The notes: generated by a model not told the origin, from the letters alone. A stretch of 64,000 nucleotides of DNA from an uncultured Candidatus Berkelbacteria bacterium (GCA_903877885.1 CAIRFN010000004.1:19869-83868); one strand, 5' to 3'; positions 1 through 64,000 are shown, numbered from the stretch's first letter. A program made the numbers and translations.

Positions 1-22
1 TCAAGGCATTGACCTAAAAATT

Positions 23-553
23 TTGCTGTGGCTAAATAATTTTGTCAGAAATTGGGGATTTTTAAATAAAATTTTTGCCGAATATTTGATTTATATTTTG
101 CCAATCGCTTTAATTTGGCTCTGGCTTTATGATTTGAAAGCCAAAAAAACCGCGCTGCGTGCATTGATTTCGGCCGGAGTGGCTTTTTTTGCCATTGCTC
201 ATACGATTGGTAAATTTATTCACCGAGCCAGACCAACCGATACTGGCGGTATTAAAGAACTTTTGTTTCATCGACCGGATTATTCTTTTCCGTCGGATCA
301 TGCGACGGTCTTTTTTGCCATTGCCGCTTCGTTTTACTTTTCCGGTAACAAAAAACTCGGTATTATTTTCTTCATTTTAGCGATTATTAACTCGACTTTT
401 AGAGTGGCCACTGGACTGCATTGGCCAACCGATGTAATTGCCGGCGCTGGCATTGGCATTTTGACATCCTATCTCGTTTATCTTTTCGACAAACCTTTAA
501 ATATTGTTTACGATTTTGTAATTAAGTTGGCGAAGAAAGTAAAATTGGCATGA
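23..553 (+). CDS. PAP2-family phosphatase (undecaprenyl-diphosphatase/phosphatidate phosphatase-like). Start is TTG near the window edge, so the N-terminus may be incomplete.
   Basis: PAP2 motifs KFIHRARP ... PSDH ... plus several TM helices. ATGA overlap with the next ORF. Confidence 0.7.
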   Translation: MLWLNNFVRNWGFLNKIFAEYLIYILPIALIWLWLYDLKAKKTALRALISAGVAFFAIAHTIGKFIHRARPTDTGGIKELLFHRPDYSFPSDHATVFFAIAASFYFSGNKKLGIIFFILAIINSTFRVATGLHWPTDVIAGAGIGILTSYLVYLFDKPLNIVYDFVIKLAKKVKLA

Positions 554-1155
554 AAACATCAGAACGAAGTTTGTTAAATTACATTGCCTTTGGTATTTCG
601 GCGATTTTTAGTCCTTATGTGGCGGCGGCGATTTTTATTGTCTTGATCGTCTACAAATATTCGAATAATTTTGGTCAGTTTTTGCCTTGGATGATAACAT
701 TCTTCTTATTTGCCTTGGTTTTACCGGGACTTTATATTCTATGGCTATTGGAAGCGCGCAAAATTACTGATATTCATATGGCTGATCCTAATGAACGCAA
801 AACGCCTTTGATGCTGACGGCCATTTCCTCGATTGTTGGCTCAGTGATTTTATTTTATCTTCATGCTGCCAGACCGATTTTTATGATTTCGATTATTTAT
901 GCCGTAAACAGTTTAATGATTGGAATTGTAACTCAATGGTGGAAAATTAGTGTTCACACAGCTATGTTTGCCTCGATTGCCACGATTGCGGTAGTGATTT
1001 TTGGCGCGCAATTTTGGTGGTTGTATTTGATTTTATTGCCACTAGCCTGGTCCAGAATTTATCGCAAGCGCCATACGGTTTGGCAAACAATTTTCGGCGC
1101 CTCCGGCGCAACTCTAATTACTTTGCTAGTTTTTACAATTTTCGGATATATCTAA
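550..1155 (+). CDS. Polytopic membrane protein, possibly a divergent PAP2-like protein
   Basis: At least 5 hydrophobic helices. SRIYRKRHTVWQ resembles the SRx5Hx3D PAP2 motif. Start is coupled to the upstream stop. Confidence 0.45.
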   Translation: MKTSERSLLNYIAFGISAIFSPYVAAAIFIVLIVYKYSNNFGQFLPWMITFFLFALVLPGLYILWLLEARKITDIHMADPNERKTPLMLTAISSIVGSVILFYLHAARPIFMISIIYAVNSLMIGIVTQWWKISVHTAMFASIATIAVVIFGAQFWWLYLILLPLAWSRIYRKRHTVWQTIFGASGATLITLLVFTIFGYI

Positions 1156-1159
1156 ATTT

Positions 1160-1780
1160 ATGGCAACAATTATTTTATCGGCAATTGCTAACTGGATTAT
1201 GTCGGTTATTACTTCGCTTGGTTATGGCGGAGTAGTTTTGCTAATGGCCATCGAGTCGATGAATATTCCACTGCCTTCAGAAGTGATTATGCCGTTTGCT
1301 GGTTTTCAAGCGGCATTGGGCACAATGAACATTTGGTGGGCTGGGCTTGCTGGCGCCATCGGTTGCGTTTTAGGTTCTAGTCTTTCTTATTGGATTGGAA
1401 TGATTGGTGGTCGTCCGCTAATCGAAAAATACGGCAAATATATTTTAATTTCCCATCATGATTTAAATTTGGCCGAAAAATGGTTTGCCAAACACGGTGA
1501 GGTGACAGTCTTAGTTGGCCGACTTTTACCAGTTATTCGGACTTTTATTTCTTTTCCGGCTGGGATTACCAAAATGAATTTTCAACGATTTATTATATAT
1601 TCTTTTATTGGTTCTTTTCCATGGTGCGTGGCTTTAGCTTATTTAGGTCTTAAGCTAGGCGAAAATTGGGAATCGCTTCGAACTTATTTTCATGGTTTTG
1701 ACTGGGCAATTTTAGCTTTGCTTATTTTGGGAATTGTTTGGTATATCTGGCGACATATTAGAAATAGCCGAAAAAAATAA
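1160..1780 (+). CDS. DedA/SNARE-associated (VTT domain) membrane protein
   Basis: GYGGVVLLMAIESMNIPLPSEVIMPFAGF and GRLLPVIRTFISFPAGI are typical of the DedA family. Confidence 0.8.
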   Translation: MATIILSAIANWIMSVITSLGYGGVVLLMAIESMNIPLPSEVIMPFAGFQAALGTMNIWWAGLAGAIGCVLGSSLSYWIGMIGGRPLIEKYGKYILISHHDLNLAEKWFAKHGEVTVLVGRLLPVIRTFISFPAGITKMNFQRFIIYSFIGSFPWCVALAYLGLKLGENWESLRTYFHGFDWAILALLILGIVWYIWRHIRNSRKK

Positions 1781-1863
1781 TTTGTCATCAATTCTAAATA
1801 TTTCAAAAAAGCGCCATCGGCGCTTTTTTGGTATCCATTTTTCATACTTCTTGATTCATACTT

Positions 1864-2955
1864 CTAATCTAATGCCATGTCATCTAAGTCGTCATTACCT
1901 CCCGCTGGAGTTGGATTTTTTTGACCGGAATTAAATTGAGTGTCTTCTGGAGTTTGGATCACATCAATTGAACTGCCAGAATTATTGTTGGGAATTGTTG
2001 GACTACTAGTTAAACCACTACCAGATATAATCGGCGCGGCTGGCATTGGTGTATTAGATTGGGTATTGGTTGGGTTGGAATCAATCGTAATTGGACTACT
2101 GACTGGTTGAGGTTGCGTTTGCCCCATCGGATTTGGAGTGGAAATATTAATCGAATTATCAGGAGTAACTGGAGTTGGCGCAACTGGTGCTGGCATCGGT
2201 GTTGGTGGAGTTGGCGGAATTGGGGTTGGTGCCGGATTTACTGGCGCTGGAGTCGGTTGCGATGTCGCTGGTGGTGCTGGGGCCCAAGCTGGTTTTTCAG
2301 TCGGTGTTGGTGTCGGTAGGGTTGGAGTTGAAACTGGTGAAGGCGTTGGTGCTGGAATGGCAACTGGAGTTGGAATTGGATTCGATGCCGGCGGTGTCCA
2401 AGGTTTGGATTGTGGCGCTGGTGTTGGTGTTGGCACTGAAATTGGATTTGGTATCGGAGTAGCTGGTGGGGTAGAACTACTAGAACTTGGTGACGGCGTT
2501 AAAGTGACTGGTTTGGGTGAAACTGGTTGAAAATTAATTTTTGGCGGAATATTAGTCGCTTGATTATTAGTGGAACTAGCTGAATTTTGATTACTTGGTG
2601 TAAAAACCGGTTTTGGAATACTGTTGAAAGTTGGTGGAATTGGCGGTGTCGGTTTGTTTTGATTAAAACTGGGCGCCGAAGGTTGATTTTGTTGGGAATT
2701 AGCGACCGGAATCATTGGTGTACGACCAACTCGGGATGGATCTTTGGAAATTTCTTTTTCAATATTAACCGAATTGATTGAACCGCCGGTTAAACTTTCT
2801 AGATATCGGACATCAATCACAGCCACAGCCGGTTTGCCACCTTTAGTTAAGATGTAAAGTTTGTCGCGCAAAACTTCGTTGACGATTTGCGAAAAATGAT
2901 CGCGTGCTTCGGTCAGTGGAATAATGTTTTCCAACGAGACTTTTAGATTAGCCAT
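1864..2955 (-). CDS. Phd/YefM antitoxin-like N-terminal domain fused to a ~270-aa Pro/Thr/Ser-rich low-complexity tail with an acidic C-terminus
   Basis: N-terminus IPLTEARDHFSQIVNEVLRDKLYILTKGGKPAVAVIDVRYLESL matches the Phd_YefM fold. The rest is PTPxP repeats. No adjacent toxin gene. Confidence 0.6.
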   Translation of the reverse strand: MANLKVSLENIIPLTEARDHFSQIVNEVLRDKLYILTKGGKPAVAVIDVRYLESLTGGSINSVNIEKEISKDPSRVGRTPMIPVANSQQNQPSAPSFNQNKPTPPIPPTFNSIPKPVFTPSNQNSASSTNNQATNIPPKINFQPVSPKPVTLTPSPSSSSSTPPATPIPNPISVPTPTPAPQSKPWTPPASNPIPTPVAIPAPTPSPVSTPTLPTPTPTEKPAWAPAPPATSQPTPAPVNPAPTPIPPTPPTPMPAPVAPTPVTPDNSINISTPNPMGQTQPQPVSSPITIDSNPTNTQSNTPMPAAPIISGSGLTSSPTIPNNNSGSSIDVIQTPEDTQFNSGQKNPTPAGGNDDLDDMALD

Positions 2956-3023
2956 AAGACTTCCTTCCTTTTTGATTAGTGCTTTTTACTGTCCATTTTA
3001 ATCATATAACATATGCCTAACTA

Positions 3024-3052
3024 TTGACAAGAGCTGAAATATTTGTTACAAT
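3024..3052 (+). promoter_or_regulatory. Near-consensus sigma70-like promoter (TTGACA-17-TACAAT)
   Basis: ttgaca at 3024-3029, 17-nt spacer, tacaat at 3047-3052, followed by an SD and a small ORF. Confidence 0.55.
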
Positions 3053-3096
3053 ACTATAATGCTTAAAAAATAACAAAGCGTTAAGGAGAGGAAAAA

Positions 3097-3213
3097 ATGA
3101 ACAAAGAATTTAATTGCCCAGTAGCCGAGCAACTTCCAGAAGAAGAGCTCGAAGCGATCGAAACTGAATATACGATTGCCCCTGATGGTTCAGTTGTCGA
3201 AGCCACTTGCTAA
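3097..3213 (+). CDS. 38-aa acidic small protein (MNKEFNCPVAEQLPEEELEAIETEYTIAPDGSVVEATC) with its own promoter and terminator
   Basis: Strong SD (taaggagagg) 6 nt upstream of the ATG. Rho-independent terminator at 3243-3276. Below the 60-aa cutoff of the ORF track. Confidence 0.4.
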   Translation: MNKEFNCPVAEQLPEEELEAIETEYTIAPDGSVVEATC

Positions 3214-3242
3214 ATAAGAACTCAAAATAGAAATTTTCAAAA

Positions 3243-3276
3243 AATCAGCTAACATCTCAACGAGCTGATTTTTTGT
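3243..3276 (+). terminator. Rho-independent terminator
   Basis: atcagct...agctgat stem followed by TTTTTT. Confidence 0.6.
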
Positions 3277-3406
3277 TGTCTTTTTCTCTCTTGAAAATAT
3301 CCGGTAAGGCGAGTATATTAAGTTTAAATGTGATCAGATTAAAGATTGCCGCGCTTGAATTGCCATTCATGCGCGCAATGACAAAATAACAAATCAGAGG
3401 AAAAAT

Positions 3407-4684
3407 ATGTTAAATTACCAACTAACAACTTTAGATAATGGTTTAAGAGTAATTACGGCGCCGGTTACGAGTACAAAAGCGGTGACCGCCTTGGTTTTGT
3501 TTGGCGTTGGTAGTCGCTATGAAGACAAAACCGAAAACGGGATCTCGCACTTTTTGGAACATATGTTTTTTAAAGGCACCGAAAAACGACCAACCACTTT
3601 GGACATTTCTCGCGAACTTGACAGTGTTGGTGCTGGTTATAATGCCTATACCGGCGAAGAATATACCGGCTATTTTGTGCGCGTGCCTTCGGAACATTTT
3701 ACTTTGGGCTTTGATGTTTTAACTGATATGCTTTTGAACTCCAAATTCGATGCCGAAGAACTGGCTAAGGAAAAAGGCGTTATTATTGAAGAAATTAATA
3801 TGTATAATGATGATCCAAAAGCCAAAGTTGATTTGGTTGCCAGAGAATTAGTTTATCCAGATCAACCGCTGGGCCGAAATATTGCTGGTGAAAAAGATAT
3901 TATCAAAAATATGACGAGCGAGAAAATGGTGGCCTACAAAAATAAATTTTACACGCCGGAAAACATTGTCGTCGCCATTGCTGGTGGTAAAGACTCGGTT
4001 GATTGGTTAAAAGCGGTTGAAGAAAAATTTGGCAAATTACCAAAAACCCAAAAAAACGAGTTTGCAAAAGTTACCGAAGCCCAAACCGAACCGGCTGTCA
4101 AAATTTTTGAAAAGACAACCGATCAAGCCAATTTTATTTTAGGTTTTCGTTCAATCGAACGAACCGATGACCGCCGTCCGATTCTGAAAGTTTTAACTAA
4201 TTTAATGGGTCAAATGATGTCTAGCCGACTTTTTATTGAGGTTCGAGAAAAGCGGGGACTTTGCTATTACATCAATGCCGATCAATACGAATTTCAAGAT
4301 GCCGGGTTTTGGGCAGTTTCGGCTGGCGTTGATTTAAATCGAATTAAAGAGGCGATTAAGGTCATTTTAGCCGAAGTTGAAAAATTAAAAACAGATTTGA
4401 TTACCGACGAAGAATTAAGCCGCGCCCGCGAAAACTTAAAAGGTCATTTATATTTGAATTTGGAAGAATCAATGGCTGTCGCCGACTTTTTGGCTGAACA
4501 AGAATTATTATGGAATAAGATTGAAGATCCGGAAGTGGTGGCTGGTAGATACGAAAAAGTTACCCGTGAAGAAATTCGCCAAATGGCTCAAGAATTTTTT
4601 ATTCCAGCCAATTTGAATTTGGCCATCGTCGGTCCATACAAAGACGATGAAAAGTTTAAAGAAATATTAAAAAATTTTAAATAA
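3407..4684 (+). CDS. M16-family zinc metallopeptidase (insulinase/pitrilysin-like)
   Basis: Inverted zinc motif HFLEHMFFKG (HxxEH) and a downstream E. Size typical of bacterial M16B. Confidence 0.85.
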   Translation: MLNYQLTTLDNGLRVITAPVTSTKAVTALVLFGVGSRYEDKTENGISHFLEHMFFKGTEKRPTTLDISRELDSVGAGYNAYTGEEYTGYFVRVPSEHFTLGFDVLTDMLLNSKFDAEELAKEKGVIIEEINMYNDDPKAKVDLVARELVYPDQPLGRNIAGEKDIIKNMTSEKMVAYKNKFYTPENIVVAIAGGKDSVDWLKAVEEKFGKLPKTQKNEFAKVTEAQTEPAVKIFEKTTDQANFILGFRSIERTDDRRPILKVLTNLMGQMMSSRLFIEVREKRGLCYYINADQYEFQDAGFWAVSAGVDLNRIKEAIKVILAEVEKLKTDLITDEELSRARENLKGHLYLNLEESMAVADFLAEQELLWNKIEDPEVVAGRYEKVTREEIRQMAQEFFIPANLNLAIVGPYKDDEKFKEILKNFK

Positions 4685-4692
4685 AGGAAAAC

Positions 4693-5295
4693 ATGTCAAA
4701 CAAAAACACCGAACGCACCGTGGTTTTTATTAAACCAGAATCAATCCAACGCCATTTGATCGGCGATTTTATGAACCGCTTTGAACGTCGTGGCTTAAAA
4801 TTAGTTGCTTGCAAATTAATTGCCCCAACCGCTGAACAGGTTGGTAAACATTATCCAGACGATGAGTCCTGGCTTATTCCGACTGGTGAAAAAGCTTTGA
4901 AAAGTTATCAAGAAAAAGGTATTGATACCGGAAAAACCGCGATTGAAACCGCTCAACTTATTCGCCAACGCTTGATTGAACATTTTGCTGATCGTCCGCT
5001 TTTAGTCACTGTTTGGGAAGGACCACACGCCGTGGCCATGGGTCGCAAAACCGCTGGCGCTACCAACTGTTTAGTCGCTGACGTTGGTTCAATTCGCGGT
5101 GATTACTCAATGGAAAGTTATGATTTGGCCGACGCACTCGAGCGACCAATTCATACTTTAGTTCATGCTTCCGGATCGGTTGAAGAAGCGCAACAAGAAA
5201 TGAAAATTTGGTTGACTGAAGATGAGATTTTGGACTATGATTTACTTGACGAAACCGTTATCTACGAAAAAGGTTGGGGAAAAGTAAAGAGGTAG
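4693..5295 (+). CDS. ndk: Nucleoside-diphosphate kinase with an internal ~50-aa insertion
   Basis: VVFIKPESIQRHLIGDFMNRFERRGLKLVACK and active-site HASGS (cf. HGSDS). 200 aa versus ~140 for canonical NDK. Confidence 0.7.
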   Translation: MSNKNTERTVVFIKPESIQRHLIGDFMNRFERRGLKLVACKLIAPTAEQVGKHYPDDESWLIPTGEKALKSYQEKGIDTGKTAIETAQLIRQRLIEHFADRPLLVTVWEGPHAVAMGRKTAGATNCLVADVGSIRGDYSMESYDLADALERPIHTLVHASGSVEEAQQEMKIWLTEDEILDYDLLDETVIYEKGWGKVKR

Positions 5296-5303
5296 GAGGC
5301 CTT

Positions 5304-5903
5304 TTGTTTTACACGATTGAGGGAATCGATGGGGCAGGTTGCGGCGTGGTACGCCGCGCTTTAGAAAAACGTTTAACCGAAGAAAAAATTCCGTTTGAAA
5401 GTTTAAAATATCCAGTACCAAGTCTTCCTTTCGGTCGCGATATTTACGATTTTTTGGACTCTAAAATCGAAATGACTTCCGAAACGCAATTTATTGCCTT
5501 TATTGGTCAAATGGTGGCCGAAAAAGCCCGAATTCAAAAATTACGCCAAAAAGTGGTTATTGTTGACCGCTATTTACCTTGCACTTTGGTTTTTCAAGGC
5601 GCCAACGGTTTCCCTTTAAAAAAAGGTTTAGCCATGGCGAAATTGTTTGAACTGGAAAAGCCAGATCGAATTTTTTATTTACAACTTCCTTGGAAAGTCG
5701 CCTTTGAGCGTAAAAACAAAGAGGCGAGAGCCAGCGACCGTCACGAAAAAGATAAAAAATTATACCAAAAAACCAGCGAATTGTATGACGAGTTATCAAA
5801 CAAAAAAGTTTTCGGCTCTTGGCAAATAATCGATGCGACCCAAACACCGGAACAAGAAGCTGAAGAAATTTTAAAAAGAATTAAAAAAGACATAAAAAAA
5901 TAA
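5304..5903 (+). CDS. tmk: Thymidylate kinase. Probable TTG start at 5304; the ORF track starts at 5274.
   Basis: P-loop region YTIEGIDGAGCG and DRYLPCTLVFQG (cf. DRY..S.AYQG). RBS ggagg 5 nt upstream of the TTG. Confidence 0.7.
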   Translation: MFYTIEGIDGAGCGVVRRALEKRLTEEKIPFESLKYPVPSLPFGRDIYDFLDSKIEMTSETQFIAFIGQMVAEKARIQKLRQKVVIVDRYLPCTLVFQGANGFPLKKGLAMAKLFELEKPDRIFYLQLPWKVAFERKNKEARASDRHEKDKKLYQKTSELYDELSNKKVFGSWQIIDATQTPEQEAEEILKRIKKDIKK

Positions 5904-5904
5904 A

Positions 5905-6999
5905 ATGATTCAAACCTATATTGCTCCAATTATTATCGCGGCGCTAATGACTTGCGGTTTAACTTATTCAGTTAAATTAATCGCCGAACATTTGGGCATT
6001 TTTGATCAGCCTAATGAACGACGGGTTAATACTAAAGCGATTCCGCGTTTAGGTGGTGTGGCGATTGTGATTGCCTTTTTGCTCACAACTTTAGGTTATG
6101 TTTTGGCTAGCCATCGCTTGGAATTCGATCACACCAAATTTTATATTTTTGATTTGAAATTAGTTGGGGTAATTTTCGGCGCGCTCGTTCTGCTGATTGT
6201 CGGTATTTTTGATGATATTCGTGGCATTAAACCGATTTTTAAACTGCTTTGGCATATTGTCGCGGCGACGATTGTGGTAGTTTTTGGTTTGACCATAAAT
6301 TATATTCGGCTGCCTGCTGGGCTCCATATCGAATTATCCAACTGGGTGATTCCGTTCCAACTTTTTCATCAGACTTTTAATTTTGTGGTTTGGGCGGATT
6401 TACTGACAGTTTTCTGGATTGTGTTGATGATTAATACTTTAAATTTTCTCGATGGACTTGACGGCCTGGCTAGTGGCGTTTCAGTTATCGCCGCCATTAG
6501 TATTTTCTTTTTGAGTTTATCTTTGGGACAAAACGCCGCCGCTTTATTAGCTTTGATTTTTGCCGGTTCCGTCTTGGGTTTTATTCCCTGGAATTTTAAT
6601 CCGGCCAAGATTTTTATGGGCGATTCTGGCAGTATGTTTTTAGGTTATCTACTCGGTGTTTTAGCCGTTATCTCTGGTGGAAAAGTGGCAACCGCTTTCT
6701 TAGTTTTAGGCATTCCGGTTTTGGATGTTGGTTGGGTCGCTTTGCGCCGCATTTTTACCGGTCATTCACCATTTCAGGCTGATAAATTTCATTTGCATCA
6801 TCGACTTTTAGCCGCGGGTTTGACCCAGCGTCAAGCGGTTTTAATGCTTTATTTAATTTCGGCCATTTTTGGCGGCATTGCCATCTTTAGCCAAACCGCT
6901 GGCAAAATCCAAGCGATTATCTGGTTACTTTTAGTCATGGGCGCTTTAGCAATTTTGTTAATTGTATTAGAATGGAAGAAGCGAGGTAAAAGTGTATAA
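5905..6999 (+). CDS. Polyprenyl-phosphate N-acetylhexosamine-1-phosphate transferase (GT4 MraY/WecA family)
   Basis: IFMGDSGSMFLGY, DDIRGI and the HLHH motif. 10 or more TM helices. Confidence 0.8.
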   Translation: MIQTYIAPIIIAALMTCGLTYSVKLIAEHLGIFDQPNERRVNTKAIPRLGGVAIVIAFLLTTLGYVLASHRLEFDHTKFYIFDLKLVGVIFGALVLLIVGIFDDIRGIKPIFKLLWHIVAATIVVVFGLTINYIRLPAGLHIELSNWVIPFQLFHQTFNFVVWADLLTVFWIVLMINTLNFLDGLDGLASGVSVIAAISIFFLSLSLGQNAAALLALIFAGSVLGFIPWNFNPAKIFMGDSGSMFLGYLLGVLAVISGGKVATAFLVLGIPVLDVGWVALRRIFTGHSPFQADKFHLHHRLLAAGLTQRQAVLMLYLISAIFGGIAIFSQTAGKIQAIIWLLLVMGALAILLIVLEWKKRGKSV

Positions 7000-7095
7000 G
7001 AAAAAAATCCAAAAAGCCGTTTTTGTACTAGTAATTGTGGTTTTAATCGTCGGCACCATCTTGCCATTTTTTACTAAATTATGGAAGTGAGCAAA

Positions 7096-7617
7096 ATGAA
7101 AAAATCAGAAAAAGAACTCGAGGTTGACAATCAACGACCAGATGAAATCGTAGTACTGCAAATGCGGCGCCATCCGTGGGTTCTATTTAATCCGTTTTTA
7201 GTTTTGTACGCGGTTTTAATCGGGACTTGGATTTTGATTTTGATTTTCGGCTGGCCGATTTTTATCATCTATTTTTCGATTATTGCCGTGGCTTTTATAA
7301 TTAGTTATGGCAGTATTGCCTGGTTTAGCTACACTCACGATTTATTTGTTTTGACCAATCAACGGATTATCAAAATCGACCAAAAAGGTTTGTTTAGTCG
7401 TAAAGTTTCCGAAACCGAATTAGATAATGCCATTAACGTTAATTATGAAATTCATGGCATGAGAAAAACCTTGATGAATTATGGCGATGTCAATGTTTCC
7501 ACGGTCGGCGATGAGGTTTCGATGATTGCCATTCATGATATTAGTAATCCTCATTTTGTCCAAGAACGCATTATTGATCTACACAAAAAATACAAAGCTC
7601 ACTTGAACTCTCAATAG
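7096..7617 (+). CDS. Membrane protein with a YdbS/bPH-like domain. ATG at 7096 is preferred over 7081 because of the RBS.
   Basis: Two TM helices followed by a soluble domain. No catalytic motifs. Confidence 0.45.
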   Translation: MKKSEKELEVDNQRPDEIVVLQMRRHPWVLFNPFLVLYAVLIGTWILILIFGWPIFIIYFSIIAVAFIISYGSIAWFSYTHDLFVLTNQRIIKIDQKGLFSRKVSETELDNAINVNYEIHGMRKTLMNYGDVNVSTVGDEVSMIAIHDISNPHFVQERIIDLHKKYKAHLNSQ

Positions 7618-7623
7618 ACCAGA

Positions 7624-7653
7624 TTACCACCTTGGAGGTGGTAACATATGGTT
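7624..7653. repeat. Copy A of a conserved ~30-40-nt palindromic element (ttaccacc-ttgga-ggtggtaacatatggtt)
   Basis: The same flanks and stem recur at 32641-32670 with the loop sequence inverted. Confidence 0.6.
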
Positions 7654-7656
7654 TAA

Positions 7657-7890
7657 TTATTTTTTTTCGAGTATTTTTTCGATTCTGGCTTTGTCAAAGC
7701 CGACGATTATTTCGTCGTCGATTTTAATAACCGGTACGCCCATTTGACCGGAAAGATCAATCATTTCTTTGGCTTTGGCTTGATCGAGTCCAACATTAAA
7801 ATCCTCAAACGGAATATTTTTGCCTTTGAAATAATTTTTGGCCAGCGTACACCACGGGCAACTTAAGGTTGAATAAATTGATATTTTCAT
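7657..7890 (-). CDS. Glutaredoxin-like protein (NrdH/YruB-type)
   Basis: CPWC redox motif and a C-terminal thioredoxin-fold pattern (IDDEIIVGFD). Confidence 0.75.
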   Translation of the reverse strand: MKISIYSTLSCPWCTLAKNYFKGKNIPFEDFNVGLDQAKAKEMIDLSGQMGVPVIKIDDEIIVGFDKARIEKILEKK

Positions 7891-7900
7891 AAAATCCTTT

Positions 7901-8266
7901 TTAAAATTTCTTAGCTAATTTTTGGGCATAATCGCCAATAATTGGCAGTTTAAAACTTTCGCCTTGATAGGCCTTGATCATTAAAATAATCCAAGTGGCA
8001 AAGATGGCCGCCCAGAGTAAATACAAAAATGGTCCAAGTAAAAACCATAAGATAAAACCAAGAATCATCACGGCAATGTAAATAGCGGCCATGGCGACAT
8101 TAAACAGAATCGATTGCATGGCGTGAAACCGAACATAAGGATTTTTACTGGTGACAAAAAATACAATTCCGCCTACGAGCCAAAAAAAGTAACTCAAAGT
8201 GGCAGCTACTTTTAGATCAAGTGTATTCTTAATCGATGGTTTGTGTGGTTCGACATTCTCGCTCAT
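7901..8266 (-). CDS. Small membrane protein (DUF4870-like)
   Basis: Three hydrophobic helices. No other motif. Confidence 0.45.
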   Translation of the reverse strand: MSENVEPHKPSIKNTLDLKVAATLSYFFWLVGGIVFFVTSKNPYVRFHAMQSILFNVAMAAIYIAVMILGFILWFLLGPFLYLLWAAIFATWIILMIKAYQGESFKLPIIGDYAQKLAKKF

Positions 8267-8444
8267 TTTTCTCTCCTTATATATTTAGATTAAGGCAAAT
8301 TCGGCTTTGTGTCAATTGATATTATAATTGGCTTGTGAGTCGAGGTTTTTAGGATTAGAATAAAAGTAATAGTTCATAAGCAAGCGTAAAACCTCGAGCG
8401 GTTTAGCTCATGGAGCTTCATAAAAGAAAAAATCAAGGAGAACT

Positions 8445-9293
8445 ATGTCAGACGAAATTATTATTATTCAAAAAGAACTGGAAAAAATTAGACGGGTTGA
8501 GCAAGATATTGAATATTGGACGGCCAGAGATTTAATGCCGATGTTGGGCTATAAAAAGTGGTCAACTTTTTTAAAAGCTATCGATAGGGCAAAATCATCA
8601 TGCGAAAATAGTAGCCAAAACGTATTAGACCATTTTGCCGGCGCCGGCAAAATGGTTGTTCTTGGATCAGGTAGTCAAAGAGAAATTGAAGATTTTTTAC
8701 TCACTCGTTACGCTTGTTATTTAATAGCTCAAAACGGTGATCCCAGAAAACCGGAAATTGCTTTCGCGCAGACTTATTTCGCGATTCAGACTCGCAGACA
8801 GGAAATAAACGAACAACGAATTGAAGAAGATAAAAGACTCGAAGCTAGATATAAGCTAAAAGAAACCGAAGAAACAATCGAACAAACTGTGTACGAGCGC
8901 GGTATAAAATTACCAATAGAATTCGCAACTTTTAAAAATAAACATATCAAGGCGCTTTATGGCGGAATTGATGCTATCGATTTGAAGATAAAAAGAAATA
9001 TTCCAAAACATCGAGCTCTGGCTGATTTTGATAGTCATGTCGAACTTCGTGCAAAAGATTTTGCTTTAGCAATGACAGATCACAATATCAGAGAAAAGAA
9101 TTTGGTTGGTATTCCTAAACTCGAAAGTGAAGTTATGGCTAATAGCCATGCGACAAGAAAAACTTTAATTGAAAGAGGAATCAAACCAGAAAATTTGAGG
9201 CCTGAAGAAGATATAAAAAAGATCGAAAATAGACGAAAAAAGATTGAAAAATTGCAGAATAGTACAAATAAATATTTAACTGAAAAATTGTAA
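8445..9293 (+). CDS. dinD: DNA-damage-inducible protein D-like (KilA-N/Bro-N domain)
   Basis: The first ~110 aa (WTARDLMPMLGYKKWSTFLKAIDRAKSS...KMVVLGSGSQREIEDFLLTRYACYLIAQNGDPRKPEIAFAQTYFAIQTRRQE) closely follow the E. coli DinD pattern. Confidence 0.65.
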   Translation: MSDEIIIIQKELEKIRRVEQDIEYWTARDLMPMLGYKKWSTFLKAIDRAKSSCENSSQNVLDHFAGAGKMVVLGSGSQREIEDFLLTRYACYLIAQNGDPRKPEIAFAQTYFAIQTRRQEINEQRIEEDKRLEARYKLKETEETIEQTVYERGIKLPIEFATFKNKHIKALYGGIDAIDLKIKRNIPKHRALADFDSHVELRAKDFALAMTDHNIREKNLVGIPKLESEVMANSHATRKTLIERGIKPENLRPEEDIKKIENRRKKIEKLQNSTNKYLTEKL

Positions 9294-9306
9294 AATAAAC
9301 TAAATC

Positions 9307-12300
9307 CTATTCGATATCCACACTTCCGTCTTCGACGACTTCTTGAAGTCGTTTAGTTAAGGCTGATTTAAGTTCCACTCGAGTTTTGGTTTTGATTTCT
9401 TCAAAACCAATATTTTTTGGCACTCGTAAATATACTGCCAACCCTTCATTTTCTTCGGCCAAATATTGTTTTAAAATATCTTTGATTTTTAACAAAACTT
9501 CTTTTGGGGCGCGATTGGCTAAAGTGATAATCAATTTTTCCGGCGCCGCTTTTTTAGGTTTCTCGTCATCGGCTGTCACCGCTTGCTCGGTTGGCTGCAT
9601 GGCGAGTGCTTCTTCGAAAGTTTGGGCCGAAGCGGCAATGACTTTAGCCACATTTTCTTTGCGATCTAGCCGACCATCAATTAACAGAGGTTCATCTGAA
9701 CTCCAAATGGCTGGATTTTGGGCCAATGTTCGCGGAAAAACAATCACTTCAATTTTGCCAGTCAAATCTTCGACCGTTAAAAACATCATTGGTTCTTTAT
9801 TTTTGGTCATGATTTTTCGGGATTGGCTAATTACGCCGCCAAATTGAACCTTGTCATTTGAACTCATGGTTTCTAATTGGGCGATTGATTGACCAATCGT
9901 ACCCAGTTTAGCGGCGATTTCTCGCAAAGGATGTTCCGACAAATAAATGCCCAACAGTTCTTTTTCCCAAGATAATCTTTGTTTTTGGGGTGCGGCTTCC
10001 ACCGACTCTAACTTTAGCTCCGCTAAAGGCGCGGCGGAAGCATCGCCAAATAAATTCATCTGGTTTAAATTTTTAGATTTATTTAAACCTTGAATAAATT
10101 TTAAAATCATGTCAATTTGTAAGACAATCTGATTTCGTTCGGCAAATTGATCTAGAGCGCCGGCTTTAGCCAAAGCCTCGATTACTTTTTTATTCAAAAC
10201 TTTGCTCGAAAGTCTGGTTATAAAATCACCAAAACTTAAATATGGACCGTTTTTTCGCTCTTCCACAATTTCGAGGGATACACCCATGCCAACGTTTTTA
10301 ATGGCCGCCAGTCCAAAGCGAATATTGCCGGTACTTTTTACCACACCAAATTCAACAAAAGATTCGTTCACATCTGGCGGCAAAACTTGAATGCCCATCC
10401 GTTGGCATTCGCCAATGGCAAAGGCAATTTTGTCAATATTTTGTTGTTCGGCGGTTAGCCACGCGGCCATAAAAGCCGACGGATAGTGAGCTTTCAAATA
10501 GGCGGTTTGATAGGCAATCATGGCATAACAGGCGGCGTGGGCGCGGTTAAAACCATATTTGGCAAAAGGTTCGATAAAGTCCCAAACCGCTTGCGCTGTG
10601 TGATGATCCGAACCTTCTTTAATGGCGCCTTCAACAAATTTAACTTTTTGTTCGTCAAGCAATTTCTTGATTTTTTTACCCACTGCTTTACGAAGGATAT
10701 CGGCTTGGCCATAAGTAAAACCGGCAAAATGGCGGGCGATTTGCAACACCTGATCCTGGGTAACAATGACACCGTAAGTACTGGAAAGAATTGGTTCGAG
10801 TTTGGGATCAAGATAAGTGATGGTTTTGCGGCCGTGTTTAGCATCAATAAAATCGGGAATCGAATCCATCGGACCCGGTCGGTAAAGGGCAACCATAGAA
10901 ATAATATCTTCAAACCGTGTTGGTTTTAATTCTTTCAAATAACGTTTCATGCCGTCAGATTCCAGCTGAAATACGCCGGAAGAGTCCCCTCGCGCCAAAA
11001 GCTCATAACTTTCTTTGTCATCAATCGGAATCTTGCTTAAGTCGATATCCACTTCGGCAATTTTTTTAATAATTCGCAAAGCATTTTTGATAATCGTGAG
11101 GTTAGCCAGCCCCAAAATATCCACTTTCAAAAGGCCAACTTCGTCGATATATTTCATCGAATATTGAGTCACAATATTGGTGTCGCCTTTTGGCGGATAT
11201 TGCAGCGGCACATAATCGGTTAAATTGTCTTGGGAAATTACTACCCCGGCAGCATGGGTGCCAGCATTTCGGGCGACGTTTTCCAAGCGTTTTGCCATAT
11301 CAATCAAGCGGCGAAAGGGTGGTTCATTATCATAGATTTTTTTAAGTTCAGCGACCGAGGAAATTGATTCATCGAGCGTCATCCCTTGAGGAATAAGTTT
11401 GGCAATCCGGTCGCCGTCGTCGTAGGCCATACCAAGAGCGCGGGCGACATCGCGAATGGCCATGCGCGCTTTCATCAAACCAAAAGTAATAATTTGGGCG
11501 ACGTGGTCTTTACCATATTTTTGACTAATGTATTGAATCACCTCACCCCGACGGTCGTCAGCAAAATCCAAATCAATATCAGGCGGGGAAATGCGTTCCG
11601 GGTTCAGAAATCGCTCAAACAGCAAATCATAGGCAATCGGGTCGAGGTCGGTAATTTCTAAAACATAGGCGATAATCGAACCGGCGGCCGAACCACGGCC
11701 CGGACCAACGACAATGCCGGCGTCTTTGGCAAATTTAACGTAATCGCGCACAATCAAGAAATAGTCTTCAAAATGACATTTAATGATAATCGAAAGTTCA
11801 TAGTCCAAGCGTTCGCGAATCTGTGGTGTAATAGTTTCATAGCGATCTTTTGCGCCCTGTTCGCACAGCTCGCGCAAATATTCTTCACTCGACAAATTAT
11901 CGGGCGTATCAAACTTGGGTAAAATTGTTAAGCCCAATTGCATTTCCAAATTACATTGTTCAGCAATTTTGACCGTATTGGCCAAAGCTTCAGGTACGTC
12001 TTTAAAATTCTCGGCCATTTGTTCTGGCGAAATCATCGAGAGATTAAATTCCTTGAGTGACAACCGGTTTTCGTCATCAAAATCTTTACCGGTTTGCACT
12101 GCCAACAAAACCTCATGGGCGTCGCGATCTTCTTCGCGGACATAATGAATATCGTTGGTGCAAACCAAACCAATATTTAATTCTTTTGATAGACGAATCA
12201 ATTCTTTATTAACCAGTTTCTGTTCAGCCAGTTCCGGATGATATTGCAGTTCCAAATAAAAATTATCTTTCCCAAAAATATCCTGATATTCCTTGATAGC

Positions 12301-12774
12301 TTCATAAATTCGATCTTTTTGGTCTGAGGCAATTGCTCGCGGAATTTCACCAGCCAAACAAGCTGACAGAGCAATTAGGCCGGCACTATGTTTTTTTAAA
12401 AATTCCTTGTCCACTCGCGGTTTGTAATAATATCCTTCCAAATGCGCGACAGTCGTGATTTTTAAGATATTTTGATAACCTTCATGGTTTTTGGCCAACA
12501 AAACCAAATGATATGGTTTGCTGTCGATCTTGGAATCTTTATCTTGCATAGTCCGCGGCGCGACGTAAGTTTCGACGCCAATAATCGCTTTAATGCCTTC
12601 GTCATGGCATTTTTTGTAAAACTCCACCGCGCCATACATGACGCCGTGGTCAGTCAAAGCCAGCGTATCCATTCCTAATTCTTTGGCACGCGAAATCAGA
12701 TCCGGGAGCTTGCCAAGACCGTCGAGCAGGGAATAATGCGAGTGAGTGTGTAAGTGAACAAATTTTTGACTCAT
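9307..12774 (-). CDS. dnaE: DNA polymerase III alpha subunit
   Basis: N-terminal PHP domain HLHTHSHYSLLDG, 1155 aa, polymerase core and a C-terminal OB region. Confidence 0.95.
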   Translation of the reverse strand: MSQKFVHLHTHSHYSLLDGLGKLPDLISRAKELGMDTLALTDHGVMYGAVEFYKKCHDEGIKAIIGVETYVAPRTMQDKDSKIDSKPYHLVLLAKNHEGYQNILKITTVAHLEGYYYKPRVDKEFLKKHSAGLIALSACLAGEIPRAIASDQKDRIYEAIKEYQDIFGKDNFYLELQYHPELAEQKLVNKELIRLSKELNIGLVCTNDIHYVREEDRDAHEVLLAVQTGKDFDDENRLSLKEFNLSMISPEQMAENFKDVPEALANTVKIAEQCNLEMQLGLTILPKFDTPDNLSSEEYLRELCEQGAKDRYETITPQIRERLDYELSIIIKCHFEDYFLIVRDYVKFAKDAGIVVGPGRGSAAGSIIAYVLEITDLDPIAYDLLFERFLNPERISPPDIDLDFADDRRGEVIQYISQKYGKDHVAQIITFGLMKARMAIRDVARALGMAYDDGDRIAKLIPQGMTLDESISSVAELKKIYDNEPPFRRLIDMAKRLENVARNAGTHAAGVVISQDNLTDYVPLQYPPKGDTNIVTQYSMKYIDEVGLLKVDILGLANLTIIKNALRIIKKIAEVDIDLSKIPIDDKESYELLARGDSSGVFQLESDGMKRYLKELKPTRFEDIISMVALYRPGPMDSIPDFIDAKHGRKTITYLDPKLEPILSSTYGVIVTQDQVLQIARHFAGFTYGQADILRKAVGKKIKKLLDEQKVKFVEGAIKEGSDHHTAQAVWDFIEPFAKYGFNRAHAACYAMIAYQTAYLKAHYPSAFMAAWLTAEQQNIDKIAFAIGECQRMGIQVLPPDVNESFVEFGVVKSTGNIRFGLAAIKNVGMGVSLEIVEERKNGPYLSFGDFITRLSSKVLNKKVIEALAKAGALDQFAERNQIVLQIDMILKFIQGLNKSKNLNQMNLFGDASAAPLAELKLESVEAAPQKQRLSWEKELLGIYLSEHPLREIAAKLGTIGQSIAQLETMSSNDKVQFGGVISQSRKIMTKNKEPMMFLTVEDLTGKIEVIVFPRTLAQNPAIWSSDEPLLIDGRLDRKENVAKVIAASAQTFEEALAMQPTEQAVTADDEKPKKAAPEKLIITLANRAPKEVLLKIKDILKQYLAEENEGLAVYLRVPKNIGFEEIKTKTRVELKSALTKRLQEVVEDGSVDIE

Positions 12775-12858
12775 ATGTTGTTGTTATCGTAACAAAAATT
12801 AGAGGAAAATCAAAGTTTTAAAAAATCTATGTAATAAAAAACCGCCTTCGGTTTGCGC

Positions 12859-13428
12859 CTAGGGCGGGGTGGGGTAGAGTATAGTTTGGAATTGTTTGGC
12901 AAAGGAGTTAGTTTCGATTTCTTTGGCCAGGCTATTTTGAAGTAAAGGGAGAGTATCAATTATTTGGGTTATATGTAGTTTTTGCTTAATAGTCAGACTG
13001 TTTAACGTTTCTTGAAAGATGGTTTCGTGTTGAGGGTATCGTTCACTGATATAACAATTTTCTTTGACAATAATATTGAACGAACCGTGGGCATAACCAA
13101 CTGATAATTTTTGTTTTCCGGATTCGTAAATGACAATTGAATTTTCTTCTGAATCAATATTGATATAAATTTTATTTCCATCGCAATCAATTTCAAAAAG
13201 GCATCCGTGCAGGCCTTGCGTGAATTGAAAATCGTTTTTATTGTGATTTATCGCTGAAAGATCGGCTTCTCCTCTTGTGATTACGGCGAATAATTGTTCA
13301 TTATTGGCAATCCGATTCATTTTCCGCGTTGATAAAGCGAGGAAACCACAATATTTGAGCATGGCGTTTGTGTCGCGTGCATTTTGCTGATTTTGCTGGG
13401 TGATATAATCAAATCGATCTTTTCTCAT
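12859..13428 (-). CDS. Hypothetical protein
   Basis: 189-aa ORF with no recognisable motifs. Confidence 0.35.
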   Translation of the reverse strand: MRKDRFDYITQQNQQNARDTNAMLKYCGFLALSTRKMNRIANNEQLFAVITRGEADLSAINHNKNDFQFTQGLHGCLFEIDCDGNKIYINIDSEENSIVIYESGKQKLSVGYAHGSFNIIVKENCYISERYPQHETIFQETLNSLTIKQKLHITQIIDTLPLLQNSLAKEIETNSFAKQFQTILYPTPP

Positions 13429-13734
13429 AATGCCCTCCTTATGAGCATTTTAATTGTTAAGTATCTGATTAGTCAGTTTTAATCAGACAATCAATTATAC
13501 CTGTGTAAACCCTGTGAGTCAATAGGTATGTCAATATAAAAAGAGAACCGTCCCTTTTGTTTGGAATTTTCCAATCAAAATATTGACAATCCTTGGTTTT
13601 TGTGGTTAAATGAGGTATATTCAATATATCAAATAAAACATTAATTTCCAATTTTCAGTTTACTTTACCTAAAGGCAGTTTTCATTTAAATTTGAAAATT
13701 GAGAACTGATAATTGAGAATTCTTCGGAGAAGTT

Positions 13735-14007
13735 ATGGCTCATACAAAAGCAAAAGGTACAAGTAGATTAGGTCGCGACAGTCGCGCCAAACGTTTAGGT
13801 GTCAAAAAATTTGGTGAACAAGTGATTGAAGCTGGCCAAATTATTATTCGCCAACGCGGTTCAAAATTTTATGCTGGTGAAGGTACTGCCATGGGCGCAG
13901 ATGATACTTTGTATGCCAAAGTTGCTGGAAAAGTACATTTCAAAAAAACCCAAATCATGAAGTTTACTGGTTCCAAAGTCAACAAAACCATCGTTTCAGT
14001 TAATTAA
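13735..14007 (+). CDS. rpmA: 50S ribosomal protein L27
   Basis: [29 protein letters not shown]...IIRQRG is nearly canonical L27. Confidence 0.95.
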
Positions 14008-14224
14008 GATCTAACTAAATCAACCAATTTTTTTGGTTAGATTTAATTAATTGTAACTTAACTTAATATTTGCCAAGGAATTTATTCTTTGGAAAATCCC
14101 CAGAAAGCCCCATCTTTTTCGAAAGGAGAATGCTTATGCATTCGCTATCTCCGTAAGAAGATTTCTCCGCGTCAATCCACAAATAGAATATGGTTTTGCA
14201 ACATTCTGACAAGGGAGTTTAACT

Positions 14225-14590
14225 ATGGCTACTCTAAGTTTTGGCGGAGTGATTCCGGCCAGTTTTCAACGAAGCACCGGCGATTTGGCAGAGCAAGGGA
14301 CAGACACCTATGACAAAACCGTTGCTCTGTCGATGAAAAAGTCGCAGCCACTGCCGGTCGATACCAATTCTTTGGCTATCGATATGGCCCAACTTGAGCT
14401 GTTGGCTTGCCATCAGACGGAATTTTCCGATCTGGATTCACTGATCGTAGCGATCGGACATGGTTCGGACTTGAGCCATGAAAACAAGCCGAAGTTGACG
14501 ACTCAGGAAAAGCGTGATCTCGCCCTTTTCCATGAGTATAAGGAAGTGTTGCCGAAATTCGGCTGGAAGCCACCGCAACTCCGTCGTTAA
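14225..14590 (+). CDS. Hypothetical protein, noticeably GC-richer than its neighbours
   Basis: 121-aa ORF followed by a clean terminator. No motifs. Confidence 0.35.
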   Translation: MATLSFGGVIPASFQRSTGDLAEQGTDTYDKTVALSMKKSQPLPVDTNSLAIDMAQLELLACHQTEFSDLDSLIVAIGHGSDLSHENKPKLTTQEKRDLALFHEYKEVLPKFGWKPPQLRR

Positions 14591-14612
14591 GGGATACCAC
14601 AAGGACAGTTTT

Positions 14613-14642
14613 GTCCGGCATTCGATTGCCGGACATTTTTTT
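14613..14642 (+). terminator. Rho-independent terminator
   Basis: gtccggca...tgccggac stem followed by TTTTTTT. Confidence 0.65.
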
Positions 14643-14715
14643 GCCTTTACAAAAAAATATTTATATGGTAAAATTAATTAGTAAAAAATAATTCTTCAAA
14701 ATACAAAAGGATAAA

Positions 14716-15228
14716 ATGGAAATTCAAGATTTAACCAAAACCTATCAAAAGAAAAATGTTCCAGAAATTCGCGTCGGTGACACCGTGCGGATTCATTTTA
14801 AGATTACTGAAGGTGCAAAAACCCGTATTCAAGCTTTTGAAGGCTTGGTTATTGCCACTAAACACGGTCAAGGTCTTGATGGTTCAATCAAAGTTCGCAA
14901 AGTTACCGACGGTGTCGGCATTGAACGAACTTTTCCAATTCACTCACCTTTGATTGTTAAATTTGAAAAAGTTAAATCCTATAATCCGGGACGGGCTAAA
15001 CTTTATTTTGTGCGCGATTTAGTCGGCAAGAAAAAGAAAAAAGTAGTGGAAACTAAATCTGGTCAAACTTGGGAAGAACCAACTGGCGAAAGCGAAATTG
15101 AAAAAATTGAAGCTGCCAAAGTTGCTGAAGCCGAAGCCAGATTAGCCGAAAAAGAAGCGAAAGAAAAAGAACTCGAAGAAAAATTTGAAGAAGCTGTGGC
15201 CAGCCATTTGGAAGCTAAAGCGGAATAA
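14716..15228 (+). CDS. rplS: 50S ribosomal protein L19 with a ~55-aa Lys/Glu/Ala-rich C-terminal extension
   Basis: RVGDTVRIHFKITEGAKTRIQAFEGLVIATKHGQG is canonical L19. The tail is a KEKE-type charged repeat. Confidence 0.9.
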   Translation: MEIQDLTKTYQKKNVPEIRVGDTVRIHFKITEGAKTRIQAFEGLVIATKHGQGLDGSIKVRKVTDGVGIERTFPIHSPLIVKFEKVKSYNPGRAKLYFVRDLVGKKKKKVVETKSGQTWEEPTGESEIEKIEAAKVAEAEARLAEKEAKEKELEEKFEEAVASHLEAKAE

Positions 15229-15301
15229 GCGGGTTCTATTAAAATTGATTAAAACTAAGAAAATCCCGCGAAAGTGGGATTTTCTGTTGTTAGGATGAGA
15301 T

Positions 15302-15646
15302 ATGTCATTTGCGCGTAAAAAGTTGGGAGCCGAAGGCGAAGATCTCGCTTTTGAATATCTGACAAAAAAAGGTTATGAACTCATCGGTCGCAATGTTAGG
15401 CTTTTTTGCGGTGAAATCGATTTGCTAATGCAAGACAAAAAGACTTTAGTGTTAGTGGAAGTTAAAACTAAATCTAATCGAGAATATGGTTTGGCTGAAG
15501 AAAAAGTTAATTATCAAAAACAGCGGAAATTATTGACATTAGCCCGCGCCTTGACTAGTAAATACCCGAACGACTCTGTTAGAATAGATGTAGTGGCTAT
15601 CAACGGTCAGGAAATAAACCATATTATAAATGCAGTGGAAGGATAA
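15302..15646 (+). CDS. yraN: YraN-family (UPF0102) endonuclease-fold protein
   Basis: GEDLAFEYLTKKGYELIGRNVR..GEIDLLMQDKKTLVLVEVKTKS is the YraN signature. Confidence 0.8.
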   Translation: MSFARKKLGAEGEDLAFEYLTKKGYELIGRNVRLFCGEIDLLMQDKKTLVLVEVKTKSNREYGLAEEKVNYQKQRKLLTLARALTSKYPNDSVRIDVVAINGQEINHIINAVEG

Positions 15647-15649
15647 TTG

Positions 15650-16495
15650 ATGTTGGAAAAATCAAAAAAATTAACGATTTTTGAAAAGGAAAAAATCCGT
15701 CGATTTTGGGATGAGGCTAAGGAATTATGGTATTTTTCAATAATCGATATTATCGGTGTTTTAATCGAACAACCAGACTTTAAAAAGGCCAAAAGTTACT
15801 GGTCTACTCTTAAGAATCGTCTCAAAAATGAAGGTAGTGAGCTGGTCACAAAATGTGACCAACTGAAAATGCCATCCGCAGACGGCAAATTTTACAACAC
15901 TGATGTGGCTGACGTGGAAACAATTTTGCGCTTAGTCCAATCGGTGCCCAGCCCAAAAGCCGAGCCGATTAAATTATGGTTAGCAAAAGTCGGCTATGAG
16001 AGAATGCAAGAAATAATTGATCCGGAAAAATCCATTAATCGTGGTCGGCTGAATTGGCAAAGAATGGGGCGAAGCGAGAAATGGATTCAACAGCGGATGA
16101 TGGGCCAAGAAATCAGAAATAAATTGACAGATTATTGGGCGGATCATGAAGTTAAAGAAAAAGGTGAATATGCGATTCTTACAAATATTATTCATCAAGA
16201 ATGGAGCGATTTAACAGTTAAAGAACATAAAAATCTTAAGAAACTTAAAACTGAAAATCTTCGCGATCATATGACCGATGCAGAATTGGTTTTTACGGCT
16301 CTAGCTGAGCTTTCGACGCGTCAAATTGCCGAAACTGTAGGAGCAAACGGTTTAGTGGAAAACAAAATTCCAGCTGAAAAAGGTGGTCAAATTGCAAAAA
16401 ATGCGCGTTTGGAGCTAGAACAAAAAACTGGTCAAAAAGTGGTGAGCGGGAGTAATTTTAAAGCTTTATCGGGACAAAAAAGTAAAATAAAATAA
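15650..16495 (+). CDS. Bro-N/KilA-N domain protein (phage antirepressor-like). ATG at 15650 is preferred.
   Basis: FSIIDIIGVL...AEPIKLWLAKVGYERMQEI resembles the Bro-N fold. Paralogous in architecture to the dinD-like gene at 8445. Confidence 0.5.
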   Translation: MLEKSKKLTIFEKEKIRRFWDEAKELWYFSIIDIIGVLIEQPDFKKAKSYWSTLKNRLKNEGSELVTKCDQLKMPSADGKFYNTDVADVETILRLVQSVPSPKAEPIKLWLAKVGYERMQEIIDPEKSINRGRLNWQRMGRSEKWIQQRMMGQEIRNKLTDYWADHEVKEKGEYAILTNIIHQEWSDLTVKEHKNLKKLKTENLRDHMTDAELVFTALAELSTRQIAETVGANGLVENKIPAEKGGQIAKNARLELEQKTGQKVVSGSNFKALSGQKSKIK

Positions 16496-16503
16496 AGGAC
16501 CAA

Positions 16504-18261
16504 ATGAAAAAAGAAATTTTTTCTCAAGACTTAAATTCACTTCTGAAAAACATTTGTGTTAATGAAAATGATTTTTATGAAACCGCTAACTCTAACACTA
16601 AGTTTTTAAAAAATATTTTTAGTAGTTTGGATAAGGATTACATTTTTCTATTAGTCGATTATCAAAAAGATGAAAAGTTAGTTGATAAAGGTTTGGTTAT
16701 TGGCGATTTAGTCAAAAATCCAGATTATAATTATTCTTTTGTGCCACTTGGTATTATTATTGAAGGTGAAGTGATTGTAAATAAAGGCGGGAAAGCCACC
16801 AAACGCTTAACAGAAGGTGATTTTATTGGTTTGTTTGAGACAAGTGATTGGTTAGAAACTGGAAAAAGAAGAGAAATTGGCGACTGGACTCTTATCGCTG
16901 GTCAAAATACTCAAATTGTTTTTTTCCCTTCTAAATTTTTTACAACTGATAATAAGATTAGCCAAACCTTTAATAACTATTTGACTGAATTAGCGCGAAA
17001 TGATCGGGTGCCGCAACCAATCACCGATTTGCCTCTTCTAGATTGGGCCGCAAGTCATACAACTAAATCAAGACTTTCCGACTATGTGATTGTGGTACAT
17101 ACTCATTTATTGCCAAATTCTTTTCCGTTTTTTCGCCAATTAGCTCATTTGGGAAATTTTGGCAAAATATTTATTATGGAAAAGCCATATTCAACAGTTC
17201 GCCAAACTTTTAACAATCTAATTCAAGCTGGTTGCGAGGTCGTCCAGGTCCAAATGGAACCAGGCCTCCCTTATGAATTTTCGGTTAAAAAGAGTCTCGA
17301 TCTTTTGTGGGCAAAAGTTATTGACGAGCAAAAGAAAACTTCTTTTAAAAAATTGTTGATAGTAGATGATGGGGCCGAACTTTGGCTTTCAATTCCATGG
17401 AATGATTTAAAAGATGTTTTAATCGCTGGCGTTGAACAAACTCAAAGAGGGATTACTCGAATCAAAAATAGCAATCATCATATTCCTCCGATTGTTAGTG
17501 TTGCTTCTAGTGGTGTCAAAAAGATTGTTGAATCGATTTTTATCGGACAGTCAGTGGTTAATAAATTTAATGAGCTAGGTATTTTTTCACAAAACAAGAA
17601 AATCGGCATTATCGGTATGGGCAGTATCGGGTCAGCTGTGGCTGATTATTTAAGCGAAAATAATCAGGAATCTTATTTTTACGACCCGCTTGGTCGCGAA
17701 AAAGTAGACACAAAAGCAATTAGTTATCCTTCACTTGATTCATTACTTAATAATTGCGATATAATTATTGGTACGACTGGTACAGACGCACTTAAAGGTA
17801 TCGCATTCGATAGAGTCCATGGGCAAAAAATTCTAGCAAGCGCGTCTTCGACTGATGTAGAATTTGCGACACTTTTAAAACTTGCAGAACCAACTACCGA
17901 GCCATTTGGTGTTCGTAAAGTAAAAGTAAATGAAAATTTAGAATTTGATATTTTGAATGGCGGTTATCCACTTAATTTTGATAGAGAAAAAAACGCAACA
18001 CCTGATGAAGACATTGTTTTAACCTGGTGTTTAATGTATATAGGCGCAATGCAGGCAGTGCGGTTGATTGATAAAAAAATTCGAGATGGTAAAATTTACG
18101 ATTTAGATATAATTTCTCAAGAAAAAATTCTAAAAAAGTGGATTGAAGAAAAAATAAAATTAGGGCAAAATCCAAACATTCTAGATGACGAGATTAAACG
18201 AATAATAAATTCCACACATCTTGATGGCGCTGGAACTATACCGAGTGTTTGGGAAGATTAA
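16504..18261 (+). CDS. Fusion of an N-terminal cNMP-binding-like domain with an adenosylhomocysteinase (AHCY)-like two-domain enzyme
   Basis: The N-terminal region has a cyclic-nucleotide-binding-like beta-roll (GDFIGLFE). The C-terminal ~430 aa track AHCY block by block: GVEQTQRGITR~EETTTGV, IGIIGMGSIGSAV~GYGDVGKG Rossmann fold, IIIGTTGT~VTTTG, LIVDDGAEL~ILDDGGD. Confidence 0.55.
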   Translation: MKKEIFSQDLNSLLKNICVNENDFYETANSNTKFLKNIFSSLDKDYIFLLVDYQKDEKLVDKGLVIGDLVKNPDYNYSFVPLGIIIEGEVIVNKGGKATKRLTEGDFIGLFETSDWLETGKRREIGDWTLIAGQNTQIVFFPSKFFTTDNKISQTFNNYLTELARNDRVPQPITDLPLLDWAASHTTKSRLSDYVIVVHTHLLPNSFPFFRQLAHLGNFGKIFIMEKPYSTVRQTFNNLIQAGCEVVQVQMEPGLPYEFSVKKSLDLLWAKVIDEQKKTSFKKLLIVDDGAELWLSIPWNDLKDVLIAGVEQTQRGITRIKNSNHHIPPIVSVASSGVKKIVESIFIGQSVVNKFNELGIFSQNKKIGIIGMGSIGSAVADYLSENNQESYFYDPLGREKVDTKAISYPSLDSLLNNCDIIIGTTGTDALKGIAFDRVHGQKILASASSTDVEFATLLKLAEPTTEPFGVRKVKVNENLEFDILNGGYPLNFDREKNATPDEDIVLTWCLMYIGAMQAVRLIDKKIRDGKIYDLDIISQEKILKKWIEEKIKLGQNPNILDDEIKRIINSTHLDGAGTIPSVWED

Positions 18262-18280
18262 AAAACTACAAAGGAATCAA

Positions 18281-19741
18281 ATGTCAGAAGAAGAAATTAG
18301 AACCCGAATTGCGCCGAGTCCAACCGGATATTTTCATATCGGCACGGCTCGCGCCGCTTTATTTAACTGGCTTTACGCCAAACGTTTTGGCGGAAAATTT
18401 ATTTTGCGAATGGAAGATACGGATAAAGCTCGTTCAACCGAGGAATATGCCATTGATATTATGGAATGTATGAGCTGGTTAGGTTTGGATTGGGATGAGG
18501 GTCCGGAAAATCCGGATTTATATGGTCCATATCGCCAATCAGAACGGGCGGAAATTTATCAAAAATATGCCAAACAACTTCTCGATGAGAGGTTGGCTTA
18601 CAAATGTTATTGCACGCCAGATGAATTGGAAGCCGAGAAAAAATTGCAGATGGAACGGCACGAACCACCAAAATATTCTGGTCGTTGCCGCAATTTGTCG
18701 CCCGAACAAATTTTGGCTTTTGAAAATGAAGGTCGCAAACCGGCTCTGCGCTTTAAAATCGACGAAAGTAGTCCAATCAAATTCAAAGATTTAATTAAAG
18801 GCGAAATGGAATTTGACCCAAAGCTTTTCGGTGATTTTATTGTGATGAAATCTGATAATTTACCGGCTTTTATGTTTGCCGGCATTATTGATGATTCGGA
18901 AATGAAAATTTCTTTAGTTATGCGCGGCGAAGATCATCTATCAAATACGCCACGACAAATTTTGTTAGCCAAAGCTTTGGATTTACCGATTCCTGATTAC
19001 GCTCATCTGTCGATGATTTTAAATTCTGACAAAACCAAAATGAGTAAACGCAAAAATCCAGTGTCGGTCTCTAAAGATTTTCGCGATAAAGGCTATTTGC
19101 CGGAAGCAATGATTAACTTTTTGGTACTACTTGGTTGGTCACCGAAAGAGGGGAAATCCGACGAAATTTATAGTTTAGATGATTTAACTAAAGAATTTGA
19201 TTTGTCGGAGGTGGGTAAATCTCCAGCGATTTTTGATACGACTAAACTCGATTTTTTCAATGGATATTATATCCGTCAAATGGAACTGGGCGAGTTAGCC
19301 AAGCGCTGTCTGCCATATTTGTTGGCTGCCGATTTAATTAAAAAAGAAGATGAAAAAATTTTGAAAGTCGTCGCTTTGGTCCAAGAAAGAATGAAAAAAT
19401 TGTCCGAAGTCGTCGAATTAACTGATTTTATGTTTAAAGAAATTGACTATCCAGCCGAACTTTTAATTACCAAAGGCACAACTAAAGAAATTACTTTGAA
19501 GGCTTTAGAAGAATCGGCCAAAGTTTTGACTGACGAAACCGATTATAGTCGCGATTCTTTGGACGGATTACTTCGAGCTTTGGCTACCAAACTTGGGTTT
19601 ACAGCCGGTCAAATTTTATGGCCAATTCGGGTAGCTTTATCTGGAAAACCGGCGTCGCCTGGTACATTCGAACTCTTAGATTTCTTTGGCAAAGATGAAA
19701 GTCTATCGCGTATTAAAAAAGCGATTGATATGCTAAAATAA
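18281..19741 (+). CDS. gltX: Glutamyl-tRNA synthetase. ATG at 18281; the ORF track starts earlier at 18221.
   Basis: HIGH region APSPTGYFHIGTAR and KMSKS motif KMSKR. Confidence 0.95.
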   Translation: MSEEEIRTRIAPSPTGYFHIGTARAALFNWLYAKRFGGKFILRMEDTDKARSTEEYAIDIMECMSWLGLDWDEGPENPDLYGPYRQSERAEIYQKYAKQLLDERLAYKCYCTPDELEAEKKLQMERHEPPKYSGRCRNLSPEQILAFENEGRKPALRFKIDESSPIKFKDLIKGEMEFDPKLFGDFIVMKSDNLPAFMFAGIIDDSEMKISLVMRGEDHLSNTPRQILLAKALDLPIPDYAHLSMILNSDKTKMSKRKNPVSVSKDFRDKGYLPEAMINFLVLLGWSPKEGKSDEIYSLDDLTKEFDLSEVGKSPAIFDTTKLDFFNGYYIRQMELGELAKRCLPYLLAADLIKKEDEKILKVVALVQERMKKLSEVVELTDFMFKEIDYPAELLITKGTTKEITLKALEESAKVLTDETDYSRDSLDGLLRALATKLGFTAGQILWPIRVALSGKPASPGTFELLDFFGKDESLSRIKKAIDMLK

Positions 19742-19845
19742 GAACCTTTCTTCGAAAGAACCTTGTTTTACTCGTCGATAACTCGTAAAATAAGAACCTT
19801 TCTTCGAAAGAACCTTGTTTTACTCGTCGATAACTCGTAAAATAA
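19742..19845. repeat. Perfect tandem duplication of a 52-bp unit (2 copies) between gltX and the GT4 gene
   Basis: gaacctttcttcgaaagaaccttgttttactcgtcgataactcgtaaaataa occurs twice back to back. Each unit has a small hairpin (ctttc-ttc-gaaag). Confidence 0.8.
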
Positions 19846-19849
19846 TAAT

Positions 19850-20965
19850 ATGAAACTACATGTTTTAGAAATAATTGGCGATAGTTCTTTGGCGGGGGCG
19901 CCTCGTCATCTTTTGTCGATTTTGGAAAACTTAGATACCGACAAATTCCAAACCAGTTGCATTTGTCCGCCCGGCGAGTTGGCCAATGAAATCCGACATA
20001 TTCATCGTCACATTAGCCTGGAAACGATCCGGATGAACTCGCGATTCGATTTGAAAGCGATTGGCAAAATCCGTCATTTTGTTAAACTTCATCAACCGGA
20101 TTTGATTCATGTTCATGGCACTCGCGCCGGCGCTTTGGGCCGGCTGGCCTCGATTGGTCTGGGAAAGCCAGTTATTTACACTGAACATTTGTGGACGAAA
20201 AATTTCCAACTAAATAACCGACTTTTGAATTATCTTCACCATATTGGCGGTTGGTTTTTGGATTTATTTACGACTCAAAATATTGCTGTTAGTCAAGCAG
20301 TCAAAGATTTTATGATCGAGGCTAATATTAGCTACGCTGATAAAATCAAAGTGATTTATAATGGCATTGAGCCAACCAAAACTCGGGCCGATATTTTTCA
20401 AAATGGTCAGGAAATTTGGCTAGGCACAGTCGGTACTTTAATTCCTTTGAAAGGTATTCAATATTTGTTGAAAGCCATGCCGATTATTCGTCAGCAATTT
20501 CCAGAAGTTCATTTGGAAATCATTGGCGAAGGTCCGTATCGAAAAAAGCTGGAAAAACAAACCAAAAAATTAAAATTAACCAAATTTGTTAAATTTGCCG
20601 GTTTTCAAGCTGATGTAGAAAAAAGTTTAGCTAAATTGGATTTATATGTTCAGCCGTCGGTTTCGGAAAGTTTTGGTTTGGCCATTGTCCAAGCCATGTC
20701 GGTGGGCTTGCCGGTTGTGGCGACGCGTACCGGCGGCATTCCGGAATTAGTAACCGAAGGAAAATCCGGCATTCTGATTGAAGCTGGCAATTCCAAAGCG
20801 ATTGCCGAAGCAGTTTTAAAATTGCTTTTCGACCACTCTCTGGCTCGCAAAATGGGCGAAATGGCCCGCCGCGAATCAACTGTTAGATTTAACCTTAAAG
20901 ATATGATCCTGGATGTGGAGAACTTGTATGAAGAAGTGGTTAAAAACCCTACTTTCCCTCAATAG
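19850..20965 (+). CDS. GT4-family glycosyltransferase (BshA/MshA-like retaining GT-B)
   Basis: ESFGLAIVQAMSVGLPVVATRTGGIPELV is the GT4 EX7E-region signature. Confidence 0.85.
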   Translation: MKLHVLEIIGDSSLAGAPRHLLSILENLDTDKFQTSCICPPGELANEIRHIHRHISLETIRMNSRFDLKAIGKIRHFVKLHQPDLIHVHGTRAGALGRLASIGLGKPVIYTEHLWTKNFQLNNRLLNYLHHIGGWFLDLFTTQNIAVSQAVKDFMIEANISYADKIKVIYNGIEPTKTRADIFQNGQEIWLGTVGTLIPLKGIQYLLKAMPIIRQQFPEVHLEIIGEGPYRKKLEKQTKKLKLTKFVKFAGFQADVEKSLAKLDLYVQPSVSESFGLAIVQAMSVGLPVVATRTGGIPELVTEGKSGILIEAGNSKAIAEAVLKLLFDHSLARKMGEMARRESTVRFNLKDMILDVENLYEEVVKNPTFPQ

Positions 20966-21731
20966 TTTAAGAAAAAAACTCGATAATGATCTTTTTTTCC
21001 GCGCCGCGGAATTTAACTATCATATTGAAATTTTGCCAGAATTAGAAGCGACCAGCCAGAAAATTTTGGTTTTAGCACCGCATCCGGATGACGATTGTTT
21101 TGGTTTAGGCGGAACAATTAAAAAAATTACTCAAGCTGGCGGTCAAGTGACGGTGGCTTATTTTTGCGATGGTAGCGGCGGGACCGAAGAAATAAGAAAT
21201 AAGAAAAAAGAAATCAGTTCTAAAGATTTAATTTCGATTCGCAAAGAAGAAGCGAAAAAAACCAAGGAAATTTTGGGAATTTTTGAACAGATTTTTTACG
21301 CCTATCCTGACGGCAAACTAAGCAATTCTGTCACCGCCCAAAAAGCCTTGATTAGTTTGATAAATAAGACCAGACCAGATATAATTTTCTTGCCGTCGAT
21401 GATTGATAATCACCCGGATCATCGGGCGGTCAACGACATTTTGGCCTCGGTAATAAAAACCGTAAACCTAACTTTTCAGGTTTGGCAATACGAGGTTTGG
21501 ACGCCGCTTTCTCCTAATCGAATTGTCTTAATCAATCACGAGCTGAAAGATAAGGAAGAAGCGATGGTGGCACATCAATCGCAACTGGCTACTCGCGGTT
21601 ATGCCCAAGCAATTTTTGGCTTGAACCAATATCGAGCGGAAATGAATAATCAGGCCGGTTTTGCCGAAGCCTTTTTTTCCGCCACACCAGAAATTTATTT
21701 GAAAATGTATCAGATTGTAAATAATAAATAA
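20928..21731 (+). CDS. LmbE/PIG-L family N-acetylglucosaminyl deacetylase. Start is ambiguous (20913 or 20928) and overlaps the end of the GT4 gene.
   Basis: ILVLAPHPDDDCFGLGGTI and a downstream HPDH motif. Confidence 0.8.
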   Translation: MKKWLKTLLSLNSLRKKLDNDLFFRAAEFNYHIEILPELEATSQKILVLAPHPDDDCFGLGGTIKKITQAGGQVTVAYFCDGSGGTEEIRNKKKEISSKDLISIRKEEAKKTKEILGIFEQIFYAYPDGKLSNSVTAQKALISLINKTRPDIIFLPSMIDNHPDHRAVNDILASVIKTVNLTFQVWQYEVWTPLSPNRIVLINHELKDKEEAMVAHQSQLATRGYAQAIFGLNQYRAEMNNQAGFAEAFFSATPEIYLKMYQIVNNK

Positions 21732-21794
21732 TTTTTTAAGTATTTGACAAGGGGTTGATTTGTAAATAGAATTAATTCTATGAAGGAATAAGAA

Positions 21795-23174
21795 ATGGAA
21801 GAGCAAAAAATCGTAGAAAAATATAATTTGATGTGGAATAGGCTTTTCTTTGAAGAATTTTTTAGTAATCCTGAATTTATGGATTTTGCTAGAAATTTTT
21901 CCGCCGAACGAAGCGATTATACTAAGGGTGCGAATTTTTTGCCAACAACATTGAAACCTAGATTTAATACGCTCAAGCAAGAGGAATTAATTAGAGAATC
22001 AACAGAAAATATAATATCTGCTCTCAAAAAAATAGAACAAGAATTGGTTAAGGGAAATAAAGAATTACAAGATTTTATGGGGCTAAATGAAAATCAAATG
22101 GAAGTCTTGAAGTTTCCATGTCGCTACAAAAATAGCTATTTTTGGGTAAGGTTTGATTGTGCTTTAGAAGATTTGTCACTAAAAGTTCTCGAAATTAATC
22201 TCAATTTTCCGGGTGGTCCAGGATTTTTAGATGAGATTTATGAAAATTTTGCTAAATTAAGCATCATCGATAAGTTTTCAAAGTTCACAGAAATAAAACC
22301 AAACTATGGCCTAAACGAGATATTTTATCAGACCGCATTAAAAAACTATAAAGAAGCGGGATTTGAGGAAAACAAACCAAATATAATCATATTAAAAATG
22401 GATGAACTTGGTTATGCGATGGACTCGGAAAGTGTAAAAAAATATTTTGAAAAAAACGGACACAAAGTTGTAATCGTTGATCCAAGCCGAGTTAAATACG
22501 ATGGTAAATATTTGATTTATGGCGATCACAAAGCCAATTTGATTTTAAAATGGTTTGATATAGATGATTTATTTAAGAAAAAGGGTAAATGTAAAGATTT
22601 TTATAAGGCTCTTAAAGATAATAGTTTAGCCTTAATGAACCCTTTGAGTATTGGAGTTGTAGCCGCTAAAAGCACTTTTGCCGTGATGACTAGCGAAAAA
22701 TATGCTTATCTTTTTTCCGATCAAGAAAAATCATCAATTAATAAATGTATTTTATGGACAAGGATTTTTGGAAATTACGATTCTGAAGATAAGTTGGGTA
22801 AGAAAATAAATTTACTAAAATATGCGAAAGAAAATAAAGACGAGATAGTTTTGAAACCTTCGGTTGGAACTGGCGGTGAAAAAGTCTTCGTAGGTGTTTC
22901 TTATACTGAAAAAGAATGGAACAAGATTATTAATGATATTATTAAAGAGAAAAGGAATTATATAATTCAGGACCGAGTCGAAATAATATCAGAATATTTT
23001 CCAAACATTCATAATGATAGTTTGATATTTGAAAAACGCAGAATAGATTTATTACCATATATCATGGACGAAAAATATTTTTGTTCTGGTTCAAGATGTG
23101 CTAGCGGTTACATTTTAAATGTCAAAGACGGCGCTATCGGCGGAATAAATTACACAATTTTAAATAATCAATAA
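21795..23174 (+). CDS. Glutathionylspermidine-synthase-like (GSP_synth / pre-ATP-grasp) amide ligase
   Basis: FWVRFDCALEDLSLKVLEINLNFPGGPGFLDE matches the GspS-family R-x-D...E-x-N core. IVLKPSVGTGGEKVFVG is ATP-grasp-like. Confidence 0.55.
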   Translation: MEEQKIVEKYNLMWNRLFFEEFFSNPEFMDFARNFSAERSDYTKGANFLPTTLKPRFNTLKQEELIRESTENIISALKKIEQELVKGNKELQDFMGLNENQMEVLKFPCRYKNSYFWVRFDCALEDLSLKVLEINLNFPGGPGFLDEIYENFAKLSIIDKFSKFTEIKPNYGLNEIFYQTALKNYKEAGFEENKPNIIILKMDELGYAMDSESVKKYFEKNGHKVVIVDPSRVKYDGKYLIYGDHKANLILKWFDIDDLFKKKGKCKDFYKALKDNSLALMNPLSIGVVAAKSTFAVMTSEKYAYLFSDQEKSSINKCILWTRIFGNYDSEDKLGKKINLLKYAKENKDEIVLKPSVGTGGEKVFVGVSYTEKEWNKIINDIIKEKRNYIIQDRVEIISEYFPNIHNDSLIFEKRRIDLLPYIMDEKYFCSGSRCASGYILNVKDGAIGGINYTILNNQ

Positions 23175-23175
23175 T

Positions 23176-24321
23176 ATGAATAATATTGAAAGAATAAACG
23201 TTTTATATCCAGAGCAAACCGGAGATTCGGAATCAGAGAAAATTTGGCTTAAAGCGGAAAACTTTATTCAAAATAATCCAGTTGAATTCTCTGAGGATGA
23301 AGAAAGCCAGTTAATGGATAGTTATAGCCAACTCGAATCTCAAGGACTAAACGGTGTTGTCCATATTATTCATCAAGGCTCCGCGACTGGCGAGATGGTC
23401 GCAAGGGAATTACCATCGAGTTTCAAAGAAAAATATTATCATCGCCTTCATATTATAAAAGCCGAAAACAGAGAAAGTCAGTCTGGTTTTGTCAGAGAAG
23501 GTGATACCGTAGTTTATATCTCCCAAGATGGATCGATAGACAAAGAAAATAAGGAAATGCTAGAAGACACTCTTAAAGATAGAGTGGGAATAATTTCCGG
23601 TGGTGGTGATGGCAGCCCAAAAGATAGAATTTATATTCCTCTGCTTAATGCTTTGGAAAGAGAAATAGAGAGTAATACTCCTAGTGCTGGTATTTGTTTG
23701 GGTCATCAGCTTTATGGAGAGCTAATTTTAAGCATGAGAAACAAAGCTACGGAAGGGACGATGCCAGGATATCTTGAAGGCGTTACGTCGATGGAACGAA
23801 TAACTAATAATGGCAAAGAAAATCCGATTTTTTCAAGACTTGGGGAAAGAGTGAATATTGTTTCTTTGAATATGTTTCACCTCGTCATGCCGAAAGGAAC
23901 TGAATCTGGCCAAGATGTTTTTCCACATGGTAAGGTTTTAACGAGAAGTGAGGCCACTGAATATCCAACATCATTGGAATTAAGAGGTGTAGAAGAAGGT
24001 CAGATTATTACGACACAAAGACATCCTGAAGTGGGAATGTGGGGATTTGGCGAAGATGTTATTTTTAAAGATGAAATTATCAATCTTCCGAGCGGTTCGA
24101 AATTAGTTGTACCCGCGGGGAGTCATCCGGATATGATAAAATTCGCAAAATATTTTACTCCTAAACCAATACTTGAGTTTCTGGGGCAGAAATATGGAAT
24201 TACCGAAGAGGATATTCAAAATATGTTTGTAAAAGAAAGAATGACTAAACATTTAGGTAAAGATTTTTATGGTCCAATGCTTAATTACCTAGCTGATTAT
24301 AGATTTAAATTTAATAAATAA
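23176..24321 (+). CDS. Class-I glutamine amidotransferase-like / peptidase C26-type (gamma-glutamyl) hydrolase
   Basis: Nucleophile elbow AGICLGHQL and a QRHPE motif (GATase1 Cys-His-Glu triad). The start overlaps the upstream stop. Confidence 0.55.
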   Translation: MNNIERINVLYPEQTGDSESEKIWLKAENFIQNNPVEFSEDEESQLMDSYSQLESQGLNGVVHIIHQGSATGEMVARELPSSFKEKYYHRLHIIKAENRESQSGFVREGDTVVYISQDGSIDKENKEMLEDTLKDRVGIISGGGDGSPKDRIYIPLLNALEREIESNTPSAGICLGHQLYGELILSMRNKATEGTMPGYLEGVTSMERITNNGKENPIFSRLGERVNIVSLNMFHLVMPKGTESGQDVFPHGKVLTRSEATEYPTSLELRGVEEGQIITTQRHPEVGMWGFGEDVIFKDEIINLPSGSKLVVPAGSHPDMIKFAKYFTPKPILEFLGQKYGITEEDIQNMFVKERMTKHLGKDFYGPMLNYLADYRFKFNK

Positions 24322-24329
24322 TTATCAAT

Positions 24330-24524
24330 ATGGAAGACAAAAAAGAAGAATTATTATCAATTGTAGAAAGCATAGTTTTATCAGAGTTTTTTACTGAAGA
24401 AGAAAAAGGTGAGGTCTTTCATCTGATAACTGAAGGAAATAAAGACATAGATGAATTGATCGAACTATTGAGAAAATATTTAGTAGCTAAAGTTGCTACT
24501 GGTATTAAAAAAATATCTAATTAA
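24330..24524 (+). CDS. 64-aa acidic small protein of unknown function
   Basis: ORF only, in a tight operon context between the amidase and the dehydrogenase. Confidence 0.3.
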   Translation: MEDKKEELLSIVESIVLSEFFTEEEKGEVFHLITEGNKDIDELIELLRKYLVAKVATGIKKISN

Positions 24525-24541
24525 CAGATTCCGGAGGACAC

Positions 24542-25546
24542 ATGAAGATTGCTTTTTTTGAGGTTGCTGACGAAGAAAAAACTTATTTCCAAGAAAAATT
24601 GCCAAATGATGATTTGATTTTTTTGGAAGAACCGCTCGATGAAGATTTTGGCTTAAGTTTAGCCGAAGTGGAAATTTTGTCAGTTTTTATTTATTCCAAA
24701 GTCACCGCCAAAGTCCTTAAAAAAATGCCAAAACTAAAATTGGTGATTACGCGCTCAACCGGGTTTGATCATATCGATTTAGCCTATTGTAAGGAAAACA
24801 AAATTTTAGTCGCCAATGTGCCGCTTTATGGTGAAAACACGGTGGCGGAACATACTTTTGCTTTGATTTTGGCTTTGAGCCGCAAAATCGTCGCCTCCAA
24901 TGAACATATTCGCCACAATAATGATTTCTCGCTGGAAGGTCTGCGCGGTTTTGACTTGGAAGGAAAAACCATTGGCATTATTGGCACCGGTAAAATCGGG
25001 GCCAAAGTGGCGAAAATGGCCAACAGCTTTGGTATGAAAATTATCGCCTTCGATAAATTTCAAAATGAAGATTTGATTAAAAAATATAAAGTCGAATATT
25101 TGCCGCTTAAAAAAGTTCTGGCTGAATCTGATGTTATTTCCTTAAATATGCGTCACACGGCCGAAACGCATCATATGATTAACGCCCAAACGATTGAATC
25201 GATTAAACCTGGCGCCATTTTGGTTAATACCGCCCGCGGCGGTTTGATTGATACGCCGTGCCTTTTGCCGGCGCTGGAATCTGGAAAACTAGCCGGCGTG
25301 GGACTCGACGTTTTGGAAGAAGAAGGCGCGGTCAAGGAAGATATTGCCCTTTCCAGCCGACAGTTTACCCGTCGGAGCTTGATGGTCGGGCTGGCCAACG
25401 CAATGTTGACTCACAAATCTAATGTGATTGTAACGCCTCACAATGCTTTCAATTCGGTCGAGGCTTTTCGCCGAATTATGGATACGACGATCGATGATAT
25501 TCTGGCTTTCCAAAAATCCGAACCGATTAACTTGGTGAAAGAATAA
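24542..25546 (+). CDS. D-isomer-specific 2-hydroxyacid dehydrogenase (NAD-dependent)
   Basis: GKTIGIIGTGKIGAKVAKMA Rossmann motif and a catalytic R/E/H pattern (TARGGLID ... VTPH). Confidence 0.85.
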   Translation: MKIAFFEVADEEKTYFQEKLPNDDLIFLEEPLDEDFGLSLAEVEILSVFIYSKVTAKVLKKMPKLKLVITRSTGFDHIDLAYCKENKILVANVPLYGENTVAEHTFALILALSRKIVASNEHIRHNNDFSLEGLRGFDLEGKTIGIIGTGKIGAKVAKMANSFGMKIIAFDKFQNEDLIKKYKVEYLPLKKVLAESDVISLNMRHTAETHHMINAQTIESIKPGAILVNTARGGLIDTPCLLPALESGKLAGVGLDVLEEEGAVKEDIALSSRQFTRRSLMVGLANAMLTHKSNVIVTPHNAFNSVEAFRRIMDTTIDDILAFQKSEPINLVKE

Positions 25547-25687
25547 AATTAGTCTTTCGTATTTTGTCATCCTGAGCGTAGCGAAGGATCTAATCTATTA
25601 TGAATAGATTCTTCGCCGCTTTCTAGCGGTTCAGAATGACATTAGAACTGGATTTTTAACCAGATATATGGTACAATCTTTTTGTAT

Positions 25688-25761
25688 TCCCGGATCGTCT
25701 AATGGCAGGACGATAGGTTCTGGTCCTATAAGTTGGGGTTCGAATCCCTATCCGGGAGCCA
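25688..25761 (+). tRNA. tRNA-Gln (anticodon CTG), CCA encoded
   Basis: Manual fold: acceptor tcccgga/tccggga, anticodon stem atagg/cctat, loop ttCTGgt, T-loop ttcgaat. Confidence 0.75.
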
Positions 25762-25771
25762 ATTAAAATAC

Positions 25772-25843
25772 GGCCTCATCGTCTAACGGTCAGGACACTA
25801 GGTTCTCATCCTAGAAACAGGGGTCCGACTCCCCTTGAGGCTA
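25772..25843 (+). tRNA. tRNA-Glu (anticodon CTC), no encoded CCA
   Basis: Manual fold: acceptor ggcctca/tgaggct, anticodon stem ctagg/cctag, loop ttCTCat, T-arm agggg-tccgact-cccct. Confidence 0.75.
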
Positions 25844-25856
25844 AAATGATTTTATG

Positions 25857-25889
25857 CGCGATTATTGCGCGATTATTGCGCGATTCTAA
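25857..25889. repeat. 11-bp unit gcgcgattatt repeated 3 times (third copy imperfect) directly after the tRNA pair
   Basis: Read directly from the sequence. Confidence 0.8.
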
Positions 25890-25910
25890 ATAATCGTTTA
25901 TAATATAAAT

Positions 25911-26966
25911 ATGTTTAATCCAAAATATATTCTTTCAAATAAAATCGTATCAATGTTAACTTCAATTGCCGAGTCAAAAGTGATTATTGAACGTGCTAAG
26001 TTATTGCCGAAAAATGAAGTCAGACTTCGTCGTCAAGCTTTGATAAGAATGACTCACAGTTCAACAGAAATTGAGGGTAATATTCTCAACATTCAACAAG
26101 TTGAGCGACTGTTTGCCAATAAAAAGGTTGACGCTCCAGAAAGAGATATTTACGAAGTTGAAAATTATATTAAAGCTCTAAAATATATCGAAACAGTTAT
26201 AGAAGCTAAAAAACCGATAAACAGTACAATTCTTTTAAAAATACATGGACTTGTAACTCATAATACCTTGCCAAAAGAACAATCTGGCCATTTTCGCCAA
26301 AGTCTGATTTATATTGTACAGCGTCGTCTTGGGATGCCGAATAAAGTTATGTATACCGGTCCGGAATCTGATCGTGTATCTGAATTATGCAAAGATCTTT
26401 TTGACTGGTTAGACCAAAGCAAAGAAAAAAATATCAATCCAGTCATCGTCGCCGGTATAGTTCACCAAGAAATTGCCGCTATCCATCCTTTTGCTGATGG
26501 AAACGGCCGAACAGCGCGAGCAATGGCAACTTTAATTCTCTATGAACGTGGTTATGATTTTCGACGACTTTTTGCTTTAGAAGATTATTACAATAAAGAT
26601 CGGTCAAGTTATTATGAAGCAATAAATATTGGAAAGAATTATTCAGAGCGACGGACCGATATTACGTCTTGGCTCGAATATTTTGTGAAAGGTTTTAAAG
26701 GAGAGATTGACTTAGTTAAGGCGCAAATTGCTAATTTATCGCTTCGAAATCTTAATGATAAAATCGAATCAAAGATTTTTCTTGAGAAAGATCAAATGCT
26801 TATTTTGGATTTTATTGATCAGATGGGAAAAATTACGGTTACTGACGTTATCGATATTCTTCATTGTCCGAGACGTACCGCGCAATCTAAACTATTAAAG
26901 CTAAAAGAACTAGGAATAATTATCCAAACAGGAAAGGGCCCATCAACCGCTTATATTTTGAAATAA
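25911..26966 (+). CDS. Fic-family protein (AMPylator-type) with a C-terminal winged-helix domain
   Basis: Canonical Fic motif HPFADGNGRTARA. Confidence 0.85.
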   Translation: MFNPKYILSNKIVSMLTSIAESKVIIERAKLLPKNEVRLRRQALIRMTHSSTEIEGNILNIQQVERLFANKKVDAPERDIYEVENYIKALKYIETVIEAKKPINSTILLKIHGLVTHNTLPKEQSGHFRQSLIYIVQRRLGMPNKVMYTGPESDRVSELCKDLFDWLDQSKEKNINPVIVAGIVHQEIAAIHPFADGNGRTARAMATLILYERGYDFRRLFALEDYYNKDRSSYYEAINIGKNYSERRTDITSWLEYFVKGFKGEIDLVKAQIANLSLRNLNDKIESKIFLEKDQMLILDFIDQMGKITVTDVIDILHCPRRTAQSKLLKLKELGIIIQTGKGPSTAYILK

Positions 26967-27164
26967 AAGTATGACAAGACTATTAAAAAACAGGTTTAAG
27001 GTATTAAATTAATTTTAATATTTTGGACCTGTTTTTTAAATTGTTTTTATCCCCTAAAAATGCTAATTACATAGGAAAAATCCAAAATTTTTGTTATAAT
27101 AAAAGGAATGATTATTAACCCAGGCGGAAATATTAGAAGGTGAAAATATAATGTGTAACTTAAT

Positions 27165-27692
27165 ATGAACAATTTTAATTATCAAACCAATTGGCGAAGT
27201 TCCCTCCAAACTATTGTTATTTTTGTCATTATTTTTGCGGCAATTGGATTTGTTGGGGATTATTTTGGAAAAATATCTCTAACAAATCAGCTCCAAACTG
27301 CAGAAAATATAATTGGAAATAATGTTAAAATTGCTCCATTTTATGTTTTAGGCAAAGAAAATATTCTAAATGGTAGCTATAAAAGTTATCTTATAGAATC
27401 ACAAGTTTCTAATTATGATACCAGACAGGAAGCTGAAGGAAAATTCGATTTTATCGGGATTCGGCTCAAGAAAACACCAGATTCATCTACTATCGATAAA
27501 TACTCATCGCTTTTAAAAGATTACAACTTAGATGGAAATCTTCTTTATGTCAACGCCTATCATAGAGGGAAAGTTAACGCTGATATTTTTGATGTTCCAT
27601 ATTCTAATACTAAATTTAAAAAAACTGTTGATCAGGATTTTCCTAGCGTACTTAATGATTTATATCAATTAGCAAGCCAATTAGATCGCTAA
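27165..27692 (+). CDS. Hypothetical protein with an N-terminal signal anchor
   Basis: N-terminal TM helix. No motifs. Confidence 0.35.
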   Translation: MNNFNYQTNWRSSLQTIVIFVIIFAAIGFVGDYFGKISLTNQLQTAENIIGNNVKIAPFYVLGKENILNGSYKSYLIESQVSNYDTRQEAEGKFDFIGIRLKKTPDSSTIDKYSSLLKDYNLDGNLLYVNAYHRGKVNADIFDVPYSNTKFKKTVDQDFPSVLNDLYQLASQLDR

Positions 27693-27822
27693 AATAAAAA
27701 TTATCAAAGTCCAGGGTAAAAGAGAACCGTCCCCTAATTTATTGGTTTTTAAATCTTGACATTTCTCATCAATTTGTGCTAGAATTGCTAGTTCTGGGAA
27801 AACCAGAAAATTTGGAGGAGGA

Positions 27823-28353
27823 ATGGTGATGAGAATTGTACTTTTTGTTGTAACGATGTTGATTATGGTTCAAATTGGTTTGGCTTTGCCAATCAATTTG
27901 GCACCAACCCAGTCGGTTCAGGCGGAGCCGGCGATTGTCAGTTCGGATATCACGCTTCTACCCGGAAAGGTTGTGGAAGTAACTTGTGATGCTGGTGGCA
28001 TGATCGAAGAAAATCAAACCATGGCCATCGTTTCACTTAAAGAGGAACAACCAAAAAGTATTAATCGCGATACGGCCAGGTTAATGACGCTTGGGTTAAT
28101 GGTTGTCGACTGGGGCCAAACCCGCGATCTGGTCCAAAATCGAACCAGCCGAGTGGAGTTAAACCCGATGCTTGGACCTCATCCCAGTGTCGGCCAGGTG
28201 GATACGCATTTTGCGTATGGTATGGGTTCGTATCTGTTGCTTCAGACCATCTTACCGGAAAAAATCAAAGACAGTTACAATTTCTTTTGTTTGCTTCTCG
28301 AATCAGTCTGTGCCGATAGTAATAACAGAACAAGTTTAAAAGTCCGTTTCTAA
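27823..28353 (+). CDS. Hypothetical secreted protein (GC-richer gene)
   Basis: Signal-peptide-like N-terminus. Strong RBS ggaggagg. Confidence 0.35.
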   Translation: MVMRIVLFVVTMLIMVQIGLALPINLAPTQSVQAEPAIVSSDITLLPGKVVEVTCDAGGMIEENQTMAIVSLKEEQPKSINRDTARLMTLGLMVVDWGQTRDLVQNRTSRVELNPMLGPHPSVGQVDTHFAYGMGSYLLLQTILPEKIKDSYNFFCLLLESVCADSNNRTSLKVRF

Positions 28354-28393
28354 AATCAAAAATCAAAAATCCTTTTTTCTACTCCAGGCCCAC

Positions 28394-28418
28394 CGCCTGG
28401 TTTTTTGTTGCAAAATTT
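28394..28418 (+). terminator. Rho-independent terminator
   Basis: ccaggcccaccgcctgg stem followed by TTTTTTGTT. Confidence 0.65.
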
Positions 28419-28471
28419 TTAAAGTGGCGTAAACTAAAGATACAAAGAAAAATAATTTAAAGGAGATTACT

Positions 28472-28672
28472 ATGGCTGACGAAGCAAAAAAAATCACTGT
28501 TGATCCAGAAAAATGTATTGGTTGCGGCCTTTGCGCTTCAACTTGCCCCGATGTTTTCGCCATGGGCGATGATGGCAAAAGCTATGTCAAAAGTTCTGAA
28601 GCTTGCGCTAATTGCAATTGCCAAGCATCGATCGATGACTGTCCAGCCCATGCCATTAGCTGGGTAGAATAA
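28472..28672 (+). CDS. Small [4Fe-4S] ferredoxin
   Basis: CIGCGLCASTCP cluster motif and a second CxxC...CP. Confidence 0.8.
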   Translation: MADEAKKITVDPEKCIGCGLCASTCPDVFAMGDDGKSYVKSSEACANCNCQASIDDCPAHAISWVE

Positions 28673-28680
28673 GGAGTTAC

Positions 28681-29589
28681 ATGTTAGATTCTATTGTTAT
28701 TGGTGGCGGCCCGGCAGGAATGTCGGCGGCCATCTATTTAATTCGCAAAAAAATGAATATTTTGTTGATCAGTCCGGATTTTGGTGGCCAAGCGGCCAAA
28801 TCTTCCGAAGTGGAAAACTATTTGGGTTTTGAAACCATTTCCGGTCCGGAGCTGATGCAAAAGTTTTCTTCCCATATTGAAAAACTGGGAGTCCAAACTA
28901 AACAAGGCGAAGAAGTAAAATCGATTGCCAAAACCGAAACTGGTTTCATGGTAAAAACAGCCGAAGGCGAATATGAAACCAAAACTGTTTTGATTGCTTC
29001 TGGAAAAATGCCGCGGCGTTTGAATGTGCCGGGCGAAGAAGATTTTTTTGGCAAAGGCATAAGTTACTGCGCTATCTGCGATGGACCGCTTTTTCACGAT
29101 AAAGTTGTGGCTATTATCGGAGGTGGAAATTCCGCTCTCGATGCTGCTTTGGAAATTGAAAAATACGCCGCTAAAGTTGTTTTAGTTAATTTAGAAAAAG
29201 ACTTTATTGGCGATGAAATTAGAAAAGATCGGGTCAAAGAGTCGAAAAAAATCGAAACTATTTTTGAAGCTACTACGACGGAATTTTTTGGCGAACAGTT
29301 TTTGAAAGGCTTAAAATACAAAGATAAAGACGGCCAAATCAAAGAAGTGGCCTGCGACGGCGCGTTTGTCGAAGTTGGCTGGACGCCGGCAACCGGCTTT
29401 GCTAAAGATTTAGTGGAACTAAATCCACTGGCTGAAATCAAAATTGATTTAGAAAATAAAACTAATGTGTCGGGAATTTTTGCCGCTGGCGATGTGACTG
29501 ACATCAAAGAAAAGCAAATTATTATTGCTGCCGGCGAAGGCGCCAAAGCCGCGCTTAACGCCTGGCAATATATCGTGCTGAAGAAATAA
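28681..29589 (+). CDS. trxB: Thioredoxin reductase (FAD/NAD(P)-dependent)
   Basis: GGGPAGMSAA FAD motif, redox CAICDG and a second Rossmann motif GGGNSALD. Confidence 0.85.
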   Translation: MLDSIVIGGGPAGMSAAIYLIRKKMNILLISPDFGGQAAKSSEVENYLGFETISGPELMQKFSSHIEKLGVQTKQGEEVKSIAKTETGFMVKTAEGEYETKTVLIASGKMPRRLNVPGEEDFFGKGISYCAICDGPLFHDKVVAIIGGGNSALDAALEIEKYAAKVVLVNLEKDFIGDEIRKDRVKESKKIETIFEATTTEFFGEQFLKGLKYKDKDGQIKEVACDGAFVEVGWTPATGFAKDLVELNPLAEIKIDLENKTNVSGIFAAGDVTDIKEKQIIIAAGEGAKAALNAWQYIVLKK

Positions 29590-29600
29590 ATAATAAAAAC

Positions 29601-29634
29601 AAAAAAATACTCTTGAACTCGAGAGTATTTTTTA
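29601..29634. terminator. Bidirectional rho-independent terminator between trxB and the convergent minus-strand gene
   Basis: atactcttgaactcgagagtat palindrome flanked by an A-run and a T-run. Confidence 0.65.
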
Positions 29635-29644
29635 AATACAAATT

Positions 29645-30364
29645 TTAGTACGAGTTGGAGATATCTTTAAAATTATTATAGGCAAGCGTGCCTTGCCAAT
29701 CTTTTGGTAAAATCTCGGCCGGTAAGTGCGGGTCGCGCTCAAAAATTTCGGCAAAACGTTGCTCGAGAATTTTAGCTTGGAGTGGCCAAAGTCGGGCGTG
29801 ACGTTGAATCCGTTGAGTTGCCTTAATAAAACTTTCGTAATCTTTGTTGATTTTTTCAATTGGCCAATATTTGGTCATATTTTTTTCTTCATCAAATTTT
29901 TCAGTGGTAAAAAGCGAGACATTTTGGCGAATACCCAAATGGTTGGTTAGCCGATCAATCAGATTCAAAAGGGGATAAGCGGAAATGTAAGCGCCGCGGT
30001 GAAGATTGCCAAAACCGAGGCGAGCGAGAGCGTCAACTAATTGTAGGCGATACTTGCGATCGGATTGATCTAAATCAAACAAAACCACTCGCCATTTACT
30101 GTCCCAAGGTCCAAATTTTTTGAAGGCCAGTCGTGTCTTAATTTCCAATTTTCCTTTAGTCGACAAGATCGGATAGGGTTTTCGATAACGCAAGCGAAAG
30201 GTAATTAAGCCTTCTTTTTTGAGTAAAGAAAATTCTTTGCGCAAAGTGGTAATCTCGTGGGCCAGACCGACTTTGGTAAAATCGAGCGAAACTTTTTCAT
30301 AGGAAAAACGGCTATCTAAAACATAGCCAATATAGGTCAGCAAATTGTTTCTTAAATTTTGCAC
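29645..30364 (-). CDS. PaaX-family-like regulator (wHTH plus PaaX_C domain)
   Basis: WDSKWRVVLFDLDQSDRKYRLQLVDALARLGFGNLHRGAYIS resembles the PaaX C-terminal (Cas2-like fold) domain. Confidence 0.5.
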   Translation of the reverse strand: MQNLRNNLLTYIGYVLDSRFSYEKVSLDFTKVGLAHEITTLRKEFSLLKKEGLITFRLRYRKPYPILSTKGKLEIKTRLAFKKFGPWDSKWRVVLFDLDQSDRKYRLQLVDALARLGFGNLHRGAYISAYPLLNLIDRLTNHLGIRQNVSLFTTEKFDEEKNMTKYWPIEKINKDYESFIKATQRIQRHARLWPLQAKILEQRFAEIFERDPHLPAEILPKDWQGTLAYNNFKDISNSY

Positions 30365-30432
30365 AATTTAATTTTACTACTTACGAGAACGAAAAGCAAA
30401 AAATGAGTAAGAAACATAATACAAACTCAATT

Positions 30433-31278
30433 TTAGATTTCGATTTTCATACCGTCAAAAGCAACATCGATATTTAAGTTTGGATTTTTTTCTACTTCTT
30501 TAATCAATAAATCATGATCGCCGTCAATTGTTTTATGTCGTGAACCATCAATATGGGTGATTATTACTTTTTTTGGTTGTAACTTTTCTATTTCCAAAAT
30601 ATTTTCTTCAAAACTGGCATGATCATGCCAATAATGGTTTTTTGGCAAAGTTTCTCTTAGTTGGGTTTTCCCATCCCAACCTTTTTCCATAATCAAAAGA
30701 TCTAAATTATTGTAATAACCATCAACTTTCCAATCAAAAATCGAACAAGGTGCGTAAAAAACTTTTTTATTTTTTTCTTCAATTAAATAACCGTATCTAG
30801 TACGATCAGCTCGTTTAAAATCAATTGGTGTAATTATAATCGGTCCAAAAGCAATCGGTAATCGATCATTAGTCTTAACAATACTAATAAAGCCCATCAT
30901 TTCAAAATATTTTAAAGCAGGCAATCTGTCCATAAATTCTTCATAAGCATTTTCTGGAATATAAACTTTGATTGGGTCTGGCTTTTGTTCTTCAGGATAA
31001 ACTGATTGAATTTGTTCAAATATTCTTAAGCCTTGAGTATGGTCAGGATGCCAATGAGTATAAAAAACATGTTTAATTGATTGAATTTTTTCTCGCTCGA
31101 TTTGAATTCTTGTTTCTTCTGGAGTATCAAATAAAATTGCCTCATCTTCTAAAAATAAAGATGGACCTGTCCGAGTATAAGGAATTCCTTTGTCTCGGGA
31201 TTTTTCGCAATTTCTACAATGGCAAAGCGGTCTAGGAATTGCCTCACAACCGCCTGAGCCTAAAATAATTAACTTCAT
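30433..31278 (-). CDS. MBL-fold metallo-hydrolase
   Basis: HTHWHPDH (HxHxDH) metal-binding motif. Confidence 0.75.
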   Translation of the reverse strand: MKLIILGSGGCEAIPRPLCHCRNCEKSRDKGIPYTRTGPSLFLEDEAILFDTPEETRIQIEREKIQSIKHVFYTHWHPDHTQGLRIFEQIQSVYPEEQKPDPIKVYIPENAYEEFMDRLPALKYFEMMGFISIVKTNDRLPIAFGPIIITPIDFKRADRTRYGYLIEEKNKKVFYAPCSIFDWKVDGYYNNLDLLIMEKGWDGKTQLRETLPKNHYWHDHASFEENILEIEKLQPKKVIITHIDGSRHKTIDGDHDLLIKEVEKNPNLNIDVAFDGMKIEI

Positions 31279-31279
31279 A

Positions 31280-32566
31280 TTACGGTCTCAATCTTTTAAC
31301 ATCTCTTGGAAAAAGGACAGCCTCTTTAACACTACCCAGACCTAAGATCAGTTGGATGATGCGTTCCGAACCAAGTCCCCAACCACCGTGTGGTGGCATG
31401 GCGAATTTGAAGGTGTTCAAATAAAATTCCATGCCGGCTGGCTTAACGCCTTTGGCTTTCATGTTTTCTAGAAGCATTTCATATTCATGAATGCGTTGTG
31501 AGCCGGTGGCAATTTCCACACCTTTGAAGAGCAAGTCAAAACCTTCAGTTTCATTTTGGTCTTTGTCCGATGGCATGGTGTAAAACGGTTTGTCTTTCCA
31601 ATAATAATTGGTCACAAAAACAAAATCCGAGTTATGTTCTTCTTTAGCCCAACGACCGGCTAGACGTTCGCCTTCCGGATCAATGTCAGTCGATTCTGGA
31701 ATAGTATAATCATATTTTTCTTTAACCAATTTTTTCAGATCCGCTAATTTAATCGCAGGGATTTTAGCTGGCACTTCGGGAATTTCCACGTTGTAAAGTT
31801 TAGCATATTCTTCGCCATTGGTTCTTAAATGATCAAAAACACCTTTGATGGCTAAATTGAGCATTTTCATCACATCTTCATAGCTTTTGATAAAACCCAT
31901 TTCAGCGTCGAGCGAAACATATTCGTTGACATGGCGAGTGGTAAAATGCGGTTCGGCGCGAAAAACCGTGCCGATTTCAAAAACGCGTTCAAAAACGCCA
32001 ACCATAATCTGTTTGTAAAATTGTGGGCTTTGGGCCAAAAAGGCTTCTTTGTCAAAATAGTTAATCTTAAAAAAGTTGGCGCCGCCCTCGCTGGCTGCTT
32101 CCAAAATTTTCGGTGTTTTAATTTCGGTAAAACCTTCGGCTCGCATGGTTTTTTCATAGCCTTCCAAAAGCAAATCATAAAGTTTAAAAATCGCTTGAGT
32201 TTTAGGGTGACGCAGTGAAGTGGTGCGCAAATCTAACAGAGTATTAAGTTGCAAATTTAAATCTTTGCCAGCAAAGTCATAGGGAAGTTCTTCGAGGTTG
32301 GCCGAAATTGTTTCCAACTTTTCACCACCTACTTCCACACCATTTTTGGCTCTGGAATCTTCTTTAACTTTACCTTCAATTTTTACAACTTCGCCGATGC
32401 CGACTTTGGTTTCGGTTTCAAAAACGACTTGAACAGCGCCAGAGTAATCTTGAACCACGACAAAAAGAATTGCGGCGCCAAGCTTTCGAATATTCAAGAC
32501 CCGTCCGCTAATTTCCACATCTTGCCCAACTTTTTCTTTAAGATTTTTGATCAATGTCCTGGCCAT
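31280..32566 (-). CDS. Class IIb aminoacyl-tRNA synthetase, archaeal-type Asp/Asn-tRNA ligase (short form)
   Basis: N-terminal OB fold, motif 2 GTVFRAE and motif 3 GGWGLGSERIIQLILGL. 428 aa. Confidence 0.8.
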   Translation of the reverse strand: MARTLIKNLKEKVGQDVEISGRVLNIRKLGAAILFVVVQDYSGAVQVVFETETKVGIGEVVKIEGKVKEDSRAKNGVEVGGEKLETISANLEELPYDFAGKDLNLQLNTLLDLRTTSLRHPKTQAIFKLYDLLLEGYEKTMRAEGFTEIKTPKILEAASEGGANFFKINYFDKEAFLAQSPQFYKQIMVGVFERVFEIGTVFRAEPHFTTRHVNEYVSLDAEMGFIKSYEDVMKMLNLAIKGVFDHLRTNGEEYAKLYNVEIPEVPAKIPAIKLADLKKLVKEKYDYTIPESTDIDPEGERLAGRWAKEEHNSDFVFVTNYYWKDKPFYTMPSDKDQNETEGFDLLFKGVEIATGSQRIHEYEMLLENMKAKGVKPAGMEFYLNTFKFAMPPHGGWGLGSERIIQLILGLGSVKEAVLFPRDVKRLRP

Positions 32567-32640
32567 ATAGACTCCTAAAACTAGTTATTTTCTTTCTAAA
32601 TAATACACCAAATACTAACTGATTGAAAGAGGAAACCACG

Positions 32641-32670
32641 TTACCACCTCCAAGGTGGCAACATATGGTT
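32641..32670. repeat. Copy B of the conserved palindromic element (ttaccacc-tccaa-ggtggcaacatatggtt)
   Basis: Matches 7624-7653 with the 5-nt loop reverse-complemented and one stem mismatch. Confidence 0.6.
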
Positions 32671-32767
32671 GAAGTCTTGAGAAAAAAGGTATATAATAAT
32701 GCCAGCTTGTTGAGCTTAGCTTTAGCTCTGATCTCGGCGAGTGAATCTTAACAAAAGGGGAACGTTG

Positions 32768-34387
32768 ATGAAGACTCGCGTCCTGTTTTTGGCGTTGGTG
32801 CTGATTTTCAGTATCAATCTTGTTCTGGCTGATCCGGAGATTCAAGTTTATCGGTTCCAAAATAATGGTTGGGTTCGTGATGAAGCTAAATGGCAAAAAG
32901 GCCGAATTAGTTTTTTAATTCATGGTTATCCAATTATTGATGACGGAAATAATCGCGAAGGTTTAAAAAATCTAGCGATTCATTTCGCTGAAGAACGCAA
33001 GTTTAATGATCAAACTATTCCAGCCTATGACGCAATTTATGCGGCAGAATATCCAAAAGGATATCATATTTTGGAAACCGCAAAAGTTGTAGCTGATATT
33101 GTAAATAATCGGTGTGGTAATTTGCCGAATGATGTAAAAATCGATGTTTTTGCCCATAGTATGGGTGGATTAATTGCTCGAACGGCAATTGGTTGCTCGG
33201 AAGAGGTTTTAGGTACAAAGAATATAGGCAACCGAGTTGCCCATTTGGTGATGATGGGGACGCCGCAATATGGTTTCTATGAAATCGAGGTAGCAAAATT
33301 CGCGCTCGGAAATTCCGATGATGTGGCTGATATGAACGCTTCCGGTGATTTTTTAAATAAGATCGTAAATAATGCGGAAGTATCCAGGGCCAAAAATGTC
33401 GATAGTTACATGGTAATCGGAACATGTTCTTTTAAACCGAAATTGTTTATGAATGGGTTAAAGCGAATCGCTGATAAACTAGAAAAAGTTCATGACGGTT
33501 TGGTTGGCCTGAATTCCTCTAGTTACGATCTTTCTATTTTTTATCGTTCATACAAAAACGTCAAATTAGAATTAAATCATGATTACACTAAAGACGATCC
33601 GCAAGTTTTTACCGCAATCGATCAATGGATGATTAAGGATAAATGGTTTAAAACAGAAATCAAACCGTTACAAATCGGAAAATACACAGGTGGTTTACCG
33701 GTAGTTGTCGGGAAATCAAGACAAGAAATAGTTAAGATATTTGGTAATAATTGTTTGCGTAAACAGCCATCAGGTTTTTTGGAATATAGTCCGAATGCTA
33801 GTAATATTCAAGGAACAACAGAGTGGTTTTATGTCGAAAGTTTAGTTAAAGATTGTTGTTTTACGGTTTATTTTACTACTTATGGCGCTGACTTAGGTTC
33901 TACTGATTCAATTAAAAAGTATATAACTGATCGAGCTGAGGCGATAAATTATAGCAATATATATAAAAACCGATATGGTCATATCCTGCCATGTTGTCCT
34001 CAAGAAGTTGTGCCAAAAGAAATTTTAGAACAAAAACCTGAAGAAATTTGCTGGGAAAACTATGGAGATTTTGGAGTAGTAGTTGTTTGGAGATATTGCG
34101 GTAACACTTTTGTTTTAGGAGTAAAAGACACACGTCGAAATTTGGTAGATGTAATTAGACCTGAAGATGATGCGAATTTCAAAGTTAGAAAAAATAAAAA
34201 TACAGATGATTTCCGTAATGCCGACAAAGTCTTTTTCTTTATTCAAATTAGCGGTATTGTAAATTTGTTTAACGAAAAAGAAACATGGGATAATCCATCT
34301 GCTTGTCTTTGTAATGACGAAGTAAAATTTGAAGATTGCGGCAAAGTAGTGGAGATCTCGCGATGTTTCTATCGTTTTACTAAATAA
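32768..34387 (+). CDS. Secreted alpha/beta-hydrolase (lipase/PGAP1-like) with a Cys-rich C-terminal domain. ATG at 32768 is preferred.
   Basis: Signal peptide and nucleophile elbow AHSMGG (GxSxG). Confidence 0.6.
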   Translation: MKTRVLFLALVLIFSINLVLADPEIQVYRFQNNGWVRDEAKWQKGRISFLIHGYPIIDDGNNREGLKNLAIHFAEERKFNDQTIPAYDAIYAAEYPKGYHILETAKVVADIVNNRCGNLPNDVKIDVFAHSMGGLIARTAIGCSEEVLGTKNIGNRVAHLVMMGTPQYGFYEIEVAKFALGNSDDVADMNASGDFLNKIVNNAEVSRAKNVDSYMVIGTCSFKPKLFMNGLKRIADKLEKVHDGLVGLNSSSYDLSIFYRSYKNVKLELNHDYTKDDPQVFTAIDQWMIKDKWFKTEIKPLQIGKYTGGLPVVVGKSRQEIVKIFGNNCLRKQPSGFLEYSPNASNIQGTTEWFYVESLVKDCCFTVYFTTYGADLGSTDSIKKYITDRAEAINYSNIYKNRYGHILPCCPQEVVPKEILEQKPEEICWENYGDFGVVVVWRYCGNTFVLGVKDTRRNLVDVIRPEDDANFKVRKNKNTDDFRNADKVFFFIQISGIVNLFNEKETWDNPSACLCNDEVKFEDCGKVVEISRCFYRFTK

Positions 34388-34441
34388 TAATAAACAACAC
34401 AGTGTTCGTTTTTTAAACGGGCACTTTTTTTATTTCAATTT

Positions 34442-35767
34442 TTATTCCAACATTTTCTTCACGGTGTCGATTAAACCATCGAAATTGGTTTCGATCTGCT
34501 CGTTCTCGCCGAATTTTTCGGTCATTTTTTTGACTGTGTAAATATCTTTGGCAACTTGGTCGGCAAAAGTGATAACGCAAACCGGAACGGCTAATTTATT
34601 AGCATAAGTTAGTTGCGGCCCGAGCGCAGATTTTCCACCCAAATAGATTTCGGTTTTAATGTTGTTTTCTCTTAAAATTTGAGCGATTTTGACCGAATCA
34701 GTTGGGTTTTCCTCAAAAACCGTGACTAAAACCTGGGTTCCATCGGTAACTTTTGGCAGTAATTCCAATTTTTCCATGGCGGCAAAAAGGCGATCGACTC
34801 CTAAAGAAACGCCGACGGCCGGCACGTTGGTGCCAATAAAATAACCAATCAATTCATCATAGCGGCCGCCGGAAAAAACTGAACCAAATTCTGGGGCATC
34901 GAGCAGGATGGTTTCATAAACAATGCCAGTGTAATAGTCGAGGCCGCGAGCAATCGAAAGATCAATTTTAATTATATCCATATCGACTTCGGCTGCTTGA
35001 AGATAATTAACAGTTTCCTCTAATTCTTCAGTTCCTTCTAAACCGATTGAATTATCAACAAAAATTTCTTTGAGTTTAGCAATGATTTGGGAGTTAATGC
35101 CTTTGGTTTTAACAAACTCCAAGATTTTTTCAGTTTGGCTAGCGCTTAAAATATCCAACAACGATTTTTCAAAATCTTCGGCTGAGATTTTTTCAATCTT
35201 GTCGATCAGCTGAAAAACTTTAGTTGAATCATCTTTATCGATTTTTGCCCACTCAATTAGACCGTTTAAAACTTTGCGATTATTAATTCGAATATTAAAT
35301 TTGGCAATGCCTAAACTTTGCATCGATGTACTAATTAAGTTAACCATTTCACTATCAGCTAAGGTTGAAGAAGACCCGGCGACATCAACATCGAACTGAT
35401 AAAATTCGCGATAGCGGCCAGCCTGCGGGCTGTCCGCACGCCAAACCGGCGCCACCTGATAGCGCTTGAACGGTTTAACTAATTCCGGATATTGGGCAAT
35501 CACCCTGGCAAATGGCACGGTTAAATCGTAGCGCATACTAACGTCGCGCTCGCCTTGATCCTTGAAGCGATACATTAAGCGTTTGGCTTCCTCGCCATAT
35601 TTACCGAGCAAAATATCGGAAAATTCCAAAACTGGCGTTTCGAGCGGTGAAAAGCCAAAAGATTCATAAACTGATTTGACTTGGTTGATCATCCAATCGC
35701 GTTGTCTTTTTTTCTCTGGCAAAAAGTCACGAAAACCTTGCAAAAGTCGGGGATTGATTTTATCCAT
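34442..35767 (-). CDS. hisS: Histidyl-tRNA synthetase
   Basis: RYDLTVPFARV, ARGLDYYTG and a C-terminal anticodon-binding domain. Confidence 0.9.
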   Translation of the reverse strand: MDKINPRLLQGFRDFLPEKKRQRDWMINQVKSVYESFGFSPLETPVLEFSDILLGKYGEEAKRLMYRFKDQGERDVSMRYDLTVPFARVIAQYPELVKPFKRYQVAPVWRADSPQAGRYREFYQFDVDVAGSSSTLADSEMVNLISTSMQSLGIAKFNIRINNRKVLNGLIEWAKIDKDDSTKVFQLIDKIEKISAEDFEKSLLDILSASQTEKILEFVKTKGINSQIIAKLKEIFVDNSIGLEGTEELEETVNYLQAAEVDMDIIKIDLSIARGLDYYTGIVYETILLDAPEFGSVFSGGRYDELIGYFIGTNVPAVGVSLGVDRLFAAMEKLELLPKVTDGTQVLVTVFEENPTDSVKIAQILRENNIKTEIYLGGKSALGPQLTYANKLAVPVCVITFADQVAKDIYTVKKMTEKFGENEQIETNFDGLIDTVKKMLE

Positions 35768-35896
35768 ATTTTATCTTTCTAGTTTGTTAATAATACCTTA
35801 ATATTACTCTTGAATAGTCAAATCGGCAAGAAGCATTGACAGAACAATTATTTTAGAGTAATATTCGGTTAGAACTATTCCGAGAAGGAGGCTGTT

Positions 35897-36193
35897 ATGA
35901 CAGCGAAAAAGAAAGGTACGGGGTCAATGACCGTAGCCGAAGCCGGTCGCAAGGGCGGCACGAAGACTGCCAAAACTCATGGTCACGAGTTCTATGAGGA
36001 AATCGGCCGCAAGGGCGGGGTTAAAGTCAGGGATGAATATGGCGTGGCGTTTTACGAGGAGATTGGCCATAAAGGTGGTCAGAAGGTCAAGGATCTGATC
36101 GAAATGGGCAAGCGTGCTCAAGCCGCCGAAACCGAAGCCGATCGACGTCTGGCCGAGCGGGCCAAGGCTATCAAAAAGGGAGTCGGGAAATGA
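35897..36193 (+). CDS. KGG-repeat stress-induced protein (YciG/GsiB-like), GC-rich
   Basis: Repeats of EAG(R)KGG...K..FYEEIG(R/H)KGG. Confidence 0.75.
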   Translation: MTAKKKGTGSMTVAEAGRKGGTKTAKTHGHEFYEEIGRKGGVKVRDEYGVAFYEEIGHKGGQKVKDLIEMGKRAQAAETEADRRLAERAKAIKKGVGK

Positions 36194-36390
36194 GCGAGAA
36201 GAAATCTGGTGGTCAAATGACTGTGGCCGAAGCGGGTCGCCGCGGCGGCAATGCAGTCAAGAAAAAATACGGCACGGCGTTTTACGAGGAAATTGGCCAT
36301 AAAGGCGGTCAAAAGGTTAAACGTCTGATCGAACAGGCCAAACGAATTGAGGCCGCCGAGAAGCGCGCCGCCGAAACGCCGTGGGACTAA
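36190..36390 (+). CDS. KGG-repeat stress-induced protein, tandem paralogue
   Basis: Same repeat architecture. ATGA overlap with the upstream gene. Terminator at about 36404-36430. Confidence 0.75.
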   Translation: MSEKKSGGQMTVAEAGRRGGNAVKKKYGTAFYEEIGHKGGQKVKRLIEQAKRIEAAEKRAAETPWD

Positions 36391-36470
36391 CAACTAAATA
36401 TTGAACCAACCTCCACCTTAACCGGTGGTTTTTTAATGCCAAACTGGTAAAATATAGATAAAGGAGAAAT

Positions 36471-36863
36471 ATGCCTTATTTGCAAACACAAGTTACAACT
36501 CAAGCAATTATTAAAAATGAAATTGGTGAAATTTTATTATTAAGACGTAATAAACCTGGTGGCTGGTTTACCTTGCCAGGCGGCACGGTTGAGGAAGGGG
36601 AAACGGTTATTCAGGCCTTAGAACGAGAGATTCTCGAAGAAACTGGTTCGAAACTAAAAACTGCCAATCCTGTTTGGGTTTGGCAAAGTAACCATATCGG
36701 CAAAGATTTGTTAGGAATTGTTTTTAATGTTGCAGAAATTGTAAAAAAAGATACAAAAATTGAACTTACAGAAGAGCACGATAAATATCAATGGTTTAAA
36801 ATCGAGGATCTGATGGATGACGAATCAGTCGATCCTTATATCAAAAAACCAGAACTCTTTTAA
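36471..36863 (+). CDS. NUDIX hydrolase
   Basis: Nudix box GGTVEEGETVIQALEREILEETG. Confidence 0.8.
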   Translation: MPYLQTQVTTQAIIKNEIGEILLLRRNKPGGWFTLPGGTVEEGETVIQALEREILEETGSKLKTANPVWVWQSNHIGKDLLGIVFNVAEIVKKDTKIELTEEHDKYQWFKIEDLMDDESVDPYIKKPELF

Positions 36864-36921
36864 TCAAATGAAAAATATGTTTAAATAGAGTAAATAAAAT
36901 TTTAATAGATCGGAAATAATA

Positions 36922-37713
36922 ATGATTATTGATTCGCATTTACATTTAACCAAGATGACTGAAAATGAAACGCATGAAGATGCGCTTGTTTTGCTGAAAG
37001 AAAATATGGTTAAAAATAATATTGATAAGGCGATTATTATTGCGGATAACATCATTGGTTCCGATTGTGCTGATACAGATACTCTTCTTAAACTTTTAAA
37101 AACAGAAAATAATTTTTACATGGTCGGTTCGTTGCTAGTTTTAGATTATAGTCAGGCTGACTTAGATAAATTTGATAATCTTTTAAAAGAAAAGAAAATA
37201 ATTGCTCTTAAACTTTTCCCTGGTCATGATCCTTATTATCCAACTGATGCTCGTTGCGAGCCAATTTATGAATTATGCCTCAAACATGATTGTCCGATAA
37301 TCATTCATACTGGAATTAATATTGGTGATGAAGATTGTGCCAAATATAATGATCCAAAACATATTGTTGAGGTAGCTAAAAAATATTCTAAATTAAAAAT
37401 AGTAATTGCTCATTATTTCTGGCCAAAAATGGAATATTGTCACGAAATCACTAAACCTTATGACAATATTCTTTTCGATACATCAGCCATGGCTGATATT
37501 GACGTTGTCGAAGCTACTGGCGGAATAGAAAAAGTTAAAAATATCTTAGAACAAACGATTAAAGAAAAACCAAATGGAGTAATGTTCGGAACCGATTATC
37601 CATGTTGCGAAATTAAACCACATGTTGATTTGATTAATTCTTCGAATATTTCACAAGAAGAAAAAGAAAAAGTTTTTTCTGGGAACTCAATCGAGGTGTT
37701 TAAAATTAAATAA
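36922..37713 (+). CDS. Amidohydrolase-2/TatD-like TIM-barrel metal-dependent hydrolase
   Basis: N-terminal IIDSHLHL and spaced His/Asp pattern (HTG...H...D). Confidence 0.6.
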   Translation: MIIDSHLHLTKMTENETHEDALVLLKENMVKNNIDKAIIIADNIIGSDCADTDTLLKLLKTENNFYMVGSLLVLDYSQADLDKFDNLLKEKKIIALKLFPGHDPYYPTDARCEPIYELCLKHDCPIIIHTGINIGDEDCAKYNDPKHIVEVAKKYSKLKIVIAHYFWPKMEYCHEITKPYDNILFDTSAMADIDVVEATGGIEKVKNILEQTIKEKPNGVMFGTDYPCCEIKPHVDLINSSNISQEEKEKVFSGNSIEVFKIK

Positions 37714-37878
37714 AATCATTGGTATTCGCCGATGGTTTATTTAGAAGAGGAGTGCTCTTTTAAAGAATACTAATTTTCGATTTGAAGGATATTTTGAGAA
37801 CCGTCCTCGGAGTTTTATAATTTTTTGTATTTAAAAACCGCTCGAAGATTCGGGCGGCAATAGTCTAAGAAATAATGA

Positions 37879-38613
37879 TTAGCTATTTAAATTTAATTCG
37901 TTGTCGCAAAGATATTTGGCAAGACTGACCAGATTGATTTGTGGGACGATTTTCACTTGCCCGATTGTTTTAATTTCAGCAATGTTTTGCGGCATTTTTG
38001 CAATTTGTGCTAAACATTCTTCTTTGCTAAAAAGAGGCTTCATGCGTGAGTCAAACTCGTCCAATATTCCGTCTTTGCCGGCTTTTTGAAAAAAATTCCT
38101 GTATAATGACGGTTGCTTAGGTATGAATTCAACCATTTTCTCCCAGTAAGGATAATTGTTTACGCTCCAGTGCGCATAATTTTCTGCGTAATCGGATGGG
38201 TTAAACCATATGTCTGTCAATGCGCCAACAGGGTTGTTATAGCCGAGTAGGTAATATTGGCTGTATCTGCAGCTATCTTCAGGAATTCTAAAAAATATTT
38301 CTTTCATGAAGAATTGTTCGGTAAAGCTATAAACAATCATTTGTGTCGGTGAGTTGATGGCAATTGCAATACCTGCTAAGTGGTCGTTTTGACAATGAGC
38401 ATCAAATTCGCCTTCATAATGAGCGTTGATGATAGGTTCTGAGCTATCATGATCTTCAGGAAGACGATTATTAGGATGAATATACCCATTTATGTATATT
38501 GGCAATTCTTTAGGAATAGGCTCATCGCTCGCATTTCGGAGTGTATTGTATAATTCCCGAATAGTTGTTTCAAAGATCTTCATTGCTTGTTCTGACGCTG
38601 TCATAATGTGCAC
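37879..38613 (-). CDS. Hypothetical protein
   Basis: 244-aa ORF with no motifs. Minus-strand terminator ccgcccgaatcttcgagcgg+T5 downstream at about 37829-37860. Confidence 0.35.
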   Translation of the reverse strand: MHIMTASEQAMKIFETTIRELYNTLRNASDEPIPKELPIYINGYIHPNNRLPEDHDSSEPIINAHYEGEFDAHCQNDHLAGIAIAINSPTQMIVYSFTEQFFMKEIFFRIPEDSCRYSQYYLLGYNNPVGALTDIWFNPSDYAENYAHWSVNNYPYWEKMVEFIPKQPSLYRNFFQKAGKDGILDEFDSRMKPLFSKEECLAQIAKMPQNIAEIKTIGQVKIVPQINLVSLAKYLCDNELNLNS

Positions 38614-38876
38614 CTCCTGATAGGATAGCTTTATTTTAGCATAAGCCGAGAAAAAGTCAATAATAACAAAGAGTAACCGTATAATATTTGTTTCAAAATT
38701 TGTTACAAAGTGAGTATTGATATTGTCGATTATCTTTATGAAAAAGATAAAATCGTATTTTTTTGAGTTGGTAATAATAGATTATAAAAGTTTATATGCA
38801 TTGACAACATAAATAAAATACTATATTATTGAGTCCATCTGCTAGTCAGAGCATTTTAATAATGGAGGTTACGTTC

Positions 38877-39776
38877 ATGGTTGTCAGATTACCAAGCGCC
38901 AATCATTTTTTCAAAGGTACTAATGCCGACGAAAAAAACTATGCGAAGGAGTGTAAAAGATTGCTCCCAATAGTTGAAAAAGTATTTCAAAAATGGGTAA
39001 ATGAAATTCATCCTCAAAACAATGAAAAATTTATATATATATCTGTGAGTCAAATTCCTCTGCCACCTAGTGATGATTTTATTGGTATCTACCCAATTAG
39101 TGTATTGGATAGTGTGTTGGACAATAAGGGAAGAATCGGTCTATTAGCTATTTATAGAAAAGCTAAAGGTGAGTTTGGCTGGGAGTGTGCTATTTATCCA
39201 TCTAAAGAAAGTACAGTAAAAGAGCTAATTATTAAGACTAAAGTTGGTAATGCAAGCTTTATTAATTCAAGGATTAATAACTTAAGTCCAAAAATGGAAC
39301 AGTTTTTTACTGAAGCCAATCGAGTTAGTGAAGCTCTTATGCAATATGATACAATCGAATTATTTTTAGTCTCTCTGAGAAATTCAATCACTAGTGATGG
39401 GCTTATTCATGAAAGCGTTTTGCGGCAAAAATTGGTTGATTTCCATAAAAAATCTTTGAGAGCAATTACGATTGACAGATGTATCGCCTGGCTTTTGGAT
39501 GGTGGCATATTAAATGCAATCGAAGAAAATGGAAATTATAAATTTAAACCAATGGAATACTTCTTTTTGCTTTGTTATAAATATGATATCAAGGAAAAAG
39601 AAAATACTCAGATGAAACTGAACTTAGAATTAAAAAGGTTATTTTCTAAACGAGACAAAGCTTTAAAAGCCAAAAAAGATTTTCTGGAGGAGGCTGAAAA
39701 ACAATCAAGAATCGTTGATTCATTAGATATCGAGATTAACGATATTTCTAATAAGCTCACTGAAACCAATGATTGA
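38877..39776 (+). CDS. Hypothetical protein with a C-terminal coiled-coil. ATG at 38877 after RBS aatggagg.
   Basis: ORF only. Low-GC region. Confidence 0.35.
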   Translation: MVVRLPSANHFFKGTNADEKNYAKECKRLLPIVEKVFQKWVNEIHPQNNEKFIYISVSQIPLPPSDDFIGIYPISVLDSVLDNKGRIGLLAIYRKAKGEFGWECAIYPSKESTVKELIIKTKVGNASFINSRINNLSPKMEQFFTEANRVSEALMQYDTIELFLVSLRNSITSDGLIHESVLRQKLVDFHKKSLRAITIDRCIAWLLDGGILNAIEENGNYKFKPMEYFFLLCYKYDIKEKENTQMKLNLELKRLFSKRDKALKAKKDFLEEAEKQSRIVDSLDIEINDISNKLTETND

Positions 39777-39941
39777 ATTATAAAAATGAGCGCCGCAATA
39801 TCTTTATAGTATGCCGAAGTGCGAGAATGAACGACTTCCTTAATTAATTCTTCGTTCTATTAAGTTGTTAGAGAATAAATTCCCTTGACAATTAATTTTA
39901 ATATAGTAGTATAAAGATAATCTAGGATCGATAATAGATGT

Positions 39942-40018
39942 TCCCCTGTAGCTCAGTTGGATAGAGCATCTGTCTTCGGAACAGAGTGTCGCAGGTTCGA
40001 ATCCTGTCAGGGGAACCA
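39942..40018 (+). tRNA. tRNA-Arg (anticodon TCG), CCA encoded
   Basis: Manual fold: acceptor tcccctg/cagggga, D-arm tagctcagttggatagagca, anticodon stem tctgt/acaga, loop ctTCGga. Confidence 0.75.
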
Positions 40019-40057
40019 ATCTATTCAAAATCCAAAACTCACTCAAATGCCGTACGT

Positions 40058-40134
40058 TCCCGGGTAGCTCAGTTGGATAGAGCATGAGATTGCGGATCTC
40101 AAGGTCGTGGGTTCGAGTCCCATCTCGGGAACCA
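40058..40134 (+). tRNA. tRNA-Arg (anticodon GCG), CCA encoded. G34 rather than the usual A34.
   Basis: Same scaffold as the neighbouring tRNA-Arg. Anticodon stem tgaga/tctca, loop ttGCGga. Confidence 0.65.
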
Positions 40135-40223
40135 TCCCTTTTCCTTCTTTTCTCCACCTCCCGTCATTAGTTGACGGGTTTTTTATTTAAAAAAGCGCTG
40201 ATTTAATTCAGCGCTGTAATAGA

Positions 40224-41255
40224 TTATAAATTTATACTCCAGATTTTAGTATCAGGGGTTTGTTCAAAACCAAGCCTGTAGAATGCTGGGTCCATAATCA
40301 TCCAAGTCGGACATTGTTTGATATCGACAGATAATTGTTTGCAACAAAGATTTTTAGCCTCAGAAATTGCAGCCTCAGCCATTTTAATGGTTGTGTCATA
40401 ATCGTCAAGAATACCTTGAACGGCCATAGTTTGGATTATCAAAGTTTCAGTTTCTACTGAATGGACAAGTTTCATACACCCATGAATATCACTATCAATA
40501 GCGTAAACGTAGAATTCATTAATATTTGTGCTGATATATTTTATGTCAGCACGATGATAAAAACTATCTTGAGCTAAAATTCTGATGATTTCAGCAATAT
40601 CGTCATTATTTGCTTTACGGCAATTTTGATAAATATTAGCAGAAATCATTGTTCCGACTCCTTCTGTCGAAAATAGTTCTTTGATTAAACTATTTTCTCG
40701 ATGACGGTGTCCAGAGATAAAATGGACCCTCTTAATTCCTTCTTCGCAGGCTTTTATAGCTAGAAGGAGTTTATGTTTCATAAAACCTTTGATAACTGAT
40801 GTGTCGGCAATATTTTTAGCACTAGCTATATCAAGCTGATGTAGAAGCGCTTGTTCGTTATTGTATATGCCATCACTGGTAGTGATAAAAATTAATTTAT
40901 CCGCTCCTATCTTGATAGCTAATTCATAAGCGCGTACATCAGCGTCTTCATCTGCGCCTTTGATTAAAATAGGTATTATTCCATGTCCCATTTCAGTAAA
41001 ACCAGCCGAGAAGTCATATAGTAGACTCATGTCATCGATAACACTACCCAGCGGCTCGATTCCGGCCAAATAGATTAGCATATTTGTTGTCTCGGCTATC
41101 AAAATAATGTCTTTAGCTAAACCATTTTTTAATATATTTTCGCAGACATTGTGGTCGATTTTGATGACAACTTTCTGTCCATCAAAATGCTTAGCATAGA
41201 GTAGTACATTCCTGATTAAACGGCTCGTATTCATGATTTTCCTCCTTTGCAACAA
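40224..41255 (-). CDS. N-acetylglutamate-synthase-like protein: amino-acid-kinase fold fused to a C-terminal GNAT acetyltransferase domain
   Basis: AAK-fold blocks (VVIKIDHN..., IPILIKGADEDADVRAYELAIKIGADKLIFITTSDGIY, GVGTMIS) and a C-terminal GNAT-like ~130 aa. The Gly-rich phosphate loop is degenerate. Confidence 0.5.
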   Translation of the reverse strand: MLQRRKIMNTSRLIRNVLLYAKHFDGQKVVIKIDHNVCENILKNGLAKDIILIAETTNMLIYLAGIEPLGSVIDDMSLLYDFSAGFTEMGHGIIPILIKGADEDADVRAYELAIKIGADKLIFITTSDGIYNNEQALLHQLDIASAKNIADTSVIKGFMKHKLLLAIKACEEGIKRVHFISGHRHRENSLIKELFSTEGVGTMISANIYQNCRKANNDDIAEIIRILAQDSFYHRADIKYISTNINEFYVYAIDSDIHGCMKLVHSVETETLIIQTMAVQGILDDYDTTIKMAEAAISEAKNLCCKQLSVDIKQCPTWMIMDPAFYRLGFEQTPDTKIWSINL

Positions 41256-42442
41256 AAATGACGAATTAGCTCGACATAATGAGTAATGTGGATCGGATCA
41301 AGGAAATTTTCATCAATAGATTCGAAGTCTTGATGCGCATCCCTAATCGATCCCGGCCCTAATATTATTGTATCAGCGCCAGTTCTATGACTAAATATAG
41401 TGGCTTCAGAGCTATAGGAAACTCCTTCGGCTTTTCTATCAAAAATTGTTTCAGCTGCTTCAACCAAATTACATGATTTACTTGTCTCAAGTGGTAGAGT
41501 TGGCGAAGTATTGAACTCAACTTGAATATTTATTCTCTTGTCTTCACTCCGATTCCGATTAATATTATCCGCTATTTGTTCGATAGTAGATTCTAAAAGA
41601 TTGAAAATCGTACCACTATCCTGTCCGTGCATAAAACGTATATCACATTCCAGTTTTATTTCACCAGGAATGATATTTTTAGCTGCATTTGCCCCCATGA
41701 CAATATTACCAATATTCATAGTGGCGTAGTTAGGATCATAATTAACATCTTTAAATTTTCTTAGATGTAGTCCAAATTTTTCAAGTCCGTCAATTACTTG
41801 TGGCAAAGCAATTGTTATTACGTTTACTAAATCTCGAGGGTCAGAACTGTGACTACAACCTTTATTACTTTTCCGCGTGATATTTATTCGGAAGAACATA
41901 TAGCCTTTCTGAAAACGCATCGGGACAAGTAAAGTTGGTTCGCCAACGATAATATTTTTTGCGGGAATAAATTCTTTTTCTGAAAGAAGAAGTTTAACAC
42001 CTTTACAACCTAGTTCTTCGGTATGCGTAAAATATAAAGCCAGACTCTCTGATAGGTCTTCATCTGGAATAGAACTAGCTGCTAGCATGGCCATAGCCAA
42101 AAAAAGTTTCATATCAGTTATGCCTAAACCTTGATATCTTTTTCCTTTTTTAGCGACTGTAAAAACATTGTCTTTCCAGCTTTTGGGATTATAAGAAACA
42201 GTATCAGTATGACCAGATAAAGCTAAGATTGGTTTAGCACTTGGTCCTTTAACGGCCACAAGGTTTGTTTTTTTGCCATTGCCGAAAGAAGTGATTTTGA
42301 ATCTATTTTTTTCACAAAATTCTGCAATGTATTCCAGTGTTAATTTATAACCAGTACCGTCATCAGAAACTACACACTCTTTACTGATAGTGTTAAAACT
42401 TACTAATCTGGTGACCAGATCGAGTAAAGTCAGAGTTTTCAT
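41231..42442 (-). CDS. M20-family metallohydrolase (ArgE/DapE-like deacylase)
   Basis: ALSGHTDTV and GITDMK metal-binding motifs. It overlaps the downstream NAGS-like gene, so it is an operon. Confidence 0.75.
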   Translation of the reverse strand: MKTLTLLDLVTRLVSFNTISKECVVSDDGTGYKLTLEYIAEFCEKNRFKITSFGNGKKTNLVAVKGPSAKPILALSGHTDTVSYNPKSWKDNVFTVAKKGKRYQGLGITDMKLFLAMAMLAASSIPDEDLSESLALYFTHTEELGCKGVKLLLSEKEFIPAKNIIVGEPTLLVPMRFQKGYMFFRINITRKSNKGCSHSSDPRDLVNVITIALPQVIDGLEKFGLHLRKFKDVNYDPNYATMNIGNIVMGANAAKNIIPGEIKLECDIRFMHGQDSGTIFNLLESTIEQIADNINRNRSEDKRINIQVEFNTSPTLPLETSKSCNLVEAAETIFDRKAEGVSYSSEATIFSHRTGADTIILGPGSIRDAHQDFESIDENFLDPIHITHYVELIRHFCCKGGKS

Positions 42443-42488
42443 GGTTTATCCTCCGTCAGATAAATTGTCAAGGTTCCTTGATTACTTC

Positions 42489-42505
42489 TGTTCTATCACA
42501 GAACA
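42489..42505. promoter_or_regulatory. Inverted repeat TGTTCT-N5-AGAACA in the divergent intergenic region between argS and the M20/NAGS-like operon (candidate operator)
   Basis: Read directly from the sequence. Confidence 0.35.
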
Positions 42506-42611
42506 AATAATAAATCAACTAAAATATTTAGGCATCTTGACATTAGTTGAATATAATGTTATTAATAAGGCCAGCGTACCTTAACTTATCAATAAAAAGG
42601 GGGATTGTCCG

Positions 42612-44462
42612 ATGACAAGTATTGTGACTCTGCGACAACATATTACCGACATGGTAATTACGATGCTCGAAAAGGTTTATAAGAAAAAACCCGAGGTTGT
42701 TAACCTCTCATTGGCTACCGATTTGCGATTCGGCGATTTTCAGATTGCTTGTTTTCAATTTGCTAAGTTCGCAAAGACAAGTCCTGTCGAAATTGCCAAA
42801 GTAATTGCACTGGAATTGGGTAGTTCACCAGACTGGATTTTTTCAAAAGTCGAAGCTATTGGTCCGTATGTTAACCTTACAATTAAGCCAAATCTCTTAT
42901 TTAGTTTGGTTTGTCTTGATTTAGATCAACATGATTTGTTTAGTCAAATATCAATTGGTCATGGTCAGAAGGTAATGGTTGAATATCTCTCGCCAAATAC
43001 AAATAAACCGCTTCATCTCGGTCATGTTCGTAACGGCGTGTTAGGTACGGCATTATCTAATATTTTGACATTAGTGGGTTACAATTTAATCAAAGCTAAT
43101 TTGATCAATGACCGTGGTATCCATATCTGTAAATCAATGTTAGCTTGGCAACGTTGGGGAAATGGCGAGACGCCTGAAACAAATAGTAAAAAAGGCGATC
43201 ACTTAGTTGGCGATTATTATGTTAAATTTGATACTGAGTTTAAAAAGCAACTTTATTCATTAAGAGATGATCGACCAGAATTGAGTGGAAAAACTGATAA
43301 AGAAATTGATGAACTCGCTGACGATTATTTTTTCGAAACTGAAATCGGTCAAGCAGCGCAAGCAATGTTGCGGCATTGGGAGGATGGGAATCAAGAAATC
43401 CGTGATATTTGGAAGATGATGAATCAATGGGTTTACGCTGGTTTTAACGAAACCTACGAGCAATATGGCTTTTCTTTTGATCGTTTTTATTATGAAAATC
43501 AAACTTATTTACTCGGTAAAGATATCGTTCAATCTGGTATTGACCGCGGAATATTTGTTACTGAAGAGAACGGTCAAGTTGTGGCATTATTACCCAAAGA
43601 TGGGTTTGGCTTAGAATCGGGTGGTCACCAAAAACGTATTACCGTGTTGCGCCCTGATGGCACTAGTGTTTATATGACACAGGATATTGGAACTGCTCAG
43701 TTAAAATATGATGATTACGGTTTAGATCGTTCAATTTATATTGTTGGTTCGGAGCAGAACTATCATTTCCAATGTCTATTTCATATTCTAAAGTCACTTG
43801 GATTTAATTGGGCACACGGTTGTTTTCATCTTTCATACGGTATGGTTTATTTACCGCATGGTCGGATGAAATCACGAGAGGGTACAGTAGTTGATGCCGA
43901 TAATTTATTGGAAGAAGTGATTAAGCTTGCAGAGGTGCAAGTTAGAAGTCACAACGAAAATTTACCTTGTCGTGAGATTCTGAAACGGGCACACGATATC
44001 GCTTTAGCAGCCATTAAGTTCTTTTTGTTACGTGTTGGCTCTAGTGTCGATATTCATTTTGATCCAGAAGAATCACTTTCGTTTGAAGGTAATACTGGCC
44101 CGTATTGTCAATATGCTTTTGCTCGAGCCTGTTCTGTAATGGAAAAAGCTGCAAATTTAAGTTTAATACAAACGCCAAATTTCAGTTTATTAGGTAATGC
44201 TGAAGAACGAGCATTGGCTCAAAAGATTATCGGTTTCGCCGATAGTGTTAAAGCGTCTGCTGAAGATATGAGTCCTTCGAAAGTGGCAAACTATATCTTC
44301 GATTTAGCTCGAGCCTTTAATCTGTTCTACGAAAAGCATAAGATTATCGATAGTGACAATATTGAATTAACCACTGCAAGATTTGCTTTGGTTCGTTCAG
44401 TGGCTATGGTGTTAAAACGAGGACTGTTATTATTGGGAATTCCGGTTTTGGAAAATATGTAA
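42612..44462 (+). CDS. argS: Arginyl-tRNA synthetase
   Basis: Class I HIGH-region PLHLGHVRNG, MKSREG (KMSKS variant), N-terminal Arg_tRNA_synt_N-like domain, DALR-like C-terminus. Confidence 0.9.
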   Translation: MTSIVTLRQHITDMVITMLEKVYKKKPEVVNLSLATDLRFGDFQIACFQFAKFAKTSPVEIAKVIALELGSSPDWIFSKVEAIGPYVNLTIKPNLLFSLVCLDLDQHDLFSQISIGHGQKVMVEYLSPNTNKPLHLGHVRNGVLGTALSNILTLVGYNLIKANLINDRGIHICKSMLAWQRWGNGETPETNSKKGDHLVGDYYVKFDTEFKKQLYSLRDDRPELSGKTDKEIDELADDYFFETEIGQAAQAMLRHWEDGNQEIRDIWKMMNQWVYAGFNETYEQYGFSFDRFYYENQTYLLGKDIVQSGIDRGIFVTEENGQVVALLPKDGFGLESGGHQKRITVLRPDGTSVYMTQDIGTAQLKYDDYGLDRSIYIVGSEQNYHFQCLFHILKSLGFNWAHGCFHLSYGMVYLPHGRMKSREGTVVDADNLLEEVIKLAEVQVRSHNENLPCREILKRAHDIALAAIKFFLLRVGSSVDIHFDPEESLSFEGNTGPYCQYAFARACSVMEKAANLSLIQTPNFSLLGNAEERALAQKIIGFADSVKASAEDMSPSKVANYIFDLARAFNLFYEKHKIIDSDNIELTTARFALVRSVAMVLKRGLLLLGIPVLENM

Positions 44463-44481
44463 TATTTGAAGATTCCAGCTG

Positions 44482-44507
44482 GCCGTTGTGAAAACAACGG
44501 CTTTTTT
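44482..44507 (+). terminator. Rho-independent terminator after argS
   Basis: gccgttgt-gaaa-acaacggc followed by TTTTTT. Confidence 0.7.
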
Positions 44508-44515
44508 GATACTTA

Positions 44516-44544
44516 TTGACAAAATTGAAGTTTCATGTGATAAT
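44516..44544 (+). promoter_or_regulatory. Promoter with an extended -10 (TTGACA-N14-TGTGATAAT) driving tRNA-Arg(TCT)
   Basis: ttgaca at 44516-44521 and tgtgataat at 44536-44544. Confidence 0.5.
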
Positions 44545-44559
44545 AGCCAAAGTTGATGT

Positions 44560-44637
44560 TCCCGTGTAGCTCAGTTCGGATAGAGCAACTGCCTTCTAAG
44601 CAGTAGGTCACCGGTTCAAATCCGGTCACGGGAACCA
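44560..44637 (+). tRNA. tRNA-Arg (anticodon TCT), CCA encoded
   Basis: Acceptor tcccgtg/cacggga, D-arm tagctcagttcggatagagca, anticodon stem actgc/gcagt, loop ctTCTaa. Confidence 0.75.
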
Positions 44638-44737
44638 ATTATCTTTTTTAAAGGCCGCCTTCGGGCGGCCTTATTCATTGACAATTTTTAACTTATAGAA
44701 TAGAATACAATTAACCGACGAGGTAAGGAGGTTGGTC

Positions 44738-45094
44738 ATGATTGTAATGGGTTGCAATGAGGAAACTGTACCTCTGCAGATGGTCAACTATCTGCTTCAG
44801 GTCTTTCGACAGTTTGGCAAAGTTGGTATTGCCGCTAACAGTATTAATTCTCAAAGTATCGCGATTCGAAGTATGCAATTACTTTGCGAAGAAATTTCGC
44901 AAGAAGATCGGCACAAAATAGAATTCTACGTACTTGATGAAGACATTAATGTGTTAGGAGAAAGTAAACTTGCTGGTTTAGAAGCTGTACCGATTACTGA
45001 CATTGATAAAGCGATGAATCGATTCAACCAAACTCATAACGGATTTCATTATATTTGTCTCGTTGCAAAAAAATGTTTAGACTACCAAATCTGA
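44738..45094 (+). CDS. Hypothetical small protein. ATG at 44738 after RBS aaggagg.
   Basis: ORF followed by a terminator (ccgggctaacacccgg+T7 at about 45100-45125). Confidence 0.35.
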   Translation: MIVMGCNEETVPLQMVNYLLQVFRQFGKVGIAANSINSQSIAIRSMQLLCEEISQEDRHKIEFYVLDEDINVLGESKLAGLEAVPITDIDKAMNRFNQTHNGFHYICLVAKKCLDYQI

Positions 45095-45129
45095 ATTTCC
45101 GGGCTAACACCCGGTTTTTTTATTCTCTA

Positions 45130-45290
45130 TTGACAAGATGAATAAAACAATTTATATTAAAATTACGAATATGAATATAATCCGTCGTCGAAATTTATTA
45201 AATCGCTTAAGGTTGCTTGATGGCAATTTGACTTAGTATTATCAAAAAAATCGAATTTCTATCAAGCGACCTTAAGCGAGGTCGTTTTTT
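45130..45290 (+). promoter_or_regulatory. Candidate transcription-attenuation leader: promoter, Arg-codon-rich leader peptide, and alternative antiterminator and terminator helices
   Basis: ttgaca 45130-35 and tatatt 45153-58. Segment 45204-45221 is complementary (18 bp, one G.U) to 45261-45278. The latter overlaps the terminator stem cgacc(45267-71)/ggtcg(45280-84) plus T6. Confidence 0.55.
45171..45236 (+). CDS. Putative leader peptide MNIIRRRNLLNRLRLLDGNLT (21 aa; 5 Arg codons including the cgt-cgt-cga tandem)
   Basis: An in-frame ATG at 45138 would extend it to 32 aa. Poor or no SD. It lies entirely within the attenuator-like leader. Confidence 0.4.
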   Translation: MNIIRRRNLLNRLRLLDGNLT

Positions 45291-45334
45291 GTATTCTCGG
45301 TACCTTACAACTTATGCGCAAAGGGGGAATGGTC

Positions 45335-46591
45335 ATGGCGAAGATATTTGAATGTCTAATCTGTGGTAATACAGTTTATGAAAGTGATATTTACACACAC
45401 AAAGCTGTACATCCTGGTTTAAAAAGCTATGGTTATATGTGGCCAAGCTATTATGAAGAAAACCCAAATCGGAATCTTCGGTTAGCTCCAATTCACCAGT
45501 CTACATTATTTGCTGAGGCTATCGGTGTAAGTGAAGTGTATATTCGTGACGAAGGCCAAAATCTTTCTGGTAGTATGAAAGATTATATCGTTGAAGAAGC
45601 AGTGAATTTAGGTATTGCTGACGGCGCCAATGTTTTTACAGTAGTTTCAAGCGGTAATCAAGCTTTTTCATTAGCTAAATACACGCAATTGGCTGGGAAA
45701 AAAGCTGTTTTGTTCGCACCAGAATCATCATCAAAGATTGGTATACTTTCTACTCTAGATAACGTTTTCATCTTAGCTGTAAAAGATGCCATCTTCGAAG
45801 ATGTATATCGTTTGGCAGCGGATCTAAACTTACCTGGCGTGTACAACGCCAATGTAACGAACGATTTATTGCTACCTGGTTTAGTTACAGTGAGTCGACA
45901 GATTATTGAGGCAGGGCTTAATATCGATTATGTTTTGTCTGGTGTTGGTAATGGTACATATTTGGCTGGCCTAACACTTGGCTTTATGAAGTATCGATAC
46001 GCTTTGCCAAAAATCATTCCAGTTGGGATGATGGGGGCTTTCCCAACTCAAGTCGCACTTGAAAACGGGATATCTTGTTATGAATATCAAGACTTTCAAG
46101 TTGATGAATCGATTATAGATGCGGCTGAAGGTTCGATTGCTATTGCTAGTTACAGTATGCCTCAGCTCATCCATGCTATCACTGTTTCCAATGGTTTTTG
46201 TCTTGGCGATTTACTTAATTCTGATTTGGCTACAGCCTATGATCTTTTGTATCAGGACAAAGCGTTGGTTGATGCAGGTGCTATTCCTGAACCAACAGGT
46301 ATAATGGGTTTAGCTGCGGCAATCAAATATCGCAACTGTTTTGGGTCAAAAAGTCGTTTACTTATCTCATTTACTGGTCATGGAGTCAAAGATTTAGAGG
46401 GAATTAAGCGACTTGTGCCAAATTTGTATGACGAATTGTCTGCGGCGGCTTTAGCTAGTCGTCCGGATTTATCTGTGTCCTTCGCGGAAATGGATATGTC
46501 CAAGATCAAGCTAATCGACAAAGAAATGTCAAAAACTGACATTGAGTCGATAGTGTATAACTGGCTTCGGAAAGAAGGGGGTAACTTATGA
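45335..46591 (+). CDS. PLP-dependent fold-type-II enzyme (threonine-synthase/Trp-synthase-beta-like) with an N-terminal C2H2-like zinc ribbon. ATG at 45335 is preferred.
   Basis: PLP-lysine region NLSGSMKDY and SSGNQAFSLAKY (cf. ThrC SSGNTA). N-terminus CLICGNTVYESDIYTHKAVH (C-x2-C-x12-H-x3-H). Confidence 0.65.
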   Translation: MAKIFECLICGNTVYESDIYTHKAVHPGLKSYGYMWPSYYEENPNRNLRLAPIHQSTLFAEAIGVSEVYIRDEGQNLSGSMKDYIVEEAVNLGIADGANVFTVVSSGNQAFSLAKYTQLAGKKAVLFAPESSSKIGILSTLDNVFILAVKDAIFEDVYRLAADLNLPGVYNANVTNDLLLPGLVTVSRQIIEAGLNIDYVLSGVGNGTYLAGLTLGFMKYRYALPKIIPVGMMGAFPTQVALENGISCYEYQDFQVDESIIDAAEGSIAIASYSMPQLIHAITVSNGFCLGDLLNSDLATAYDLLYQDKALVDAGAIPEPTGIMGLAAAIKYRNCFGSKSRLLISFTGHGVKDLEGIKRLVPNLYDELSAAALASRPDLSVSFAEMDMSKIKLIDKEMSKTDIESIVYNWLRKEGGNL

Positions 46592-47820
46592 AACGGATAA
46601 TCATCGACACTCAAAGCAACAGGCTTTTTCAAGGTATTGCTGCTGAACAAAATTATGATCAGCGAGGTGGACTTTGTCAAGTTGGAGAAGGTAATGTTGT
46701 CGTAACAACTAATCCTATCAATGTTGATTATTTGGATTATTGGCAAGAAGTCGGTTTTAGTTTGCCACATCTACTTACAGTTGGACCATTCGATCCTAGT
46801 TGTACAATTTCAGATTTAATTGTTCGTAATTTGGATGTCCAGACAGAAATTAAACGTTTAATTGATGGCTCAAATGCTCGTTTAGAATTCTTTTGTATTG
46901 AAGAATCTGAACGTAAGCTTGTTGAAACATTGGGCATCGAACCATATTGTAATATTGACGTTTCGATCAAACTTTCGAGAAAGCATAATTTTAAATCTTT
47001 ATGTGAAGAAATCGGTCTACCAACTCCAGAGTGGTTGGTTGGCAGAGATCGACGCGATCTCGCGAAGTATGGCAAAAAATTTCTGAGCGACTATTCTCAA
47101 CCATTTTTAGTAAAATCAGTTGATGGTACTGGTGGAATTTCTTGCGGCGGTATGGCATTAGTCAGAAATCAAGAGGAATTACTCCATCTTTGTAGTAATT
47201 CTGCTACGCTTGGTAACCATTTTATTTTGGAAAAGTTAATTCCTGATAAGGATGTTGAACTGTCGATTCATTGGCAGATAACTAAAGATTATGAATTAAT
47301 GGTTACTGATATTTTTTGTCAGCTTTCCGATAATTTTGCTTATGCTGGTGCTTGTGGTCCAGTCGACATTGCGCCGTCAATTAAAGATGAGATTATCTTA
47401 ACCTTAAAGGATATTTTCGCTCCAGCTTTGATTAAGGCGGGTGCTATTGGCTTCTTCTGTTGTGACCTGATCGTCGATAAATCTGGAAAAGTTTTTTGGA
47501 TTGACTTCAATCCGAGAAAAGGTGCAATCATCTATATTCATAGTATGGTTAGCCGTCTTTCCCAGAATGTTTTTGATAATAAGAGGCTCCATTTTTTTCA
47601 CCGGCATTGCCAGGCTGATAAAAATTTAAGCTTTTCTGAAGTGTATCAAAAAATCGGTCATCTTATGACACCAAGCGAAGATCCATTCGTAGTCATTACA
47701 AATCCTGGTTTGATTGAATATGGCTACGTTGATATCACTGGTATCTCTCATAATTCTGTTGATGAAGCACGTGAGTTTTTTGTCCAAGCCGAACAAACGA
47801 TAAAAAACACAGCGTGTTAA
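46588..47820 (+). CDS. ATP-grasp family ligase
   Basis: PTPEW, LVKSVDGTGGIS and FFCCDLIVDKSGKVFWIDFNPRKG (ATP-grasp C-domain pattern). ATGA coupling to the upstream gene. Confidence 0.6.
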   Translation: MKRIIIDTQSNRLFQGIAAEQNYDQRGGLCQVGEGNVVVTTNPINVDYLDYWQEVGFSLPHLLTVGPFDPSCTISDLIVRNLDVQTEIKRLIDGSNARLEFFCIEESERKLVETLGIEPYCNIDVSIKLSRKHNFKSLCEEIGLPTPEWLVGRDRRDLAKYGKKFLSDYSQPFLVKSVDGTGGISCGGMALVRNQEELLHLCSNSATLGNHFILEKLIPDKDVELSIHWQITKDYELMVTDIFCQLSDNFAYAGACGPVDIAPSIKDEIILTLKDIFAPALIKAGAIGFFCCDLIVDKSGKVFWIDFNPRKGAIIYIHSMVSRLSQNVFDNKRLHFFHRHCQADKNLSFSEVYQKIGHLMTPSEDPFVVITNPGLIEYGYVDITGISHNSVDEAREFFVQAEQTIKNTAC

Positions 47821-47923
47821 AAAGTTATTTCACAGGGTAATCCGCGTGATTACCCTTTTTAATTACTATTTAACACATAATTAAAAAATTTAGTTAAAGA
47901 ACTGAATATGGTAAAATTTTAAT

Positions 47924-49006
47924 ATGAAAATAAAATCGATTACGTTTAAAGAATTTAATTTAAAACTTTCAGAGCCGTTTAGCTACTATACGGCGACTTT
48001 AGAATGTCTTCCTTATGAAATTATAACAATAAAGACTGATAACGAGATCTTCGGATTTGGCGAAGCGGCTTTGGCTTGGGATGTAACTGGAGAAACACAA
48101 GAAGGAGCACTTGGTCTTTTTAAATATATTAAACCTTTGTTAATAAATCATAAACTGAATTCTATCGAAGATATTAAAGAAATGATGAAAAATATCGACC
48201 TAAATGTTCATGAGAACTCTGCCTTGAAATCAGGTATAGAATTTGCTCTTTTAGACGTTTTGGGAAAATTTAAAAACAAACCAGTTTACAAACTATTAGG
48301 TGGAAAAGAAAAAGAATTTGTTGTTGCTCAAAGAGTTTTTCCTTATAAAGAAAAACATTCCGATGATCTTCAACAAAAAATTACTTTAAGCCTTCAAAAC
48401 GGCGCAGAAATCATTAAATTTAAAGCAGGAGAAAATTCAGAGATAGATTACCAAATTATCGAAAAAGTTGTTAACTTTTTTCCGACAATAAAATTAGTCT
48501 TAGATGTCAACCAAGGTTGGAAAAATTTCTTGAATGCTTGGCCAATAATTAAAAAATTGGAAAAATTTAAAAAAAATATTTTATGGATTGAACAACCGAT
48601 ATTTTCAAGTGATTATGAAGGGCTAGCTGAACTGAGTAAGAAAAGCGAAATTTTGATTATGGCTGACGAAAGTTGTCATAATCTACTTGATTTGAAAAAT
48701 CTTTACCTAAACAAATCAGTCAAACTAATTAATATTAAATTAGCAAAATGCGGTGGGATTCTCCCAGCGATGGAAATGGTTAAGTTTTGTGAAGAAAAAG
48801 ATATAAAATATATGTTAGGTGATATGATCAATTCCCCTTTAGGGACTGCTGCCAATCTTCAGATGGCTACATTAGGAAATTTCATTAGTTACGATCTGAC
48901 ACTCAATAATAAAATTGAGTCTGATCCGACTTCTGGTCTAAAAATTGATGGTTATAAATTCTATATACCACAAACATCTGGCATAGGTGTAAGCTTAAAG
49001 AATTGA
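47924..49006 (+). CDS. Enolase-superfamily enzyme of the MR/MLE subgroup (dipeptide epimerase / o-succinylbenzoate-synthase-like)
   Basis: KFKAGE (KxK), LVLDVNQGW, LWIEQP, IMADES, NIKLAKCGG. These are the canonical metal ligands and catalytic lysines. Confidence 0.8.
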   Translation: MKIKSITFKEFNLKLSEPFSYYTATLECLPYEIITIKTDNEIFGFGEAALAWDVTGETQEGALGLFKYIKPLLINHKLNSIEDIKEMMKNIDLNVHENSALKSGIEFALLDVLGKFKNKPVYKLLGGKEKEFVVAQRVFPYKEKHSDDLQQKITLSLQNGAEIIKFKAGENSEIDYQIIEKVVNFFPTIKLVLDVNQGWKNFLNAWPIIKKLEKFKKNILWIEQPIFSSDYEGLAELSKKSEILIMADESCHNLLDLKNLYLNKSVKLINIKLAKCGGILPAMEMVKFCEEKDIKYMLGDMINSPLGTAANLQMATLGNFISYDLTLNNKIESDPTSGLKIDGYKFYIPQTSGIGVSLKN

Positions 49007-49099
49007 AATAAAAGATAAAATATGATATGAATAGGTTGGTAGAAGATAAAAAATTATCTGCTACTGATCATTAACATTGAAGAAGGGGAGGAATTAGTC

Positions 49100-50167
49100 A
49101 TGAGTTTGTCCAACACATTTAGAGAATTAGTAGAAATTGATAGTCCATCTGGCCAAGAGCAGGCAGTGGCTAAATATTTGGAAATTTGGCTGACTAGTCA
49201 AAATTTTGAATATTTTAAGGATGATATTGGTAACATTTTGGCTTTCCGATCTGGAAGTGGCGAACCGTTACTTTTATGTGCACATATGGACGTGGTAGAT
49301 CCTTGTTTAGGGGTTAAGCCATCGTTTATCAACGGTGTAGTTAAAAGTGATGGCACTACTGTTCTTGGCGCTGATAATAAAGCATCAATTGCTGCAATTA
49401 TTAAGGGGGTTGAAGATTATTTGGCGCAAACAGGTGAGCCAAGAGCAATCGAGATTCTTTTCGCTGTCAAGGAAGAAACTGGCGGTGGTGTAGAATTCAT
49501 GGACTTCTCTAAAATTAAGTCAAAACAAGGAATTATATTTGACTTAATTAAGCCGATTGGCACAATCGCTATTGCCTCACCATATATTTACAATTTTCAC
49601 ATTAAATTTACTGGCAAATCTTCTCATGCTAGTCGACCGGATGAAGGGAAAAGTGCACTTAAACCGGCGGCGAAATTGATTACTAGTGCCGATGATGGGT
49701 TTTTAGATAATGGTTTAACAACTATTAATTTCGGAAAAATAGAAGCTGGTACTGGTATTAATATTATACCAGAAACAGCAACTATTCATGGCGAAGTTCG
49801 CAGTTTTAAAAAAGATTTATTTGAAGCACATTTGGAAGCAATAGAGAAAATGGCTAAAAAATGTGCTAGTGAAGATGGCGTAAAAGTAGACTTTACCACG
49901 GACGGCCGTTGTGCCGGTTATGAGTTTCCAGAAGATGATACATTTATAAAAAAAATTAGCGCGGTTTTAGCTAAGAATGGTCATAAAATTGTTTTTTATA
50001 AAACATCTGGCATAAGTGATTCCAATCCGCTTGTTGAAGCCGGTATTAAAGTGGTGACTTTAGGTGACGGTATTACAAAAGCTCATACAGTCGAAGAAGA
50101 AATCAGCCTTGAATCGCTCGAAAGTATGCGAGCATTAGTTTTTGATTTTCTTCAAAAATTAGATTAG
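49100..50167 (+). CDS. M20-family peptidase (PepT/ArgE-like)
   Basis: LLLCAHMDVVD, GADNKASIAAI and VKEETGG metal- and catalysis-binding motifs. Confidence 0.75.
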   Translation: MSLSNTFRELVEIDSPSGQEQAVAKYLEIWLTSQNFEYFKDDIGNILAFRSGSGEPLLLCAHMDVVDPCLGVKPSFINGVVKSDGTTVLGADNKASIAAIIKGVEDYLAQTGEPRAIEILFAVKEETGGGVEFMDFSKIKSKQGIIFDLIKPIGTIAIASPYIYNFHIKFTGKSSHASRPDEGKSALKPAAKLITSADDGFLDNGLTTINFGKIEAGTGINIIPETATIHGEVRSFKKDLFEAHLEAIEKMAKKCASEDGVKVDFTTDGRCAGYEFPEDDTFIKKISAVLAKNGHKIVFYKTSGISDSNPLVEAGIKVVTLGDGITKAHTVEEEISLESLESMRALVFDFLQKLD

Positions 50168-50293
50168 TTTTAGAGAGGTTTGCCTGGCTTACCTCTTTTT
50201 TATAATATAATTTTTTTGTCTTGACTATCTAAGATCTTTAGTTTAAAATTTATTTATTGATTAATTCTAAAAGAAATATAGGAGAACTATCAA

Positions 50294-50770
50294 ATGATAA
50301 TAAATGTATCTCAAGGTTTGGGTACTGGCAAAACTGAACTTTCTGCTTTTGATAAAGCATTGTATGAAGCAGGTGTTGCTAATTATAATCTTGTTCGTCT
50401 GTCGTCAGTCATTCCAGTTGGCGCTGAAGTAAAAATAAATCAACTTAGTGATAATGCTCGTAACGAATTTGGTTATAAATTATTTTTAGTTTATGCTGAA
50501 CAACGTGAATCTGAAATTGGCAAAGAAGCTTGGGCGGGAGTTGGTTGGGTTCAAACCGAAGACGGTCGAGGGCTATTTGTTGAGCATGAAGGCTCGAGTG
50601 AAAAAGAAGTTCGTGGTTTAATTAAAAATAGTTTGACGGATATGGTCAAATATCGAAAAGATTATAAATTTGGCGAAATTAATTATTCGGTTTGTGGTAT
50701 ACGTTGTGAAGACCAGCCAGTCTGCGCTTTTATGGCCGCTGTTTATCAAAGTCAAAGCTGGGATAAATAG
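50294..50770 (+). CDS. pdaD: Pyruvoyl-dependent arginine decarboxylase
   Basis: SAFDKALYEAGVANYNLVRLSSVIP (Ser-Ser self-cleavage site) and CAFMAAVYQ closely track archaeal PdaD. 158 aa. Confidence 0.9.
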   Translation: MIINVSQGLGTGKTELSAFDKALYEAGVANYNLVRLSSVIPVGAEVKINQLSDNARNEFGYKLFLVYAEQRESEIGKEAWAGVGWVQTEDGRGLFVEHEGSSEKEVRGLIKNSLTDMVKYRKDYKFGEINYSVCGIRCEDQPVCAFMAAVYQSQSWDK

Positions 50771-51105
50771 TTACAGGACTAATTCGTTGGAATAGAATAT
50801 TTTACACCGTTCTAATTTATTTTAGATAAATAATTGTGCTAAAGACTTAAATAAAAAGTATGGGAGCTTCGTTCCGCGGAATTTTTAAATACGGGAATAT
50901 AACAGGTATTTAAAAATATAACAATAAGTGTACTATGGTCGTAATAAAAGTATAATGATAAGATAAGTTTTTAGTTAAAATTAAACTATGTCCCTTGACT
51001 TTTGGGTAAATTAAAGGTAAAATCATCTCAACTATTGAATGGTTGAGTCGAGTAACTTTGACTTAACTTTTCATGGAACTGAACAAATTAGAGGAGGGAA
51101 GGATA

Positions 51106-52383
51106 ATGAGTAATCTCGCTACGGCTAATAGGAATGGTGTGTTAACTCGCAATAAAGTTACTGATATGGGGCGTGGTGTCACCAGATTTCTGAAAGATTC
51201 TGGTTATTACCCGCATATTAGCAAAGTAGATTCCACGGTGGACGGTGAGGTCACAATTAATGGTAAGGCTTGCGTAAATTTTTATTCTAATTCATTCTTG
51301 GGTCTCACCAATCATCCGAAAATTATCGAAGCAAAGAAGGCAGCATTAGACAAATATGGCAATGGAAGCGGATCATCAAGAATGATCACGACGCAAAGTA
51401 TTTTGTATGAGTTAGAAGAAAGGATTGCGGCCTTCAAAAATCGTGAATCAGCCATTGTATTTTCTGCCGGCATGCTTGTTAATTGGGGTGTTATTCCTGC
51501 TTTAGCAAATTCATCACTAAAACCTCTAATAAGAGAGCTTGGCGGTGAAGACTTGTTTGCTCCAGTTTCACTCTTTCTTGACAAGTTTAATCATTCATGT
51601 ATTCATGATGGGGCCGCATTGTCTATGTGTAATTTTTGGGCTGGTCGTGCAAAAGTTCATATGTATGAGCATATGGATATGGCCGATCTCAGGAAAGAAT
51701 TGGAAAACGACAAAAATGAATATAAGATTATCATAACAGATGGAGTTTTCTCGATTCATGGCCATATAGCACCGTTAAATGAAATACTATTACTGGCGCA
51801 AGAGTTTAATGCTGCTATTTATGTCGATGATGCTCATGGTACTGGTGTTCTCGGGCCAAATGGCAGAGGAACAGCCGAAGAGCTAGGGATTGACTCAGAA
51901 ATCGATATTCCAGTTGGCACTTTCTCTAAAGCGTTTGGGTGTGCTGGTGGATTTGTTGTAGGCGATAAAGATTTTTGTGATTATCTGCGTGTTGCTTCCA
52001 GGACATATGTCTATCAAACGGCAATGCCACCAGAAAATGCAGGTGGTTTAATTGCAGCAATTGATATTGCAGAGAAGGAGCCATGGCGTCGTCGGCAAGT
52101 GCTAGCTAATGCAACAAAGGTCCGAAATGAATTTCAACGTTTGGGATTTAGTACTCTCGGTACAAAATTTCATATCGTTCCGATTCTAATTGAGGATGTT
52201 GAAGTCGCAACGAAGATTGCAGACGATTTGCTTGATCAGGGAGTTATTACAGGTTGCGTAAAGCCACCCGTTGCAACACAACCAATTATTCGTTGCAATA
52301 TGATGGCAACACACACAGAAGAGCATCTTGATCGTTTAGTCTCAATCATTGAGACAAGTGCGAAAAAGTATGGTCTGATCTAG
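51106..52383 (+). CDS. Alpha-oxoamine synthase family PLP enzyme (BioF/Kbl/serine-palmitoyltransferase-like). ATG at 51106 is preferred.
   Basis: YVDDAHGTGVLGPNGRG and PLP-lysine region GTFSKAFGCAGGFV. Confidence 0.85.
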   Translation: MSNLATANRNGVLTRNKVTDMGRGVTRFLKDSGYYPHISKVDSTVDGEVTINGKACVNFYSNSFLGLTNHPKIIEAKKAALDKYGNGSGSSRMITTQSILYELEERIAAFKNRESAIVFSAGMLVNWGVIPALANSSLKPLIRELGGEDLFAPVSLFLDKFNHSCIHDGAALSMCNFWAGRAKVHMYEHMDMADLRKELENDKNEYKIIITDGVFSIHGHIAPLNEILLLAQEFNAAIYVDDAHGTGVLGPNGRGTAEELGIDSEIDIPVGTFSKAFGCAGGFVVGDKDFCDYLRVASRTYVYQTAMPPENAGGLIAAIDIAEKEPWRRRQVLANATKVRNEFQRLGFSTLGTKFHIVPILIEDVEVATKIADDLLDQGVITGCVKPPVATQPIIRCNMMATHTEEHLDRLVSIIETSAKKYGLI

Positions 52384-52391
52384 TATCTATT

Positions 52392-52420
52392 AAAGGGGCA
52401 CCGGCATCGGTGCCCCTTTT
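52392..52420 (+). terminator. Strong rho-independent terminator
   Basis: aaaggggcaccg-gcat-cggtgcccctttt. Confidence 0.8.
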
Positions 52421-52454
52421 CAAAATAAAAATAAATTGTTAAACTAGAGTTAAT

Positions 52455-54272
52455 ATGAATATTAATAGTATCAACAATCTGCTTTTAATAATTTTTATCT
52501 TAATTTTACTTTTGTCATTCTATGTATGGAAGGCAAAACCTAAGAATAAATTAAACATTTCTTTTGCAGTTTTTTGTATTGTAACTGGATTATGGATATT
52601 TTTTAATTATCTTTGGGGAATATTCCAAACATCCGAACTTATTCTGACGTTAACTTATATAATTAGTCCATTCATAGTAATAAGTATGTTTGTTTGGGTA
52701 AACTTTTTGTATCACGATAAAATATCGAATATTTTAAAGTCTAGTATTTCAGTTATGTCTGGTTTTGGAATACTGTTATCATTTATAAGTTTTAATCCCC
52801 ACTATCCTTTAATTAATGCTGTCCAAAATCGTTTTGAGTTCAAAACTGGTCCAATATTTCCGATTTTTACCATATATTTTTCAATAGTAGTCATAGGGTT
52901 TCTGTTTTACTATTTTTATAAATTAAAGAGCGCAACTAAAGAGCTAAAGAAGTCATTGGTTGTGATGACGATAGGCATTTTCCTTAGTCTATTAATTGGC
53001 GCAGCTGTGTCTTTTGTATTACCTATGATCGGCTTTGTAAATTTAGCTATTCTCGATGCGCCATCTGCTATATTTTTTGTATCTTTCTCGGCTTATGCAA
53101 TTCTAAAAATGCAGTTATTTGATTTAAAAATGATTTTGACCGAGATACTAACATACTTTGTTCTAATAGTTTCGTTTATAATATTATTTTTTATAAAGGA
53201 AGATGTTAATATCATAGTAAAAATTATATTAATGTTAGTTTTTGTTTATGGTGGGTACCAATTAGTAAAAAGTGTCGATAGTGAAGTTAAACAAAAGGAA
53301 AAGCTTCAAGAACTTAGTACTCAACTTGCGCAAGCCAACTCTCACCTCAAAGACCTAGACAAAATGAAAACGGAATTTGTGAGTTTGGCATCACATGAGT
53401 TGCTGACTCCGGTTTCGGCGATTGAAGGTTATTTATCGATGATGCTGGATGAGCATTTGGTCAAGTTGGAAGATCCGAAAGCGGTCCAATATATGGATCG
53501 GGTTTATCGCTCGGCTAAACGCCTCGCGCGATTGATCGCCGATATGTTAAACATTTCTCGAATTGAAGAAGGCCGATTATTGGTTGAGAAAAAAGAAGTT
53601 AGTCTGACGGAACTGATTAATCAGGTTCTTGATGAACTTAAATTCAAAGCCGAAGAACACAAACAAAAAATCGTTTTTGAAAATTCCGGAACTGATACTT
53701 CTATGACTTACGCTGACCCTGACAAGGTTAAGGAAATTTTGGTCAATATTATTGGTAACTCAATTAAGTACACCATGAATCCGGGGACGATTACGGTATC
53801 GGTCGAAAAAGTGCCGACCAAGGTTTTGACCGATGAGTGGAGTAAACTTGAAGCCGTGATTTTAGCTAGCACCGTCGATGATCAAGAATCGATTCATGCA
53901 GTGGCTGACGAACATATGAAACAGATTTTGGGCGACCAACAATATTTGATTAAAGTTAAAGATCAGGGCATTGGGATTCCTAAAGAGGAATTGCCGAAAT
54001 TGTTTAAGAAATTCCATCGGGTGGGCGATTTTTCCACTGCTGAAAGCCAAGGCACGGGCCTGGGGCTTTATATTACTCGCGCGTTGGTAGAACTTCATCA
54101 TGGTCGGGTTTGGCCTGATTCAGAAGGCCAGGGCAAGGGTTCAACTTTCACTTTTAGTTTGCCAACAGTTGAATCAAAACAAGCTATCATTGACATCGAA
54201 AAACAAAGTCCTCAAACCAAGGAACAATTAAAGCCATTGGCAAAACCGATGGGAAACGATGATAGCCTATAA
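52455..54272 (+). CDS. Sensor histidine kinase with a multi-TM (7TMR-type) N-terminal region
   Basis: H-box ASHELLTPVSAIEG, HATPase N/G boxes (NIIGNSIKYT, GTGLGLYI), 8 or more TM helices. Confidence 0.85.
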   Translation: MNINSINNLLLIIFILILLLSFYVWKAKPKNKLNISFAVFCIVTGLWIFFNYLWGIFQTSELILTLTYIISPFIVISMFVWVNFLYHDKISNILKSSISVMSGFGILLSFISFNPHYPLINAVQNRFEFKTGPIFPIFTIYFSIVVIGFLFYYFYKLKSATKELKKSLVVMTIGIFLSLLIGAAVSFVLPMIGFVNLAILDAPSAIFFVSFSAYAILKMQLFDLKMILTEILTYFVLIVSFIILFFIKEDVNIIVKIILMLVFVYGGYQLVKSVDSEVKQKEKLQELSTQLAQANSHLKDLDKMKTEFVSLASHELLTPVSAIEGYLSMMLDEHLVKLEDPKAVQYMDRVYRSAKRLARLIADMLNISRIEEGRLLVEKKEVSLTELINQVLDELKFKAEEHKQKIVFENSGTDTSMTYADPDKVKEILVNIIGNSIKYTMNPGTITVSVEKVPTKVLTDEWSKLEAVILASTVDDQESIHAVADEHMKQILGDQQYLIKVKDQGIGIPKEELPKLFKKFHRVGDFSTAESQGTGLGLYITRALVELHHGRVWPDSEGQGKGSTFTFSLPTVESKQAIIDIEKQSPQTKEQLKPLAKPMGNDDSL

Positions 54273-54425
54273 TATATTCAACTCTAGGTACGTTTCCGCG
54301 GAGATTGCCGCCGCAATCATGGGAAACGACGACAGCCCATAAAGAACTCGTTAGAGAATTTAACCTTGACTTATTTTGATATTTAGTATAGAATGAAGAC
54401 ATCTTGTTTCAAAGGGGGAAATTCT

Positions 54426-54734
54426 ATGTCGACGCAGTCTGATGCCGAGTTGAAAGAGTTTTTCGAAATGAAGACCATGTTGACTGGTAAATGGGTTCGC
54501 GGTTCCTACTGGGTTGGTCAAATTCTGATTATCTGGTGGGCAATCCAAATGATGCACGATACAGGCTTGTTTCCAGCGATACTGATGGCTGCAATCCTTA
54601 GCTTTGCCTGGCGGATTATCAGTGAATTCTTTATCATTATCTTCGCGATTCATGAAGAGTTAGTGACGATTCGCCGGACACTAACGAAACAGGCCGAGCC
54701 GAACGACGAACCGCCGAATAATTCTACAGATTAA
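54426..54734 (+). CDS. Small two-TM membrane protein. ATG at 54426 after RBS aaggggga.
   Basis: ORF with two hydrophobic helices, followed by a terminator (agacttgaaactcaagtct+T7). Confidence 0.4.
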   Translation: MSTQSDAELKEFFEMKTMLTGKWVRGSYWVGQILIIWWAIQMMHDTGLFPAILMAAILSFAWRIISEFFIIIFAIHEELVTIRRTLTKQAEPNDEPPNNSTD

Positions 54735-54808
54735 AATAACTTTAAAGACTTGAAACTCAAGTCTTTTTTTGATAAAATGAGACCAACCTGAAGGGGAGGT
54801 GAACGACA

Positions 54809-55537
54809 TTGACAATCTATGAATATTTTGCGCATCTCGAACATATGCCGCGGATATTAGCCGTGGAAATTTTTTACGCTTTTCATTTTATCTGTAAATA
54901 TCAGGGGCCAGGCAAGCAGACGCGTCATTCTGGCGAACCGTATTTAGACCATCTGGCTGAAGTTGGATGGGAAATTTTGCAAATTAGACCAGATAATGCT
55001 CCGATTAATCATCATCATAATGGGGATTTTATTTTCTATTTAGATGATGAGGCAGAAATCGCGGCTTTATTGCATGATGGTATTGAAGACACCAAAGAAA
55101 TTACCAGAGAGCTGATTATCGAAGGTTTTAGTAAAGGTCGTGGTCAGGTTTTTGGCGAACGAGTGGCTAATATTGTTAGCGCTTGTTCAAAGCTGCCGAT
55201 TGGAAAATTTCATGGTGATAAAATTGCTCAAACCGAAGAAGCATTTTGTCGATGGAAAGACTATTGTCGAAAAGATTGGATGGCCCTGCCAGTTAAAGTC
55301 AAAGATCGACTTCACAATATGCGGACACTTCGAGGCTTAAATCAGGAGCGGCGATCGCGGATTGCTCTTCAAACGATGGAAGTAATGGTGCCATATTTGG
55401 AAAGTGAAGCCAAGCAAATCGTGCCGGCAGAATATCATAGTTGGTTAGAAAAAGATACTAAAGAAATTGGTTTAATTGCGGCGCAATTTTTACCGCAACG
55501 ATATAAAATTAGCATTTCAATTGTCGGCTCTAGTTAA
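54809..55537 (+). CDS. HD-domain protein resembling the RelA/SpoT (p)ppGpp hydrolase domain (small alarmone hydrolase-like). Start is TTG at 54809 or ATG at 54844.
   Basis: H...H (YLDHLAEVG) and AALLHDGIEDT, the SpoT-type HD signature. Confidence 0.6.
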   Translation: MTIYEYFAHLEHMPRILAVEIFYAFHFICKYQGPGKQTRHSGEPYLDHLAEVGWEILQIRPDNAPINHHHNGDFIFYLDDEAEIAALLHDGIEDTKEITRELIIEGFSKGRGQVFGERVANIVSACSKLPIGKFHGDKIAQTEEAFCRWKDYCRKDWMALPVKVKDRLHNMRTLRGLNQERRSRIALQTMEVMVPYLESEAKQIVPAEYHSWLEKDTKEIGLIAAQFLPQRYKISISIVGSS

Positions 55538-55628
55538 ATCTAGAGCCTTTTTTAATTGTTATAAATATTGTGGTACAATATACTAAATACATAATTCTAA
55601 ATACAAAATACTAACTTAGGGAGGGAAT

Positions 55629-56285
55629 ATGCCAAAAGGTAGCAAAGTGCTCATGGCCGATGATGACAAAATGCTCTTGGATATGTATAAGGAGCGATTG
55701 GAATTAGCTGGCTACACAGTTGAAAGTTATGGTAATGGCGAGGAAGCCTTGGCTCATGTGCATGATTTTATGCCAGATTTAATTATGCTTGATGTGATGA
55801 TGCCAAAGAAGAACGGTTATGAAACTTTGGCCGCGTTAAAAACTGATCCGGTGACGAAAAATATTCCGGTGATTATGCTTTCGGCTTTAATGCGCGATTT
55901 TAACCGTGAAAAAGCGGTTGAAGGCGGCGCCGAAGATTATTTAATTAAATCGGAAGCGATGCCCTCGGATGTGATTACTAAAATCGAACAGGTTTTACAA
56001 CACTATGGCAAGGGAACGGCAGCAATGCCTGGCGCGGTGACTGAACCGGCACCAACACCGCCAGCTGAAAATCCGACACCACCAGTGGCTCAACCAGCGC
56101 CAACTGAACCGACAGCCGCGCCGCAGGAAGCTCAAACGGAAGCTAAAAAAACCGATATTCCTAATGCCAAAACTGTTTATAAATCAAGCGCCAATAATGG
56201 CGGTAGTGAAGGCCTGATTATCATTGCGGTTTTGCTTGTTTTGGCCGCCGCAGTTGTGGCTTACTTTGTCTTTTTTAAAAAATAA
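55629..56285 (+). CDS. Receiver (REC) domain protein with a Pro/Thr-rich linker and a C-terminal transmembrane anchor
   Basis: REC motifs (VLMADDD..., MPDLIMLDVMMP, phospho-acceptor D). Then PTPPAENPTPP repeats and LIIIAVLLVLAAAVVAYFVFF. Confidence 0.7.
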   Translation: MPKGSKVLMADDDKMLLDMYKERLELAGYTVESYGNGEEALAHVHDFMPDLIMLDVMMPKKNGYETLAALKTDPVTKNIPVIMLSALMRDFNREKAVEGGAEDYLIKSEAMPSDVITKIEQVLQHYGKGTAAMPGAVTEPAPTPPAENPTPPVAQPAPTEPTAAPQEAQTEAKKTDIPNAKTVYKSSANNGGSEGLIIIAVLLVLAAAVVAYFVFFKK

Positions 56286-56423
56286 CTTAAGGCGATTATT
56301 TAGTATAACTTTAAGAGAATTTTACAAGAGATTATTTTAAATATATTTGACAAGTTCAAACCGTACAATTAGTATCATAATTAGAAGTAAATTAAATGAT
56401 ACTTTTGTATCAAAGGAGCTAAA

Positions 56424-56801
56424 ATGGAAAGTGGAAAAGTAATTTTATTGGTTGACGACGATCTCACTTTAAGAGAAATGTATGATGAACGGTTGAAGGC
56501 CGAGGGTTTTGAAATTATTCAGGCCAGTAACGGCGAAGAAGCAATTGCTAAAGCTAAAGATGTCAAACCAAATGTTATTTTGCTCGACATTATGATGCCA
56601 AAAATCAATGGTTTTGATGTTTTGAAAGATCTCAAAGAAAATCCGGAAACCAAGGATACACCAGTCATAATTTTAACGGCTCTAATTCAAGATGTTGATC
56701 GTTTGCAAGGCAAAAAACTTGGCGCCGCCGATTATATTGTTAAATCTGAAACTATGCCTGGTGAGGTCATCGCCAAGATTAAGAAAGTAATGGGGAACTA
56801 A
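56424..56801 (+). CDS. Single-domain CheY-like response regulator
   Basis: ILLVDDD..., NVILLDIMMP, TALIQ..K REC-domain pattern. Its last 43 nt are duplicated at 60840-60882. Confidence 0.85.
   Translation: MESGKVILLVDDDLTLREMYDERLKAEGFEIIQASNGEEAIAKAKDVKPNVILLDIMMPKINGFDVLKDLKENPETKDTPVIILTALIQDVDRLQGKKLGAADYIVKSETMPGEVIAKIKKVMGN
56753..56795. repeat. Left copy of a perfect 43-bp direct repeat (inside the 3' end of the response-regulator gene)
   Basis: tatgcctggtgaggtcatcgccaagattaagaaagtaatggg is identical at 60840-60882. Confidence 0.85.
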
Positions 56802-56836
56802 AAGAGAAATTAAAAAACCTGAAAGTATTAAAACTT

Positions 56837-57832
56837 TCAGGTTGTCATATTTGTAATAATTTTATTGATTTGTTCATATGCATATGCCTCATATTTTTTT
56901 TGTTTAACAAAATAATTATTGAGGAATACAAGTATTCCTAAAGCGTCCAGTAAATCAATTAATATTTGTACTTCATAATCATTTGCTGCATCAAATTTAG
57001 ATTCATCATAGGCTAATCTAAAAACCTCTAGTAGTTCTCTTGATTGAAGAGTTTTCCTAATTTTATTTATATCATATGCAATATCGCCAAACTCGGCTTG
57101 TGCATGATCCAAAAGATATATTTTTCCATTTTGATGGACTTGCCAGTTTCCGTAATGAACATCGCGGTGGCATAAACCTCTTGTACTGATCCTTGAACAT
57201 CTTTTTAAAAGTTTATTAAAGATAGTGATAATTCTTTCAAGATAATCAACGTCCAAATTTTTTTCTATTGTATGTATATTAGAATCAAATTTCGCAACGA
57301 TTTCTTCTTGGAATGTGCCAGTTATTACTTTAGGAATAAATTCTGTTCCTTGTTCATTTTCAAAAAAGGAATGAAGTTTTGCTAAAATTTTAGCCATCTC
57401 TTCGACTTGCCAATTTTCGACATTTTCCATAATGATTTTTCCAGGCAAATACTCCATGACAATAAGAGGAAACTCTAAGAATAACTTCTTTGGTTGAGGT
57501 ACTAATATCCCTTTGCTAAAAAGATATTCTCCGACATAAAAATCTATCTCGATTTTTTTAGCTTTTCTAGGCTCATGCCATTTAACAATTAATGGTTCTT
57601 GTTTTTCTATTTGGAAAATTGCAACATCATAGAATGGAACATTTTCATATTGACAACGAAAACGATCAAAATTAGTTATTTTTCCAAATTTTTCAATCAA
57701 AAATTTTTTGACTTCTTCACCTCGATCTTCGGCTGACAAAATAACATTATCCATTAATATACCTCCTCTGTTGTTTTCTGTTGTTAAAATGCAATTGAAC
57801 ATCATTATAACTGTTTTTTTGGATAATTTCAA
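56837..57832 (-). CDS. Aminoglycoside/choline/methylthioribose-kinase-fold phosphotransferase (APH family)
   Basis: Brenner motif HRDVHYGNWQV (HxDxxxxN) and a downstream D. Confidence 0.6.
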   Translation of the reverse strand: MKLSKKTVIMMFNCILTTENNRGGILMDNVILSAEDRGEEVKKFLIEKFGKITNFDRFRCQYENVPFYDVAIFQIEKQEPLIVKWHEPRKAKKIEIDFYVGEYLFSKGILVPQPKKLFLEFPLIVMEYLPGKIIMENVENWQVEEMAKILAKLHSFFENEQGTEFIPKVITGTFQEEIVAKFDSNIHTIEKNLDVDYLERIITIFNKLLKRCSRISTRGLCHRDVHYGNWQVHQNGKIYLLDHAQAEFGDIAYDINKIRKTLQSRELLEVFRLAYDESKFDAANDYEVQILIDLLDALGILVFLNNYFVKQKKYEAYAYEQINKIITNMTT

Positions 57833-57970
57833 CTTAATTTTTTATTTTATTTCATCAAAACCATTTAAGAGTGGACAGATGTTTATGTTTTGTGCTATAA
57901 TGATTGCGATTTGTTACATAAGTAACAAATGTTCTTTACAATTAAGTTTGGACAGAGGGGGTATGCGATA

Positions 57971-58690
57971 ATGTATTACGACTCGAAGGTAATAGATATT
58001 AGAAATTCTGTTGCTTCATCATTAGTCGTTCAATCTATCGACGTTAATGCTATATTTATTGATAGAATTGTTTCACGGATGTTCGCAAAGTGCAGCGTTC
58101 TTGATATCGGAACTGGCAACGGATTTGTGCTATCCGAAGTATTGAAGGTTTATATAGAACCTTGTCAACTTTTCGGTGTGGATAAATCGTTTGACATGGT
58201 GAAGCTGGCTAAGAATAATTTAGGAGAAGCAGCAATTATCTCAGAGGCTGATAATAGTTATTTACCATTTGGAGACGAAACGTTCGATATTGTTACGGCA
58301 AAAAATGTGACAAGATTTAGCTCAAGCGAAGTTTTCAGGGTTTTAAAGTCAGGCGGATATTTCATCTTTAGAGAATATGGGGCAGGAAAAGGGTTATTGG
58401 AATTAGCGAATATTTTCAAAGAGCGGCTTTTACGCTCTCGAAGTTACGATTTTTACACTAAATCATTAGCGGACAGCGGTTTCAGTGTAGTCAGCGTTGA
58501 AACATTCGAAGTGGTCCGGAGATATAGAGATGTCGAGTGTGTTATTAATATCGTGCAGAGTTTTCCTTTTATTGAGAATTATTCATATTCTGACGAGATT
58601 TGTATACGTGAATTATTTGGTGATGATGAAGTAAGCATCACATCTGATCCTTTTATTATAATCGCGCGCAAATTTACTGAAGGAGGGTAA
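57971..58690 (+). CDS. Class I SAM-dependent methyltransferase. ATG at 57971 is preferred.
   Basis: Motif I VLDIGTGNGF and motif post-II LPFGDETFDIV. Confidence 0.75.
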   Translation: MYYDSKVIDIRNSVASSLVVQSIDVNAIFIDRIVSRMFAKCSVLDIGTGNGFVLSEVLKVYIEPCQLFGVDKSFDMVKLAKNNLGEAAIISEADNSYLPFGDETFDIVTAKNVTRFSSSEVFRVLKSGGYFIFREYGAGKGLLELANIFKERLLRSRSYDFYTKSLADSGFSVVSVETFEVVRRYRDVECVINIVQSFPFIENYSYSDEICIRELFGDDEVSITSDPFIIIARKFTEGG

Positions 58691-58694
58691 TCGA

Positions 58695-59183
58695 ATGAGG
58701 AAAGTAGAGTTGCTATTTGACACTATTAGGTCGCCATATGATATTGCCCATATCATTCAGATTGCACAATCTATCGATTGCGTAGTCTATACTGCCGGTA
58801 AGAATTCCGTACCTTTCAATCATCACAAGGTTATTGGAAAAATAAGGTCCTGGAATATTAAAGGAGATATTTCTGAGATCCATTATAATACTTTTGATGA
58901 AGCCGTATATGATCTTAAGGGGATGGGAAAATTCTTAATAGGTACTTCGGGCAATGCGGATACGCTGTTTTATCAATTAGATTTTCCAGAGGAGAAAAAT
59001 ATCGTGCTTGTCTTTGGTACAGAGGCGTCTGGGTTGAATCAATCTAAACAAGAGTTGATGGACATCATAGTGAAGTTGCCGATGAATGAATCAAAGGTTG
59101 ACTTTCTAACATTACCTGTCGCTGTTTCTGCGATGGCCTATGAGTTGTATAGGCAATACAATTTTTCCAGAAGGGGGTACTGA
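58695..59183 (+). CDS. SPOUT (SpoU/TrmH/TrmL-like) RNA 2'-O-methyltransferase-fold protein
   Basis: LVFGTEASGL, the TrmH-family motif. ~160 aa, typical of TrmL-like proteins. Confidence 0.6.
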   Translation: MRKVELLFDTIRSPYDIAHIIQIAQSIDCVVYTAGKNSVPFNHHKVIGKIRSWNIKGDISEIHYNTFDEAVYDLKGMGKFLIGTSGNADTLFYQLDFPEEKNIVLVFGTEASGLNQSKQELMDIIVKLPMNESKVDFLTLPVAVSAMAYELYRQYNFSRRGY

Positions 59184-59184
59184 A

Positions 59185-60252
59185 ATGCTTACAAACAAAA
59201 CGATTTACATTGTTACCACTGGGGCAACAAAGGTAAAAAGCGTGAGTATGCTGTTGAATCAGTTCAAACAAGAAAAAGCTAATTGTGTGTTAATACCAAC
59301 ATCAATGTCTTGTTCTATGATGGATTGGGACTCTATCAACGGCTTCAATATAAGAAAGGATTATGCTGGCGAAGATAGTGAAAATCTGCCCGAAGAGGAT
59401 ATCGTAGTTGTTGCTCCTTGTACATTCAATTCCTTTTCAAAAATCGCTCATGGTATTGCTGATAATTATCCAATGTCAATATTGCACGCAGCGATAGGTA
59501 AAAATAAGCATGTAGTTATTGCACCAGCTATGAATTATTGGTATTTCAATCATCCATTAACAAAAGAGAATCTCTCTAAAATATCTTCATACGACAATGT
59601 CAGTATTGTGTATCCAGAATTTATCTACTCGAGTGACGGCAAGTTAGAAAAAATTACTATGGCACCTTGGGAAAAGATATTTGATAATGTTTGTCATAAA
59701 TATGAGAAAATCAGATATATTGATAGGAAGATTTTGTTTAACGGATCATCGTTAGTGGAGAAATACTTTTCTGAATTTTCTTTGACAGGTGTACATTTGC
59801 AAGAGAACCATTATGCGAATAGTACAGCAGGTTTTATGGCAATGAGAATTCCCGAAGGTATATTGATTACTTGCTCTGGTTCTTTAGTGGGTAGTCTATC
59901 TAGAGATGACATAACCATTATCCATGGTTGGGATAATCATGAGGTATTGTGGTCTGGAACTTCGAGGCCGTCTTTTGAGACACCTCTTGTCCTTGAAATG
60001 TTTGAAGCATTTCCATATAAAACTGTCATAGTGCATGGGCATTGTCGGGATGTTACCTATAGCCCAAAAACATTAAAATACAATAGCCTCGGCTATCTGA
60101 AATATGGTGAGTGGAATGAATTATATAAGATTAAACCAGTTTTAGAAGCTTATGGGAAGGGTATTATGAAACTCCACGGAGAGGTAATAATGGCAAATAA
60201 TTTTAAGGAAGCGTTGAATATGTATTTTGATATGTATAAAGAAACTCAATAA
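59185..60252 (+). CDS. Fusion of an HFCD-family flavoprotein domain (CoaC/EpiD-like) with a class II aldolase/adducin-like domain. ATG at 59185 is preferred.
   Basis: The N-terminal IYIVTTGATK...IVVVAPCTFNSFSKIAHGIADNYPMSIL matches the HFCD flavoprotein pattern (cf. lvvaPaTaNtlaKlAnGiaDnLl). The C-terminal half has the class II aldolase fold (VIVHGHCRD). Confidence 0.55.
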   Translation: MLTNKTIYIVTTGATKVKSVSMLLNQFKQEKANCVLIPTSMSCSMMDWDSINGFNIRKDYAGEDSENLPEEDIVVVAPCTFNSFSKIAHGIADNYPMSILHAAIGKNKHVVIAPAMNYWYFNHPLTKENLSKISSYDNVSIVYPEFIYSSDGKLEKITMAPWEKIFDNVCHKYEKIRYIDRKILFNGSSLVEKYFSEFSLTGVHLQENHYANSTAGFMAMRIPEGILITCSGSLVGSLSRDDITIIHGWDNHEVLWSGTSRPSFETPLVLEMFEAFPYKTVIVHGHCRDVTYSPKTLKYNSLGYLKYGEWNELYKIKPVLEAYGKGIMKLHGEVIMANNFKEALNMYFDMYKETQ

Positions 60253-60385
60253 TCGCATCTGAATTTGGCTGGATATAAAGAATTTTGTCCAGCCTTTTTA
60301 TATTCTTATTATTTTCATTATTTAGTGGTATAGTGAAAATTGAGGAAGATAAAAAATTTAATAAAAATTAAACATGAAAGTCTAA

Positions 60386-60811
60386 ATGATAAAGAAAAAA
60401 ATTTTAGCAATTGTTTATCGGAAAAAAAATAATAAAGAAGAAATTCTTGTACTAAAACAAAATGCTACTGATAAAATTCATCAAGCAGTCGGATTTTATG
60501 TAATTACTGGTGCAGTTGAAGGTAACGAAAGTTCGACTGATGCAGTAAAAAGAGAAATCAAAGAAGAGACAGGAGTCAAAAACATAATTAATATCCAGGA
60601 TTTAGAAACGGTCTTTGAATATAAACATCCGGCCGAAGGAGATTGTTTGTGTCAAGAATATTGTTTTGCTGTATTAGTTGATGATGAAGTGAGACATTTG
60701 AGCAAAGAGCATACAGAATACAGATGGCTATCAATAGAAGATTTTATAGAAACGGTATATTGGTATGGTGATAAATCAGATTTAAAGAAGTTATTAGATA
60801 AATTTATATAA
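60386..60811 (+). CDS. NUDIX hydrolase
   Basis: Nudix box GAVEGNESSTDAVKREIKEETGV. Confidence 0.7.
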   Translation: MIKKKILAIVYRKKNNKEEILVLKQNATDKIHQAVGFYVITGAVEGNESSTDAVKREIKEETGVKNIINIQDLETVFEYKHPAEGDCLCQEYCFAVLVDDEVRHLSKEHTEYRWLSIEDFIETVYWYGDKSDLKKLLDKFI

Positions 60812-60839
60812 TAATCTATTTGAGCAAGCAAAGCATTAG

Positions 60840-60882
60840 TATGCCTGGTGAGGTCATCGCCAAGATTAAGAAAGTAATGGGA
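60840..60882. repeat. Right copy of the 43-bp direct repeat (intergenic remnant of the response-regulator 3' end)
   Basis: Identical to 56753-56795. The next 6 nt differ (aaatta vs gaacta) before a shared taa stop triplet. Confidence 0.85.
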
Positions 60883-60894
60883 AATTAAAGAAAT

Positions 60895-60977
60895 GTCATT
60901 CCCGAGTCGAGTGGCACTCGACATCGGGAATCCAGTTCCTAGATTCCAGATCCTGCGGCCCGCCGGTCTGGAATGAC
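60895..60977. other. GC-rich structured element (nested hairpins), possibly an ncRNA, terminator complex or mobile-element end
   Basis: Outer gtcatt/aatgac pairing encloses attcccgagtcgag-tggca-ctcgacatcgggaat and ccaga...tctgg hairpins. Confidence 0.35.
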
Positions 60978-60985
60978 AATGATTT

Positions 60986-61123
60986 TTATTTTGGGCCGAA
61001 AATAAAGAGTAGAATAGTTCCGAGAACGATAAACAATAAAATAATTTCTAAAGAAACCGCGATCATTTGTTTGGCGCGGATTTCTTTTTGTAATTGCGGT
61101 GGTAAAAGATTAATGTGTTTCAT
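60986..61123 (-). CDS. PilN-like N-terminal fragment (45 aa, TM segment only), translationally coupled to pilM
   Basis: MKHINLLPPQLQKEIRAKQMIAVSLEIILLFIVLGTILLFIFGPK. The INLLP motif and TM helix match PilN. The start overlaps the pilM stop (ATGA). No periplasmic domain. Confidence 0.4.
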   Translation of the reverse strand: MKHINLLPPQLQKEIRAKQMIAVSLEIILLFIVLGTILLFIFGPK

Positions 61124-62037
61124 TCGTTTGCCTTCATAGCAAGCCCCACCGCAACGGAAAAAGCCGGGTCATAGGATTTAGTTTTGATCGCTGGCCGACC
61201 GACTACAGTTTGAGTGTGAATGCTTTGCTCTAAAGCCTCGACTGCGCCTTGGACATTGCTGCCGCCGCCGGCGAGAATAATTTTTTTAAAAATTTTGGCT
61301 TGAAGTAATTTGTTTTGATAGTATTTCATCAAATGGCTAATTTCTTGGCTTAAAACTTGAACTGACCCAGCTAAATCTGTGGCTAATTGGTCGCCACCGA
61401 TTTTAACCACCGAAGTTAAGCGAATTGTTCGATTGTCCAAGATTACCAGACTGGTGACTTTGGCGCCAATGTCAGCCATCAAAATCAATTCATTTTCTTT
61501 GGCTGAAATTAAAGCTCTGGTTAAAGCCAAAGGTTTGGTTTCAATATTAAGCATTTCAAGTCCAGCTAAATTCATGGTTTCGACTAAATCATCAACCGTT
61601 TTTTTGCTCGCCGCCACAGCCAAAACTTCAGTCGCGCCTTCGGGCGTTTGGCCCGCTACTTCCCAATCCAAATAAATTTCGTTTGCTTGCATCGGGAAAA
61701 ACTTAATCGCTTCATTGGTAATGTAACGAGTCAGTTCATCGGAACTAGCTTCGGGAATGGTTAGAAATTTAGTAAAAACCAGAGATTCCGGCAAACCTGA
61801 ATAGACAAATTTGGAAGTGATTGGTTGAGGTTTGGCTTCGGCCAAGGATTTTTTAATAATATCAGCCAAGATTTGTTTATCCTTAATGCCGTTATGGCTA
61901 AAAGAACCTTCGGGAATATTGGCGGCGTTAACGCCAATCAAATCAGGGCCTGAAACTTGGGCAATTTTAAGAGAACGTAGTCCGATATCCAAACCGAAAC
62001 CGGCTGGTTTAATTAAAAAATCGGTGAAATTACTCAT
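61120..62037 (-). CDS. pilM: Type IV pilus assembly protein PilM (actin-like ATPase fold)
   Basis: N-terminus GLDIGLRSLKIAQV and FtsA/PilM-like domain layout. ~305 aa. Confidence 0.8.
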   Translation of the reverse strand: MSNFTDFLIKPAGFGLDIGLRSLKIAQVSGPDLIGVNAANIPEGSFSHNGIKDKQILADIIKKSLAEAKPQPITSKFVYSGLPESLVFTKFLTIPEASSDELTRYITNEAIKFFPMQANEIYLDWEVAGQTPEGATEVLAVAASKKTVDDLVETMNLAGLEMLNIETKPLALTRALISAKENELILMADIGAKVTSLVILDNRTIRLTSVVKIGGDQLATDLAGSVQVLSQEISHLMKYYQNKLLQAKIFKKIILAGGGSNVQGAVEALEQSIHTQTVVGRPAIKTKSYDPAFSVAVGLAMKANE

Positions 62038-62053
62038 GATTGATAAATCTGTA

Positions 62054-62545
62054 TCATTTTTGAGGCATGTATTGATTTAAAATATGTTCTAATTCGTTAA
62101 TGGTACAAAGCAGACTTTTGATTTCCAAACCGGTTTTCTGGTTCAAAAATTCTTGGGCTTCAACGTTTGATGGGCTTAACATCACGATAGTTAAAATATT
62201 GCCATCAAGCGAGATTGGTGCCAAATCATATTGGCGAGCAATGTGTTCCGGTACCAGTTGTAAAACCCTTCGCGGTACTTTGATTTTTTTCAAATCCAAA
62301 TTAACAATGTCGGAAATTTTTTCCAGCAACGTTTCCGATTGATTATCGGCTTTAGCTTCATCGGTTAAGGAAAACATACCCAAACCTTCGATTTCCACAC
62401 TTTCGCCACGATTAACCGCCCGATTAACTGTATCGGTGATGATCTTTAAAACTTCAGCGGTTTTAGATATACTCAAGCCGCATTTTATTGAAACCGTTTT
62501 GATTAAATCGGTATATTCCATGTATTTATTGTAACACGATTGCAT
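62054..62545 (-). CDS. Fusion of an HU/IHF-like N-terminal half-domain with a type-II-secretion/T4P ATPase N-terminal (T2SSE_N/MshEN-like) domain
   Basis: The N-terminus DLIKTVSIKCGLSISKTAEVLKIITDTVNRAVNRGESVEIEGLGMFS resembles HU. The C-terminus LVPEHIARQYDLAPISLDGNILTIVMLSPSNVEAQEFL resembles the GspE N-domain. Confidence 0.5.
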   Translation of the reverse strand: MQSCYNKYMEYTDLIKTVSIKCGLSISKTAEVLKIITDTVNRAVNRGESVEIEGLGMFSLTDEAKADNQSETLLEKISDIVNLDLKKIKVPRRVLQLVPEHIARQYDLAPISLDGNILTIVMLSPSNVEAQEFLNQKTGLEIKSLLCTINELEHILNQYMPQK

Positions 62546-62573
62546 AAATTTAAAAATAAGATATCATAAAGAC

Positions 62574-64000
62574 ATGTCACTCTACCGCAAGCATCGTCCG
62601 CAACAATTTAACGATATCGTTGGTCAAGAACATATTAAAACGACTTTAGCTAATGCTTTGAAACAAGGCAGTTTTTCGCATGCATACATTTTTGCCGGGC
62701 CCAAAGGTTCAGGTAAAACGACCACCGCCAGACTTTTAGCCAAGGCTTTGAATTGCTCTGGCCGCGATATTACTCAAAATATCGAGCCGTGCGAAAAATG
62801 TATGTCTTGTCTGGAAGTAACCAAAGGTCAATCGATGGATGTGGTGGAAATTGATGCGGCCAGTAATCGCGGCATTGATGAAATTCGCGATTTACGCGAA
62901 AAAGTTAGGTTTGCGCCAACGGCGGGCAAATATAAAGTTTATGTGATTGACGAATGTCATATGTTAACCAAAGAGGCGTTTAACGCTTTGCTTAAGACTT
63001 TGGAAGAGCCGCCAAAGCATGCGGTTTTTATTTTAGCCACGACTGAACTGCATAAAGTGCCGGCGACGATTTTGTCACGGGCCCAACTGTTTGATTTTAA
63101 AAAAGCCAAAGTTGAAGAAGTGATGTCCTTGTTGGAAAGCGTAGTCAAAAAAGAAAAAATCAAAATTTCCAAAGAGGCGTTACAATTGATTGCCAGATTG
63201 GCTTATGGCGCGTATCGCGATGGTTTAACTTTGCTTGATCAAGTCGCCTCAATCAAATCCGATGGCGAAATTACCTTAGCTCAAGTCCAAGCGGTTTTGG
63301 GTCAAGCGACCGAACAATCAGTTTGGGATTTGGTCGAAGCAATCTCTCAAAAAAACCGCAATTCAGCTTTAAAAAATATTAATGATGTTTATTTTGAAGG
63401 CAAAGATTTAGCTTATTTTACAGGTGAAGTAATCGAGCTTTTACGTAAAATTATTTTGACTCAAGCGGGATTAGCAAATCAATTTGAAGTATCTAAAGAA
63501 GAAAAACTAAAAATCGAAAATTTTGCCAAGAATTTTACCAGCGCCGAATTAGTTTTATTAATTCAAAAATTATCGGCCGTGATCGGACAAGTAAAATCTT
63601 CGATTCTTGGGCAATTGCCGTTAGAGATGGTGATTTTTGAGCTGACCGAAAGTCAGAATCATGAATCAAGAATCATGAATCATGAAGAAAAAAAAGAAAA
63701 GCCAAAAATAGAAGTAAAACCTAAATTAGTAATTGAAACCGAAGAAGAAATAAAAGCTAAAGAAATCGTAGTTGAAGAACCAATTATCGAAGAAAAACCA
63801 GTCAAGAATATTGAGATCGAAAGTGATATTAAAAAAGCCTGGCCGGCTATTGTGAAAATTGTTAAAGCCAACAACAATGCCATTGCCGCGATGTTGCGCG
63901 ATACGGTGATTAAAGAAGAAACTGACGAGAGTATTTTGCTTGGGACTAAATTTAAATTTCAGGCTGATCAACTTTGCAATGTTAAAATTCGACCACTGAT
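62574..64000 (+). CDS. dnaX: DNA polymerase III subunit gamma/tau (3' end beyond the window)
   Basis: MSLYRKHRPQQFNDIVGQEH...FAGPKGSGKTTTARLLAKALNC clamp-loader AAA+ signature. No stop before position 64000. Confidence 0.9.
   Translation, partial: MSLYRKHRPQQFNDIVGQEHIKTTLANALKQGSFSHAYIFAGPKGSGKTTTARLLAKALNCSGRDITQNIEPCEKCMSCLEVTKGQSMDVVEIDAASNRGIDEIRDLREKVRFAPTAGKYKVYVIDECHMLTKEAFNALLKTLEEPPKHAVFILATTELHKVPATILSRAQLFDFKKAKVEEVMSLLESVVKKEKIKISKEALQLIARLAYGAYRDGLTLLDQVASIKSDGEITLAQVQAVLGQATEQSVWDLVEAISQKNRNSALKNINDVYFEGKDLAYFTGEVIELLRKIILTQAGLANQFEVSKEEKLKIENFAKNFTSAELVLLIQKLSAVIGQVKSSILGQLPLEMVIFELTESQNHESRIMNHEEKKEKPKIEVKPKLVIETEEEIKAKEIVVEEPIIEEKPVKNIEIESDIKKAWPAIVKIVKANNNAIAAMLRDTVIKEETDESILLGTKFKFQADQLCNVKIRPL

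Follow-up and report, generated by a model that had tools for sequence, protein, structure and literature searches.

A 4.09-kb islet of five enzyme genes in the 3' end of a response-regulator gene of a Berkelbacteria lineage

A 4,087-bp span of DNA from an uncultured Candidatus Berkelbacteria bacterium, measured between the starts of two direct repeats, represents a true insertion, specific to its lineage, at the 3' end of a response-regulator gene. The insertion is a block of five foreign enzyme genes, and it lies within a window of 64,000 nucleotides, the whole stretch of DNA that was analysed. According to the reading that we consider probable, the 4.09-kb islet entered one Berkelbacteria (CPR) lineage via recombination between the attachment sequence of a circular element and the regulator 3' end, and would be the equivalent of a CIME. 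The target gene and the two repeats are positioned as follows:

56424..56801, plus strand: target gene, single-domain CheY-like response regulator, 125 aa (Pfam Response_reg, E=2.9e-25)
56753..56802, plus strand: left, attL-like repeat, the regulator's final 16 codons, with 42 nt the same as in the right copy
60840..60889, plus strand: right, attR-like repeat, a displaced promoterless copy of the regulator's final 16 codons (sequence comparison)

The response regulator is conserved and syntenic across Berkelbacteria, in the order RR1-RR2-(pilO-pilN)-pilM, and a homology search returned 956 homologs, the best of which are 80-91% identical and labelled Candidatus Berkelbacteria. The first-pass annotation had described a perfect 43-bp repeat formed by the last 43 nt of this gene. 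A repeat is present at that place, but its exact identity spans 42 nt (56753-56794 = 60840-60881), the first mismatch being G at 56795 versus A at 60882; it begins 49 nt before the gene end, the stop codon ending at 56801, and therefore is not literally the last 43 nt. Nor do the next 6 nt merely diverge: 6 of the 8 following bases match, giving an extended repeat with 48 of 50 nt matched (56753-56802 vs 60840-60889). The two mismatches, GGG/GGA and AAC/AAT, are synonymous and occupy third-codon positions, so that both copies translate to MPGEVIAKIKKVMGN and a stop. Both fall within the final 8 of the 50 positions, a clustering that simple arithmetic gives a probability of ~2% under a random spread of substitutions. 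Synonymous, end-clustered mismatches are what hybrid att sites with a functional replacement 3' end would be expected to look like. The peptide tail KKVMGN, encoded by both repeats, is unique among ~120 orthologs. In a gapped alignment the left repeat edge is sharp at 56753; the left repeat tail, GGG AAC TAA A, and everything downstream of it are island-derived, and the right repeat tail, GGA AAT TAA A, runs into native downstream DNA. The 42-mer has a chance expectation of 0 in 100 shuffles and occurs exactly twice in the window, where direct repeats of 28 nt or more fall into just four families; the strain-specific repeat pattern has no further match in JGI metagenomes, which disposes of the suggestion that it might be a widespread multi-copy repeat.

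The comparison with empty sites in relatives, proposed beforehand as decisive, is positive for an insertion flanked by att-like direct repeats: at more than 10 related Berkelbacteria loci the regulator directly precedes pilO-pilN-pilM, and the cargo is present in none. At four empty sites (L011-L013 and L133) the regulator is 90% identical and pilO-pilN-pilM follows immediately. In the contigs of the two closest relatives, P0004 (91%) and P0007 (89%), both island-free, 189 bp separate the regulator from pilM, and ~10 more loci have 1.2-1.8 kb of pil genes after the regulator and lack the cargo. Each of 27 orthologous loci has one copy of the regulator 3' sequence; no other element is attached there in these 27 loci, and viral contigs gave no match. 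The relatives thus do not share the duplication, contrary to an old fixed duplication. Both junctions are crossed at 100% identity by contigs L001, L002 and L004-L006, from several samples and assemblers; the junction-spanning contigs represent at least 4 samples and different assemblers and include k=141 contigs, longer than the repeat. Some short contigs end near the island edges, and all island-bearing contigs are 100% identical to the window. The multi-sample, multi-assembler contigs across both junctions indicate that the island is no assembly chimera.

Downstream of the right repeat, and outside the island, lie three further features:

60894..60978, no strand assigned: GC-rich two-hairpin element of 85 nt, termini TGTCATTCC/GGAATGACA (RNA fold -40.9 kcal/mol, z=-4.6)
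60986..61123, minus strand: mini-PilN ORF, 45 aa, with an N-terminal INLLP-type motif and a hydrophobic stretch
61120..62037, minus strand: pilM, the native right flank (Pfam PilM_2, E=3e-25)

The GC-rich element, single-copy in the window and the place where three Logan contigs end (at 60951), is a member of a dispersed family of small palindromic elements in Berkelbacteria: related elements are found as two copies in L052 and as a half-copy in L029, where it immediately follows the regulator stop codon in an island-free relative. The start of the mini-PilN ORF overlaps the pilM stop codon, and the ORF begins MKHINLLPP, resembling the N-terminus of full-length PilN, in agreement with its earlier description as a 45-codon pilN. 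In the closest island-free relatives, the gap between the regulator and pilM holds a 48-aa ORF at the same place (one relative) or no called ORF. Since this short gap already exists in island-free relatives, the loss of pilN/pilO is independent of the island; the hairpins and the truncated pilN, which had been taken as signs of local rearrangement, both occur without it.

The island has a GC content of 33.2%, as against 37.7%, the lowest among 600 sliding windows of the same size, and its tetranucleotide usage is the most deviant in the 64 kb; the low-GC claim is thus confirmed, as a modest difference. Promoters and terminators of its own likewise speak for a foreign origin. Less than 420 nt of the island in total is intergenic. 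Its contents are, from left to right:

56816..56843, both strands: bidirectional intrinsic terminator, island-borne, 11-bp stem (terminator scan)
56837..57757, minus strand: cargo 1, APH/ChoK-fold small-molecule kinase-like protein, 306 aa (Pfam APH, E=1.1e-15)
57804..57929, both strands: divergent promoter region of the island (promoter scan, 11/12 matches per strand)
57832-57804, minus strand: promoter TTGAAA-17-TATAAT (promoter scan)
57872-57901, plus strand: promoter TGGACA-18-TATAAT with extended -10 (promoter scan)
57910-57929, no strand assigned: operator-like inverted repeat TTTGTTAC-ATAA-GTAACAAA (palindrome seen by eye in the sequence)
57971..58690, plus strand: cargo 2, class I SAM-dependent methyltransferase, 239 aa (Pfam Methyltransf_11/25/31)
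58695..59183, plus strand: cargo 3, SpoU/TrmH-type SPOUT methyltransferase, 162 aa (Pfam SpoU_methylase, E=9e-13)
59185..60252, plus strand: cargo 4, HFCD-flavoprotein/class II aldolase fusion (Pfam Flavoprotein and Aldolase_II)
60267..60298, plus strand: terminator-like hairpin GGCTGGA...TCCAGCC followed by TTTTT (read by eye)
60386..60811, plus strand: cargo 5, NUDIX hydrolase, 141 aa (Pfam NUDIX, E=5e-14)

Pfam supports all of the earlier domain assignments (Response_reg, APH, class I methyltransferase, SpoU_methylase, Flavoprotein plus Aldolase_II, NUDIX and PilM). The terminator at 56816..56843 is predicted to end both the regulator gene on the plus strand and the kinase gene on the minus strand. 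The hairpin at 60267..60298, missed by the scan because its loop exceeds 8 nt, would close a predicted methyltransferase-SpoU-fusion operon. GC3 is very low in the kinase gene (0.20) and in the NUDIX gene (0.19).

The order methyltransferase, SpoU methyltransferase, HFCD/aldolase fusion, NUDIX is repeated in other CPR and Firmicutes-like genomes, and the same cargo gene order was found at L014-L018, L126-L128 and L131-L132. The methyltransferase is the first gene of a conserved three-gene core and is 50-53% identical to the genes that occupy its place in L014 and L016; the SpoU protein is 66-72% identical to its counterparts in the same two loci, and the NUDIX protein is 65% identical to that of L131, which likewise follows the fusion gene. 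Where other copies of the module have a kinase-like gene in the corresponding place, its relationship to the islet's kinase is only remote. At L015 the module adjoins an rve transposase and AbiEii. In a Clostridiaceae integrative mobilizable element (GCA_012513065.1; L129/L130) it lies between Phage_integrase plus HTH_17 and Relaxase plus MobC, TnpV and RepA_N. That element resembles the islet in its homologous NUDIX, methyltransferase, SpoU and HFCD/aldolase genes, the fusion proteins being 59% identical, and differs from it in having an integrase, an Xis-like HTH_17 protein, a relaxase, MobC, TnpV and RepA_N, in having a second methyltransferase in place of the APH-like kinase, and in lacking a regulator-type att sequence. 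The results show that the cargo module is mobile and spreads horizontally among CPR and Firmicutes-like genomes.

For the fusion protein, an AlphaFold model has a mean pLDDT of 94.7, and each half was matched separately, no single structure among the Foldseek chains listed covering both. In its N-terminal half the protein is an HFCD flavoprotein (PPC decarboxylase/EpiD-like), with a Pfam Flavoprotein score of 64 bits, a conserved PAMN motif, and target-normalised TM-scores of ~0.8 to 1mvn, 1e20, 3qjg and 1g63; the modelled Rossmann-like FMN-binding fold, together with the conserved motifs, places this half in the HFCD superfamily. The C-terminal half has a class II aldolase fold, matching FucA, YgbL and AraD with target-normalised TM-scores of ~0.65, with 6voq and 2opi also among the matches, and its fold and conserved Glu/three-His metal site assign it to the class II aldolase/adducin superfamily. 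H284, H286 and H331 are invariant, and S263, S264 and E265 nearly so; relative to P0121, the present strain has S264F, adjoining Glu265. At the level of specific function, the fusion protein scores below the cut-off of the CoaBC equivalog (57 vs 220 bits), and its C-terminal half reaches no equivalog cut-off.

None of the cargo proteins scores above any cut-off among curated NCBIfam models, including APH resistance models, and the antibiotic-modification idea of the first-pass annotation is unsupported. The best APH model for the kinase is APH(9)-Ia, at 17.6 bits vs a cut-off of 680, and its best NCBIfam match overall, thiamine kinase, is likewise far below (32 vs 299). For the SpoU protein, remote structure matches are TrmL, RlmB and 1x7o (deposited name: rRNA methyltransferase). 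The cargo matches no defence system in PADLOC-DB v2, where isolated domain-level matches comprise a partial match of the methyltransferase to mad2, a match of the NUDIX protein to PDC-S07 and a weak, stretch-less match of the kinase to PD-T4-6 (E=0.0029, 15.3 bits), and where the SpoU and fusion proteins have no match. From these domains we infer that the cargo most plausibly acts on a phosphorylated small molecule resembling a sugar or nucleotide, by tailoring or detoxifying it, or else modifies RNA. A further reading, which we hold only tentatively, as possible at low confidence, is that the core and its interchangeable kinase/radical-SAM slot form a mobile enzyme system, shared across phyla, that has so far escaped recognition, such as a new resistance/defence pathway that modifies RNA or works through small molecules, and that its CPR carrier is a minimal integrative cassette at the response-regulator 3' end, dependent on an unlinked recombinase.

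Phage_integrase, Resolvase/Recombinase and rve domains are absent from all window ORFs of at least 120 aa, and no recombinase was found in the island, the 64-kb window or the genes called in the ~6.8 kb beyond. The statement that no integrase is present thus holds for the island and for the whole window, and a decayed island, or one mobilised in trans, stays the best reading. With no tyrosine or serine recombinase of its own in the window or just beyond, the islet does not qualify as a self-sufficient island, prophage or IME. With no transposase, no inverted repeats at the island ends, and a duplication that is 50 nt long and imperfect, it does not qualify as a transposon or insertion sequence. 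Its putative attL and attR sites are retained, the target is unoccupied in relatives (48/50 repeats, >10 empty loci), and integration and transfer genes are absent, the five cargo ORFs carrying enzyme domains only. Judged from these features, the best fit appears to be a CIME-like islet, in which att-like sites are kept and integration genes are absent: a fairly ordinary decayed or hitch-hiking genomic islet.

In Streptococcus thermophilus, classic CIMEs occupy the 3' end of fda. CIMEs are decayed ICE/IME derivatives that have kept attL and attR and lost integration and transfer genes (PMC5704250, PMC6323972). Like them, the islet lies between att-like direct repeats at a protein-coding gene's 3' end and leaves that gene intact, is small, carries cargo only, and has no integrase, excisionase or relaxase; in another phylum, a complete integrase/relaxase element contains the same cargo module. 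Unlike them, it is hosted by a CPR bacterium, a group for which a narrow literature search found no paper on CIMEs, and no ICE/IME is known for its att site. It also contains no integrase or relaxase remnants, so that decay from an IME is without direct evidence. With tRNA- and gene-3'-end islands and prophages that use tyrosine integrases, the islet shares a replacement target-gene end that keeps the gene functional, repeats of tens of nucleotides and atypical composition; it differs from classical tyrosine-integrase islands in having no integrase and in being much smaller. We know of no response-regulator gene described as an integration site. Among the integrases of such classical elements, the dusA-specific family targets a gene 5' end (PMC4482086).

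According to the proposed mechanism, the circular element would have borne its own copy of the regulator's final ~50 nt, and a crossover inside the 42-nt identical core would have produced a hybrid left site, joining the native gene body to element-supplied last codons, stop codon and new terminator, and a hybrid right site, joining the element arm to the displaced native gene end and native downstream DNA. Because the element supplies a matching gene end, the regulator protein would be unchanged. Integration and transfer genes would have been lost from the islet, or never have been there, and its movement would require either a recombinase acting in trans or homologous exchange of the entire locus. 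The analysis found neither a recombinase nor an excised circle, nor an empty site in the same strain, so that site-specific recombination, like the direction of the hybrid sites, is inferred.

Further observations count against this reading: the 50-nt repeat has none of the internal dyad symmetry typical of many recombinase core sites, the hypothetical attP region would be only ~113 nt, and neither the 27 orthologous loci nor viral contigs show another element attached at this regulator 3' end. The first of these, together with the lack of any recombinase over 70 kb or more, speaks for a Campbell-type event, in which host RecA, by a single crossover and with no dedicated integrase, integrated a small circle (a plasmid, or one released by a donor) carrying ~50 nt of regulator 3' sequence; the same topology and direct repeats would result. 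The 42-nt perfect block is close to the lower useful length for RecA-type recombination. Recombinase-less islands with long direct repeats are documented: the E. coli microcin H47 island is described as small, with extensive flanking direct repeats, without its own recombinase, and excised independently of RecA (PMC3191183, PMC5426353). It resembles the islet in its long imperfect end repeats, its lack of a site-specific recombinase of its own and its self-contained cargo operon, and differs in host, cargo and target, and in that its excision was demonstrated experimentally, the islet being known from sequence. Against a Campbell-type event, 42 nt is a very inefficient RecA substrate, and the event leaves open why a foreign circle should bear a gene 3' end, in frame and with synonymous differences only, a pattern that marks elements adapted to restoring the gene they target. 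We therefore regard this route as rather unlikely.

Less likely still, and in our view improbable, is import of the islet with both repeats already formed: it would have arisen in a closely related Berkelbacterium, perhaps with an integrase, and have come on a longer fragment through homologous recombination within the regulator and pil genes on either side. Import would account for the missing recombinase in this genome region, and the KKVMGN tail, unique yet in both copies, indicates that the element's copy came from within this narrow lineage; gene exchange by CPR genomes is mostly with one another (bioRxiv 10.1101/2022.10.05.510940). However, no donor lineage carrying the island was found, every island-bearing contig is identical to the window, and import concerns the arrival route, a primary integration event being still required. 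Transposition, with the 50-nt repeat a target-site duplication that later acquired two substitutions, would fit a shared host origin of the identical lineage-specific peptide tail, but neither a transposase nor terminal inverted repeats are present, and the mismatches are grouped at one end rather than scattered. The target-site duplications known to us are, moreover, all far shorter than 50 nt, and we consider transposition very improbable. The absence of any mobile insertion (an old fixed duplication, a dispersed repeat or an assembly chimera at the shared 42-mer) is scarcely credible and essentially refuted, despite the origin of the window in a metagenome-assembled genome and the contig breaks near the island edges, by the empty sites, the two-copy 42-mer and the spanning contigs.

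Genomic islands in Patescibacteria have been catalogued in bulk (bioRxiv 10.1101/2022.10.05.510940), so that an island there is unsurprising in itself. The present locus is a clean case, resolved to the base pair and backed by the empty sites of relatives, in which a CPR genome has gained att-bounded genes at the 3' end of a protein gene, and it sets the island apart from two neighbouring features of the lineage, the mini-pilN and the small palindromic element. Transfer between CPR and Firmicutes-like genomes is shown for a compact, uncharacterised enzyme module, one copy of which lies on an integrase/relaxase element; the module is a candidate accessory trait and deserves biochemical study.

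The results of sequence inspection and repeat comparison define a 50-nt direct repeat that bounds the island, and feature scans define a compact set of genes and signals between and beside the two repeat copies:

56753-56802 and 60840-60889: direct repeat (left, attL-like copy and right, attR-like copy)
56816-56843: bidirectional terminator (terminator scan)
56837-57757, minus strand: APH-fold kinase (Pfam)
57804-57901: strong divergent promoter-like sites (promoter scan)
57910-57929: operator-like inverted repeat, TTTGTTAC-ATAA-GTAACAAA (read from sequence)
57971-58690: class I methyltransferase (Pfam)
58695-59183: SpoU methyltransferase (Pfam)
59185-60252: Flavoprotein + Aldolase_II fusion (Pfam)
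3' of the fusion gene: terminator-like hairpin (read from sequence)
60386-60811: NUDIX hydrolase (Pfam)
60894-60978: GC-rich element, 85 nt, two hairpins (RNA fold, z=-4.6)
60986-61123, minus strand: 45-aa mini-PilN ORF, with an INLLP-type N-terminal motif and a hydrophobic stretch

The left repeat corresponds to the last 16 codons of the CheY-like response-regulator gene (56424-56801; hereafter, the regulator gene). The first-pass annotation had described a perfect 43-bp repeat; the repeat lies where it was reported, but exact identity spans 42 nt (56753-56794 = 60840-60881), the first mismatch being G at 56795 vs. A at 60882. The copies match at 48 of 50 positions, the two mismatches are GGG/GGA and AAC/AAT, and both copies have the same translation, MPGEVIAKIKKVMGN and stop; both mismatches therefore are synonymous. 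Gapped alignment gives the identity a sharp left edge, and both mismatches fall in the last 8 positions, an arrangement with, by our calculation, a ~2% chance if two substitutions were placed at random. The 50-nt repeat contains no internal dyad symmetry. Within the 64-kb window the 42-mer has exactly two occurrences, vs. 0 expected from dinucleotide-preserving shuffles. At a minimum length of 28 nt the whole window contains just four direct-repeat families, the other three being tRNA-Arg paralogs, a 125-nt pair (36005-36129 and 36235-36359; 74% identical, 230 nt apart) that lies shortly upstream of another NUDIX gene (36471-36863), and a perfect two-copy 52-nt tandem duplication (19734-19837) that begins 8 nt before the end of a Glu/Gln-tRNA synthetase-like gene (18221-19741). 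Both island junctions are covered at 100% identity by contigs of several samples, built with several assemblers; k=141 contigs, which are longer than the repeat, are among them. An assembly chimera therefore is excluded.

Related genomes, which the first-pass annotation had proposed to compare, contain the empty site. The closest regulator homologs (80-91% identical) bear the name Candidatus Berkelbacteria. At four loci with a 90% identical regulator (L011-L013 and L133), the next genes after the regulator gene are pilO, pilN, and pilM, on the opposite strand; on the contigs encoding homologs P0007 (89%) and P0004 (91%), 189 bp separate the regulator stop from the pilM stop, with only a 48-aa ORF in the gap in the former and no called ORF in the latter; and 1.2-1.8 kb lie between the regulator gene and pilM at ~10 other orthologous loci, which come from JGI metagenomes. 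A cargo gene at the regulator-pilM site is absent from every relative locus examined. A relaxed codon-degenerate pattern with the conserved MPGEVIAKIK end shows a single repeat copy at 27 of 27 orthologous loci in JGI metagenomes, with no second occupied site among them. Searches of species-representative genomes yielded no confirmed relatives with PilM as single query; among the matches listed for the regulator there were only distant regulators (38-71% identical; Saccharibacteria and others), which are useless for an empty-site test. The single copies in relatives rule out an old fixed duplication; a dispersed repeat is ruled out by the presence of just two copies in the window and by the lack of any other match in JGI metagenomes to a strict, strain-specific codon-degenerate att pattern. 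We conclude, from cargo-free relatives and single repeat copies, that the 4,087-bp unit is, by comparison of sequences, a lineage-specific insertion; the empty sites uphold the core of the earlier reading, an att-bounded insertion into a gene 3' end.

The first-pass annotation had also taken the shortened pilN and the hairpin element as signs of local rearrangement, a link that is not borne out, both features occurring without the island. The mini-PilN start overlaps the stop codon of pilM (61120-62037, minus strand), and pilO and the remainder of pilN are absent. Full-length pilN and pilO are already missing from the nearest relatives that have no island (the 48-aa ORF, or no called ORF), and slightly more distant relatives retain both genes in full; we reject the insertion as the cause of the truncation, since the closest island-free relatives are equally reduced. 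The GC-rich element has termini TGTCATTCC and GGAATGACA. Another Berkelbacteria genome (L052) contains two elements with the same termini within 20 kb (12968-13055 and 14358-14470), and the island-free locus L029 contains a half-element directly 3' of the regulator stop codon; an island-associated scar is rejected on the basis of these related elements. Three Logan contigs end inside the element at 60951, as fits a multi-copy repeat. We assign the element to a dispersed MITE/REP-like family in Berkelbacteria.

As the first-pass annotation had stated for the island, no integrase accompanies the cargo: no recombinase is present in the island, among the ORFs of 120 aa or more that the 64-kb window contains, or among genes called up to ~6.8 kb beyond it. 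No integrase-bearing element at the regulator 3' end was found in the metagenomes or viral contigs searched, and the viral contigs contain neither an att-pattern match nor relatives of the fusion protein or kinase. According to the hypothesis that we consider probable, insertion was site-specific, with a recombinase since lost or acting in trans. A circular element carrying a copy of the target gene 3' end would yield the observed structure by Campbell-type recombination: the left site would comprise native gene body, identical core, and a tail and terminator from the element, and the right site would comprise element arm, core, native tail, and native downstream DNA. Synonymy of both mismatches would be expected of an element's copy that must serve as a real gene end. 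Both repeat copies encode the tail KKVMGN, which no other ortholog examined has; the element's copy therefore arose in this narrow lineage. Integration of the circle by RecA through the 42-50 nt of homology, without a dedicated recombinase, would give the same junctions but seems unlikely, and arrival, through flanking homology, of an islet already formed in a sister strain is distinctly improbable. A target-site duplication is disfavoured by the 50-nt length of the repeat, the confinement of mismatches to its last 8 positions, and their synonymy. The islet resembles the microcin H47 island of E. coli, which is likewise recombinase-less and repeat-flanked (PMC3191183, PMC5426353). We classify the islet as a CIME-like genomic islet, one resembling a cis-mobilizable element with att sites kept and integration and transfer genes absent. 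For Patescibacteria, bulk reports of genomic islands already exist (bioRxiv 10.1101/2022.10.05.510940).

Other features of the window and its flanks are noted here in their own right. Two Bro-N domain proteins (8445-9293 and 15647-16495), a Fic protein adjoining tRNA-Gln and tRNA-Glu genes (25911-26966), and a 363-aa protein that begins with a Phd/YefM antitoxin domain (1864-2955) may be traces left by further mobile or conflict elements. About 1.8 kb past the right end of the window (contig L001, 19359-20378), the DnaB helicase gene of this strain is interrupted by an intein that includes a LAGLIDADG endonuclease domain (868 aa); the ortholog in the relative L011 is intein-free (448 aa). A short contig with an identical regulator gene (L003, joining the window at 56355) carries upstream of that gene 58 nt (1-58) without a match in the window or at any of the loci retrieved; these represent either a strain variant of the regulator promoter region or a chimeric contig.

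The low GC content that the first-pass annotation had ascribed to the cargo DNA is confirmed (33.2% vs. 37.7% for the rest of the window; lowest among 600 same-size sliding windows), as is every one of its domain calls, by Pfam. In the same 600-window comparison the island has the most deviant tetranucleotide usage, and GC3 within it is mosaic (~0.20 for the kinase and NUDIX genes; 0.33-0.41 for the methyltransferase, SpoU, and fusion genes). The operator-like repeat lies directly downstream of the strongest promoter-like site of the island and suggests a methyltransferase-SpoU-fusion operon under repressor control; no regulator is encoded within the island. The terminator at 56816-56843 is predicted now to end the regulator gene. 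Rfam searches of the island and hairpin element return nothing but one chance-level match.

An AlphaFold model of the fusion protein (43 homologs) is confident (mean pLDDT 94.7). Foldseek matches its N-terminal half to the HFCD flavoproteins PPC decarboxylase, EpiD, and HAL3; for the C-terminal half the matches are FucA, YgbL, and AraD, which have the class II aldolase fold. Among the matches listed, no solved chain covers both halves. The homolog alignment shows no variation at H284, H286, and H331 and almost none at E265; by residue correspondence with FucA, we take these to be the metal and acid-base site of a class II aldolase. The fusion protein of this strain has the substitution S264F (TCT to TTT, 59974-59976) at a position that adjoins the catalytic-type E265 and that is Ser in at least 90% of the family; P0121, a protein from another sample, differs at residue 264 only and keeps Ser. 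The substitution may represent incipient decay or an inactivating polymorphism. Resemblance to an antibiotic-modification cassette, as proposed earlier, finds no support: no cargo protein reaches curated NCBIfam cut-offs, including those of APH resistance models, or matches a PADLOC system, and PADLOC, NCBIfam, and PDB sequence searches give superfamily-level matches only, those to PDB being remote. Literature searches on this gene combination found nothing relevant. The most to which we commit is that the cargo would form a self-contained enzymatic pathway. Tentatively, its steps might be one phosphorylation, two SAM-dependent methylations (the enzyme for one of them perhaps having an RNA-type 2'-O-methyltransferase fold), one reaction that requires flavin, one of aldolase/epimerase type that depends on metal, and one catalysed by a pyrophosphohydrolase; with similarly low confidence, a plausible role is RNA modification, or the tailoring or detoxification of a phosphorylated compound that resembles a sugar or a nucleotide.

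Cluster-level homologs of the fusion protein number only ~85 in 5.8 billion sequences; the few for which a source is named come from Paceibacterota, Moranbacteria, Clostridiaceae, and unclassified bacteria. Further homologs include P0208 (82% identical) and P0123 (69%). Plasmid and phage collections contain partial CoaBC-like matches only, none of them a full-length homolog of the fusion protein. In every context retrieved the genes run methyltransferase, SpoU, fusion, and a NUDIX gene lies near the module in all but L014/L015 (in L131 at the same position and 65% identical to that of the window). The kinase slot is occupied by a divergently oriented APH-like gene, only remotely related to the kinase of the window, in L016-L018 and L126-L128, and by a radical SAM enzyme with a second methyltransferase in L014/L015 and L131/L132. 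Two-component genes adjoin the module in three unrelated hosts (window 52455-56801; L016 4406-12718; L126-L128 4034-15491); they encode HisKA_7TM kinases and response regulators, and the gut-metagenome contigs also have a MacB/FtsX-type ABC transporter there. The proximity may be a coincidence or a sign of regulatory coupling. In one Clostridiaceae genome (L129/L130) the module lies between Phage_integrase and HTH_17 on one side and Relaxase, MobC, TnpV, and RepA_N on the other, a gene content that marks the element bearing it as an integrative mobilizable element, and in L015 the module adjoins an rve transposase and AbiEii. Module loci elsewhere have neither a regulator-like att sequence nor flanking direct repeats; the module therefore rides different vehicles in different hosts. 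An uncharacterised module moving between phyla is, to us, the most interesting residue of the case.
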